From the NCBI GenBank assembly GCA_049288275.1, contig JBAQHK010000251.1, forward strand, positions 1-48,751: 48,751 bases of DNA. Direction: 5' to 3'. This DNA comes from a bacterium. GTDB lineage: Bacteria > Arandabacterota > Arandabacteria > Arandabacterales > Arandabacteraceae. Under the pieces are notes generated by a model. That model made no database searches. It was not told the DNA's origin and worked only from the letters and a program-made list of their open reading frames with translations. Each line of letters opens with the position of its first letter. Position 1 is the first letter of the stretch. Below, piece by piece: positions 1 through 48,751 of this stretch. Position numbers and translations under genes: made by a program.

Positions 1-2
1 GC

Positions 3-1193
3 GGACGGCCGGCCGCCGGGGCGCTCTCCGCAGGCCGATCGCGGTCGGCGGCAAGATCGCCGAACTCGCGCGGCGAGGCCGGAGCGCGTGAAGCGATCCC
101 CATCCAGCCGGCCCTGTCCTTTGCAGGGTTCAGGGCGGGCCAGCGGGTGATCATAGGGGACCAGGGCTTGACGCTCAAAGCGGTCTCGGTGGGCCGCAAC
201 GCGCTGGTATGCCGTGTCATGCGCGGGGGCGAGGTCACATCCGGCAGGCCGGTCAATTTCCCGCACGCCGGCGCGATCCTGCCGTCCCTCACCCGCAAGG
301 ACCTGGCCGATCTTCGCTTCGGCGTCTCGCGAGGGGTCGGCTACGTTGCGCTCTCCTTCGTCAGGTCGGCGCGGGACGTCCTCAGTCTCAGACGACGGTT
401 GCGTGGCACCGCGATCGGCGTGATCTCCAAGATCGAGACCCAGGAGGCGATCCGCAACATCGCCGAGGTGATAGACGCCTCCGACGCGATCCTGGTCGCG
501 CGGGGCGATCTCGCCAAGGAGGTCTCGATAAGCCAGATCCCCGCGCTGCAGAAGTTCATCATAGAGCGATGTAATCACCAGGCCAAGCCGGTGATCACGG
601 CGACCCAGATGCTGGAGTCCATGGTGGTCAATCCCGAGCCCACGCGCGCCGAGGCCAGCGATGTGGCCAACGCGGTGCTGGACGGCTCGGATGCCCTGAT
701 GCTGAGCGGCGAGACCGCCACAGGCAGGCACCCGGTGGAGGCGGTGCGCGTGATGGACTCCGTCATAAGGAACATCGAGCGGGCTCGCCATTATCATTGG
801 ATAGGGCAGCGGCCGCGCCTCGAGCCCGAGCACCAGATAGACGAGATGATCGCTTATCTCGCCGTGGCCGCGGCGGAGAGCCTCGGAGCCGCGGCGATAA
901 TAACTTTCACCAGGAGCGGGACCACCGCGCTCAGGGTGGCCAAGTTCCGGCCGACGGTGCCGATCTTCGCGGTGACCTCGTCGAGGGCGACCGCGGGGCG
1001 GCTGGCGATCTCCTACGGCACGAGGTGTGAGTATGTCAAGCCGGTGGCCGATACCGACAGCATGATAGCTGCGGCGGTATCCGCGGCCCTGAGGCTCGGG
1101 ATCGTCCGCAAGGGCGATCTGGTGGCTGTGACCGCCGGGGTGCCGCCCAACGTCCGGGGCAAGACCAACCTGCTCAAGCTGGAGGTTGTCTGA
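3..1193 (+). CDS. pyk: pyruvate kinase, 5' end cut by window edge
   Basis: Frame is open from nt 3. Motifs GVGYVALSFVRSARDV, ISKIETQEAI..ILVARGDLAKEV, TATQMLESM..PTRAEASDVANAVLDGSDALMLSGETA. The listed GTG at 147 lies inside the B-domain, so the gene starts upstream of the window. Confidence 0.9.
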   Translation, partial: GRPAAGALSAGRSRSAARSPNSRGEAGAREAIPIQPALSFAGFRAGQRVIIGDQGLTLKAVSVGRNALVCRVMRGGEVTSGRPVNFPHAGAILPSLTRKDLADLRFGVSRGVGYVALSFVRSARDVLSLRRRLRGTAIGVISKIETQEAIRNIAEVIDASDAILVARGDLAKEVSISQIPALQKFIIERCNHQAKPVITATQMLESMVVNPEPTRAEASDVANAVLDGSDALMLSGETATGRHPVEAVRVMDSVIRNIERARHYHWIGQRPRLEPEHQIDEMIAYLAVAAAESLGAAAIITFTRSGTTALRVAKFRPTVPIFAVTSSRATAGRLAISYGTRCEYVKPVADTDSMIAAAVSAALRLGIVRKGDLVAVTAGVPPNVRGKTNLLKLEVV

Positions 1194-1234
1194 CCGTTGG
1201 ATTGCCGCAGATTGGATTCCCACAGGAGGGGCCG

Positions 1235-2266
1235 ATGCCGCAGCTGAGGCAGGATCTCGCCACACGCAGATGGAGCATCATCGCGACCGAGCGATCCAAG
1301 CGGCCCGACGATTTCACGGGTCGCCGGCGCGCCTCCGAGCCGCTGCCGGCCTACTCGCCCGGGTGCCCGTTTTGCCCGGGCAACGAACACCTGACTCCCG
1401 AGCCCGTGCTGGTCGTGCCCGACCCGGGGCGGCCCGATCCTGGGCAGCCGGGCGGGGCGTGGAAGGTCAGAGTGGTGCCCAACAAGTTCGCGGCGCTGGT
1501 CGTACCGTCGGCGGGCAGCGAGGCGCGCCGGCGCCGGCGGCGGGGAATCTACCTGGAGATGGACGGCTGCGGCCAGCACGAGGTGGTGATAGAGACGCCG
1601 GATCATTCCAAAACCGTCGCGACCATGAGCGTGGAAGAGGTGGAGGCGGTGGTGCGCACCTACCGCGAGCGCTTTCTCGCGATGGACGGGATGGACTGGA
1701 ATCAGCTGATCATAATCTTCCGCAATCAGGGCGAAGTGGCCGGTACCTCGCTGGCTCATCCGCACTCCCAGATCGTAGGATCGCCGATAGTGCCGGAGGA
1801 CATCAGGAGCAGGCTGGAAGAGGCGCAGCGGTACTTCGACGACAACGGCACCTGCGTCTACTGCGACGTGTTGGAAGCCGAACTGGCCGAGGGAGATCGC
1901 CTGGTGTCGCACAACGCGGGCTTCGCGGCCTTCTGCCCCTACGCCTCGACCGTTCCCTACGCGATCTGGATTGTTCCCCGCAGGCACGCGTCGTCCTTCG
2001 GGGTTCTGGCCGACGACGAGGCGGCGCTCCTGGCCATGATTCTCCGGGACTCCCTCGGCAGGCTTCGCCGCCTTCTGGCCAACCCCGACTACAATTACGT
2101 CATAAGATCGGCGCCCCATCACTCGGCCGGAGAGCCTCACTTCCACTGGTACCTGGAGATCCTGCCGAGGCTGACGACCCAGGCCGGCTTTGAGATCGGC
2201 TCGGGGATCAACATAAACGTGGTGGTCCCCGAGAACGCGGCCAGGCAACTGCGTGAGATCGACTGA
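1235..2266 (+). CDS. galT: galactose-1-phosphate uridylyltransferase family (HIT superfamily; GalT / ADP-glucose phosphorylase-like)
   Basis: CPFCPGNE zinc motif and HPHSQI active-site His-x-His. ATG at 1235 lies 5 nt after AGGAGG (1224-1229); the track start at 1202 is a TTG without an RBS. Confidence 0.8.
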   Translation: MPQLRQDLATRRWSIIATERSKRPDDFTGRRRASEPLPAYSPGCPFCPGNEHLTPEPVLVVPDPGRPDPGQPGGAWKVRVVPNKFAALVVPSAGSEARRRRRRGIYLEMDGCGQHEVVIETPDHSKTVATMSVEEVEAVVRTYRERFLAMDGMDWNQLIIIFRNQGEVAGTSLAHPHSQIVGSPIVPEDIRSRLEEAQRYFDDNGTCVYCDVLEAELAEGDRLVSHNAGFAAFCPYASTVPYAIWIVPRRHASSFGVLADDEAALLAMILRDSLGRLRRLLANPDYNYVIRSAPHHSAGEPHFHWYLEILPRLTTQAGFEIGSGININVVVPENAARQLREID

Positions 2267-2270
2267 CCAG

Positions 2271-2927
2271 ATGAGCGGGCGAAATCTCGAATCCAGGCGG
2301 AGGGACATGGTCGAATTCCAGATCAAGTCCCGGGGCGTCACCGACCCCCTGGTGCTTGCCGCGATGCAGAAAGTGCCGAGGCATGTCTTCGTCGCTCCGG
2401 AGCACCAGGAAGCGGCTTACGACGACAGGCCGTTGCCCATAGGTTCGGGCCAGACCATCTCGCAGCCCTACATGGTGGCGGTGATGACCGAGGCGCTGAA
2501 ACTGGCTGGTGGCGAGAGGGTTCTAGAGATAGGCACCGGCTCGGGGTATCAAACCGCGATCCTGGCCGAGACAGGGGCCGAGGTGGTCACGGTGGAGAGA
2601 AAGCGTGACCTCGCCCGCGCCGCCGAGGCCACGCTTCGGGAGCTGGGATACGTCAACATCGAGTTCGTGGTGGGTGACGGATCCGGAGGGCATCCGGAGC
2701 GGGCGCCGTACGACGGCATCCTGGTCACCGCAGGAGCGCCGGAGATCCCGCGGGTGCTCGCGGAACAGCTCGGTGAGGGCGGGAGGCTGGTGATTCCGGT
2801 GGGAAACAGTCTGCAGCAGACCCTGACAAGAGTCACCAGGCGAGGAGAGCGCTTTGAGGAGGAGCGATTGGAGGGGTGTGTCTTTGTTCCCCTGATCGGG
2901 GAATTCGGCTGGAGCGAGGGCGATTGA
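2271..2927 (+). CDS. pcm: protein-L-isoaspartate O-methyltransferase
   Basis: GQTISQPYMVAVMTE, VLEIGTGSGYQTA (SAM-binding), GGRLVIPVG. Start chosen at ATG 2271 (MSGRN..RRDMVEFQIKSRGV). Confidence 0.9.
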   Translation: MSGRNLESRRRDMVEFQIKSRGVTDPLVLAAMQKVPRHVFVAPEHQEAAYDDRPLPIGSGQTISQPYMVAVMTEALKLAGGERVLEIGTGSGYQTAILAETGAEVVTVERKRDLARAAEATLRELGYVNIEFVVGDGSGGHPERAPYDGILVTAGAPEIPRVLAEQLGEGGRLVIPVGNSLQQTLTRVTRRGERFEEERLEGCVFVPLIGEFGWSEGD

Positions 2928-2954
2928 AGGTCCTGCAGGAGGGGAAGGCGAGCG

Positions 2955-4070
2955 ATGATTAGCCGCAGACAGATTATCGAACTGCTTCATTTCGACGCCG
3001 GATCGAACTGGGTGACCAGCTTCTACATGGGCATCGGGGTCTACCGCGCGATGAAGAAGGCCTACGAGATAGAGGCCAAGGACATTACCAAGCGCGCGAC
3101 CGCCGAGGCGGCCTTGAGCGGTGAGGCCAAGCGATGCGTGGAAGAGGACGTCCAGAGGATACTGAAGTTCCTCAGGATGGATTTCAAGGGCGAGGCCAAG
3201 GGACTGGCGCTGTTCTCCTCGACCGGAGCCGGGCTGTGGCAGGCCTACAAACTGCCGGTCACGATGCCCGACCGGTGCGTCATAAACCATTCGCCTTTCG
3301 TGCTTCCTATGCTTAAGATCGTTGACGAGAGTCGAAGACTCTGCGTGGTGGTGACCGACACCGAGAAGGCCAGGCTCTTCACGGTCTATCTCGGCGAGAT
3401 CGTCGAGAGGACCGACATCTTCGACGTGGTTCCCGGCTGGCACAAGCAGGGGGGGCGGTCCCAATCCAGGTTCCAGCGGCACATCGAGGACCACGTGAAC
3501 CGGCACCTGAAGCACGTGGCCGACACGGTGTTTGAGTTCCACAAGGCCGAGGGCTTCGGGCATCTGATAATAGGCGGATCGCAGGACGTGCGCCAGAGGC
3601 TGGCGCCGATCCTGCACTCGTACCTGCAGCGGATCGTTGCCGGTTACATCAACGTGGATGTGACTTCGAGCGTTGACGACATACTCAAGGCTGCCCGAAA
3701 GATAGAGGCCGAAGTTGAGGACAAGCGCTCGGCGGAGATCTCGCAGGCCCTCGTGGGCTCGGCCGCCCAGCGGCCGCTTTCGGTGACGGGCCTGGCCGGC
3801 ACCGTCAAGGCCCTGAAGGAAGGCAGGGTTCACACCCTGGTACTGGTGGACAACGCCCGGATTGAAGGATGCCTCTGCGCCGACTGCGGCGGGGCGGATC
3901 TGGTCGAGGCGGACAAGTGCGATTTGTGCAGCAAGCCCCTGACCCGGGTTGAGGACATCTCCGAGCACCTGGCGGTGCTCGCGGTGGAGCGGGACGCCGA
4001 GGTCAAGTACCTGAGACCGAGGTCGGGATTGGAAGGCCGGGGCTCGGTGGGAGCGCTGCTTAGATGGTAA
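2955..4070 (+). CDS. eRF1/Vms1-like (baeRF / VLRF1 family) putative peptidyl-tRNA hydrolase or ribosome-rescue factor with C-terminal Zn-ribbon
   Basis: HKQGGRSQSRFQRHIEDH loop (GGRSQ at nt 3450-3464), typical of Vms1/baeRF release-factor-like domains. CxCxxC..CxxC cluster at nt 3870-3929. eRF1 domain-3-like tail. Called from motif memory, not an alignment. Confidence 0.6.
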   Translation: MISRRQIIELLHFDAGSNWVTSFYMGIGVYRAMKKAYEIEAKDITKRATAEAALSGEAKRCVEEDVQRILKFLRMDFKGEAKGLALFSSTGAGLWQAYKLPVTMPDRCVINHSPFVLPMLKIVDESRRLCVVVTDTEKARLFTVYLGEIVERTDIFDVVPGWHKQGGRSQSRFQRHIEDHVNRHLKHVADTVFEFHKAEGFGHLIIGGSQDVRQRLAPILHSYLQRIVAGYINVDVTSSVDDILKAARKIEAEVEDKRSAEISQALVGSAAQRPLSVTGLAGTVKALKEGRVHTLVLVDNARIEGCLCADCGGADLVEADKCDLCSKPLTRVEDISEHLAVLAVERDAEVKYLRPRSGLEGRGSVGALLRW

Positions 4071-4098
4071 GGCTGAGGCAATCTGAGGTAAGCTGTCT

Positions 4099-5343
4099 AT
4101 GAAGAGAACGATGTCGGTGGTGGTGCTGCTGGCGGTTGTCGCCATCCTGGTCGGCGTCAGGTTCCTGAAGAAGGACAACGGCGCCGCCGCGGCGACTTTC
4201 GAGATGGCCGTGGCTGAGAAGCAGCCACTGTGGATCAAGGTTTCGGCGACCGGCCTTGTGGAACCCGTGGTCAGGGTGGAGGTCAAGTCCAAGGCCAGCG
4301 GGATAGTGGAGCGGCTGCCCATCGAGATGGGTGACGGTGTGGTGAGAGGCCAGGTGATCGCCGAGCTGGACCCCACGGAGATCAGGAATGACCTGGAGAA
4401 AGGTCGAGCGGCGTGGGCCGTGGCAACTCAGGCTGTTCGCGTCAAGGAGCAGGCCCTCAAGCGAACTGAGGGCCTCGCCAAGGAAGGCCTGGTGTCCGAG
4501 CAGGATCTCGAGAACGCCAGGCTGGACCTTGAGCGGGCCAGGTCGGACGAGATAGGCGCCAAGCTGGCGGCGGCGAACCTTGAGGAGAAGTTGGCGGACA
4601 CGGTGCTGCGCTCGCCCATAGACGGAATCGTGCTTGAGAAACGAGTGGAGGTGGGGCAGGTGATCGCCTCGGGCGTGTCCAGCTACACCGGCGGGACGGC
4701 GGTCGCCGTGATTGCCGACCTGGGCAAGGTCTACGTCAACGCCGACGTCGACGAGACCGACATAGGCAGGGTAGCCCTGGGCCAGCGGGTTGAGGTTGTG
4801 CCCGACGCGTTCCCCGATCGCAAGTTCGTGGGCAGAGTTGAGCGCATAAGCCCGCAGTCGCAGACCGTTCAGAATGTCACCACCTTCCTGGTGGTGAGCG
4901 CACTGGACAACAGCGAGGGCGTCTTGAAGGCCGGCATGAACGTGACCACGGACATCCTGGTGGCCGGCAAGGACGAGGCCCTGACCGTGCCGCGCAGGGC
5001 CGTGAGATCGGTCGCGGAAGTGCCCGCGCTTGCGGCTGTGCTGGGAATCCAGGCGCCGGGGGCCGGAGGCGGGCCGTCAGCGGCGTCGCGGCCCGACGGC
5101 GCGGAGGGCAACTCCAACAACAAGGTGGTGTGCGTCAGGACCGGCGACCGCTACGTCTTCAAGGACGTCACCGTCGGCCTGGCGGATTACGACCAATACG
5201 AGATCACCGGGGGCCTCGGGGAGGGAGACCAGGTTGTTGTCTTCCTCACCAGCAGGGCACTGGATCAGTCGAGGCAGTTCGTGGAACGCCGTCGGGGCAC
5301 GGGCATTCCCGGTATGAGCAAGAGTGGCGGCGGGGGGCATTGA
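4099..5343 (+). CDS. efflux transporter periplasmic adaptor (HlyD/MacA family)
   Basis: N-terminal membrane anchor, coiled-coil hairpin (EQDLENARLDLERARSD), barrel-sandwich and beta-barrel motifs. Directly upstream of an ABC ATPase and an FtsX permease. Confidence 0.85.
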   Translation: MKRTMSVVVLLAVVAILVGVRFLKKDNGAAAATFEMAVAEKQPLWIKVSATGLVEPVVRVEVKSKASGIVERLPIEMGDGVVRGQVIAELDPTEIRNDLEKGRAAWAVATQAVRVKEQALKRTEGLAKEGLVSEQDLENARLDLERARSDEIGAKLAAANLEEKLADTVLRSPIDGIVLEKRVEVGQVIASGVSSYTGGTAVAVIADLGKVYVNADVDETDIGRVALGQRVEVVPDAFPDRKFVGRVERISPQSQTVQNVTTFLVVSALDNSEGVLKAGMNVTTDILVAGKDEALTVPRRAVRSVAEVPALAAVLGIQAPGAGGGPSAASRPDGAEGNSNNKVVCVRTGDRYVFKDVTVGLADYDQYEITGGLGEGDQVVVFLTSRALDQSRQFVERRRGTGIPGMSKSGGGGH

Positions 5344-5387
5344 CCACAGGTCCGGGCCGCGGACAAGACGGAGGGGACGCCGACAAC

Positions 5388-6077
5388 ATGGCGATCATCA
5401 GCATGAGGAAGATAACCAAGACCTACGAGATGGGCGAGGCACAGGTCCAGGCCCTGAGGTCGGTGGACGTCGAGGTCCTGGACGGCGAGTTCATAGCGAT
5501 AGTCGGCCCGTCGGGCTCGGGCAAGTCGACTCTGATGAATCTCATAGGATGCCTGGACAGGCCGACCGAGGGCGAATACTACCTGGACGGCGACAAGGTC
5601 AGCGAGCTCAGCGATGACGACCTGGCGCACATACGGAACAAGAAGATCGGCTTCGTCTTTCAGACCTTCAATCTCCTGCCGAGGACCAACTGCCTTCACA
5701 ACGTGGAGCTGCCCCTGCTCTATTCCAACGTACCGAGGAAGGAGAGGGAGAGGAAGGCGATGGAGATGCTCACCCGGGTGGGGCTGGCGGAGCGGGTCTA
5801 TCACAATCCCAACGAGCTGTCGGGCGGAGAAAGACAGAGGGTCGCCATCGCCAGAGCCCTGGTCAACGATCCGGCGATAGTGCTCGCCGACGAGCCCACC
5901 GGGAATCTCGACAGCCGGACCGGCTCCGAGATCATGGGGATTCTCACCGCCCTCAACAAGGAAGGCAAGACCATCGTGCTGGTGACGCACGAGCGCTACA
6001 TAGCGGACTTCTCGAGCCGGATCATCGCTCTCAGAGACGGGACGGTGGTCAGCGAGGACGCCGGGATTCTGCGCTAG
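5388..6077 (+). CDS. ABC transporter ATP-binding protein (MacB/LolD type)
   Basis: Walker A GPSGSGKST, signature LSGGERQRVAIARAL, Walker B IVLADEPTGNLD. ATG 5388 after GGAGGGGA; the track ORF start at 5130 overlaps the adaptor gene. Confidence 0.92.
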   Translation: MAIISMRKITKTYEMGEAQVQALRSVDVEVLDGEFIAIVGPSGSGKSTLMNLIGCLDRPTEGEYYLDGDKVSELSDDDLAHIRNKKIGFVFQTFNLLPRTNCLHNVELPLLYSNVPRKERERKAMEMLTRVGLAERVYHNPNELSGGERQRVAIARALVNDPAIVLADEPTGNLDSRTGSEIMGILTALNKEGKTIVLVTHERYIADFSSRIIALRDGTVVSEDAGILR

Positions 6078-6121
6078 CGCTCTGCGCAAGTATTCCGCGC
6101 CGGCGGACCTGGAAGGTTGAA

Positions 6122-7339
6122 ATGGATCCCATCGAGGGCGTTTACGTGGCGCTGGACGCCATCCGATCCCACAAGATGCGCTCCTTTCTCACCATGCTGG
6201 GGATCATCGTGGGGGTGGCGGCGGTGATCACCATGATATCGCTGGGCGAGGGCGCCCGCCGCCAGATAAGGCAGAACATGACCTCCCTGGGCACCAACCT
6301 GCTCTACGTGCGTGCGGGCTCGGCCCAACGGGGAGGAGTCTGGTTCGGCGCGGGAACCGCGTACAAGAGCCTGACGGTGGAGGACGCCGAGGCCATTCTC
6401 AACGAATGCCCGACGGTTCAGGCGGTGGCCCCCCAGATTCAGAGTCACGCGCAAGCCATATACGGCAACAAGAACTGGTACACCAACGTGGTGGGCTCCA
6501 CGCCGGAGTACGAGTTCGTCAGCAGCCTGCCCCTGGACCAGGGGATGTTCTTCGACGAGGCGGCGGAGAAGTCACGCGCCCGCGTGGCCGTGGTCGGCAC
6601 CACGGTCGTAGAGCAGCTCTTCGGCGACGAGGACCCCGTGGGCAAGGTGATTCAGGTCAACCGGGTTGCCTGCACGATCATAGGCACCATCGCCAAGCGC
6701 GGCGGCACCGGCTGGATGGACCCCGACGACGTCGTGGTGGTGCCGCTTGCCACCGCTCAGGGCAGGCTCTTCGGCAACGACGATCTTTCGTCCATAACGG
6801 TCAAGGTGTGGCGGGAAGACCAGGTCAGCCCGGCGGTGGTCGAGGTGGAGGACGTGATGCGGCGCAGGCATCGGCTGACCGACCAGCAGGAGAACGACTT
6901 CCAGATAAGGAACCAGGCCGACGTGATGACGGTCTTCAGCGAGACCACCAGGACCATGACCTTCCTGCTGGCCGGCATCGCCTGTGTGTCTCTGGTGGTG
7001 GGAGGGATCGGCATCATGAACATCATGCTGGTATCGGTGGCCGAACGCACCAGGGAGATCGGGACCAGGATAGCGGTCGGCGCCAAGCGCGCCGACATCC
7101 TGGGTCAGTTCATGCTGGAGTCGGTGGTCATAAGTCTGGCGGGGGGCGTGATAGGCATCGTGATCGGGCTTGTGGGCTCGAGGATGCTGTCGGCCCTGGC
7201 CAACTGGAACACCGCGGTGTCTCCGATGGGCATCGGGCTTGCCTTCGCCTTCTCGGTGGGGGTCGGGGTCTTCTTCGGCATCTACCCCGCGCGCCGAGCT
7301 TCGGGCCTGGATCCTATCTCGGCCCTTCATCACGAGTAG
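6122..7339 (+). CDS. ABC transporter permease (MacB-like, FtsX domain)
   Basis: N-terminal TM, large periplasmic domain, C-terminal FtsX 3-TM bundle ([38 protein letters not shown]). Confidence 0.9.
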
Positions 7340-8552
7340 GTCCCGCCAGCCCGAGGTCGCCGTGCAGTCTCCTGACCGCCTCGGCAAGCGCCGATCGGGG
7401 AAGCACCACAGTCAGGCTGATCCCCGAAGTGGACATCACGTCCGGGCGCACCCCAAGGGCAGCGAGCGATGCCAGCACCTTCCTTGCCACGCTGTGCATG
7501 CCCGAGGGGCCCTGGCCCACGATGGAGACCGTGCCCACGTCCTCATCCAGCACGAACCGGTCGGTCGGCGCGGCCGCGGCCATCGCACGCCGAGCCGCCT
7601 CCTCTTCCTCGGCCGGTATCATGATCGACACCCCGCCCGGCCCCGGCGAGTGCAGGTGAATGAACCTGACATCGACGTTCTCGCGGTCGAGCAGAGCCAG
7701 CAGGCGACCGGCCGCCCCCGCCGGATCGTCGCTCGCCTCGAGGCTGATCCTGGCCACGCCGGCGTCCTGGGTGATCCCCTTTATCTCGGCAGCCTCGATC
7801 TCTTCCCTGTTGGTCACCAATGTTCCCGCCTCCTTCCCGAACGACGAGCGCACGTGCACTCTGACCCCGAAGCGCCTTGCCACGTCCACGCTCCGCCAGT
7901 GCAGGACGCCCGCCCCGCAGAACGCCAGCTCCATCATCTCTTCGTAGGATATCCTGTCTATCTTGCGGGCATCGGGCACCAACCTCGGGTCGGCGGTGAA
8001 AACCCCGTCGACGTCGGTGAAGATGTGACACTCACCGGCTGAGAGGGCCGCTGCCAGCGCCACACAGGTGGTGTCCGATCCTCCCCGACAGAGGGTGGTC
8101 ACCTCCTTGGCCGAACTCACTCCCTGGAAGCCCGCGACTATCACTATTCTGCCCTTGTCCAGCTCTTCCTTGACCCGGTGCGCCCTGACGTCGAGTATCT
8201 TGGCGCGGGTGTGGCTTGTGTCCGTCACAATGCCGCTCTGCGAGCCGGTGAAGGATATGGCCTCGCAGCCGAGGTCGCTGATAGCCATGGACAGCAGAGC
8301 CATCGAGATCCGCTCCCCGGCGGTCAGCAGCATGTCCATCTCCCGCCTGGGCGGATTCTGGGTGACGGTCTTCGCCAGAGTGACCAGCTGGTCGGTGGTA
8401 TCACCCATCGCCGACACCACCACTATCACGTCCCTGCCGGCCTTCTTCTCCTCGACCACGCGCGACGCCACTTGCCTTATTCTGTCCGGGGTCGCCACCG
8501 AGGTGCCGCCGAATTTCTGCACTACCAGCATCTTTGGCTCTTGCGCTATCAT
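7314..8552 (-). CDS. lysC: aspartate kinase
   Basis: [16 protein letters not shown], two C-terminal ACT-like regions. Alternative start ATG at 8531 (MLVVQKFGG). Only confident minus-strand gene in the window. Confidence 0.92.
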
Positions 8553-8566
8553 CGCCGATCTCTCAC

Positions 8567-8596
8567 TTTACTTTGGAGCAGGACTGATGTTAGAAT
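8567..8596 (+). promoter_or_regulatory. candidate sigma70-type promoter for the TPR lipoprotein gene
   Basis: TTTACT, 18 nt, then extended -10 TGtTAGAAT (TAGAAT 8591-8596), in an AT-rich divergent intergenic region. Sequence pattern only. Confidence 0.3.
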
Positions 8597-8656
8597 GCGA
8601 TCCCGGTAGTTTGCAAGCGTTATGTGTGATTGCTCTCACGTCTGAAGGAGGTAGGT

Positions 8657-9307
8657 ATGTTGAGCGGACTGCGGCTCGCGGCGATCTGCATTGTCCTGGC
8701 GCTGATCGGCTACGTGTGGCTGTCCGGCTGCGCGACGTTCGGGCCCAAGCGGGCCCCCATAGATTCGCTGCCTGACAGCACCGATGTCGACACCATGACC
8801 GAGGCCCTCGAGGGCATGGCCCTTGAGTATCCAGAGGACGCCAACGTCTTCTTCGCCCTGGGCAACGCATACTACGACCAGGCGATTCCCGACCAGGCAA
8901 GGCAGAACTACGAGAAGGCGATCGCGCTGGATCCCAAGATGAGCAAGGCCCGGGTCAACCTGGCCATGCTGCTCGCGGAGACCGGTGAGCCTGACAGTGC
9001 GCGCGCGATGCTTGAAGACGTGATCAAGGGCGATCCCAAGGACTCCAGGGCCCTCACCGACCTGGGTATGATTTGCTACAACCTCAAGGATGTTGACACC
9101 GCGGTCAGGTATTATACCAGGGCCATCGAGGCCGATCCCAAGAACCCAGAGGCGCACTACAATCTCGGAGTGGCCTTCGGGGAGGCCGGGTTGGTGCTCG
9201 AGGCCATGCGGGAATGGAACACCGTGCTCGAGCTGGTGACCGAAGGCGACACGGCCAACCGGGCGCGGCTTGCCATCGAACGCGCGGACGGAGTTCTCGC
9301 CAAGTGA
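8657..9307 (+). CDS. TPR-repeat lipoprotein
   Basis: GAAGGAGG RBS then ATG 8657. Signal peptide with lipobox LSGC. Repeated TPR consensus (A..Y.KAI.LDP). Confidence 0.8.
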   Translation: MLSGLRLAAICIVLALIGYVWLSGCATFGPKRAPIDSLPDSTDVDTMTEALEGMALEYPEDANVFFALGNAYYDQAIPDQARQNYEKAIALDPKMSKARVNLAMLLAETGEPDSARAMLEDVIKGDPKDSRALTDLGMICYNLKDVDTAVRYYTRAIEADPKNPEAHYNLGVAFGEAGLVLEAMREWNTVLELVTEGDTANRARLAIERADGVLAK

Positions 9308-9316
9308 GGTGTCGGC

Positions 9317-10789
9317 TTGCCCCTGGCGAAGGCTGGTCGGGCGGCTAGGACTTGCCTGCTTGTGACCTCGGAGCGGGGGCTCGCCGAAAGCTACGAGCGG
9401 CCCGGTGTTGACGGTGTCCTCGATCGGCTGAAGAGCCTCGCTCGCGCGCGATCCAAGTCGGGTATCACAACTTTCCTCTACGTTCCCGATGCCGCGGGCG
9501 CCGGCGCGCGCCGCGGACTTCCCCGCCTGACGTCCGGGCTCACCGCGGACGGCGTCCTAGGCGGTCTGCGCTCGATGGAGGCCGAGGTCTGTTCGGGCAG
9601 GCCGGCGGACTACCTCTTGCTTGTCGGCAACTCGAGGATCGTTCCGACCTGGACCGTGGACAATCCCGCCGCGGACTCGGACAAGGACCTGCCCAGCGAC
9701 GCTCCCTACGGTAGCGCCGAGCCCGCCGGTGGCGCAGATGCCTACCTGGTGCCGGACAGGGCGGTGGCCAGGGTGCCTTTGGACGGAGAGCCGAACGCTG
9801 CCGGGGACCTGTCCTCCTTTCTGGACCGCCTGCTCGCTCGTCCCTCCGGCGAGCCGCGGGGCGAGCCTTTCGGGCTGACCGCCGCGATATGGAGGGACCA
9901 GGCCGCCAGGATCTACGATCTTGCCGCCGATGCTCCCATCCGTTCGTCACCGCCCCTCGGTCTGAGCTCCTTCGACCCGGCCTGGCTCGGGCCTCGCTCC
10001 GTCCTGTACTTCAACGTCCACGGCTCGCAGGAGGAGCCTTACTGGTACGGGCAGGAGGGGTTGAGGTATCCGAAGGTGCTGAGCCCGGAGGTCGTGGCGC
10101 GGTCACGCCCGGCGGCTTCCCTGGTGGTGACCGAGGCCTGCTACGGCGGACTGGTGGAGTGCCGATCTCCCCAAACCTCGATCGCTCTGGCTTTCCTGGC
10201 CGCAGGCGCCGCCGCCCTGGTCGGAGCGAGCGCCATCGCTTACGGATCACCGGACGTCAGGCTGACCGAGGCCGACCTCGCGGCCTACCTGCTGCTCAAG
10301 CGGGTGCTTGCGGGCGAGCGCTACGGTGACGCGTTCAGGGAGTCCAAGATAGACTTCGCCGCCGAGATGCTGAGCAGGCAAGGCTACTTGGACGGCGACG
10401 ACAAGAAGACCCTGCTGGAGTTCAATCTGTTTGGCGATCCCACCGCGAGCCTGGCTCCGGTGGAGGGAGGAAGGGGGCAAGCGCTGATGATACCGGAGGA
10501 CGTGTTGGAGTCGGTCAAGAGGTTGGTCGCGGCCCGGTTTCCGGAGATGGAGGGCGTGGACCCCGATCTTGCCGAGGAGAGCGTGGCTCTTGACGGCGGC
10601 CTGGCCGAGAAGGTCCTCAAGCTGAGGCCTCAACATGCCAAGGGTGACGGCGAGAGCGTCCGTGAGAGACGAGTCTTCGTGGCCTCGTTTGCGCGGCTGG
10701 TGATCTCCGGCGAGCGGCGGGTCGAGCGGATAGTGAGGATCACCTTCGACGAGCGCGGGGAGGTCCTGAAAATCGTGACGTCCAAGTAG
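9317..10789 (+). CDS. gingipain-like (peptidase C25 / clan CD) cysteine peptidase homolog, no signal peptide
   Basis: DYLLLVGNSRIVP, DAPYG, RAVARVP. His-Gly (YFNVHGS, His codon 10019-10021) and Ala-Cys (VVTEACYGG, Cys codon 10139-10141) in clan CD order. FNLFGDP near the end of the domain. TTG start 5 nt after GAGGTG. Confidence 0.55.
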   Translation: MPLAKAGRAARTCLLVTSERGLAESYERPGVDGVLDRLKSLARARSKSGITTFLYVPDAAGAGARRGLPRLTSGLTADGVLGGLRSMEAEVCSGRPADYLLLVGNSRIVPTWTVDNPAADSDKDLPSDAPYGSAEPAGGADAYLVPDRAVARVPLDGEPNAAGDLSSFLDRLLARPSGEPRGEPFGLTAAIWRDQAARIYDLAADAPIRSSPPLGLSSFDPAWLGPRSVLYFNVHGSQEEPYWYGQEGLRYPKVLSPEVVARSRPAASLVVTEACYGGLVECRSPQTSIALAFLAAGAAALVGASAIAYGSPDVRLTEADLAAYLLLKRVLAGERYGDAFRESKIDFAAEMLSRQGYLDGDDKKTLLEFNLFGDPTASLAPVEGGRGQALMIPEDVLESVKRLVAARFPEMEGVDPDLAEESVALDGGLAEKVLKLRPQHAKGDGESVRERRVFVASFARLVISGERRVERIVRITFDERGEVLKIVTSK

Positions 10790-10894
10790 CGCCGCCGGCT
10801 GCCCTGCACAGTGGATTGACACCTCAAGAGGCTTCTGCTACCCTGTGGCCGCGAGTGGGTTCGAGCGAGGTGTGCCGCGAAAGGAGTGGGTGAA

Positions 10895-11995
10895 ATGACT
10901 TCTAAGATCGCCTTGATCGGGTTGCTGGCTGCTTGTGTCGCACTGACGGCTGGCTGCGCGGCGCAGCGGACGGCCGGGACAGGCGCGACCGCGGACGAGC
11001 AGAGCCTTGCGGAGGCCAGTGCGGCTGAGAGGCATTTCCTGATGGGTGAGCAGTTGTTTGCCACGCAGATGTGGGACGAGGCCGCAGCTGAATTCAGGGC
11101 CGCCACCGAAGCGGACCCCGCCCACCAGAAGTCCTACAAGGCGCTGGGTCGCACCCTGATCGAGCAGGGGCTCGCCGACCAGGCGATCGCGGCCTACAAG
11201 AAGGCCTGGGAGCTCGCGCCCAACGATCCCGGGGCCCATTCGGGGCTTGCCTCGGCCTACGTCGCGGCCGGCAAGCTGTACGATGCCGCCGAGGAGTACA
11301 AGCTCGCCGCCGATCTGGATCCCGCGAACCCTCAGAACTACATGGACATGGGGGCGACCTTCAACAAGCAGGGGCTCCTGCCCGAGGCCATAGAGGCTTA
11401 CCGCAAGGCGGTGGAGATGGCGCCGATGGATCAGGCGGTCCTCTTGACGCTCGGCAACGTGCTCTACGAGAACCAGATGTACGTGGACGCGATTTCGATA
11501 TACAGCCGCGCTCTGCTGCTGGCCCCCGAGGACTTGGTGGTCACCAAGACCCTGGGCTGGCTGTACCTCAAGACCGAGCGCTACAGTGAGGCCGCCGAGT
11601 TCTACGAGAGGGCCTCGGTGATGGCGCCGACCGACCCTCAGCTGAGATACTGGCTGTCCTCGGCCTACGACAAGCTGGGCAATCAGGACAAGGCCATCCT
11701 CAACATGGAGAAGGCGGTCGAACTCAGTCCCGAGAACAGCGACCTGTTTTGGATGCTGGGCGACATGTACAACAAGGCCAAGAGGTACAGCGACGCCATT
11801 GCCGTTGTCGAGAAACAGCTGGGGCTCAAGCCGGCAAGCGCGGGTGCCTACTTTGTCTGGGGCAAGGCGCTCGAGGCCCAGGGGTTGTACGATGAGGCGC
11901 TCGTGAAGTACCAGAAGGCGGTGGACTTCAACGATCCGGCGTGGAGTTCCTCCGCGGCGATGGCGATCAAGGAGATAAAGAAGCAACAGCAATGA
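10895..11995 (+). CDS. TPR-repeat lipoprotein
   Basis: AAGGAG RBS, ATG 10895, lipobox LTAGC, about 8 TPR units (A..Y.KA.EL.P). Confidence 0.8.
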   Translation: MTSKIALIGLLAACVALTAGCAAQRTAGTGATADEQSLAEASAAERHFLMGEQLFATQMWDEAAAEFRAATEADPAHQKSYKALGRTLIEQGLADQAIAAYKKAWELAPNDPGAHSGLASAYVAAGKLYDAAEEYKLAADLDPANPQNYMDMGATFNKQGLLPEAIEAYRKAVEMAPMDQAVLLTLGNVLYENQMYVDAISIYSRALLLAPEDLVVTKTLGWLYLKTERYSEAAEFYERASVMAPTDPQLRYWLSSAYDKLGNQDKAILNMEKAVELSPENSDLFWMLGDMYNKAKRYSDAIAVVEKQLGLKPASAGAYFVWGKALEAQGLYDEALVKYQKAVDFNDPAWSSSAAMAIKEIKKQQQ

Positions 11996-12066
11996 CCGGG
12001 GCCGCCCGGCAGCCGGCAATGGGCCCGCGAGCCTTCAGAACCGGCGCTCGGAGGGTGGCTTATCTA

Positions 12067-12095
12067 TTGACACCCTCTTTCGCTGTTATTATACA
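12067..12095 (+). promoter_or_regulatory. candidate sigma70 promoter of the tRNA-Ser/Ser/Arg cluster
   Basis: TTGACA (12067-12072), 17 nt, TATACA (12090-12095; TACAAT is 2 nt further), in a locally AT-rich patch about 30 nt upstream of the first tRNA. Confidence 0.5.
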
Positions 12096-12122
12096 ATAGG
12101 TTAGATCGGTGGTGGTGTGCGT

Positions 12123-12209
12123 GGAGGGATGGCCGAGCGGTCTAAGGCGGCGGTCTTGAAAACCGTTGACCGATGAGGTCCGTGGGTTCGAATCCTACTC
12201 CCTCCGCCA
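12123..12209 (+). tRNA. tRNA-Ser (anticodon TGA), CCA encoded
   Basis: Hand-folded cloverleaf: acceptor GGAGGGA/TCCCTCC, anticodon loop CTTGAAA, long variable arm, GTTCGAATCC T-loop. Confidence 0.9.
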
Positions 12210-12228
12210 TGCGTCGGTTTGCCAGCCC

Positions 12229-12323
<95 letters not shown>

Positions 12324-12374
12324 CCTGAAACCGCCGCTCGCGCGGCGAGATCAGGTACGTTGACGGTTTGAGGT

Positions 12375-12448
12375 GCGCCTGTAGCTCAATTGGATAGAGC
12401 GCGTGGCTACGGACCACGAGGTTGCGGGTTCAACTCCTGCCAGGCGCG
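12375..12448 (+). tRNA. tRNA-Arg (anticodon ACG), CCA not encoded
   Basis: Acceptor GCGCCTG/CAGGCGC, D-arm GCTCAATTGGATAGAGC, anticodon loop CTACGGA, T-loop GGGTTCAACTCC. Confidence 0.9.
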
Positions 12449-12493
12449 CTCCTTGCGCGTTTAGGGAACGATTGACGGGTGGAGGTACGAGCG

Positions 12494-13405
12494 ATGAGAG
12501 CTACTGCAGTCGCAATCCTGATGGTGATGCTGGCCTCCGTTGCGTGGGCCGAGACCTTCCGTGTTCCGGTGGAGGACAAGGATCTGACGGTGGCGCTCAG
12601 CCAGGCCAGCTACGGCGACACGATTCTGGTCTTCCCGGGCAAGTACAAGCTGCAGGCCAGACTCAAGGCAGGCGTGAAGCTGATGTCGGTAGCCGGACCG
12701 GAGTCCACGACCCTGTGGAGCAAGCGCTGGCACGTACTCAAGCTGAATGACTGCGATCTTGAAACCGAGATACGCGGCTTCACCTTCGACGGCGTCGGCT
12801 GCAGCATTGCCATTGCCTGCACGCTGGGGACTCCGACGATCGTGGGCAACGTGATCAGGGGATCCTGGGACGGAATCTCGCTCCAGAGGTGCAACGCGTT
12901 CGTCAAGGGCAACACCATCGAGGGCTGCAACCGCGGGATAGCGGTTGAGGGCGGCAATCCCGAGATCATAGAGAATACCTTTGCAAAGAACGGGGACGAC
13001 ATCTACCTGTTCTCGTCGTCGGCGATCATAGCGCGGTGCAAGTTCACCTCCAACGGCAAGGCCCTGTACCTGGCCGGGTACAGCTACCCTACGGTCGGGG
13101 GTTCGCTGACCGCGGCCAACGACTTCCTCGGCAGCGGCTACGCGCTGTATAACGACGGCCGGCGCGTCGAAGGCAGCCTCTACACCAACGAGCGGGAAGT
13201 GGCCGTGGCGACCCACAACTACTGGGGCAGCCTGTGCCCCGAAAAGCGCAGGTTCCTGGGCGACGTGGTGTTCTCACCCTGGGCGAACGCCGCTCACGAC
13301 ACCACCTATACCAAGTGCCCGCCGGTGCCCGCCGAGAAGGCCGGTGACCCCGGCAAGCGGATCGACACCGGGACCGACGACGGCAACGACAAGTCCGGCG
13401 GATGA
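12494..13405 (+). CDS. secreted right-handed parallel beta-helix repeat protein (NosD/CASH-like)
   Basis: GGAGGT RBS, ATG 12494, signal peptide ..SVAWA/E, repeated G-N-x-I/hydrophobic turn units (GNVIRGS, KGNTIEGC, IENTFAKN). Confidence 0.7.
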   Translation: MRATAVAILMVMLASVAWAETFRVPVEDKDLTVALSQASYGDTILVFPGKYKLQARLKAGVKLMSVAGPESTTLWSKRWHVLKLNDCDLETEIRGFTFDGVGCSIAIACTLGTPTIVGNVIRGSWDGISLQRCNAFVKGNTIEGCNRGIAVEGGNPEIIENTFAKNGDDIYLFSSSAIIARCKFTSNGKALYLAGYSYPTVGGSLTAANDFLGSGYALYNDGRRVEGSLYTNEREVAVATHNYWGSLCPEKRRFLGDVVFSPWANAAHDTTYTKCPPVPAEKAGDPGKRIDTGTDDGNDKSGG

Positions 13406-13474
13406 GTCTGACCCGTCGCCGGATGCGGACCGGACGCCGATCACCCACCGTCCCGCCCGGCCTGGGAGTCAGAA

Positions 13475-15550
13475 GTGCCTGATCTGGGCGCACGAGACAG
13501 ATGGCTACTTGCGGCGATCGTGGCGGTCGCCTTGGTTGTCCGGATCGCCTATCTTGTCGACGTAAGCGACTCTCCTTACTTCAAGCAGCCTCTGCTGGAT
13601 TCCTGCTGGTACGACAACAACGCCAAGGCGATTGCCGAGGGTGACTGGCTGTCGCGCAGCGGCTCTTTCAGAGTCCCCCTCTACTCCTACTTCCTGGCCG
13701 GCTCCTACCTGGTCTTCGGCCACTCCTTCGTTCCCCCGCTGGCGGTTCAGGTGATTCTGGGGTCTCTGACCTGCGGCCTTGTCTTCCTGCTGGGGCGGAA
13801 GCTCTTCGGCCGGCTGGCCGGGGCGGTCGCAGGCTTCGGCCTGGCGCTCTACAGGATGGCCATCTACTCGGACGGCGAATTGTTGCCCACGACGCTATAC
13901 ATCTTGTTCACGGTCCTGGCCGTATATCTCCTCGTACGGAGTTGCTACCGCAACAAGCAGAGCGACGGCCTGCACGGCGGCTGGGGCGACGGCGCCCTGG
14001 TCGGCGTCTTTCTGGGACTTGCCTACCTCACTCGCCCCGAGGTCCTGATCTTCGCGGTCGCGCTTGGGGTGGCGGCCCTTGCGGTCATGGGAAAAAGGGC
14101 CTTCCGGGTGGTTGCCCTCATGGGTATAGTGCTCGTGATGACGACGCTGGCTATGGGTCTCAGGAACCAGGCGATCTTCGGCGAGTTCTTCCTGTTCTCG
14201 CCTCAAGGGGCGACCAATCTCTACATCGGCAATGCCCTCTACTCGCAGGGCAAGTCTCCGACCGCTCCCCCGACGCGCTTCCCGTACGGGATCACCGCCG
14301 ATCCCAAGGACGACGCCATGGTGGTGGGCTGCAAGCAGGCGGCCAGGGAACGGGTGGGCAGGGACCTGTCCGACAGGGAACTGTCGGCCTATTACACGCG
14401 GGAGACCTTCGCGGAGATCAGCAGGGACTTCCCCCGCTGGGTCGGCCTGGTGGCCAGGAAGGCCTACTACTTCCTCAATGCCTATGAGATCAGCGACATC
14501 AAGTATCTTCCCCGTTACGTTTCGAAGTACTCGCAGGTGCTGAAGCTGCCGCTGGTCGGTTACGCCGTGGTGATGCCGCTCGGGCTGGTGGGCTTCGGCC
14601 TGGTCGCGCGGCGCAGGATCAAACAGGCCTGGGTGGTGAACGCCGCCCTGCTGGGAGCCGGCGTGACCTGCATTCTCTTCTTCGTGGTCTGGAGGTTCCG
14701 GCTGCCCGCCGTGCCCTTCCTGGCGATTCTCGCGGGCTACGCGGTGAGCGAGATGGCAGCGGGCGCACGGGCGCGGGCCTGGAAACGCGTGCTCACGCTG
14801 GTGGCGCCCGCGGTGCTCTTGGGGCTGGTTTCGCTCTCCAGCCTGTGGGGAGTGAGGGTGGACGAGGAGCAGGCGACTTACATCAACAACGAGGCCGCGC
14901 TGCTGGCCCAGGACGGCAAGACCGACCGGGCTATCGAAGTCTACAAGGAGGCGATTGCGGCCGACCCCGCCGACGCTCGCGCATACTACTACATGGGCAA
15001 GGCATACGGGACCCTGGGTCTGGCGGACCAGGCCAGGGAGGCGCTGGCCAAGGCGGCCGCCCTCAACCCCAATTACAGGCCCTTCACGCTGCTTTCCACG
15101 GGCAATGTCTACGCGAAGCAGGGTGACTTCCTGGCGGCCTCGGAGTGCTTCAGACTGGCGATACAGGCTGACCCAGGCTTCGCGATGGCCCACTACAACT
15201 ATGGTTTCTCGCTGTACCGGTTGGGGAGGTACCCCGAGGCCGAGCAGGCCTTTCTCGAGGCCGAGAGGTCGTCCGGAGGCGACACCGCCATCCTCCTGCC
15301 GACCGCTCAGATGCTGGTCGAGATGGGGAGAGTGGAACGGGGCGCCGCTATGGCTCGGGCGGTCTTGAGCAAGGAGCCTCGCAACGGCAAGGCTTACTTC
15401 GTACTTGGGCTTGCCCTGGAAAGCCAGGGCCGGCTCGACGAGGCCAGGGCCCAGTTCGAGGAGGCTCTTGCGTGCGCGACCTCGTCACAGGAGGCCCAAG
15501 AGGCAAGGCAGAAGCTCGTCGACCTGAGGGCGAGACAGACTCGGAGATAG
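13475..15550 (+). CDS. GT-C fold glycosyltransferase (family 39 / ArnT-PMT-like) fused to C-terminal TPR repeats
   Basis: About 10 predicted TM segments in the first 450 aa with PMT/ArnT-like loops. The last 230 aa are TPR units (AI..Y.EAI..DP). Confidence 0.75.
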   Translation: MPDLGARDRWLLAAIVAVALVVRIAYLVDVSDSPYFKQPLLDSCWYDNNAKAIAEGDWLSRSGSFRVPLYSYFLAGSYLVFGHSFVPPLAVQVILGSLTCGLVFLLGRKLFGRLAGAVAGFGLALYRMAIYSDGELLPTTLYILFTVLAVYLLVRSCYRNKQSDGLHGGWGDGALVGVFLGLAYLTRPEVLIFAVALGVAALAVMGKRAFRVVALMGIVLVMTTLAMGLRNQAIFGEFFLFSPQGATNLYIGNALYSQGKSPTAPPTRFPYGITADPKDDAMVVGCKQAARERVGRDLSDRELSAYYTRETFAEISRDFPRWVGLVARKAYYFLNAYEISDIKYLPRYVSKYSQVLKLPLVGYAVVMPLGLVGFGLVARRRIKQAWVVNAALLGAGVTCILFFVVWRFRLPAVPFLAILAGYAVSEMAAGARARAWKRVLTLVAPAVLLGLVSLSSLWGVRVDEEQATYINNEAALLAQDGKTDRAIEVYKEAIAADPADARAYYYMGKAYGTLGLADQAREALAKAAALNPNYRPFTLLSTGNVYAKQGDFLAASECFRLAIQADPGFAMAHYNYGFSLYRLGRYPEAEQAFLEAERSSGGDTAILLPTAQMLVEMGRVERGAAMARAVLSKEPRNGKAYFVLGLALESQGRLDEARAQFEEALACATSSQEAQEARQKLVDLRARQTRR

Positions 15551-15553
15551 AAC

Positions 15554-18500
15554 TTGAGACCGGCAACGTCTCTTGTTGCGCACGCCGTCGCGATTCTTGC
15601 GATTCTCGCGGTTTCGGCGGCAGTTTGCGGCCCGACCCTCGCCGCCCCTCCTCGGCCGGACCGGCTTCAGGAGCTATGCGACCAGGGCCGGCTGGATGAG
15701 GCCAGGCAGGTTCTCGAAGAGGATCGCAGCGCCGCCTACGCCTTGGGCCCGATGCTTGCGCAGGGCGCGGCCAGGTCAGGCAGCCCAGTCGCGCTGGTCC
15801 TGCTGGTGGACTTCAGCGACACCCCCGCCGACACCATACTTCACAGCCGCAGCTGGTTCGACCGCATGCTCTTCGACTCCGCAGGTGGGACCAGCATGCG
15901 CAGCTTCTATCTGGCCAACTCATACGGCACGCTGGACATAACAGGTAAAGTGTACGGGTGGTTCAGGGTCAAGGAGAAAATGGCTTACTACGCCGACGCC
16001 AGGCGCGGCATGGGGGGCTATCCCAAGAACGCCCAGAAGATGATTGAAGACGCGGTGGCCGCCGCCGATCCCTTCGTGGACTTCTCGAAGTTCGACAACG
16101 ACGGCCCCGATGGAATCCCCTCGAGCGGAGACGACGATTCGGTGGTCGACCACCTGCTGGTGGTGCATGCCGGTCAGGGCTACGAGTGGACCATGAACTC
16201 CGCGGACATTCACTCCCACGCAGGCACCGTACGCGGCAAGGTGGCCGACGGCGTCACGGTGCGACCTTACGCCACGGAGCCCGAGGAAGGCAAGGTGGGA
16301 ACCTTCGCCCACGAGATGGGCCACCTGCTGGGGCTGCCCGATCTCTACGACGTCAGCCTCAACACCTTCGGCCTGGGCATGTGGTCGCTGATGGCATACG
16401 GGATGTGGGGGGGAGGTGACGGCTCGGAGCCGGTGGGTCTGGACGCCTGGAGCAAGGCCGAGATGGGTTTCGTCACGCCGGTCAGCCTGGCGGCGAACGC
16501 CACCGGCCTCAGGCTGCCGTGCGTGGAGGACGGGCCGGACGTGCTGAGGCTCTGGAGCGAGGGCCGGAGCGGGTCGCAGTACTTCCTTGTGGAGAACAGG
16601 AGGGCCAAGTCCTCCGACTCCTATCTGTCCAAGCTGGGTGAGGGGCTGCTGGTCTACCACGTGGACGAGCGCTACAGGGACAACTCCTCGGAGGCCGGGC
16701 ATCTGGTTTCGCTGGAGCAGGCTGACGGCAGGTTCGACCTGGACCAGCAACGGATCTTCGGCTTCGGCTCCGACGCCGGTGATCCCTTCCCCGGCTCGTC
16801 GGCCGCCCGGACCTTTTCCTGGTGGACTGTGCCGGACAGCCGGTCCAACGAGGGTCTTCCCACCGAGGTGACCATCCGCAACATAGGCAACGCGGCCGAC
16901 ACCGCCGTCCTGGATGTCGAAGTCAGGTCGCCGGTGATTCTCTTCGAGAGCAGCAAGGTCGAGGACGGAGCCGGCGACGGAGACGGGGAGCCCGATCCCG
17001 GCGAGCGAGTGGCGCTGGGCATCAGGTTTCGAAACCACGGGATAGAGTGCTCCGATGTTGAAGTTACGCTCTCATCGGCCGACCCGTTCATATCTCTGGT
17101 GACGCCGACGGCGACCTTGAGCTCGGTCGAGGGCGGCGGCCTGTCGTCGTACCTCGAGTTCGAGATGCTGATTGACCAGGCGACGCCGCAACCTCACAAC
17201 GTGGAGTTCGCTTTGGACATCGGGGGCGTCTCCGAGGTGGGTCCCTACGCCTCGAGCGACCGCTTCGTTCTCGCCGTGCCCTTGCGCAGGCTCGCCGGGT
17301 GGCCCCAGCACACCGGCAGCACCATCTTCGCATCACCCGCGGTCGCCGACATCGATGGCGACGGATCGAAGGAAATCGTGGTCGGCAACTACGCCGGCCT
17401 GGTGTACGCCTGGAAGACCGACGGCCGGCTGCTGCCCGGCTGGCCGGTCGACCTTGGCTTCCGGACCACATCCAAGGCCGCGATCTGCGACATAAACGTC
17501 GACGGCTCGCCCGACGTGGTGGTCGCTTCGCAGGACGGACGGGTGCATGCCCTGGGCGCTGACGGAGTCCCGCTTCCAGGATGGCCGCAGGCCACGGGAG
17601 AGGCGGTGGTCTCCTCACCGGCGCTGGGAGACATAGACGACGACGGCATCGTCGAGATCATCTGCGGCTCCAAGGACGGCAAGGTCTACGCCTGGAACCA
17701 AGACGGCACGCCGGTCGAGGGATGGCCCGTGGAGACCGGAGGCCAGGCGGTCTGGATGTCCCCGGCGGTCGCCGACTGCGACGAGGACTACGTGCCCGAG
17801 GTGGTGGTGGGCGGCTACGGCGGGCAGCTCTGCATATTCGAGGGCGACGGCTCGCTCAAGAGCGGCTGGCCCATCCTGTTCGGTTGGGGTTGCGGAGAGG
17901 GAGCGCCGGCCATAGCGGACTTTGACGGCGACGGGCGCGTGGAGATCGTGGTCTCGGGGCTCTTCTCCAACTCAATCTACCTGGTTGACGTGGACGGCGT
18001 GGTCAGGGCGGGCTGGCCCCGGTGGGCCTACAACTGCTCTTCGCTGAGTTCGCCGATCCCTGCGGACATCGACGGTGACGGCCTGCCGGAGATAGCTGTC
18101 GCGACCTCGTGCGGCACCATGGTCGCCTGGAACGCGGACGGGACCAAGTGCGAGAGCATACCGGTTGCCACTTCGCAGCTGATCGAGTACTGCGAGCCGC
18201 TGTTCATGGACCTTGACGGCAACGGGGAGATGGACTGTCTTGTCGGTACAGCCGGACCTGGGACAGGCAGCGTGCGCGCCTTCACCAGGGAAGGACCGAT
18301 GATAGGCTTCCCCATTGCTGTGGAGGGAGCGGTGTGGGCCACGCCGGCGGTGGGCGATCTGGAGGACGACGGCCACGCCGAGATAGTGCTTGCGACCACC
18401 ACCGGCGACGTTCACGTCTGGAGGTTCGTGGGGGCGCGGGCGGCGGGCAAGATCGAATGGTCGCAGTCCAGGGGCGATCTGTGGAACACCGGCGTATACG

Positions 18501-20710
18501 GGAGAGCGCCGCGCGACAACGTTCCGCTTCCCGATCTGGTGGTGATCTCGGGGGAGGTGACGTTTGAGCCCGAGCGGCCGAGGCAGGGTGACGTGATGAC
18601 GATCGGCGTTCGCCTGGCCAACGTGGGGCACGCCTCGGCGGACCAATTCTCGGTGAGGGCGTTCAACGATCAGGTCGACGATTCCCTCGCCATAGGGGCA
18701 GCGGTGGTGCCACACCTCGCAGCCAAGAGCGACACCACGATCCGGTTTCAGTGGACCGTGCCCGGGGGCTCGCCGACGCGCCTTGTCTCGGTGGCCGTGG
18801 ACGGCGAGGAGGCGGTCCTCGAGCGCTCCGAGTTCAACAACCTGGCTAAGCAGCGCTTCTATCTTTCTGTCGCCGATCTCAGCGTGGAACTCGCCGGGGT
18901 TGAGCCCTTCCCTCCGGCGGTCGGCGACAGCGTGACGGTCCTCGCCTCGGTGGCCAACACAGGCGCAGACGTTGCTCGATCCTTCCAGGTCTCTTTCTAC
19001 GACAGCGCCGTGACCGACGGGCGACGCTTCGCGAGGGTAAGCCTGGACTCGCTGGCGCCCGGCGATCGCGCCGACCTCGAGGTCCGCTACGAGGTAGGAC
19101 GTTTCCAGGGCGACGCGGTTGATCTCGTGTGCGTGGCCGATCCCGACCGGAGCGTGCTGGAGTACTATCTCAGCAATAACCTGTCGCGGTTCAAGCTGAA
19201 CTCGGGAATCGCCGGCGAGATCGTCACCTTCCCGGAGGAGATCCGGCCTTCGAGCGTCAGATCCTCCCGGACGGGGCTGGTGCTGTACTCGCCTCTTTGC
19301 GACTGCGTCTTTGTCGCCAAGGCCCAGGCGCCGAACGACATCCTCTTCGGCACCGCCGGGGCCGACCCGGACGTATCGTGGAACACGGCGGTCTTCTCAT
19401 CCGAGGGCGACATCGCTGGCTACGATCTGGCTGCCGGCATGCCCTTTGTGGTGAGCGCGACCGCCGACAGTGAGAGCCAGCCTGCGGTCTGGGGCACGAA
19501 CATCGCCTGGATCTCGGAGTCTACGGATTCCGCCAGGGTGATGCTCAAGCGAGGCAGCGGGCCGGCCCTGGCGATTCGCTCGTCGGCAGCCGGATTGCTC
19601 GCAGCCCCGGACATATCCCGCGACCTGGTGGTGTGGATGGAGGGCCAGGCCGGCGGGGGGGACATCTGGGGTTACGATCTGGGCGCCGACAGCGTCTTCG
19701 CGATCCGGGTAGCGGCAGGCGATCAGGCCGATCCCAGGGCCTGGGGACGTGTGGTGGTTTGGGAGGATCGCACCAGGGACGCCGGTGACGTCCACGGGCT
19801 GGATGCCGGCTCGGGCAGGCAGTTTGTTGTCGCCGAGCAGCCCTCTGCCCAGCAGAGACCGGACATCTGGGGTGATCTGGTGGTCTGGCAGGACCTGAGG
19901 AGCGGCAATTGGGACATCTACGGATACAGCATGGCCGACCTCAGGGAGTTTCCCGTGTCGCGACAGACGGGCCCGCAGGTCGAGCCCTGCATCAACGAGA
20001 GCACGGTGGTGTGGGTGGATCGCAGAGAGCAGACCCCCAGGCTGATCGGCCTGCGGTTCGGCGGCAACCGCGCGGTGGCGGATGTGCGCAGCTTCGAGGC
20101 TCTCTCCCAAGACGCCTTGATAAGAGTCGCGATGGAGATCAGGGAGCGAGAGGATGCGGTGTCCTACAAGCTCTATCGCCACGTCGAGGACAAGTGGGAG
20201 CCCGGCGACCCGGCGGTGACCGTCCGGGAGTACTTCACCCTGGACGGGGACTCGCTGCACGTGTACCCGGACACCATGGTCACCGAACGGACCCAGTACC
20301 ATTACAGGCTCGGGGTGCTCGACGCGTATGGGGAGGAGACGGTCTACGGGCCGGTGGGCGGCCAGGCTTTCCGCAGGGCCCCCAAGGGCTTCGTCGTAGG
20401 CAGCCCCTACCCCAATCCTTTCCTCGATCAGGTCAACGTGTCGTTCGGGCTGCCGAGGAGAGTGGGGCGCTCGGAGGAGGTCTCTTGGCCCGATCCGTCT
20501 CAGGAGCCGAGCGAGGTGGAGGTCAGGGTCTACTCGGTGACCGGCAGGCTCGCCCGCACCGTCAAGGCGGCCACCATGACGCCGGGCTACTACCGCCTGA
20601 CCTGGGACGGCAGGAACGACAGGGGCGTTCCGGTCTCGCCCGGAGTCTACTACTTCACCGTGACCGCGCCCGGCTCTTTCGGCTCGCGCAAGGTGATCCT
20701 GCTGCGCTAG
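15554..20710 (+). CDS. 1718-aa secreted multidomain M6 (immune inhibitor A-like) metalloprotease with FG-GAP/VCBS propeller, CARDB-like domains, second W-x-D/E propeller and Por/FlgD-type C-terminal domain
   Basis: Signal peptide. HEMGHLLGLPD zinc motif (His codon 16310). Eight D-x-D-G-D-G..GWP repeats about 48 aa apart (nt 17297-18493). PDLVV..ANVG CARDB-like units. Repeats like DLVVWQD..WDIYGYS. C-terminal domain from nt 20405 (PNPF..VYYFTV). Confidence 0.85.
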   Translation: MRPATSLVAHAVAILAILAVSAAVCGPTLAAPPRPDRLQELCDQGRLDEARQVLEEDRSAAYALGPMLAQGAARSGSPVALVLLVDFSDTPADTILHSRSWFDRMLFDSAGGTSMRSFYLANSYGTLDITGKVYGWFRVKEKMAYYADARRGMGGYPKNAQKMIEDAVAAADPFVDFSKFDNDGPDGIPSSGDDDSVVDHLLVVHAGQGYEWTMNSADIHSHAGTVRGKVADGVTVRPYATEPEEGKVGTFAHEMGHLLGLPDLYDVSLNTFGLGMWSLMAYGMWGGGDGSEPVGLDAWSKAEMGFVTPVSLAANATGLRLPCVEDGPDVLRLWSEGRSGSQYFLVENRRAKSSDSYLSKLGEGLLVYHVDERYRDNSSEAGHLVSLEQADGRFDLDQQRIFGFGSDAGDPFPGSSAARTFSWWTVPDSRSNEGLPTEVTIRNIGNAADTAVLDVEVRSPVILFESSKVEDGAGDGDGEPDPGERVALGIRFRNHGIECSDVEVTLSSADPFISLVTPTATLSSVEGGGLSSYLEFEMLIDQATPQPHNVEFALDIGGVSEVGPYASSDRFVLAVPLRRLAGWPQHTGSTIFASPAVADIDGDGSKEIVVGNYAGLVYAWKTDGRLLPGWPVDLGFRTTSKAAICDINVDGSPDVVVASQDGRVHALGADGVPLPGWPQATGEAVVSSPALGDIDDDGIVEIICGSKDGKVYAWNQDGTPVEGWPVETGGQAVWMSPAVADCDEDYVPEVVVGGYGGQLCIFEGDGSLKSGWPILFGWGCGEGAPAIADFDGDGRVEIVVSGLFSNSIYLVDVDGVVRAGWPRWAYNCSSLSSPIPADIDGDGLPEIAVATSCGTMVAWNADGTKCESIPVATSQLIEYCEPLFMDLDGNGEMDCLVGTAGPGTGSVRAFTREGPMIGFPIAVEGAVWATPAVGDLEDDGHAEIVLATTTGDVHVWRFVGARAAGKIEWSQSRGDLWNTGVYGRAPRDNVPLPDLVVISGEVTFEPERPRQGDVMTIGVRLANVGHASADQFSVRAFNDQVDDSLAIGAAVVPHLAAKSDTTIRFQWTVPGGSPTRLVSVAVDGEEAVLERSEFNNLAKQRFYLSVADLSVELAGVEPFPPAVGDSVTVLASVANTGADVARSFQVSFYDSAVTDGRRFARVSLDSLAPGDRADLEVRYEVGRFQGDAVDLVCVADPDRSVLEYYLSNNLSRFKLNSGIAGEIVTFPEEIRPSSVRSSRTGLVLYSPLCDCVFVAKAQAPNDILFGTAGADPDVSWNTAVFSSEGDIAGYDLAAGMPFVVSATADSESQPAVWGTNIAWISESTDSARVMLKRGSGPALAIRSSAAGLLAAPDISRDLVVWMEGQAGGGDIWGYDLGADSVFAIRVAAGDQADPRAWGRVVVWEDRTRDAGDVHGLDAGSGRQFVVAEQPSAQQRPDIWGDLVVWQDLRSGNWDIYGYSMADLREFPVSRQTGPQVEPCINESTVVWVDRREQTPRLIGLRFGGNRAVADVRSFEALSQDALIRVAMEIREREDAVSYKLYRHVEDKWEPGDPAVTVREYFTLDGDSLHVYPDTMVTERTQYHYRLGVLDAYGEETVYGPVGGQAFRRAPKGFVVGSPYPNPFLDQVNVSFGLPRRVGRSEEVSWPDPSQEPSEVEVRVYSVTGRLARTVKAATMTPGYYRLTWDGRNDRGVPVSPGVYYFTVTAPGSFGSRKVILLR

Positions 20711-20729
20711 CCGCCCAATCCCCGCCCGC

Positions 20730-20758
20730 TTGACGTAGCCGGACCCGTCTGATAGTTT
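20730..20758 (+). promoter_or_regulatory. candidate promoter of tadA-tRNA unit
   Basis: TTGACG (20730-20735), 17 nt, TGaTAGTTT extended -10. Pattern only. Confidence 0.3.
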
Positions 20759-20767
20759 GGTATTACT

Positions 20768-21238
20768 ATGGACGCCAGAGAGCACTCCGAGTGGATGCGG
20801 GAGGCCCTGAAGGAAGCCCAAAAGGCCCTCGAGGCCGGGGACGTGCCCGTCGGTGCAGTGGTTGTGGACGGGGGTGTGGTCACCGGACGGGGCTATAACC
20901 GCGTTGAGGCCCTCAAGGACGCCACCGCTCACGCCGAGATCATAGCGATAGGCGCGGCCTCCGGCGCCCGCGGTGACTGGAGACTTGACGGAGCTACTCT
21001 CTACACCACGGTTGAGCCCTGCATGATGTGTCTCGGCGCGCTCTTCCTGAGCCGGATCTCCCGTGTGGTCTTCGGCACCTGCGACAAGAGGGCCGGTAGT
21101 TGCGGGGGCGCGCTGAGGCTCGGCGACGTCGGCTACATGGATCGCGGGCTGGTGGTGACGGGCGGCGTGCTCGCGCGGGAGTGTCAGGCCTTGCTGGCGG
21201 AGTTCTTCTCCAAGTTGAGGCAGGCCGACAAGATATAA
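20768..21238 (+). CDS. tadA: tRNA-specific adenosine(34) deaminase
   Basis: HAEIIAIG and PCMMCLGAL zinc-binding deaminase motifs; about 156 aa. Confidence 0.92.
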   Translation: MDAREHSEWMREALKEAQKALEAGDVPVGAVVVDGGVVTGRGYNRVEALKDATAHAEIIAIGAASGARGDWRLDGATLYTTVEPCMMCLGALFLSRISRVVFGTCDKRAGSCGGALRLGDVGYMDRGLVVTGGVLARECQALLAEFFSKLRQADKI

Positions 21239-21240
21239 GC

Positions 21241-21330
21241 GGAGAGATGCCAGAGCGGTCGAATGGGGCGGTCTCGAAAACCGCTGGGCGGGCAACTGCC
21301 CCGGGGGTTCGAATCCCTCTCTCTCCGCCA
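21241..21330 (+). tRNA. tRNA-Ser (anticodon CGA), CCA encoded
   Basis: Starts 2 nt after the tadA stop codon. Acceptor GGAGAGA/TCTCTCC, anticodon loop CTCGAAA, long variable arm. Confidence 0.9.
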
Positions 21331-21339
21331 TCTATTCTC

Positions 21340-21373
21340 TTGGTCAGGTTGGTCATTTGGTCAGGTTGTTCAT
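21340..21373 (+). repeat. 2 x 17-bp tandem repeat in the tRNA-Ser/tRNA-Ser spacer
   Basis: TTGGTCAGGTTGGTCAT / TTGGTCAGGTTGTTCAT, one mismatch, read directly from the sequence. Confidence 0.8.
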
Positions 21374-21376
21374 GTC

Positions 21377-21466
21377 GGAGAGATGCGAGAGCGGCTGAAT
21401 CGGCGTGACTGGAAATCACGTGAACGGGTAACCGTTCCGAGGGTTCGAATCCCTCTCTCTCCGCCA
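21377..21466 (+). tRNA. tRNA-Ser (anticodon GGA), CCA encoded
   Basis: Same acceptor and T-arm as the CGA gene. Anticodon loop CTGGAAA, long variable arm. Confidence 0.9.
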
Positions 21467-21642
21467 TCACACCTTCCCTGCCCCTGAGGAGCAGGCTGCC
21501 CGGCAAGCCCGGCGGCGGCCGGGTGACGCTCTTGCGGAAGGGTGGGCCACCTGTTATCCTAACCCTCTGGGTATCGCCGAAAGAGCACTGCCGGCCAAGG
21601 CCGGGTGGAAATAGAGTCTTGGGTCAGCAAAGGAGGAGGAAA

Positions 21643-22989
21643 TTGAAAGGCAAAGAGGTCAGCGTCGAAGAGCTGCTTGCCAAGGCGAAGCAGCCCGCGA
21701 TTGATGCCATGAGGCTGCACCCGTTTTACAAGGGCAAGCTTGCGGTCACCCCCAAGTGCAGGATCAGGGACTTCAACGACTTCGCGATATGGTACACCCC
21801 GGGCGTCGCCGAGCCCTGCAAGGACATCCACAAGAACCCCGAGAAGGTATTCGAGCACACCAACAAGGGCAACTTCGTCGCCGTCGTGACCGACGGGACC
21901 AGAGTGCTCGGCCTCGGCGACATAGGCCCGCACGCGGCCATCCCCGTGATGGAGGGCAAGGGCATCCTCTTCAAGTACCTGGGTGGTGTGGACGCCTTCC
22001 CGATCTCCCTTGCAACCACCAGGGAAGAGGACATCATCCAGGCCTGCAAGTGGATCGAGCCGGTCTTCGGCGGCATCAATCTCGAAGACATAGCCAAGCC
22101 CAAGTGCTTCCGGATCCTCGACACCCTCCGCAAGGAGATGGCGATTCCGGTGTGGCACGACGATCAGCAGGGCACGGCGGCCGTGACTTACGCCGGCCTC
22201 ATCAACGCCCTGAAGGTAGTGGGCAAGAAGAAGACCGACGTCACGATAGCTATGATAGGCAGCGGCGCCGCCAACGTGGCTATCGCCAGGGTGATGCGCA
22301 CCGGTGGATTCCCCGCCGAGAACCTCATCATGGTCGATACCAAGGGCATCCTCTACAAGGGCCGTCCCGATCTCAGGCCCGGTGAGGACGACGAGAAGAT
22401 CAAGCTGGCCAACACCACCAACAAGGAGATGCGCAAGGGCGGCATCGCCGAGGCCATGAAGGGCGCGGACGTGGTGATCGGGCTCTCCAAGCCCGGCCCC
22501 GGCACCATCAAGCCGGAGTGGGTGACGAGCATGGCCAAGGACTCCATCGTCTTCGTGTGCGCCAACCCGATCCCCGAGATCTGGCCGTGGGAGGCCGAGA
22601 AGGCGGGCGCGAGGATCGTGGCGACCGGGCGGTCGGACTTCGCCAACCAGGTCAACAACTCGCTGGGCTTCCCCGGCATCTTCCGCGGAGCGCTGGACGT
22701 TTGCGCCAAGACCATCACCGACGAGATGTGCATCGCTGCGGCCGAGGAACTGGCGAAGTGCGCCGAGGACAAGGGCCTCCGTGAGGACTACATCATCCCG
22801 CTGATGAGCGAGTGGGAGGTCTACCCGCGCGAGGCCATGGCAGTGGGCCAGAAGGCCATCGAGCAGGGCGTGGCCAGAGTGAAGATGACCAAGGAGCAGT
22901 CGCTGGCGAAGGCCGAGGCCATCATCAAGAAGGCGCGGGAAGAGACGCACGTCCTGATGGAGAAGGGCCTGATCCCGGCGTCCGAGTAG
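21643..22989 (+). CDS. NAD(P)-dependent malic enzyme (short, single-module type)
   Basis: YTPGVAEPC, DGTRVLGLGDIG, GSGAANVAIA Rossmann motif. TTG 21643 follows AGGAGGAGGA; the longer track ORF from 21523 has no homologous N-terminus. Confidence 0.85.
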   Translation: MKGKEVSVEELLAKAKQPAIDAMRLHPFYKGKLAVTPKCRIRDFNDFAIWYTPGVAEPCKDIHKNPEKVFEHTNKGNFVAVVTDGTRVLGLGDIGPHAAIPVMEGKGILFKYLGGVDAFPISLATTREEDIIQACKWIEPVFGGINLEDIAKPKCFRILDTLRKEMAIPVWHDDQQGTAAVTYAGLINALKVVGKKKTDVTIAMIGSGAANVAIARVMRTGGFPAENLIMVDTKGILYKGRPDLRPGEDDEKIKLANTTNKEMRKGGIAEAMKGADVVIGLSKPGPGTIKPEWVTSMAKDSIVFVCANPIPEIWPWEAEKAGARIVATGRSDFANQVNNSLGFPGIFRGALDVCAKTITDEMCIAAAEELAKCAEDKGLREDYIIPLMSEWEVYPREAMAVGQKAIEQGVARVKMTKEQSLAKAEAIIKKAREETHVLMEKGLIPASE

Positions 22990-22992
22990 AGA

Positions 22993-23018
22993 GAAACTAG
23001 GGACACTATACTAGTTTC
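22993..23018 (+). other. perfect 8-bp inverted repeat (GAAACTAG N10 CTAGTTTC) just after the malic enzyme stop
   Basis: Read directly. AT-rich stem with no U-tract, so a weak terminator candidate or protein-binding palindrome. Confidence 0.3.
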
Positions 23019-23080
23019 CGGAGACTGTCGAGGGGCGTCGCCGTAACTGGTATGATGTCCCCAATTAGACCAATTAGACC

Positions 23081-23156
23081 GGGGATGTAGCTCAGCTGGG
23101 AGAGCACCTCGTTCGCAACGAGGGGGTCGTCGGTTCGAATCCGATCATCTCCACCA
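23081..23156 (+). tRNA. tRNA-Ala (anticodon CGC), CCA encoded
   Basis: Acceptor GGGGATG/CATCTCC with G3:U70 Ala identity pair. Anticodon loop TTCGCAA. Preceded by TGgTATGAT extended -10-like motif (23048-23056) and tandem CAATTAGAC x2. Confidence 0.9.
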
Positions 23157-23161
23157 TAAGG

Positions 23162-23192
23162 GGGGCGAGGGTAACCTCGCCCCTCGGCTTTT
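23162..23192 (+). terminator. intrinsic terminator-like hairpin after tRNA-Ala
   Basis: GGGGCGAGG-GTAA-CCTCGCCCC (9-bp GC stem, GNRA-type loop) followed by TCGGCTTTT. Confidence 0.55.
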
Positions 23193-23357
23193 GCGCCGGG
23201 CGCGTGATGCTGCGGCGGGGAGGCGCGGCCGGGAATCAGCTTGATTCTTGATTCCCTCGCTGGTATGGTTCTCCCGAACGCTGACTCAGAAAGCAGGGGA
23301 CCGGCACGGTCGCGCTCGATCGGGCGCTTGATGCCGTGGCCCGGCACCGGGAACGAG

Positions 23358-23635
23358 GCGGGTCGTGCTAGACGGGGAGGTAGCGGTGCCCTGTAACCCG
23401 CAACCCGCTACAGCGGGGTTGAATTCCCTTCTGAGGTCTTCGTTTCTTGGGAAGGCGGCGGGACAAGTGGCGTTGAAGGCCAGGTCCTGCGCAATGAAGA
23501 CTTGTGAACCCCGTCAGGACCGGAAGGTAGCAGCGGTAAACAGGAAACTTCATGTGCCGCAGGGTCACCTGGTTGGAGCCGGCTGTCTCGCAGGCGTCCG
23601 GGGGGCAAGATCGGGGAAGGGTGCACGACCCAAGC
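23358..23635 (+). ncRNA. ffs: signal recognition particle RNA, large (Alu-domain-containing) bacterial type
   Basis: Domain IV motif GTCAGGACCGGAAGGTAGCAGCGGTAA (23513-23539). Helix 5 pairings CCAGGTCCTGCG/CGCAGGGTCACCTGG and ATGAAG/CTTCAT. Alu-like GGTGCCCTGTAACCCGC..GCTAC. Closing pair GGGTCGTGC (23360)/GCACGACCC (23623). Sits upstream of dnaX. Ends are approximate. Confidence 0.8.
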
Positions 23636-23682
23636 CTTGAGAGCCGCGCCGGCAGCTGCGGAGGCACGGGCAACGACGGAGG

Positions 23683-25521
23683 GTGAAGGCCGACATGGAT
23701 GCGGACGAAGGCAAGGAGGAGGGTGGCGGCGGGTCGGGCGAAGGCTACGTAGTTATCGCAAGGAAGTGGCGCCCTGCGACGTTTGATCAGGTCGTCGGCC
23801 AGGAACACGTCACGCGGACCCTGAAGAACGCTCTTTCCTCCGGCCGGGTGGCGCACGCCTATCTCTTCACCGGGCCCCGCGGCGTGGGCAAGACCACGGT
23901 CGCCAGGGTTCTGGCCAAGTCCCTCAACTGCGCCGAGGCCCCGACTGTGAATCCCTGCGGCAAGTGCTCCTCGTGCATCGAGATCGCGCAAGGCTCGAGC
24001 ATGGACGTGGTGGAGATTGACGGCGCGTCCAATCGCGGAATCGACGAGATACGAAACCTTCGCGAGAGCGTCCGCTACGCGCCCGTGGGCGGCAAGAAGA
24101 AGGTCTACATAATAGATGAAGTGCACATGCTCACTACCGAGGCCTTCAATGCCCTGCTGAAGACGCTGGAAGAGCCTCCGCCTCACGTGGTGTTCGTCTT
24201 CGCGACCACCCAGCCGCTCAAGGTGCTCGGGACCATAACCTCGCGGTGCCAGCGCTTCGATTTTCGCCGCATATCGGCCGCGGAGATAGCCGCCAGGCTC
24301 GCCGAGATCTGCAAGGGCGACGGTCATACCTGCGAACCCGGTGCGCTCGCTCTTATCTCCCAGCAGGCCGACGGGAGCATGCGCGATGCCCAGAGCATGC
24401 TGGAGCAGGTGCTGGCCTTCAGCGGCGGCACCGCGACCGAGGCCGACATCAGGCCGATAATGGGCCTGAGGGGAAGCGAGATGCTCTCCAGGATCGGCGG
24501 GGCGATCGTCGGCGGAGACCAGCGGCAGGTGATGGAGATCTTGGGAGAGGCCTTCGACGCCGGGGTTGATCCCCTGGATCTGGTGGCGAGCCTCACAGAA
24601 TGGACGCGAAATCTGCTTGTGACTTCGATAGATCCTGACTCGAGGGAACTCCAAGCGCTTTCCCCCGAGGCCAGGCGCGAGTTGACCGAGGCGGCGGCGG
24701 CGCTCTCGAGCGAGCATCTGCTGTGCGTCCTTTCAATGCTCGCCGAGGCCGAGGACAGCCTCAAGCGCGCCACTCACCAGCGGTATCTTCTGGAATCGGT
24801 GATCCTCAGGATCACCAGAATCAAGTCGGTGGCGCGGGTCTCCGACCTGATCAAGGTGCTTGACGGCATGGGTGGGGCGAAGGCGGCGCCGGGTGGCGGC
24901 GCGCGCGAGGCAACGCGGCGTGCCGTGCCTCCGACCGAGGGCGCGCGGAGGGGGGGCGGCTCCGGGAGCCCCGGCAAGGGCCCGGACAGGCCCCCGGACC
25001 GAGAGGCAGCGGGTGGGGCGGCTGCTCGCTCTGCAACCACAGGCGACTCTGCCTCCGCGACAGCGCAGGCGGGGGACCGGGCTCAGGCTTCGGACTACGC
25101 GGGCGCGGCCATGCTGGGAGCGGCCGTCGATCCCGTCAAGGCCTGGCAGGAGGTTGTGGAGAGCCTCCGGGAGACCAAGGCCTCGCTGGCTTCGATCCTG
25201 GATCTGTGCGAGCCGCCTTGCTCCTACGACGGGGCGCTGTGGCTCGCGCTGCCGAGCGCATTCCACCAGAGCCAGATCCTCAAGGGAGACAACTTCCGAA
25301 TGTTGACACGGAAGATTCAGGAGCTTACCAATACCACAGTGGTCTTGAAGACACGGATAGCCGATGCCAATGCGGAAAAGGCTTCGCAGGACTCTTCGCA
25401 ACTCGACGCGATTGCCGACAGGCACCCTATCGTGAAGGCCCTCATCCATAACTTCGGGGGAAAGATAGTGGACGTCAGACGCGACAGGCAGCGCGGGCCG
25501 GGCGGCGGGCAGTCTTCTTGA
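23683..25521 (+). CDS. dnaX: DNA polymerase III subunit gamma/tau
   Basis: RKWRPATFDQVVGQEHV, GPRGVGKTT, YIIDEVHMLT, CGKCSSC zinc module, P/G/A/R-rich linker. Alternative start ATG 23695. Confidence 0.92.
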   Translation: MKADMDADEGKEEGGGGSGEGYVVIARKWRPATFDQVVGQEHVTRTLKNALSSGRVAHAYLFTGPRGVGKTTVARVLAKSLNCAEAPTVNPCGKCSSCIEIAQGSSMDVVEIDGASNRGIDEIRNLRESVRYAPVGGKKKVYIIDEVHMLTTEAFNALLKTLEEPPPHVVFVFATTQPLKVLGTITSRCQRFDFRRISAAEIAARLAEICKGDGHTCEPGALALISQQADGSMRDAQSMLEQVLAFSGGTATEADIRPIMGLRGSEMLSRIGGAIVGGDQRQVMEILGEAFDAGVDPLDLVASLTEWTRNLLVTSIDPDSRELQALSPEARRELTEAAAALSSEHLLCVLSMLAEAEDSLKRATHQRYLLESVILRITRIKSVARVSDLIKVLDGMGGAKAAPGGGAREATRRAVPPTEGARRGGGSGSPGKGPDRPPDREAAGGAAARSATTGDSASATAQAGDRAQASDYAGAAMLGAAVDPVKAWQEVVESLRETKASLASILDLCEPPCSYDGALWLALPSAFHQSQILKGDNFRMLTRKIQELTNTTVVLKTRIADANAEKASQDSSQLDAIADRHPIVKALIHNFGGKIVDVRRDRQRGPGGGQSS

Positions 25522-25553
25522 GTCCGTCAATTCTCGCGAGGAGGTGAAACCTG

Positions 25554-25868
25554 GTGTCGAGGAAGATGGGAGATTTTCTGCGGCAGGCCGAGAAACTTCA
25601 GGCCGACCTCAAGAGAGCTCAGGACGAGCTCGGTGAGAAGACAGTCGAGGCCTCCGCCGGGGGAGGCATGGTCACGGTTGTGGCCAACGGCAAGCAGGAG
25701 ATCGTCAGCATCAAGATCGATCCCGAGGTCGTGAGCAAGGACGACGTTCAGATGCTGGAAGACCTGATCGTCGCAGCGGTCAACGAGGCCAGGTCGAGGG
25801 CGCAGGAATTGATGGTGTCCGAGCTCGGCAAGATCACCGGGGGAATGAACATCCCCGGATTGATGTAG
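25554..25868 (+). CDS. ybaB: YbaB/EbfC family nucleoid-associated protein
   Basis: About 104 aa with the typical ..GGGMVTVVANGKQEIVSIKIDPEVV.. core. Conserved dnaX-ybaB-recR order. Confidence 0.9.
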   Translation: MSRKMGDFLRQAEKLQADLKRAQDELGEKTVEASAGGGMVTVVANGKQEIVSIKIDPEVVSKDDVQMLEDLIVAAVNEARSRAQELMVSELGKITGGMNIPGLM

Positions 25869-25879
25869 CGAGGCGCCGC

Positions 25880-26482
25880 GTGCTCGGAGGTTCGGAGAGG
25901 ATCGAGCGACTGGTCCAGGAGCTCGCGAAGATGCCGACCATCGGCAGGCGGACGGCTCAGCGCATAGCTCTCTATCTGGTCAAGGCTCCCCCCGATGAAG
26001 TCAAGGCCCTGGTGGACGCGGTGGTGGGGATGAAGCAGCACGTCCGGTACTGCTCGGCGTGCGGGGCGATCACCGAGGGCGATCCTTGCCCCATCTGCTC
26101 GGACCCGCGGCGGGACCATTCGGTGATATGCGTTGTCGAGGAGCCCGGCAACGTGATGGCCATAGAGAAGACAGGCGAGTACCGAGGAGTGTATCACGTG
26201 CTGCACGGCCGGCTCTCGCCTCTGGACGGAGTGGGGCCCGAGGATCTGGCGATCGATGAACTTACCCGGCGCGTGCGCTCACTTAGCGCGGCCGAAGTGA
26301 TAATCGCGACCAACCCCAACGTGGAAGGCGAGGCTACCTGCAGCTACATCGCCGGGGTGATGCGGCCGCTGGGCGTCAGAATAACCACCATAGCGCGCGG
26401 AGTTCCCATGGGCAGCGACCTCGACCTGGCGGACGAGCTCACGCTGGCGCGCGCGATCCAGGGCCGCGGCGAGATCCGATGA
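25880..26482 (+). CDS. recR: recombination protein RecR
   Basis: HhH N-terminus, C4 zinc finger CSACG..CPICSD, Toprim (VCVVEEP..D), Walker B-like tail. Confidence 0.92.
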   Translation: MLGGSERIERLVQELAKMPTIGRRTAQRIALYLVKAPPDEVKALVDAVVGMKQHVRYCSACGAITEGDPCPICSDPRRDHSVICVVEEPGNVMAIEKTGEYRGVYHVLHGRLSPLDGVGPEDLAIDELTRRVRSLSAAEVIIATNPNVEGEATCSYIAGVMRPLGVRITTIARGVPMGSDLDLADELTLARAIQGRGEIR

Positions 26483-26522
26483 GGCGCGGCCGAAGAAGGC
26501 AAACAAGAAGGAGGAGAAGATA

Positions 26523-27098
26523 ATGTCGCAAGCGGTAGAGATCCGGTGGCACGGCAGGGGAGGGCAGGGCGCGAAGACCGCCGCTTTCCTGCTTGCCGAG
26601 TCACTGATAGACCAGGGCAAGTACGCCCAGGGCTTTCCCGATTACGGCCCGGAACGCATGGGCGCTCCGATCAGAGGCTACAACAGGATCAGCGACGAGC
26701 CGGTGAGGCTCCACTGTGACGTCAGGCGCCCCGACATCGTGGTGGTGCTGGACCCCACGCTGATAGGGACCGACGACATCACCTCAGGCCTGGCCGAGGA
26801 CGGCGTGGTGCTGGTGAATTCCACCGAGCCCGCGGCCGACTTGAGGGCCCGGCTCAAGCTCCAGGGGCGGAAGGTCTACACCGTAGACGCCGAGGGAATC
26901 GCGCTCAAGGAGATCGGCCGGCCGATCCCCAACTCCCCGATGATAGGCGCGCTCCTGAAGGTCAGGCCTCTCTCGGACATCGCGAGCATGGAAGCGATAG
27001 TCTCCAAGAAGTTCGAAGCCAAGTTCAGCGAGAAGGTTGTCAGCGGCAACTTGAGGGCGATGCGCAGGGGATACGAGGAGGTCAGAGGCGAGAAATGA
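26523..27098 (+). CDS. porG: pyruvate/2-oxoacid:ferredoxin oxidoreductase gamma subunit
   Basis: RWHGRGGQGAKTAA motif, about 190 aa, first gene of a gamma-delta-alpha-beta set. Confidence 0.88.
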   Translation: MSQAVEIRWHGRGGQGAKTAAFLLAESLIDQGKYAQGFPDYGPERMGAPIRGYNRISDEPVRLHCDVRRPDIVVVLDPTLIGTDDITSGLAEDGVVLVNSTEPAADLRARLKLQGRKVYTVDAEGIALKEIGRPIPNSPMIGALLKVRPLSDIASMEAIVSKKFEAKFSEKVVSGNLRAMRRGYEEVRGEK

Positions 27099-27403
27099 AG
27101 AAGCGTGGCTGGAAAGAGCTTGCTATAGGCGGAAGGATAGACGTCGCCGGCAACGCCGCGGAGTACGAGACCGGCTCCTGGCGCACCTTCCGTCCGGTCA
27201 AGAGTGAAGAGAAGTGCACCCACTGTCTGAGATGTTGGATCTACTGCCCCGACTCCGCCATCAAGGTCAAGGACGGCAAGGTCGTGGGGTTCGATCTGGA
27301 TCACTGCAAGGGTTGCGGGATATGCGCGGACGTATGTCCTCCGAAGGTGCACGCTATCGAGATGGTGCGCGAGTCGGAGATGAAGCAGAAGGAGCAGAAG
27401 TAA
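27095..27403 (+). CDS. porD: pyruvate:ferredoxin oxidoreductase delta subunit (2x[4Fe-4S])
   Basis: CTHCLRCWIYCP and CKGCGICADVCP. The stop overlaps the porA start (TAATG). Confidence 0.88.
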   Translation: MKKRGWKELAIGGRIDVAGNAAEYETGSWRTFRPVKSEEKCTHCLRCWIYCPDSAIKVKDGKVVGFDLDHCKGCGICADVCPPKVHAIEMVRESEMKQKEQK

Positions 27404-28596
27404 TGAAGACCCTGACCACAAAGACAAAGATGGCGCTGACCGGGAACGACGCCGTGGCCGAGGCCATGCGGCAGATCAATCCCGACGTCGTGGCCGCCTA
27501 TCCCATAACTCCCCAGACCGAGCTGATGCACAAGTTCGCAGACTACGTGGCCGACGGGGACGTCAAGACCGAGTTCGTGCTTGTGGAATCGGAGCACAGC
27601 GCGATGAGCGCGGCGGTGGGCGCCTCCGCGGCCGGCTCGCGGGTTGTGACCGCCACCTCGGCCAACGGGCTGGCCCTGATGTGGGAGATCCTGTACATAG
27701 CGGCTTCCACCCGCTGCCCGATCGTGATGGCCGACGTCAACCGGGCCCTCAGCGCTCCTATCAACATCCACTGCGATCACAGCGATTCCATGGGCGCGAG
27801 GGACGCCGGCTGGATCCACCTGCATTCCGAGAATTCCCAGGAAGCTTACGACAACATGGTCCAGGCTGTGAGGATCGCGGAGGACCGGCAGGTGTTGCTG
27901 CCGGTGATGGTGTGCCTCGACGGATTCATCTTGAGCCACACCCTGGAGCCGGTGGAGATCCTCGACGACAAGACCGTGCGTGACTTCATAGGCGAGTTCA
28001 GGCCTGTCCACAACCTGCTGGACAACGACAAGGCCATGACCTTCGGGCCTCTTGATTTCCACGACTACTACTTCGAGCACAAGATACCGCAGATCGTGGC
28101 GATGAGGCAGGCCTTCGGAGTGATCGACAGCGTGGCCGCGGAGTTCGAGAAGCTGAGCGGCAGGAAGTACCAGCACGTCGAGGAGTATCGCACCGCCGAC
28201 GCCGAGCGCGTGGTTGTGGCTCTCGGTTCAACCTGCGGCACCGCCAAGTGGGTGGTGGACCATCTGAGGTCCCGGGGCGAGAAGGTCGGCCTTCTCAAAG
28301 TGAGGACCTTCCGGCCCTTCCCCTACCATCTGGTGCGGCGGGCTCTGGCGGGCGCCAAGGCCGTGGCCGTGCTCGACCGCTCCCATTCCTTCGGAGCTCA
28401 GGGCGGACCGGTCTCGATTGAGGTCAGGGCTGCGCTCTATCACCACGCGTCGATTCCGACCAAGAACTACATTTACGGCCTGGGCGGCCGCGACGTTTCG
28501 GCCGAGCAGATTGAGCAGGCGTTCGAGGAACTCAAGACCCTTGCCGCGACCGGCAAGAGCTCAGACGACATCGGTTTCCTGGGCCTGAGGGAATAG
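27403..28596 (+). CDS. porA: pyruvate:ferredoxin oxidoreductase alpha subunit
   Basis: LTGNDAVAEAM..VVAAYPITPQTE, ESEHSAMSA; about 397 aa from ATG 27403. Confidence 0.9.
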   Translation: MKTLTTKTKMALTGNDAVAEAMRQINPDVVAAYPITPQTELMHKFADYVADGDVKTEFVLVESEHSAMSAAVGASAAGSRVVTATSANGLALMWEILYIAASTRCPIVMADVNRALSAPINIHCDHSDSMGARDAGWIHLHSENSQEAYDNMVQAVRIAEDRQVLLPVMVCLDGFILSHTLEPVEILDDKTVRDFIGEFRPVHNLLDNDKAMTFGPLDFHDYYFEHKIPQIVAMRQAFGVIDSVAAEFEKLSGRKYQHVEEYRTADAERVVVALGSTCGTAKWVVDHLRSRGEKVGLLKVRTFRPFPYHLVRRALAGAKAVAVLDRSHSFGAQGGPVSIEVRAALYHHASIPTKNYIYGLGGRDVSAEQIEQAFEELKTLAATGKSSDDIGFLGLRE

Positions 28597-28606
28597 GAGG
28601 ACTGAG

Positions 28607-29572
28607 GTGGCTAAGATAGGTCTCAAGGAGCTTTCCAAGCGAGAGGATCTCTTGTCCGGCGGGCACAGAGCCTGCGCCGGCTGCGCGGCGACCATGGTTG
28701 TGAGGCAGGTGCTCCTGGCGGCCGGCAAGGACACGGTCGTTGGCTGCGCCACAGGTTGCCTCGAGGTGGTCACCACCATCTTCCCGTACACCGCGTGGAA
28801 GATACCGTTCATCCACAACGCGTTCGAAAACGTGGCGGCCACGGTGAGCGGGGTGGAAGCGTCCTACAAGTCCTTGAAGCGCCAGGGCAAGATCACCAAG
28901 GACATGCGCTTCATAGCCTTCGGAGGCGACGGCGGGACTTACGACATCGGCCTCCAGGCCTTGTCGGGTGCGGCCGAGCGGGGCCACAGGATGCTCTACA
29001 TCTGCTACGACAACGAAGCCTACATGAACACCGGCATTCAGCGCTCGAGCGCCACGCCTCTGGGCGCCGCGACGTCCACTTGCCCGTCGGGCGACGTGAT
29101 CCCGGGCAAGCAGCAGTACACCAAGGACATGACCAAGATAATGATCGCCCACAGGATTCCCTACGTGGCGCAGGCCTCTCCGAGCCATTGGTCGGACCTG
29201 GTGGAGAAGGTCCAGACAGCGCTCTCCAAGGACGGCCCGACCTTCATCAACGTGCTGGCCCCGTGTCATCGCGGGTGGCGCTATCCGATGGAGAAGACCG
29301 TGGAGATGGCGAGGCTTGCGGTTGAGACCTGCTACTGGCCGCTCTACGAATACGATGAGGGGACCTGGCGGATAACCTACACCCCAAAGGAGAAGCTGCC
29401 CCTTACCGAGTGGACCGGCAGGCAGGGCAGGTTCGCCCACCTCAAGGACAAGCCGGAGTTGCTTGCCAGGGGTCAGGCCGAGGTTGATCGGCGCTGGAAC
29501 GAAATCAACGCTCTTGCCGGCATCGGCAATCTGTGCGAGAGCCCTTGGAAGGAAGGTAAGAGCGCGGCCTGA
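28607..29572 (+). CDS. porB: pyruvate:ferredoxin oxidoreductase beta subunit (TPP-binding)
   Basis: CAGCAATMVVR and GGDGGTYDIG..YDNEAYMNTG TPP motif. GTG after GGAGGA. Confidence 0.9.
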   Translation: MAKIGLKELSKREDLLSGGHRACAGCAATMVVRQVLLAAGKDTVVGCATGCLEVVTTIFPYTAWKIPFIHNAFENVAATVSGVEASYKSLKRQGKITKDMRFIAFGGDGGTYDIGLQALSGAAERGHRMLYICYDNEAYMNTGIQRSSATPLGAATSTCPSGDVIPGKQQYTKDMTKIMIAHRIPYVAQASPSHWSDLVEKVQTALSKDGPTFINVLAPCHRGWRYPMEKTVEMARLAVETCYWPLYEYDEGTWRITYTPKEKLPLTEWTGRQGRFAHLKDKPELLARGQAEVDRRWNEINALAGIGNLCESPWKEGKSAA

Positions 29573-30048
29573 TGAGGACCCTTGCGGGGAGACTGGCCGA
29601 GGCCGTGGGCACGGGTTTCTACTCGGGGCTCTTCCCGATAGCCCCGGGAACCGTGGGCAGCGTGGTAGGGGTTGTGCTCTACCTTGCGTTGGTGAGGTTG
29701 GGCGCGGTCTCGGCGGGATTCTCGCTCGGGTGGGTGGTTGTGCTGGCCGCGGTGCTGGTTGTGGGAGCTCTCTGCGCCGGTCGCCTGGAAAGGCGGCTGG
29801 GCCCCGATCACAAGCGAATCGTCATAGATGAGGTCTGGGGCATGCTGGTGTCGCTCGCTTTTCTGCCTCCCGCCACCCGGTACGTGGTTGCGGGGTTCCT
29901 GCTCTTCAGGTTCTTCGATATCGTCAAGCCCTTTCCCGCCCGCAGGGCCGAGCGCATCACCCGCGGCTGGGGTGTGATGCTGGACGACGGCGTGGCGGGG
30001 ATCTATGCCTGCGTGGTGCTCCATCTGGCAAGAGCAGTCTTGGGGTAG
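29572..30048 (+). CDS. pgpA: phosphatidylglycerophosphatase A
   Basis: GTGFYSGLFPIAPGTVGS, FRFFDIVKPFP, MLDDGVAGIYA. The ATG overlaps the porB stop (TGATG). Confidence 0.88.
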   Translation: MRTLAGRLAEAVGTGFYSGLFPIAPGTVGSVVGVVLYLALVRLGAVSAGFSLGWVVVLAAVLVVGALCAGRLERRLGPDHKRIVIDEVWGMLVSLAFLPPATRYVVAGFLLFRFFDIVKPFPARRAERITRGWGVMLDDGVAGIYACVVLHLARAVLG

Positions 30049-30054
30049 CTCGGA

Positions 30055-31341
30055 GTGAAGACCGCAATCGTAGCTATCGGCGACGAGATAACAAGTGGCC
30101 TCAAGACAGACACCAACTCGGGCTGGCTTGCGGCGCGGCTGGGTGAGATCGGCATCAGCGTCTCCGGGGTCTTCGCGGTCGGCGACCGGTTGGGCGACGT
30201 AGTCGATCTGCTGAGGCAGGTCGCCCGCGACTACCAACTGGTGCTGGCGACCGGCGGCCTGGGCCCCACGCACGACGACATCACCCGGCAGGCGCTGGCT
30301 GAGGCCTTCGAACGGCCGCTGGTGCTGGACCGTGCGACGCAGACACGGATTGAGGAGCGATTCAGATCGCGCGGCCTCGCGGCGCCCGAGGCGATTGCGG
30401 CTCTCGCGATGGTACCTCGGGGGGCGGTGGTGATTCCCAATCCGGCCGGAACCGCCCCCGGGCTGCTGGTGAGGCACGGCGAGGCCAGGGTATACGTCTT
30501 CCCCGGTGTGCCCCAGGAGGTCGAGGCGATCTTCCGGGCGGGCGTGCTGGACGGGCTCGCGGGTCTGGCGCCGGCGAGGTTCATCAAGACCAGGATCGTG
30601 AAGACGGTCGGGATAACCGAGTCCGCGATCGCGGACCGGCTTCGGCCCGTGCTTTCCCGGATCAAGGTCCGGCTTGCCTATCTTCCGGAGGACATCGGGG
30701 TCCGGCTCACCCTCACCGCCGAGTCCGACGATCAGTCGCGCGCCCTTGCCTCGCTTGAGGAGGCCGTCGCCACGGTGGTCGGGGCGGTCGGAGATCGCGT
30801 CTATTCCACCGCCGGGGAGGAACTCCACGATGTGGTGGCAGCAGCGCTCTTGAGATCCGGCCGCACCATAGCGGTGGCGGAGTCATGTACCGGCGGGCTG
30901 GTGGCCCATCTGCTGACCGAGGTGCCCGGGATATCGGCGGTGCTGGAGCGGGCTGTTGTGGCATACAGCAACCGCGCCAAGACCGACGCCCTGGGTGTGG
31001 CAGCCGACCTGATAACCCGGCACGGAGCGGTGAGCGGCGAGGTGGCCGAAGCGATGGCGGTGGGTGTCAGGCGACGCGCCGGGACCGACCTCGGGCTGGC
31101 GACCACAGGGATCGCGGGGCCTTCGGGCGGATCACCGTCAAAGCCTGTCGGTCTGGTGTACACCGCGCTTGCTTCGGGCGAGCGGTGCCGGGTGGCCGAG
31201 CACAGGCTGGCGGGGGACAGGGGGCTCGTCAAGCGAAGGGCCGCGGCGCGGGCGCTGGACATGGTCAGGTCAAGCCTGGCGGGACCGGCCGGCGAGGATC
31301 GGCCGCGCGGCAAGGAGCGCGATGAACGACCGGTTCGGTGA
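30055..31341 (+). CDS. cinA: CinA family protein (MoCF-binding domain + nicotinamide-nucleotide amidohydrolase PncC domain)
   Basis: IVAIGDEITSG...DTNS, LATGGLGPTHDDIT, C-terminal VAESCTGG..GIAGPSGG. Confidence 0.88.
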   Translation: MKTAIVAIGDEITSGLKTDTNSGWLAARLGEIGISVSGVFAVGDRLGDVVDLLRQVARDYQLVLATGGLGPTHDDITRQALAEAFERPLVLDRATQTRIEERFRSRGLAAPEAIAALAMVPRGAVVIPNPAGTAPGLLVRHGEARVYVFPGVPQEVEAIFRAGVLDGLAGLAPARFIKTRIVKTVGITESAIADRLRPVLSRIKVRLAYLPEDIGVRLTLTAESDDQSRALASLEEAVATVVGAVGDRVYSTAGEELHDVVAAALLRSGRTIAVAESCTGGLVAHLLTEVPGISAVLERAVVAYSNRAKTDALGVAADLITRHGAVSGEVAEAMAVGVRRRAGTDLGLATTGIAGPSGGSPSKPVGLVYTALASGERCRVAEHRLAGDRGLVKRRAAARALDMVRSSLAGPAGEDRPRGKERDERPVR

Positions 31342-31918
31342 CCTTCACAAGATCAGGGCCTTCATCGCGGTACCGGTCAGCGACGAGGCCAGGCAGATGG
31401 TGGGCGAGGTCGAGACCGATCTCAGGTCCGCCGGCGCCGCCGTGAAGTGGGTGGAGCCGCGCAACGTCCACATGACTCTGAAGTTCCTGGGAGACACCAA
31501 GACCCGGCAGCTGGACGATCTCGTCGCCGCGATCCGCGAAAGCCTGGCGGGCGCCGCGTCCTTCGATCTGGAGCTGGCCGGGATCGGCACATTTCCTCCC
31601 GGCACGCGCAACCTCAGAGTGATATGGATAGGCACCGGCGAGGGCAGGGAGCCCCTCGCCGATCTGGCCCGCAGGGTGGAGGACGCCTGCGCCAGAGTGG
31701 GCTTCGCCAAGGAGGCGCGCGCCTTCTCACCGCACCTCACCATAGGCAGGGTGAGGCCCGGCTCCGGCTCCCTGGACCGACTTGCCGCCGCCGTAGCCGA
31801 GGCCCGATTTAATCCCTTGAAAGTCGCAGTCCAGCGGGTTAATCTCACCAGAAGTGAGTTGAGTCCCAAGGGACCTACCTACACGGTTCTGGAGAGTTTC
31901 GCTCTGGAACACAGCTGA
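31322..31918 (+). CDS. thpR: RNA 2',3'-cyclic phosphodiesterase (2H phosphoesterase, LigT/ThpR)
   Basis: Two H-x-T-x motifs ([14 protein letters not shown]). ATG 31322 overlaps the cinA end by 20 nt. Confidence 0.85.
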
Positions 31919-31932
31919 AAGGGGGGTGGGGT

Positions 31933-33060
31933 ATGGACTTGAAGGAGAAGACCGGTGGCGGGGTGGACAGAATGGTCGATAGGTCCAAGCCGAAGGAGAA
32001 GGCGCTCGAGGTCGCCATCACGCAGATCGAGAGGCAATTCGGCAAGGGCGCGATAATGCGGCTGGGTGAGGGTCCTACTTCGGAGCAAATCGGCGTGATC
32101 TCGACCGGGTCGCTCGGGCTGGACGGGGCGCTCGGCTTGGGCGGCGTCCCGCGTGGGCGGATAATCGAGGTCTTCGGTCCGGAATCCTCCGGCAAGACCA
32201 CGCTGGTGCTGCACATAATAGCCAACGCCCAGAAGACCGGCGGCATGGCGGCCTTCATCGACGCCGAGCACGCCCTGGATCCCGCCTACGCGCAGAAGCT
32301 GGGCGTGGACGTCGACAACCTCTTGGTCTCGCAGCCGGACACCGGCGAGCAGGCCCTGGAGATCACCGACATGTTGATCCGCAGCGGCGCGCTGGACATG
32401 GTCGCCATCGACTCGGTGGCTGCGCTTGTGCCCCGTGCGGAGATCGACGGCGAGATGGGCGAGTCCCAGATCGGACTCCAGGCCAGGCTGATGTCGCAGG
32501 CCTTGAGGAAACTGACGGGCAACATAAGCAAGTCCAGAACATGCCTGGTCTTCGTCAACCAAATCAGGATGAACATAGGGGTTATGTTCGGCAATCCCGA
32601 GACCACCTCCGGCGGCAGGGCCCTCAAGTTCTACTCGTCGGTGAGGATGGACATCCGGCGGATAGGATCCATAAAGGACGGCGACCAGGTGGTGGGCAAC
32701 AGGACCAAGGTCAAGGTGGTCAAGAACAAGATGGCGCCGCCTTTCAAGGACGCCGAGTTCGACATAATCTACGGCGAGGGCATCTCCTACCACGGCGAGC
32801 TGATCGACCTGGGCGTCAACCTCAATCTGGTGGAGAAGACCGGGACCTGGATATCCTACGGCAAGGAGCGGCTGGGCCAGGGCAGGGACAACGCCCGGAA
32901 GTACCTGAAGGAGAATCCCGAGATCGCCGCCAAGATCGACGCGGCGGTGCGCCAGGCCATGGGCCTCAAGCCTCCGTCGCGGGGGAAGGACCTTCCACCG
33001 GCCGAGCCCCTGGATGAGTCCCTGAGGAAGAAACTCAAGTCGCCCGGCGGACGGGACTGA
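31933..33060 (+). CDS. recA: recombinase RecA
   Basis: GPESSGKTT Walker [18 protein letters not shown], canonical throughout. Confidence 0.97.
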
Positions 33061-33077
33061 AGCGGCACGCCAATCAC

Positions 33078-33739
33078 ATGACCAGGTCGGGAGATTGGCC
33101 CACCATAGCGGCGCTCAAGAAGATTCCCCGCAAGCGTGAGTGGCTCTTGAGACTCTCCGACGGCAATCTCGTCAAGGTGATGGAGGACGATGTGGCCCGG
33201 TTCTCGCTCGCCGAGGGCGTCGAGGTCACCGAGGAGCTTGCGCGGGATCTGGCGAGCCGCTACGAGTACGGTAGGGCGAGGGCTCTCGCGGTGAGGTTGT
33301 TGAAGGTTCGGCCGCGCACCGAGGGTGAGCTGAGGTTGAGGCTTCGCGCCGGCGGGATCGGCCCCGCAGCGGCGGAGCCCCTGCTCGCCGATCTCAAGCG
33401 CGACGGCCTGGTGAACGACCGCCTCTTTTCCCGGCTTTGGGCCGGTGAGAAGATGAGGCTGGGCGCCACCGGCAGGAGGCGGGTGGTCGCGGAGCTGAGG
33501 TCCAAGCACGTTGACCCGGGTACCGCTGAGGCCGAGACCGACGGTGTCTACTCGGCTGAGGAGGAGATTGAGGCCGCAAAGCAGCTGGCCGTCAGGCGGG
33601 CCGCCAAGATGGGGCGCATCGCTCCTGACGTCATGAAGCGGCGGCTTTACCAGCATCTGGTGAGGCGGGGCTTCGAGTCCGATGTGGCGGCCGAGGCCAC
33701 GCACTACGCCTTGCGCTCTTCGGGGGAGAAAGGCACAGA

Positions 33740-33743
<4 letters not shown>
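33078..33743 (+). CDS. recX: recombination regulator RecX
   Basis: Position after recA. Repeated three-helix units (RS..ELR.RL...G). ATGA overlap with alaS. Confidence 0.75.
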
Positions 33744-36341
<2,598 letters not shown>

Positions 36342-36358
<17 letters not shown>

Positions 36359-36563
36359 CGACCCGGCCAAGACGGGCCGGGCGGTCGCCTGCCAGTGGAA
36401 GTGCGGCGTGTGCGGGGCGGTCTGCGGCGAGGATGCCCTGAGGGAAGACCCTTCGGGCTTCACCATCGACCGGTCGAGGTGCTCGAAGTGTATGGCCTGC
36501 GTGGAGTCGTGCCCGGCGGGACTGGTGCCGGCAGGACTCGTGGGAGGAGACCGGGTTGGCTGA
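36342..36563 (+). CDS. small 4Fe-4S ferredoxin (about 73 aa)
   Basis: GTG 36342, 17-nt overlap with alaS. CQWKCGVCGAVC plus canonical CSKCMACVESCP. 8-nt overlap with the downstream reductase. The longer track ORF from 36171 lies inside alaS. Confidence 0.65.
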
Positions 36564-37731
36564 TTTTGACGTCGCCGTTGTGGGTGCCGGGTGCTCGGGA
36601 CTGTGGGCTGCGGTGACCGCTCGGCGCGGCGGCGGTCGAGTCCTGCTGCTTGAGCGCAACGCCGGGATCGGCGAGCGAATCCTGTGCGCCGAGGGAGTCG
36701 GGCGGGCGGGCTTGTCGGCCCTGATGCCGGTGAGGCCCGAGTGGATCGCCGAGCCCGTGGACGGAGTGTTTTTCCGGGCGCCCGGGGGACAGCGGGCAGA
36801 GATCAGGGAGCCGGGCGCCGGATTCGTCGCCCACAAGGAGATTGTGCTCCGCGACCTGGCCGGTGCGGCCGCCGAGGCCGGCGTGGAGATCCGGCTGGGC
36901 TGCGAGGTCCGCGATCTCAGGCAGGCGGGCCCGAGGGAGTGGTCGGTGGAGATCGCGACCGGTTCCGGCGTGACCACGGTGAGCTGCGGCTCGGTGGTGG
37001 GCGCCGACGGCATAGAGTGCCGGATCGGGCGACGGCTGGGCATCAAGCGCGCCCTGAAGCGCAGCGACTTGTTCTTGTGCGCCCAGTACACGGTCGCTCC
37101 GGTGGATGCCCCTGTCGGGGCGATAGAGATTCACCTGGGACGCGAGGTGGCGCCGGGAGGATATGCCTGGGTCTTTCCCAAGGGGGAAGGGGTCGCCAAC
37201 GTGGGGTTGGGAGTGCTTGGTGAGCCGGGAGGCCGGCCTGCGGTGGAGTACCTCAAGCGGTTCGTGCGGGCCCGATGCCCGGAGTCGAAGATAGTGAAGG
37301 CGGTGGTCGGGGGCGTGCCCTCGGAGCGAGAGCCCTTCAAGGCCTCGGCCGGCGGGGTTTTCCTCGCGGGTGATGCGGCCCGCATGCCCGATCCGGTCTC
37401 GGGTGCCGGAATCGTTCCTGGAATGGCGTCCGGCGAGGTTGCCGGCCGTCACGCTCTGCGTCATGCCCTGGGCCAGTCCGACCTTGAGGCCGGCGACAGA
37501 GAATTCGCGAAGGCCATGAGAGCAATGTCGGCGGACAGGAAGGTGCACTGGGCCCTGAGGCAGGCGCTCACGCGCATGAGCGACAAGGACCTCGCGAAGA
37601 TGGTGGCGCTGATCGGGGACTATGCAGGCAGGGGTCTGTCCTTGAGGAGCAATCCGATGGCGTTCGTGGGTTTCCTTGCCAGGAAGATGCCGACATGCTT
37701 CAGACTTGCCCGGCATCTTGTGGGGGTCTGA
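36556..37731 (+). CDS. geranylgeranyl reductase family FAD-dependent oxidoreductase
   Basis: DVAVVGAGCSGLWAA dinucleotide fold, ILCAEGV, GGYAWVFPKGEGVANVGLG, FLAGDAARMPDPVSGAGI, all hallmarks of the GGR family. TTG start. Confidence 0.8.
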   Translation: MADFDVAVVGAGCSGLWAAVTARRGGGRVLLLERNAGIGERILCAEGVGRAGLSALMPVRPEWIAEPVDGVFFRAPGGQRAEIREPGAGFVAHKEIVLRDLAGAAAEAGVEIRLGCEVRDLRQAGPREWSVEIATGSGVTTVSCGSVVGADGIECRIGRRLGIKRALKRSDLFLCAQYTVAPVDAPVGAIEIHLGREVAPGGYAWVFPKGEGVANVGLGVLGEPGGRPAVEYLKRFVRARCPESKIVKAVVGGVPSEREPFKASAGGVFLAGDAARMPDPVSGAGIVPGMASGEVAGRHALRHALGQSDLEAGDREFAKAMRAMSADRKVHWALRQALTRMSDKDLAKMVALIGDYAGRGLSLRSNPMAFVGFLARKMPTCFRLARHLVGV

Positions 37732-37732
37732 C

Positions 37733-38506
37733 GTGGGACGTACCTATCAGTCGGTGCTCGAGGTGGCCGGGAGCCGGGGCTCGGGTTACGTGGTGCTCCT
37801 GGACCCCGACAAGGCTCCGGCCGATGACCTGGGCCGCCAGGCCGAGCTCGCCTCCAGGCACGCGGATTTCATATTCGTCGGCGGCAGCCTCTGTGTCAGG
37901 CACGACTTTGACCCCGCCGTCAAAGCAGTCAAGGCCGCCTCCGGGGTTCCGGTGGTGATCTTCCCCGGGGATTCCACCCAGGTTTCGGCGCACGCCGACG
38001 CTCTGCTCTTCCTGAGCCTGGTCAGCGGCAGGAACGCCGATCTCCTGATAGGGGAGCACGTCAAGGCCGCCCCGATCATCAAGCGTCAAGGGCTGGAAGT
38101 CATACCTGTTGCCTACATGCTGGTCGAGTCCGGCCGGATGACCTCGGTGCAGTTCATGAGCCAGTCGCTGGCGATTCCCAGAACCAAGCCGGAGATAGCC
38201 ATGGCTCATGCCCTGGCCGGGGAGTACCTCGGCATGAAGTTGGTCTACATGGACGCCGGCAGCGGGGCCCAGGATCACGTGCCTGTTGAAATCATTGAAG
38301 CGGTGAGCAAGTATGTGTCGATACCGGTAGTGGTGGGCGGAGGCATACGCACTCCCCGCCAGGCCGAGGCGGTTGCGAAGGCCGGGGCGTCCCTGGTTGT
38401 GACCGGCGACGTGATAGAGCAGACGGGCTCGGCGGCGCTCCTGAAGGAGCTCGCCGACGCGGTTCACCGGTTGCCTTCGCGGTCTGCCGGCCCCGAAAGG
38501 AGCTGA
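37733..38506 (+). CDS. (hepta/geranylgeranyl)prenylglyceryl phosphate synthase, PcrB/GGGPS family
   Basis: TIM-barrel GGGPS/PcrB pattern: VLLDPDK, FIFVGGS, VVIFPG, FLSLVSGRN, VPVAYMLVE, KLVYMDAGSGA, VVVGGGIR. GTG starts 1 nt after the reductase stop. Confidence 0.8.
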   Translation: MGRTYQSVLEVAGSRGSGYVVLLDPDKAPADDLGRQAELASRHADFIFVGGSLCVRHDFDPAVKAVKAASGVPVVIFPGDSTQVSAHADALLFLSLVSGRNADLLIGEHVKAAPIIKRQGLEVIPVAYMLVESGRMTSVQFMSQSLAIPRTKPEIAMAHALAGEYLGMKLVYMDAGSGAQDHVPVEIIEAVSKYVSIPVVVGGGIRTPRQAEAVAKAGASLVVTGDVIEQTGSAALLKELADAVHRLPSRSAGPERS

Positions 38507-39576
38507 TCGCTACGCGAGCTCTGATCCTGAGTGGAGGCAAGGGCACGAGGTTGAGGCCCATCACCCACACCAGCGCGAAGCAGCTTGTGCCGATCGCCAA
38601 CAAGCCGATCCTGTTCTACGGGATCGAAGCGATCCGAGACGCCGGGATAGCCGACATAGGGATCGTGGTCGGTGACACCGCTGCGGAGATTGAGGCCGCG
38701 GTGGGCGATGGGTCGAAGTTCGGAGTCAAGGTGACCTACATCCGGCAGGACGCTCCTCTGGGGCTCGCCCACGCGGTGAAGGTGGCCCGGAAGTTCATCG
38801 AAGACCAGCGCTTCGTGATGTACCTAGGCGACAACCTGATCATCGAGGGCATAACCGACTTCGTACGCAAGTTCGAGAGCGGTGCTGCCAACTGCCAGAT
38901 ACTGCTGGCTCACGTGCCCAACCCCCAGGATTTCGGGGTGGCGGAGCTGGAGGGGGACCGGGTGACGCGCCTGGTGGAGAAGCCGCGCGAGCCCAAGACC
39001 GATCTCGCGCTGGTGGGCGTGTACATGTTCGACAGGACGGTCTTCGAGGCCGCCGAGGCGATCGGGCCTTCCTCCCGGGGCGAGCTGGAGATCACCGACG
39101 CGATTCAGCGCCTTATAGACTGCGGGCTGGATGTCCAGTGCCAGGTGATAACCGGCTGGTGGAAGGACACCGGCAAACTGGAGGACATCCTCGAGGCCAA
39201 CGGGATGATACTGGGCAGGGCGGAGACCAGGATCGAAGGCCACCTGGACTCCAAGAGCCGGGTGGACGGCAAGGTGATCCTGGAGAAGGGTTGCCAAGTG
39301 GTGAACAGCGTCCTGAGGGGGCCGCTGGTGATCGGCGAGCGCTCGCGGATAGTGGACTCGTACGTGGGGCCCTTCACCTCGGTCTACTACGACGTCGAGA
39401 TAAGAGGCAGTGAGATCGAGCACAGCATAGTGCTCGAGGGCAGTCGGATCGTGGACGTGCGGGGCAGAATCGAAAGCAGCCTGGTGGGCAAGAACGTTGT
39501 GATCGAGCGGCACGACCAGCCGCCCAAGGCCAACAGATTCATGGTGGGCGACTACAGCCGCATTCAGCTGGAGTAG
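38503..39576 (+). CDS. rfbA: glucose-1-phosphate thymidylyltransferase, long form with LbH C-terminal domain; start codon uncertain (no in-frame ATG/GTG/TTG before the GxGTRL motif)
   Basis: LILSGGKGTRLRPIT..KQLVPIANKP nucleotidyltransferase motif begins at nt 38521, upstream of the first canonical start (TTG 38551). C-terminal left-handed beta-helix hexapeptides. 38503 is a CTG overlapping the upstream TGA. Confidence 0.8.
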   Translation: MIATRALILSGGKGTRLRPITHTSAKQLVPIANKPILFYGIEAIRDAGIADIGIVVGDTAAEIEAAVGDGSKFGVKVTYIRQDAPLGLAHAVKVARKFIEDQRFVMYLGDNLIIEGITDFVRKFESGAANCQILLAHVPNPQDFGVAELEGDRVTRLVEKPREPKTDLALVGVYMFDRTVFEAAEAIGPSSRGELEITDAIQRLIDCGLDVQCQVITGWWKDTGKLEDILEANGMILGRAETRIEGHLDSKSRVDGKVILEKGCQVVNSVLRGPLVIGERSRIVDSYVGPFTSVYYDVEIRGSEIEHSIVLEGSRIVDVRGRIESSLVGKNVVIERHDQPPKANRFMVGDYSRIQLE

Positions 39577-39581
39577 AAGCT

Positions 39582-40442
39582 TTGAGGATCATGGTGACCG
39601 GTGCGGGGGGCATGTTGGGCCGCGATCTCGTCGGGGTGCTGGAGGCCGAGCACGAGGTGCTGGCCCGGGACCTGGCCGACTTCGACGTGACCGACCACGA
39701 CGCGACCGTTCGCGCGGTGAGCGATGTCCGGCCCGAGGTGGTGGTCCATCTTGCGGCCTTCACCGACGTCGAGGCCTGCGAAGACAACCGGCAGCAGGCG
39801 TTCAGACTGAACGCCCTGGGTTCGATGAACGTGGCCGCGGGGGCCCGCGAGGTGGGGGCCTACCTGGTCTATCTGAGCACCGACTACGTGTTCGACGGCC
39901 GCAAGTCCGATCCCTATCTGGAGATCGACGAGCCCAGGCCGCTCAACTTCTACGGGCTGACCAAGCTCTACGGCGAGAGATACGTCAGGGAACTGACGAC
40001 AAAGCATCTGATAGTGAGGACGTCGTGGCTGTTCGGGCCGCACGGCCGGAATTTCGTGGATAGCATAGTGGCCAAGGCCTCACGCGGGACCAGACTGATA
40101 GTGGTCAGCGACCAGCGCGGTTGCCCAACCTACACGCTGGACCTGGCCAGGGGGATCGCGGCCGCGGTGGCGAAGGGCCTGGAAGGCGTGGTGCACATCA
40201 CCAACACCGGAAGCACCACGTGGTACGATCTCGCGAAGCTGGCGCTTGAGCTGGCGGGGCTCGCCGCGCCCATAGAGCCGGTCTCCAGCGGCCAGTACCC
40301 CACCAAGGCCCGCAGGCCGGCTTACTCGGTGCTGGCCAGCCTGGTGCTGGAGCCGAGCGGCATCGCGGCTCTGCCCTCCTGGAGGGACGGCGTCAAGGAC
40401 CACCTGCGGAGAAAAGGCATGCTGGCCAAGGCCTGCGCATGA
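39582..40442 (+). CDS. rfbD: dTDP-4-dehydrorhamnose reductase
   Basis: MVTGAGGMLG Rossmann, STDYVFDG, PLNFYGLTK catalytic YxxxK. Alternative start ATG 39591. Confidence 0.88.
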   Translation: MRIMVTGAGGMLGRDLVGVLEAEHEVLARDLADFDVTDHDATVRAVSDVRPEVVVHLAAFTDVEACEDNRQQAFRLNALGSMNVAAGAREVGAYLVYLSTDYVFDGRKSDPYLEIDEPRPLNFYGLTKLYGERYVRELTTKHLIVRTSWLFGPHGRNFVDSIVAKASRGTRLIVVSDQRGCPTYTLDLARGIAAAVAKGLEGVVHITNTGSTTWYDLAKLALELAGLAAPIEPVSSGQYPTKARRPAYSVLASLVLEPSGIAALPSWRDGVKDHLRRKGMLAKACA

Positions 40443-40458
40443 GAGGCGGGACGGCGCG

Positions 40459-41055
40459 ATGAGAAGAGGATCGAAAGACGGCGGAGATCGCTGGGTCAGG
40501 GATTCGCTGGAGGAGGCGGGTGGGGTCCTTAGGGACACCGCGGCTTCGTGCGAAGTCGAGATAGGCGCGGCCGCCAGGCTGGTCGCAACCGCGTTGCGTC
40601 GGGGCGGCAAGGTGCTGCTTTGCGGCAACGGGGGCAGCGCCGCGGACGCTCAGCACGTCGCCACGGAGATGACCGTGAAGATGAAGAAGGTGCGGTCGCC
40701 GATGGCCGCGATCGCGCTTACCGCCAACAGCTCACTGTTGACGGCGCAGGCCAACGATCTCGGGTTCGACACCGTCTTCTCCAGGCAGATCGAGTCCCTG
40801 GGCCGGCGCGGGGACGTGCTTGTGGCGATAAGCACCAGCGGCCGGTCCGCCAACGTGCTCAAGGGCGTGGCGGCCGCCAGGAAGATGGGAATAAAGGTGA
40901 TAGGGCTGGCTGGTTGCGGGGGCGGGAAGCTCGCTCCCTTGTGTGACGTGGGGATCGTGGTGCCGTCCGACCAGGTTCCTCGCGTTCAGGAGGCTCACAT
41001 CGCGATATGCCACCTGATCTGTGAGTTCGCGGAGGCCTCGCTTTTCGGCCGTTAG
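40459..41055 (+). CDS. gmhA: SIS-domain D-sedoheptulose-7-phosphate isomerase (GmhA family)
   Basis: LLCGNGGSAADAQHVATEM, VLVAISTSGRSANV, QEAHIAICHLI. Confidence 0.85.
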   Translation: MRRGSKDGGDRWVRDSLEEAGGVLRDTAASCEVEIGAAARLVATALRRGGKVLLCGNGGSAADAQHVATEMTVKMKKVRSPMAAIALTANSSLLTAQANDLGFDTVFSRQIESLGRRGDVLVAISTSGRSANVLKGVAAARKMGIKVIGLAGCGGGKLAPLCDVGIVVPSDQVPRVQEAHIAICHLICEFAEASLFGR

Positions 41056-41071
41056 GGAGAGGGTGAATCCA

Positions 41072-41524
41072 ATGAAGGACGTGCTCGAGACCATCGTCGG
41101 TGTCGCCGTCGGCGCCAGCAAGATGAAGAACTTCCTGCTGATAGTGTTCAGCGTGGTGCTCGGCGTTGCCGGGCAGTTCGCGCTCAAGTACGGCGTGGAA
41201 GCTGCCTCCAGTCAGCCATCCTCCAGGATCACCGAGTCCCTGGATGCAAAGTCCATGATCACCTTCTTCCACAGCGCGGCAACCAACAAGTTCGTGATTC
41301 TCGGGTTCGCGCTGTACCTCGTAAGCGCCCTCAGCTGGCTGATAATACTGTCGAGGGTGGATCTCAGTTTCGCCTATCCTCTGATAAGCATAGGGTACAT
41401 ACTGATCATGGTGCTGTCCAAGTACATATACAATGAACCGCTCACACCCCTGAAGATAGCGGGCACGCTTCTGGTGTGCGCCGGGGTGTTCCTGTTGGTG
41501 AGGTCCCAGGGAGGCGGGGCGTAG
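41072..41524 (+). CDS. small EamA/SMR-fold membrane protein (ArnE/ArnF-like putative polyprenyl-phosphate-sugar flippase subunit)
   Basis: About 150 aa with 4 predicted TM helices (LGVAGQFALKYG.., AYPLISIGYILIMVLS..). Function inferred from fold family and context only. Confidence 0.55.
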   Translation: MKDVLETIVGVAVGASKMKNFLLIVFSVVLGVAGQFALKYGVEAASSQPSSRITESLDAKSMITFFHSAATNKFVILGFALYLVSALSWLIILSRVDLSFAYPLISIGYILIMVLSKYIYNEPLTPLKIAGTLLVCAGVFLLVRSQGGGA

Positions 41525-41528
41525 GGAC

Positions 41529-42167
41529 GTGACCAGACCGAAGCCTGTTGTGATAGGCATGGCCGGGGGCACCGGGTCGGGGAAGACCACGGTGGCCACG
41601 ATAGTCAAGTCCCGCTTCAGCGAGGAGAACGTCACCATAATCCATCACGACTCCTACTACCGCGACAGGAGCGACCTGGCGTTTGAGGAGAGGGAGAGGC
41701 TCAACTACGACCATCCGTCGGCTTTCGAGAACGATCTGCTGGCGGCCCAGATTCGCGACCTCGTCGGCTGGCGCGCTGTGGACATGCCGGTGTATGATTT
41801 CTCCACTCACTCGCGCCTGGCCAGGCGGAGGCCGTTGGGGCCCTCGCAGATAGTCCTGCTGGAAGGCATACTGGTGCTGGCGGATGAGGCGCTTCGCTCC
41901 CTGATGGACATAAAGATCTACATCGAGGCGGACTCCGACGAGCGGTTCATAAGGCGGCTCTTGCGCGACATGAAGGAGCGGGGAAGGGACGCGGACTCGG
42001 TGATAGATCAGTACGTGACCACGGTCAGGCCGATGCACCTGCAGTTCGTGGAGCCGACCAAGAGGTACGCCGACATCATCATTCCGCATGGCGGACACAA
42101 CGCGGTCGCGATCGATCTGCTGGTGACAAAGATCCGCGACGTGCTGAGGGAGAGCGGGAATGAGTAA
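41529..42167 (+). CDS. udk: uridine kinase
   Basis: VIGMAGGTGSGKTT P-loop, NYDHPSAFE, RFIRRLLRD. Confidence 0.88.
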   Translation: MTRPKPVVIGMAGGTGSGKTTVATIVKSRFSEENVTIIHHDSYYRDRSDLAFEERERLNYDHPSAFENDLLAAQIRDLVGWRAVDMPVYDFSTHSRLARRRPLGPSQIVLLEGILVLADEALRSLMDIKIYIEADSDERFIRRLLRDMKERGRDADSVIDQYVTTVRPMHLQFVEPTKRYADIIIPHGGHNAVAIDLLVTKIRDVLRESGNE

Positions 42168-43053
42168 GTTCATCGCTTACGTTGAGTGCCTGCGGCCCGG
42201 CCAGTGGACCAAGAACCTGGTGGTGCTTGCCGCGGTGATCTTCTCCCGGAACATGTTCGTCCCCGACATGGCCCTGAGAAGCCTGGCGGCTCTGGGCATA
42301 TTCTGCCTGCTGGCGGGCTCCGTCTACGTGTTCAACGACCTCGCCGACATCAAGCGGGACAGGCTGCACCCCGAGAAGTCCAAGCGGCCCATAGCGAGCG
42401 GCAGGGTCTCCAGGACCGGCGCGTTCACGCTCGGCTGCTCCGCGGCGGTGGTGGGGCTGGCCCTGGCCTGGGCCCTCGGGACTTCATTCCTGCTTGTGGC
42501 GGGGATCTACTTCGTGCTGATAACCGGCTACTCGATGGGGCTCAAGAACGTGGTGGTGCTGGACGTGATGATCATCTCCATCGGTTTCATCCTGCGCGCG
42601 ATCGCGGGGGTGGAGGCCCTGAAACCGCTGGATCCGGGCGTGGTGATTTCGCCGTGGCTGCTGGTGTGCACCCTGTTCCTGGCGCTCTTCCTGGGCTTCA
42701 ACAAGCGCAGGCACGAGTTGGGCCTCCTGGCCGAAGGCGCCGGCGATCACCGCAGGAGCCTCATGGAGTACTCCAAGGAGTTTCTGGACGCGATGATCGC
42801 GGTCGTGACCGCCTCCACGGTCATAGCCTACTCGATCTACACCATCTGGCCCGCGACCGTGGAGAAGTTCGACACCACCAATCTGATCTACACCGTGCCC
42901 TTCGTGGTCTTCGGCCTGTTCAGGTACATGTACCTGGTGATCATGAAGAACCGGGGCGGCAATCCGTCGGAAGTGCTGATCTCGGACCTGCCCATCTTGG
43001 CCGACATCGCCGTCTGGATCGTCGTGGTGGCACTGGTCCTCTACACCTCCTGA
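42160..43053 (+). CDS. UbiA-family prenyltransferase resembling decaprenyl-phosphate 5-phosphoribosyltransferase (DPPRS)
   Basis: LRPGQWTKNLVVLAA, NDLADIKRDRLHPEKSKRPIASG, GLKNVVVLDV..ILRAIAGV, NKRRHEL..RRSLMEY. These parallel the mycobacterial Rv3806c-type sequence as I recall it. Confidence 0.7.
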   Translation: MSKFIAYVECLRPGQWTKNLVVLAAVIFSRNMFVPDMALRSLAALGIFCLLAGSVYVFNDLADIKRDRLHPEKSKRPIASGRVSRTGAFTLGCSAAVVGLALAWALGTSFLLVAGIYFVLITGYSMGLKNVVVLDVMIISIGFILRAIAGVEALKPLDPGVVISPWLLVCTLFLALFLGFNKRRHELGLLAEGAGDHRRSLMEYSKEFLDAMIAVVTASTVIAYSIYTIWPATVEKFDTTNLIYTVPFVVFGLFRYMYLVIMKNRGGNPSEVLISDLPILADIAVWIVVVALVLYTS

Positions 43054-43054
43054 C

Positions 43055-43993
43055 ATGGAAGCCGCAAGGCCGACCCGATCGCTCGTGCTCTCCGCCAACG
43101 CAAAGGTCAACCTGTTCCTCAGAGTCAGGGGCCTGCGCGCCGACGGCTATCACGAAATCGAGACCGTGTATCACTCGATCTCGCTTGCCGACACCCTGAC
43201 CGTGACTGAGCAGTGCGGTCGGATCTCGGTGACATCGGACGGCGCGGCTGTTCCCCTCGACCGGTCCAATCTGGCGGTGAGGGCGGCCGCCGCGCTGATG
43301 GAGCCCGCCGGGGCACCGGTGGCTGAAGGGCCGGGGGCGCGGGGTGGGAGCGGGCCGCGGCGTTCGGGCGTGCGTATCCACATAGCCAAGAGAATCCCCA
43401 TCGGCGCCGGCTTGGGTGGCGGGAGCGCCGACGCGGCGGCCGCCCTGGTGGGCGTCAATCGGCTGCTGGGCCTGGGCAGGTCCGGGGCGCAGCTCGAGGC
43501 CCTTGCCGAAGGGCTTGGGGCAGACGTCAAATTCATGTTGCGTGGCGGCTGCGCAGTCGGAAGGGGCAAGGGGAGCGATCTCCAGCCCGCCGCCTGCCTG
43601 CCTGCTCTGCCGGTGGTGGTGGCCGCGCCCCAGGTAACCATAAGCACGGCTTGGGCTTACCAGGCGCTCAAAATCAGGTTGACAACGCGGGAATCCCAAC
43701 TTACTATGGTGACTAGCGCTCTCGAGAAGGGAGACGTCGCGGCTGTGTGCGGCCTTCTCCAGAACGATTTCGAGAGATTGGTTTTTGACGAGTTTCCGGT
43801 AGTTAGGAGTCTGAAGGACGCGCTGATCGGGTGCGGGGCGATCGGCGCCCTGATGTCCGGTTCGGGTTCTTCGGTTTACGGCGTATTCTTGGAGGAGGGT
43901 GCGGCCATGGCCGCCGCGGAGCGGTTGGCCGGGCTCGGTTGTGAGGTAGGGCTTGCTGCTTTTGCTGTACGGGGCGTGACGACTCCCAGGTGA
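43055..43993 (+). CDS. ispE: 4-diphosphocytidyl-2-C-methyl-D-erythritol kinase
   Basis: KVNLFLRV.G.R.DGYHEI, GHMP kinase motif IPIGAGLGGGSADAAA. Has a G/P/R-rich insertion before motif 2. Confidence 0.9.
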   Translation: MEAARPTRSLVLSANAKVNLFLRVRGLRADGYHEIETVYHSISLADTLTVTEQCGRISVTSDGAAVPLDRSNLAVRAAAALMEPAGAPVAEGPGARGGSGPRRSGVRIHIAKRIPIGAGLGGGSADAAAALVGVNRLLGLGRSGAQLEALAEGLGADVKFMLRGGCAVGRGKGSDLQPAACLPALPVVVAAPQVTISTAWAYQALKIRLTTRESQLTMVTSALEKGDVAAVCGLLQNDFERLVFDEFPVVRSLKDALIGCGAIGALMSGSGSSVYGVFLEEGAAMAAAERLAGLGCEVGLAAFAVRGVTTPR

Positions 43994-44067
43994 GGTTTTG
44001 CTGCTCGTGCGGACAGGAGGAAACGCGAAGGGGCTCGTGCGGCAGGCTATGGGAGGGACCAGGTGCC

Positions 44068-44652
44068 ATGCTTGTGACCTCAGTCAGAGTTACGCCGATC
44101 GAGAAGGACCGGTTGCTTGCAGTGGCCAGTATCACCGTTTGTGACTGCTTCGTCCTGAGAGCGATGCGCCTCGTGGACGGTCACAAGCGCAAGTACTTGG
44201 CGATGCCGATCAGGCAGTCCAAGACCGGCGAGATTTTCGAGGTGTTCCACCCGATCAACAAGCAGACGCGTGACGGGCTTGAGGAGTTGATACTGAAGGA
44301 GTACGAGCGAAGGATGGCCGGCCTGCCCATCGCCCCGGCGCCCGAGTGCTACCTGGGAAGCCAATGCTCCGATTTCGTGGTCACCAACGTGCGCGTCAGG
44401 TGTTTCGAAGGCCTCAAGTTGAGAGGCTTCGCGTCCCTGGTGATTGACGACTGCATGGCGGTCACCGGCATAAAGATAATCGCAGGCAAGCGTAAGAGTT
44501 TCGTGCAGATGCCCAACGTGAGAAGAAAGAGCGGCAAGCTGAGAGACCTCGCTTTCCCGACGAAGCCTGAGACAAGGCAGATGATAGAGGAGATGATCTT
44601 CGCGGAATTCAAGCAAGCATCGCAGGGTGAACAGGCCGAAGAGAGCAATTGA
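44068..44652 (+). CDS. spoVG: SpoVG family protein with two tandem SpoVG domains
   Basis: Domain 1 MLVTSVRVTPIEKDRLLAVASITVCDCFVLRAMRLVDG..YLAMP. Domain 2 FVVTNVRVRCFEGLKLRGFASLVIDDCMAVTGIKIIAG..FVQMP. ATG 44068 after GGGAGGGA. Confidence 0.8.
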   Translation: MLVTSVRVTPIEKDRLLAVASITVCDCFVLRAMRLVDGHKRKYLAMPIRQSKTGEIFEVFHPINKQTRDGLEELILKEYERRMAGLPIAPAPECYLGSQCSDFVVTNVRVRCFEGLKLRGFASLVIDDCMAVTGIKIIAGKRKSFVQMPNVRRKSGKLRDLAFPTKPETRQMIEEMIFAEFKQASQGEQAEESN

Positions 44653-44671
44653 TCGAGCGTGAAGGCTGCCT

Positions 44672-44745
44672 TGGGGCGTCGTCAAGCGGTAAGACACAGG
44701 ACTTTGGATCCTGCACCGGAGGTTCGAATCCTCCCGCCCCAGCCA
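44672..44745 (+). tRNA. tRNA-Gln (anticodon TTG), CCA encoded
   Basis: Acceptor TGGGGCG/CGCCCCA, anticodon loop CTTTGGA, T-loop GGTTCGAATCC. Confidence 0.9.
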
Positions 44746-44799
44746 AGAGACCCCTAAACCGTTGGATCTATGCATCATCGCAGGAAGGGAAGACACCAG

Positions 44800-45726
44800 A
44801 TGAAGATCTTCGCGGGCAGAGCAAACAGGGCCCTGGCCCAGAACATAGCCACGTACCTCGGGACCGATCTGGGTGACAGCGAGATCAGGCAATTCTCCGA
44901 CGGAGAGATATTCGTAAAGTTCAACGAGAACGTGAGGGGGGTTGACGTCTTCATCGTCCAGTCCACTCTGCCCCCGGCGGACAATCTACTGGAGCTTCTG
45001 ATCATGATCGACGCCGCGTCGCGGGCGTCGGCGTCCAGGATCACCGCGGTCATTCCGTACTACGGGTACGCCAGGCAGGACCGGAAGGATCAGCCGAGGG
45101 TCGCGATAACCGCGAAACTGGTCGCCAATCTGATTACCGTGGCCGGCGCCAACAGGGTACTGGCTATGGACCTGCACGCGGGGCAGATTCAGGGCTTCTT
45201 CGACATCCCCCTGGATCACTTGTTTGCTTCGCCGGTGCTTATTGATTACTTTAAGAGCCTCGGTCTCAAGGACCTGACCGTGGTGGGCCCCGACATAGGA
45301 AGCGCCCGGATGGTGAGGGCTTTCGCCAAGAGGTTGGGAGGGGCGCCATTCGCGCTGATAGACAAGCGACGCCCGGCGCCAAACGTCAGCGAGGTGCTGA
45401 ACGTCATAGGCGAGATCGAGGGCCGGAACGTGATAATAATAGACGACATGATAGACACCGGAGGGACCATAGTCCAGGCGGCTGGCGCGCTCAGAGCCAG
45501 AGGCGCGAAGGACATCTACGTGGGGTGCACTCACGGGCTGTTCTCGGGCGATGCGCTGGCGAGGTTCAAGAGCTCACCGGTGAAGGAGATTGTGGTGACC
45601 GACACCGTCCCGATGGACCCGGGCAGGGCGATCCCCAATCTCAGGGTGCTGTCGGTTGCTGATCTTCTTGGTGAGGCCATGCGCAGGATTCATCTCGGAG
45701 AGTCAGTGAGTTCACTTTTCAAATGA
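44800..45726 (+). CDS. prs: ribose-phosphate pyrophosphokinase
   Basis: MKIFAG, YYGYARQDRK, DLHAGQIQGFF, IIIDDMIDTGGT PRPP loop. Confidence 0.95.
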   Translation: MKIFAGRANRALAQNIATYLGTDLGDSEIRQFSDGEIFVKFNENVRGVDVFIVQSTLPPADNLLELLIMIDAASRASASRITAVIPYYGYARQDRKDQPRVAITAKLVANLITVAGANRVLAMDLHAGQIQGFFDIPLDHLFASPVLIDYFKSLGLKDLTVVGPDIGSARMVRAFAKRLGGAPFALIDKRRPAPNVSEVLNVIGEIEGRNVIIIDDMIDTGGTIVQAAGALRARGAKDIYVGCTHGLFSGDALARFKSSPVKEIVVTDTVPMDPGRAIPNLRVLSVADLLGEAMRRIHLGESVSSLFK

Positions 45727-45741
45727 GGCAAGGTGGGTGAG

Positions 45742-46488
45742 ATGGCGACTATCGCACTGAAGGCTAAGGCAAGAGAGGGCGTGGGCAAGGAAACCGCCAA
45801 GAAGGCGAGACAGGTGGGTCTGATCCCCGGGGTGCTGTACGGCGAGGGCGAGGAGCCGCTGCCCTTGACCGTCAACTCCAAGGAATTCTACCCGGTCATT
45901 CATACCAAGGCGCGCGAGAACGTGATTCTCGATCTCACCATCGAGGGCGCGGGCCGCGGCGAGTGCAAGGCGATCATAAGAGAACTCCAATACCACCCGG
46001 TGAGGCGGGACATAATTCACGTGGACTTCCAGCACATATCCATGACCAAGGAAATCGTGGTCAAGGTGCCGATCATGGTGCTGGGCGAGGCGGTCGGTGT
46101 GAAGTCCCACGGCGGCATCCTCGAGTACCTCTTGAGAGAGGTCGAAGTCCAATGCCTCCCGGCCAGCATACCCGACCGGGTGACCGTGGATGTCTCCGAG
46201 CTGGACATCGGCGATTCGCTGCAGGTCAAGCACCTGACTGTCGAAGGCGTGAAGCTGCTCACAGATCCGGACGCGTCCGTGGTCACCGTGGTCGCCCCGA
46301 CTGTGGTTGAAGAGGTCAAGGTTGAGGCTCCTGCTGAAGCCGCGGCTGCTGAAGGCGCGGCGCCGGCTGAGGGCGCGGCCGCCGAGGGCGAGGGCGAAGG
46401 CGAGGCCAAGGCCGATAAGAAGGACGACAAGGCCAAGAAGGAAGACAAGCCGGAGCGGGAGAAGGGCGGCCGGAGACCGGAGAAATAG
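45742..46488 (+). CDS. rplY: 50S ribosomal protein L25 / general stress protein Ctc, with A/E/K-rich C-terminal tail
   Basis: REGVGKETAKKARQVGLIPGVLYG, H.D......I.V.VP. Low-complexity tail AEAAAAEGAAPAEG..KKDDKAKKEDK. Confidence 0.9.
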   Translation: MATIALKAKAREGVGKETAKKARQVGLIPGVLYGEGEEPLPLTVNSKEFYPVIHTKARENVILDLTIEGAGRGECKAIIRELQYHPVRRDIIHVDFQHISMTKEIVVKVPIMVLGEAVGVKSHGGILEYLLREVEVQCLPASIPDRVTVDVSELDIGDSLQVKHLTVEGVKLLTDPDASVVTVVAPTVVEEVKVEAPAEAAAAEGAAPAEGAAAEGEGEGEAKADKKDDKAKKEDKPEREKGGRRPEK

Positions 46489-46491
46489 GGT

Positions 46492-47085
46492 GTGCTTGTG
46501 GTGTTGGGGCTGGGTAATCCCGGCGGGCAGTACGACGGGACCAGGCACAACGTCGGCAAGGAGGTTGTGAGCGCGCTGGCCGAGGGCCTGCGCCTGAGGG
46601 CCTTGCCGGGCAGGGGTGAGTTCACCTGGGCCCGTGACCCGTCGAGGGATCTGGTTCTTGTGGCGCCCACCACCTACGTCAACACCACCGGTCGGGCGGT
46701 GCGCCAGGCTCTGGAGCAATTCGGCGCCCGGATCGAGGACCTGCTGATTGTCTGCGATGACTTCGCTCTGCCCCTGGGCGCAGTGAGGCTTAGGAAACGG
46801 GGCTCGGACGGCGGGCACAACGGCCTGGCGTCGGTGATCTACGAGATCCAATCCGAGGACTTCGCCAGGTTGCGCGTCGGGATCGGCCCCCTTCCGGAAG
46901 GCGCGGATTCGGCCGAGTTCGTGCTGTCACCGTTCGGTCCCGGAGAGCGTGAGGCGGTGGTGGGGGCCAAGGCTCTCGCGCGCCAGGCGGTGATGACGGT
47001 CCTCCAGGGCGGCATGGACAGGGCGATGAACACCTACAACGTGAGACCGCCCGCTTCCGGCGAGCCGGGCGGCGAGCCCGACTGA
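46492..47085 (+). CDS. pth: peptidyl-tRNA hydrolase
   Basis: GLGNPGGQYDGTRHNVG, DDFALPLG..R.R..GS.GGHNGL. Confidence 0.93.
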   Translation: MLVVLGLGNPGGQYDGTRHNVGKEVVSALAEGLRLRALPGRGEFTWARDPSRDLVLVAPTTYVNTTGRAVRQALEQFGARIEDLLIVCDDFALPLGAVRLRKRGSDGGHNGLASVIYEIQSEDFARLRVGIGPLPEGADSAEFVLSPFGPGEREAVVGAKALARQAVMTVLQGGMDRAMNTYNVRPPASGEPGGEPD

Positions 47086-47140
47086 GGCGCACGCCTCCGG
47101 CCTGCCGAGGGCTTGCGGCGAAGGACCAGGGAGGGCCGGC

Positions 47141-48235
47141 ATGGAAATCGGCATAGTGGGACTGCCCAACGTGGGGAAATCCACCCTCTTCAACGCCCTG
47201 GCCAACGCCCGGGCCGACGCGAGCAACTACCCCTATTGCACCATAGAGCCTAACGTCGCGGTGGTCGAAGTCCAGGACCGGAGGCTTGACGTGCTTGCGG
47301 GAATCGCCCACCCCAAGAAGGTCACCCACCCTTTCCTGAAGTTCGTCGACATCGCCGGCCTTGCCAAGGGAGCCCACAAGGGCGAGGGGCTGGGCAACAT
47401 GTTCCTCTCGCACATCAGGAACGTGGACGCGGTCGCGCACACAGTCAGGTGCTTCGAGGACAAGAGCGTGGTTCACGTGGAAGGCGAGGTGGACCCCAGG
47501 CGCGACGTGGAGATCGTCGAGCAGGAGCTCTTCCTTTCCGACATCGAGGTGGTTGACCGCAGGGTGGCGAAGATAAGCAACACAGCCAAGAGCGGGGACG
47601 AGCACGCGCGCAAGGAGTTGGCCCTGCTTCACCCGCTCCGCGAGGCCCTGAACAAGGGCCAGCGTTTCCAGTTGCCCGACGGTTCGGATCACGAGGCCGA
47701 GGGTTACCTGCGGGAGCTCAGGCTGATAAGCTCCAAGCCTTCGCTCTTCTGCGCGAACGTGGACGAGAGCCTGCAATCGGAGGCCGCGCAGAGGCTGGTG
47801 GGAGTCGTCCGCGACCTGGCAGCCGACCGGCGCACGGTCGCGATCCCGGTCTGCGCCAAGCTGGAGGCCGAGATCGGGGAACTGCCTCCGGCCGAAAGGG
47901 CGGCGATGCTGAAGGAGATGGGCTTCGACGAGAGCGCCATAGACAGGTTCGTAAGAGCTTGCTATGACCTGCTCGAGGTGATAACATTCTTTACGATCAA
48001 GGGCGATGAGACCCGAGGTTGGACGGTAAAGCGAGGAACCGGCGCGAGGGACGCGGCCGGCAAGATCCACACCGACATGTACGATAAGTTCGTGTGCGCC
48101 GAGGTGATCTCGCTGGAGGATCTCAAGGCCTCCGGGGGCGTGGCCCACGCGCGAGAGAAAGGCCTTGTGCGGACCGAGGGGAGGAATTATATGGTGAGGG
48201 ATGGGGACATCGTGCAGGTCAAATTCGGAAAGTAA
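47141..48235 (+). CDS. ychF: redox-regulated ribosome-binding ATPase YchF
   Basis: GIVGLPNVGKSTLFNAL, DIAGL..GA..GEGLGN, C-terminal TGS domain (YMVRDGDIVQVKF). Confidence 0.95.
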   Translation: MEIGIVGLPNVGKSTLFNALANARADASNYPYCTIEPNVAVVEVQDRRLDVLAGIAHPKKVTHPFLKFVDIAGLAKGAHKGEGLGNMFLSHIRNVDAVAHTVRCFEDKSVVHVEGEVDPRRDVEIVEQELFLSDIEVVDRRVAKISNTAKSGDEHARKELALLHPLREALNKGQRFQLPDGSDHEAEGYLRELRLISSKPSLFCANVDESLQSEAAQRLVGVVRDLAADRRTVAIPVCAKLEAEIGELPPAERAAMLKEMGFDESAIDRFVRACYDLLEVITFFTIKGDETRGWTVKRGTGARDAAGKIHTDMYDKFVCAEVISLEDLKASGGVAHAREKGLVRTEGRNYMVRDGDIVQVKFGK

Positions 48236-48247
48236 AGGGGGGATAGA

Positions 48248-48574
48248 ATGCGGGATTACGAGACGGTGTTCATCCTGGATCCAGCTCTTGATGAGGCGCA
48301 GGTCAAGGAAGAGGTTGAGAAGGTGAAGAACCTCATCACGAGTCTGGGTGGCGAAGTAACCAGCGCCGAGCCTCCGATCAGAAAGAAGCTTGCTTACGAG
48401 ATGAAGGGCAGGACCGACGGCTATTACGCGCTCGTGGCGTTCAAGTCCGAACCCACTGCGATCAAGGAGATCGAGAGGGCTTACAGACTTGACGAGCGGG
48501 TCTTGAGGCACATTGTTGTCGCGCGCCCCAAGAAGGTCGAGGCCCCGGAGCAGGCTGAGGAACCGCGGGAGTAG
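48248..48574 (+). CDS. rpsF: 30S ribosomal protein S6
   Basis: MRDYETVFILDP.., KLAYE..G...GYY. Followed by ssb as in rpsF-ssb-rpsR operons. Confidence 0.93.
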   Translation: MRDYETVFILDPALDEAQVKEEVEKVKNLITSLGGEVTSAEPPIRKKLAYEMKGRTDGYYALVAFKSEPTAIKEIERAYRLDERVLRHIVVARPKKVEAPEQAEEPRE

Positions 48575-48607
48575 GTTGATCCAAGGGAGAGGACAGGGGG
48601 GTTGAAG

Positions 48608-48751
48608 ATGGCTGAGGTAAAACTAGCTGCGATCAACAAGGTTTTTCTTTCTGGCAGGCTCACCAGGGATCCGGAACTGCGTTACACGCCTAACGGATCA
48701 TCTGTCTCGTCGTTCTCGCTGGCCTCCAGTCGGAGCTACAAGGGCCAGGAT
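48608..48751 (+). CDS. ssb: single-stranded DNA-binding protein, 3' end cut by window edge
   Basis: ATG 48608. [33 protein letters not shown]-fold N-terminus. Open to the end of the window, so absent from the ORF track. Confidence 0.85.

Follow-up and report, generated by a model that had tools for sequence, protein, structure and literature searches.

Bacteria of the FCB superphylum encode active GGGP synthases (GGGPS) and DGGGPS together with geranylgeranyl reductases (GGRs) (Villanueva 2021, PMC7852524), and in Cloacimonetes this set occurs without G1P dehydrogenase and CarS (PMC7852524). The GGR of Methanosarcina acetivorans, expressed in E. coli, needs the ferredoxin encoded by a neighbouring gene to saturate the chain (Isobe 2014, via PMC4244643 and PMC9385802). 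GGR-ferredoxin synteny is reported to be common in Euryarchaeota, the two sources placing the archaeal ferredoxin gene on opposite sides of the GGR gene, one upstream and one downstream (PMC4244643, PMC9385802).

We analysed a 48.7-kb stretch of DNA (48,751 nucleotides; hereafter the window), in which a ferredoxin, a GGR and a GGGPS gene follow one another. This trio is likely to work as a unit that makes isoprenoid-glycerol ether lipids; its host belongs to the bacterial lineage Candidatus Eisenbacteria (FCB superphylum), a phylum absent from the list of phyla in PMC7852524. The contig carries a bacterial large SRP RNA and is therefore bacterial. Like the Ca. Cloacimonetes set (PMC7852524), the locus comes from the FCB superphylum and has a group II GGGPS, a GGR related to euryarchaeal lipid reductases and a MEP-pathway gene for isoprenoid precursors (ispE in the window), and no CarS or G1P dehydrogenase was seen (on our side, within 48.7 kb). 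Unlike that set, the window GGGPS is chained to ferredoxin and GGR genes instead of being co-localised with DGGGPS, which was not found within the 48.7 kb. A small ferredoxin-like protein is encoded beside GGR both here and in M. acetivorans; the window differs in its bacterial host, in the first cysteine motif of the ferredoxin (CxxxCxxCxxxC) and in having GGGPS as the third gene of the unit.

Organisation of the locus

The trio lies on the forward strand directly behind alaS and is followed by rmlA:

33740-36358, + strand: alaS, alanyl-tRNA synthetase (872 aa), the gene upstream of the ferredoxin gene
36342-36563, + strand: ferredoxin (73 aa, 8 Cys), putative electron donor to GGR
36556-37731, + strand: GGR-family flavoenzyme (391 aa)
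37733-38506, + strand: group II GGGPS (257 aa, GTG start)
38506-39576, + strand: rmlA, long-form glucose-1-phosphate thymidylyltransferase, the next gene in the coupled string (context only)

The chaining is as originally predicted. The alaS stop codon (TAG, 36356-36358) lies inside the ferredoxin gene, whose GTG start at 36342 creates a 17-nt overlap; this GTG is preceded by GGAGAG 7 nt upstream, and the ferredoxin frame offers no other start codon from the alaS overlap to the first Cys. The ferredoxin stop (TGA, 36561-36563) overlaps the GGR gene by 8 nt, the TTG start of the latter (36556) having GGGAGGAG upstream, and a 1-nt gap separates the GGR stop (TGA, 37729-37731) from the GTG start of GGGPS at 37733. 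The codon at 37730 is GAC, not a start codon, and the synthase, identical to database entry P0001, is 257 aa long (258 codons with the stop), not 258 aa as given earlier. Scanning of the trio sequence found no terminator-like or promoter-like site within it. From the two overlaps and the 1-nt gap, the trio is probably co-transcribed and translationally coupled with alaS. Tight packing by itself is a weak sign of shared function, since the whole stretch of 15 genes from recA (31933) to spoVG (44652) has no gap above 50 nt.

The coupled string continues after GGGPS with rmlA, rmlD, gmhA, a gene for an ArnE/F-like flippase and a UbiA-family gene of the decaprenyl-phosphate-phosphoribosyltransferase-like kind. 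The rmlA ORF that begins at TTG-38551 (TIGR01208, 443 bits) aligns from model position 13, and the in-frame peptide upstream of this codon, IATRALILSGGKGTRL, is encoded without any ATG, GTG or TTG in the window; the start is probably a non-canonical ATC that shares 1 nt with the GGGPS stop codon. The same stretch likewise has no standard start in the related metagenome contig L088, where ATA is found, and contains a TTG in contig L087, where the JGI gene call begins the gene.

The ferredoxin

The 73-aa product had been described as a dicluster-type ferredoxin. Its eight cysteines agree with this, and so does the second motif (C47-x2-C50-x2-C53-x3-C57-P), a canonical CxxCxxCxxxCP; the first motif (C17-x3-C21-x2-C24-x3-C28) departs from the type, being one residue longer than canonical, and the match to the dicluster profile Fer4_9 (27.8 bits, cut-off 27) is barely above threshold (Fer4, E=2.4e-8). 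The eight Cys are kept in 15/15 clade sequences, across which the first motif reads C-x-W-x-C-G-x-C-x-x-V-C, the Pro after the motif being often absent. That the small ORF is a conserved gene is borne out by its close relatives, for all 14 of those that cover it (12 GTDB loci plus L087 and L088) have it with every one of the eight Cys, and its dN/dS of 0.22-0.44 indicates purifying selection.

The ferredoxin and GGR genes are neighbours in 15 loci of the Eisenbacteria clade and also in L044, L047, L081 and L085, and the small protein shows homology to the ferredoxin part of natural Fdx::GGR fusions. Such a fused protein was found in 8 of the best 150 family representatives, one of them on a bacterial contig, and the ORF in L037 is also a natural fusion. 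The existence of these fusions lends independent support to the ferredoxin-reductase partnership, and by analogy with M. acetivorans we propose that the ferredoxin serves as electron donor to GGR. A possible source of reduced ferredoxin in the organism, which may or may not be tied to the trio, is encoded elsewhere in the window:

26523-29572, + strand: 2-oxoacid:ferredoxin oxidoreductase, four subunits (gamma, delta-ferredoxin, alpha, beta; POR, Fer4, POR_N + PFOR_II, TPP_enzyme_C)

The geranylgeranyl reductase

The second gene encodes a GGR-family flavoenzyme (TIGR02032, 174.4 bits, cut-off 158.8; PF22578 GGR_cat, E=4.4e-22) in which the predicted GAGxxG, YAWVFPK and GDAA motifs are all present. 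Its FAD-binding GxGxxG (GAGCSG), catalytic Cys (ILCAEG), YAWVFPKGEGVANVGLG, GDAARMPDPVSGAG and GDAARMPDP were recognised with the motif definition (YxWxFPx7-8GxG etc.) of PMC6309074. An alignment shows GAGCSG, ILCAEG, YAWVFPKGEGVANVGLG and GDAARMPDP retained throughout the clade as well as in TaGGR and SaGGR, and a motif comparison along an NJ tree found the Cys, YxWxFPx8GxG and GDAA motifs in all GGR clade members. The sequence S-G-A-G is shared by the window GGR and every Eisenbacteria-clade and TA06 homologue; GGG, the archaeal GGR motif, occurs in L037, L047, L081, L083, TaGGR and SaGGR, not in the window enzyme. The gene is under purifying selection (dN/dS 0.22-0.25).

The best specific models are those of the archaeal digeranylgeranylglycerophospholipid reductase (NF041160, 148 bits) and NF041080 (91.5 bits), ahead of the BchP/ChlP (74 bits) and MenJ (50 bits) models, although both scores are below the respective cut-offs of 780 (by far) and 580, and no equivalog cut-off is reached among the NCBIfam models tested. 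The best solved relative is the digeranylgeranylglycerophospholipid reductase of Thermoplasma acidophilum, 3OZ2 (142 bits, E=2.4e-40, residues 2-363 aligned; SaGGR, 70.8 bits), which shares with the window GGR the FAD motif, the catalytic Cys, YxWxFPKGEG and GDAARxxDPxxGxG. The two are only about 28% identical, the window enzyme has GAG where the archaeal one has GGG, and it attains the said 148 bits against a Thermoplasmatales equivalog cut-off of 780; the ferredoxin-linked bacterial GGRs of L081, L037 and L047 are closer to TaGGR (39-43% identity). As the equivalog cut-offs are missed though these same models score best, we file the window protein as a GGR-family member that would work like a lipid GGR without being an orthologue of the archaeal enzyme. 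The scores place it nearer to the Thermoplasma lipid reductase than to ChlP/BchP or MenJ, and the prediction that the reductase is not of the bacteriochlorophyll or menaquinone type agrees with both the NF041160 score and the 3OZ2 match.

The synthase

The third gene product scores above the cut-offs of NF003198 (274.9 bits, cut-off 247) and of the GGGP equivalog TIGR01769 (199.4 bits, cut-off 161.55) and matches PF01884 with E=7.5e-39. The best solved relatives are 4JEJ of Flavobacterium johnsoniae (group IIb, 177 bits) and 4MM1 of Methanothermobacter thermautotrophicus (group IIa, 162 bits), with 6JO3 also at 162 bits; group I 2F6U scores 39.7 bits. By these profile and PDB scores the protein classifies as a group II GGGPS. 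Bacillus subtilis PcrB (group Ib) is likewise a bacterial PF01884 protein that makes an isoprenoid-G1P ether, but it is very distant (4NAE, 28.8 bits; HepGP synthase model NF003197, 23.6 bits, cut-off 260). A heptaprenyl PcrB identity was rejected on these values, and the synthase falls outside the heptaprenyl PcrB group, as the original prediction expected. PcrB is a heptaprenylglyceryl phosphate synthase of group I that uses a C35 substrate; to our knowledge it has no associated reductase.

AGSGA, GGGI and VVTGD are invariant or nearly so in the homologue alignment and align to the M. thermautotrophicus (Mt) and F. johnsoniae (Fj) enzymes, with which the window GGGPS shares the phosphate-binding GSG and GGG loops, a beta-alpha-8 Thr and Val/Ile at the proposed chain-length limiter. 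Aligned to the solved enzymes, the beta-alpha-8 residue is Thr and not Asn, a group II feature (PMC9385802). The Val of DSTQVS aligns to V86 of Mt and I90 of Fj, the proposed group II limiter on helix alpha-3', a small residue that would fit a C20 substrate and is called poorly defined (PMC9385802). At the aromatic-anchor position there is a Phe (alignment read against PMC9385802 and PMC7888582), as in hexameric enzymes and unlike the dimeric Flavobacteriales enzymes, in which this residue is charged (PMC7888582).

One departure concerns the Y-x-E-AGSG motif of characterised group II enzymes (Y-L-E-AGSG in 4JEJ and 4MM1), which in the window is Y-M-D-AGSG, with Asp replacing Glu. The Tyr-x-Glu of this motif has been proposed to provide catalysis and G1P stereospecificity. 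The motif is readable in 106 of the top 120 homologues, of which 79 have F-L-E and 11 Y-L-E. The gene has a dN/dS of 0.11-0.14, and the reaction predicted for its product is GGPP + sn-glycerol-1-phosphate (G1P) giving GGGP.

Gene order in related bacteria

The order alaS-fdx-GGR-GGGPS recurs in 12 GTDB species-representative MAGs and in the two closer metagenome contigs, L087 and L088, and thus the trio is not a chance juxtaposition. The window AlaS is 61-72% identical to AlaS of the Eisenbacteria MAGs, and its orthologue in L087 carries the JGI Pfam calls tRNA-synt_2c, tRNA_SAD and DHHA1. In a wider set of 73 loci, 52 have GGGPS immediately behind alaS; this adjacency is ancestral in the FCB superphylum, and since it is the common arrangement there, GGGPS is old at this position. 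The ferredoxin-GGR pair occupies the interval between alaS and GGGPS in only one Eisenbacteria subclade, which we propose it reached by insertion or differential retention.

The housekeeping context, singled out in the original prediction, is not peculiar to this genome, and neither is the coupled ferredoxin-reductase-synthase unit: Poribacteria (L044, L047) have independent fdx-GGR-GGGPS clusters, as does a further uncultured lineage (L037). Counting the Eisenbacteria subclade, TA06, Poribacteria and L037, no fewer than four separate lineages have GGR and GGGPS side by side. In L081-L084 the GGR gene has a UbiA gene on one side and a CDP-alcohol phosphatidyltransferase gene on the other, with a ferredoxin ORF called in L081 and found by tblastn in L083 and L084, and L085 has a ferredoxin-GGR pair. 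The partnership of the three is not obligatory in gene order, for the TA06 locus L016 has GGR-GGGPS without a ferredoxin and the Edwardsbacteria locus L046 has alaS-fdx-GGGPS without GGR. Related bacteria were already known to have this pathway, of which the trio is a new and well-conserved case; it does not constitute a new type of system.

Proposed pathway and alternative explanations

We propose that the group II GGGPS would take the C20 geranylgeranyl group of GGPP and ether-link it to glycerol phosphate, and that the FAD-dependent GGR would hydrogenate the double bonds in the prenyl chain(s), with low-potential electrons passed to its flavin by the 8-Cys ferredoxin encoded just upstream, as in M. 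acetivorans. The end product would be a saturated monoether unless the rest of the genome encodes a DGGGPS, in which case it would be an archaeol-type diether. The original reading of the trio as a route to saturated isoprenoid-glycerol ethers, and not as a stray PcrB, is thus strengthened by the group II assignment of the synthase, the lipid-type scores of the reductase and the conserved ferredoxin.

How far the pathway goes depends on genes beyond the trio. DGGGPS was not found in the 48.7-kb window by Pfam/NCBIfam scans or by tblastn with DGGGPS-like queries, and G1P dehydrogenase (EgsA/AraM) and CarS were not found in Pfam/NCBIfam scans of the window genes other than recA, recX and alaS; for none of the three was there a tblastn match in the relatives' flanks (up to 10 kb on each side). 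The window has one UbiA gene:

42160-43053, + strand: UbiA-family prenyltransferase of the decaprenyl-phosphate phosphoribosyltransferase type

As a DGGGPS this protein was rejected: it scores 279 bits on NF008977 (cut-off 234) and 32 bits on NF009521, the model for DGGGPS, and it matches the decaprenyl-phosphate phosphoribosyltransferase 8J8J (E=3.4e-31). With these genes missing from the window and its sole UbiA of the phosphoribosyltransferase type, the product may be either a diether or a monoether, and its glycerol phosphate may have either stereochemistry.

A variant of the proposed pathway that differs in its end product, and which we regard as possible though somewhat doubtful, is that only a monoalkyl compound, a (partly) saturated geranylgeranyl- or phytanyl-glycerol phosphate, is formed and not an archaeol-type diether membrane lipid. 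The compound would then be dephosphorylated, acylated, acetylated or glycosylated into a minor specialised lipid comparable to the heptaprenylglyceryl phosphate of Bacillus, where the GGGPS homologue feeds a monoether pathway (PMC9179154). Neither the window nor the flanks of the 12 relatives (up to 10 kb on each side) yielded a DGGGPS-type UbiA, the only UbiA at hand has another predicted activity, and in the lineages that possess one a DGGGPS-like gene sits next to the module: the Poribacteria clusters and L037 also carry a DGGGPS-like UbiA (232-245 bits on NF009521). These absences, however, cover the window and flanks, a small part of the genome, and FCB phyla often have both GGGPS and DGGGPS, co-localised only in Cloacimonetes (Villanueva et al., PMC7852524 and supplement), so that a distant DGGGPS is the rule and not the exception. 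The profile search for DGGGPS-like proteins is uninformative for Eisenbacteria, the top matches listed being all Poribacteria-like.

It is improbable that GGR and its ferredoxin act on some other polyprenyl substrate, be it free GGPP, the side chain of menaquinone or a polyprenyl phosphate that carries sugars for the downstream rmlA/rmlD/gmhA/ArnE-F-like/decaprenyl-phosphate-phosphoribosyltransferase-like genes, and neighbour GGGPS only because the housekeeping string is dense. The GGR family is promiscuous and includes quinone and dolichol reductases (PMC10821996, PMC6309074), the window GGR is below every equivalog cut-off, the string is tight throughout from recA to spoVG, and envelope-glycan and polyprenyl-phosphate genes lie downstream of GGGPS in all Eisenbacteria loci. 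However, the four or more lineages with GGR next to GGGPS have differing surroundings, the same GGR clade is found elsewhere beside DGGGPS-like or CDP-alcohol phosphatidyltransferase genes, and the MenJ model gives 50 bits against 148 for the archaeal lipid reductase model. Moreover, the Eisenbacteria loci L022, L024 and L039 retain the same downstream glycan genes without GGR, and GGR therefore does not co-vary with them.

An assembly chimera, archaeal contamination or a very recent, functionless horizontal transfer, to which the typically archaeal gene families and the slightly higher GC of the 36-38 kb bin (0.686, window mean about 0.64) might point, is extremely unlikely and effectively refuted by the synteny data: the same gene order with bacterial flanks in 14 independent assemblies and the alaS-GGGPS synteny across FCB phyla, alongside GC3 values within the neighbours' range (GGR 0.81, GGGPS 0.79), purifying selection on all three genes and the overlapping stop and start codons that bind the trio to alaS.

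Implications

Returning to the proposed ether-lipid module, a more specific and speculative form of it, which we consider unlikely, is that the Eisenbacteria subclade, having no DGGGPS, employs the trio to make a saturated monoalkyl (phytanyl-type) glycerol phosphate as the lipid anchor or carrier for the downstream envelope-glycan genes of the coupled string (rmlA to the UbiA gene). This might perhaps be built on G3P in place of G1P, since the Tyr-x-Glu motif is changed, to Y-M-D here and to F-L-E in most relatives. If this were true, archaeal-type ether-lipid chemistry would exist in bacteria in a form that is neither archaeol-like nor Bacillus-like.

Gene organization around GGR and GGGPS

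The window has a GC content of about 64%, and nearly all of its genes lie on the + strand. The trio of genes encoding a ferredoxin, a geranylgeranyl reductase (GGR) and a geranylgeranylglyceryl phosphate synthase (GGGPS) directly follows alaS:

33740-36358, + strand, alaS, identified from its translation and from tblastn matches
36342-36563, + strand, ferredoxin ORF of 73 aa, GTG start
36556-37731, + strand, GGR ORF of 391 aa, TTG start
37733-38506, + strand, PcrB-family ORF (GGGPS) of 257 aa, GTG start, identical to the database protein P0001
7 kb upstream of the trio, genes of a four-subunit 2-oxoacid:ferredoxin oxidoreductase

At their junctions the first four genes overlap by 17 nt and then by 8 nt, and a gap of 1 nt precedes GGGPS, in agreement with the original prediction; the synthase of 258 aa proposed there is corrected to 257 aa, since position 37730 reads GAC and the start is the GTG at 37733. 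Shine-Dalgarno-like sequences, GGAGAG and GGGAGGAG, precede the ferredoxin and GGR starts, respectively. From recA to spoVG, 15 successive genes are separated by gaps that never exceed 50 nt. As tight packing is usual throughout this stretch, packing alone is no evidence of a common function, and the case for a shared function rests on associations across lineages. A promoter and terminator scan between 31 and 45 kb yielded site counts no higher than in shuffled sequence, with none inside the trio, and tells nothing beyond "no obvious terminator". The oxidoreductase genes show that the organism has a ferredoxin-based redox metabolism; a tie between this enzyme and the trio is speculative.

The gene that follows GGGPS, rmlA, has no ATG, GTG or TTG 5' of the nucleotide-binding LSGGKGTRL motif (window 38503-38551). 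Its conserved in-frame N-terminus, I-A-T-R-A-L-I-L-S-G-G, starts at ATC 38506 (ATA in L087 and L088, the two closest metagenome contigs). The overlap of this codon with the GGGPS stop (TGATC) points to a non-canonical start and to rmlA being translationally coupled with GGGPS. An envelope-glycan and polyprenyl-phosphate gene set follows GGGPS in the Eisenbacteria loci (window 38551-43993), where rmlA, rmlD, gmhA, udk, ispE, a small ArnE/F-like EamA protein and a decaprenyl-phosphate phosphoribosyltransferase-like UbiA are kept throughout. Elsewhere the window carries a bacterial eRF1-like protein (baeRF family 10; 2955-4070), a 1718-aa secreted-type protein with M6 peptidase, FG-GAP, CARDB and FlgD-Ig domains (15554-20710), a bacterial large SRP RNA 5' of dnaX-ybaB-recR (23363-23628) and seven tRNA genes.

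Ferredoxin, GGR and GGGPS proteins

The 73-aa protein matches Pfam Fer4 (E=2.4e-8) and barely passes the dicluster model Fer4_9. It has eight Cys residues, the second motif being a canonical CxxCxxCxxxCP and the first a CxxxCxxCxxxC; this unusual first motif (C-x-W-x-C-G-x-C) is common to all 15 clade sequences. Lack of conservation of the small ORF in relatives would have counted against the original prediction; direct inspection found an eight-Cys ORF in 12 of 12 trio loci, including L010 and L011, where tblastn had missed it. It is also present in L087 (2672-2882) and L088 (167-347), where it was not called by JGI and was left as an intergenic gap. The L087 ferredoxin contains a tandem duplication within the first motif (CEWRCEWRC).

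GGR passes the family model TIGR02032 (174.4 bits; cut-off 158.8), and the GGR catalytic domain is present. Its best specific models are those of the archaeal digeranylgeranylglycerophospholipid reductases (NF041160, 148 bits; NF041080, 91.5 bits), both scores lying far under the equivalog cut-offs. These exceed the scores obtained with BchP/ChlP (74 bits) and MenJ (50 bits), which places the enzyme closer to the lipid reductases than to the BchP/ChlP or MenJ types. The closest solved relative is the lipid reductase of Thermoplasma acidophilum (3OZ2, E=2.4e-40), with the Sulfolobus GGR at 70.8 bits. The protein retains the FAD motif and the catalytic Cys as well as YxWxFPx8GxG and GDAA; the GGG motif of archaeal GGRs is GAG in the window protein. 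In a rough, distance-based NJ tree the ferredoxin-linked bacterial GGRs cluster with the Thermoplasma enzyme relative to the Sulfolobus GGR, the Eisenbacteria clade together with the TA06 and L085 sequences forming a longer branch. This tree covers GGRs without ChlP, BchP or MenJ sequences, for which the HMM scores serve as the comparison.

GGGPS scores above the cut-offs of NF003198 and of the GGGP equivalog TIGR01769. Among solved structures it is nearest to group II enzymes (Flavobacterium johnsoniae 4JEJ, 177 bits; M. thermautotrophicus 4MM1 and T. acidophilum 6JO3, 162 bits each), compared to 39.7 bits with the group I enzyme of A. fulgidus and 28.8 bits with heptaprenyl PcrB, which places it outside the heptaprenyl PcrB enzymes. 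Judged against two reviews (PMC9385802, PMC7888582), the proposed group II limiter position is occupied by Val, beta-alpha-8 contains Thr, and the "aromatic anchor" residue is the Phe that is typical of hexameric enzymes. The Y-L-E-AGSG of characterized group II GGGPS reads Y-M-D-AGSG in the window protein (about residues 172-178). Among the readable sequences of the top homologues (P0001-P0120), F-L-E-AGSG occurs in 79 of 106 and Asp replaces Glu in 12 of 106. The Tyr and Glu of this Y-x-E motif were proposed to govern G1P stereospecificity and catalysis; the altered motif may have a bearing on whether G1P or G3P is used in bacteria that lack G1P dehydrogenase (G1PDH; EgsA/AraM). We refer to the motif and not to residue numbers, as the MtGGGPS numbers in PMC9385802 (Y134/Y178/E180) do not match the 4MM1 chain numbering (Y172/E174; W141 is consistent).

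Conservation and synteny of the locus

A GGGPS profile scan over one genome per GTDB species retrieved 80 loci. The closest (63-75% identity) belong to Candidatus Eisenbacteria MAGs or to unclassified "bacterium" MAGs, in which RecA and AlaS are 76-87% and 61-72% identical to the window proteins, respectively. According to tblastn with the window proteins, alaS lies immediately 5' of GGGPS in 52 of the 73 loci with sufficient upstream DNA, mostly in the order recA-recX-alaS-GGGPS, which in the window spans 31933-38506; these loci come from Eisenbacteria, Zixibacteria, KSB1, Latescibacterota, Gemmatimonadota, Fibrobacterota, Cytophagia and Edwardsbacteria. Gene order thus independently supports the view that GGGPS has been inherited vertically from a time before the FCB radiation. 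GGR sits between alaS and GGGPS in the 12 closest loci (L001-L006, L008-L013), and more distant Eisenbacteria (L022, L024, L029, L034, L039 and others) have alaS-GGGPS without GGR. In Marinimicrobia no alaS is found 5' of GGGPS and gmhA comes right after GGGPS; the latter also holds for several Zixibacteria loci that retain alaS upstream.

Pairwise comparison of the window, L087 and L088 gave dN/dS values of 0.22-0.44 for the ferredoxin, 0.22-0.25 for GGR, 0.11-0.14 for GGGPS and 0.13 for alaS, which shows that selection maintains all three trio genes. Synteny, codon composition and selection exclude that the trio is an assembly chimera or archaeal contamination.

Ferredoxin-GGR partnership in other bacteria

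GGR homologues at the next level of similarity (34-39% identity) also lie on bacterial contigs. In L081-L084 GGR is flanked by UbiA and CDP-alcohol phosphatidyltransferase genes. L081 (4854-7796) and L083/L084 (4808-7703), which represent another bacterial lineage, have a ferredoxin ORF in addition, called in L081 and found by tblastn in the other two. A ferredoxin-GGR pair is also present in L085. In the Candidatus Poribacteria chromosomes L044 and L047 a UbiA resembling digeranylgeranylglyceryl phosphate synthase (DGGGPS), a SpoU methylase, ferredoxin, GGR and GGGPS follow each other in this order (5618-10738). This cluster also holds an unclassified UbiA, and its GGR frame is broken in both assemblies, by one in-frame stop (L047) or as a shortened ORF (L044); either an error in sequencing or a pseudogene may account for this. 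L037, from an uncultured bacterium with LpxD upstream, has a contiguous DGGGPS-like UbiA, a 474-aa ferredoxin::GGR fusion and GGGPS (7718-10750), in effect a compact "archaeal lipid" operon within a bacterium.

When the window GGR was searched exhaustively against 1.84 billion cluster representatives, 8 of the best 150 proved to be N-terminal 2x[4Fe-4S]::GGR fusions with a 2x CxxCxxCxxxCP domain (P0367, P0377, P0387, P0421, P0426, P0428, P0444 and P0477; L089, L090), P0377 being encoded on a bacterial contig beside ribosomal protein bS20. Such repeated fusion argues strongly, on comparative grounds, that ferredoxin and GGR act together. It agrees with the GGR of Methanosarcina acetivorans, which was shown experimentally to require the neighbouring ferredoxin (Isobe 2014, via PMC4244643 and PMC9385802), one of the two reviews placing the archaeal ferredoxin gene upstream, the other downstream, of GGR.

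Other arrangements were also seen. L046 (Candidatus Edwardsbacteria) carries a canonical 61-aa 2x[4Fe-4S] ferredoxin alone between alaS and GGGPS (9807-9992) in a 14.8-kb locus that lacks GGR, and the TA06 locus L016 has GGR-GGGPS without a ferredoxin. The 568-aa GGR-family representative P0407 has a C-terminal membrane domain which by eye resembles lipoprotein signal peptidase (LspA).

Other genes of the ether-lipid pathway

Pfam and NCBIfam scans of the window genes other than recA, recX and alaS, three genes recognized by their translations and by tblastn, revealed no G1PDH, CDP-archaeol synthase (CarS) or DGGGPS in the 48.7 kb, and DGGGPS-like queries matched neither the window nor the flanks of the Eisenbacteria loci. 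The single UbiA gene of the window (42160-43053) was considered as the missing DGGGPS and rejected, being of the decaprenyl-phosphate phosphoribosyltransferase type (NF008977, 279 bits, cut-off 234; PDB 8J8J, E=3.4e-31). Candidatus Cloacimonetes have biochemically validated GGGPS and DGGGPS, yet lack CarS and G1PDH, and in most FCB phyla GGGPS and DGGGPS are not co-localized (PMC7852524); that these genes are missing from 48.7 kb is therefore no argument either way.

The DGGGPS-like proteins score 232-245 bits on NF009521 (cut-off 296), the L037 protein reaching 245, and their close homologues are named geranylgeranylglycerol-phosphate geranylgeranyltransferase by NCBI and JGI. In a protein profile search with the L037 and Poribacteria sequences, the best 120 matches listed all look Poribacteria-like. 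Contrary to the 2021 survey (PMC7852524), the Poribacteria clusters show GGGPS and a DGGGPS-like gene co-localized outside Cloacimonetes. Of the 305-355-aa UbiA proteins adjoining ferredoxin-GGR (L081, L083, L037, L044; 305-321 aa in L081 and L083/L084), the L081 protein had no match in NCBIfam or, by phmmer, in the PDB, and its L083 and L037 homologues had weak, mixed-family matches in NCBIfam. Homologues of the unclassified L081 UbiA occur in the L037 and Poribacteria clusters.

Proposed function and significance

We infer the substrates, electron path, co-transcription and end product of the trio as follows. GGGPS would link GGPP to glycerol phosphate via an ether bond; the ferredoxin would reduce GGR, which in turn would saturate the prenyl chain(s); and the trio would be expressed with alaS within the long coupled string of genes. 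An end product that is a monoether, formed with no DGGGPS, is plausible. That GGR works instead on another polyprenyl compound is disfavoured: in at least four lineages, each with different surroundings, GGR has come or remained next to GGGPS, and the downstream glycan genes are unchanged in Eisenbacteria without GGR.

GGGPS homologues in Bacteroidetes and Bacillales, the combination of GGGPS, DGGGPS and GGR in Cloacimonetes and other FCB phyla, and the archaeal GGR-ferredoxin pair have been published before. Our literature searches retrieved no paper on ether lipids of Eisenbacteria, nor one that describes a ferredoxin-GGR pair, ferredoxin-GGR-GGGPS unit or ferredoxin::GGR fusion in bacteria. 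The new details are the dedicated, sometimes fused ferredoxin, its variant first Cys motif, the altered Y-x-E of the synthase, the deep alaS-GGGPS synteny and the co-localization of GGGPS with a DGGGPS-like gene outside Cloacimonetes. These findings strengthen and refine current views and overturn none; to a specialist of the "lipid divide" they are confirmatory and experimentally convenient rather than a surprise. The trio spans about 2.2 kb, and in a GGPP-producing E. coli it could reveal bacterial saturated isoprenoid ethers and the glycerol-phosphate enantiomer used, an outcome that bears on the lipid divide debate. The archaeal-type ether-lipid genes of FCB bacteria are now extended to Eisenbacteria. 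In bacteria the GGR, which would saturate the chain, is accompanied by a ferredoxin of its own, adjacent or fused.
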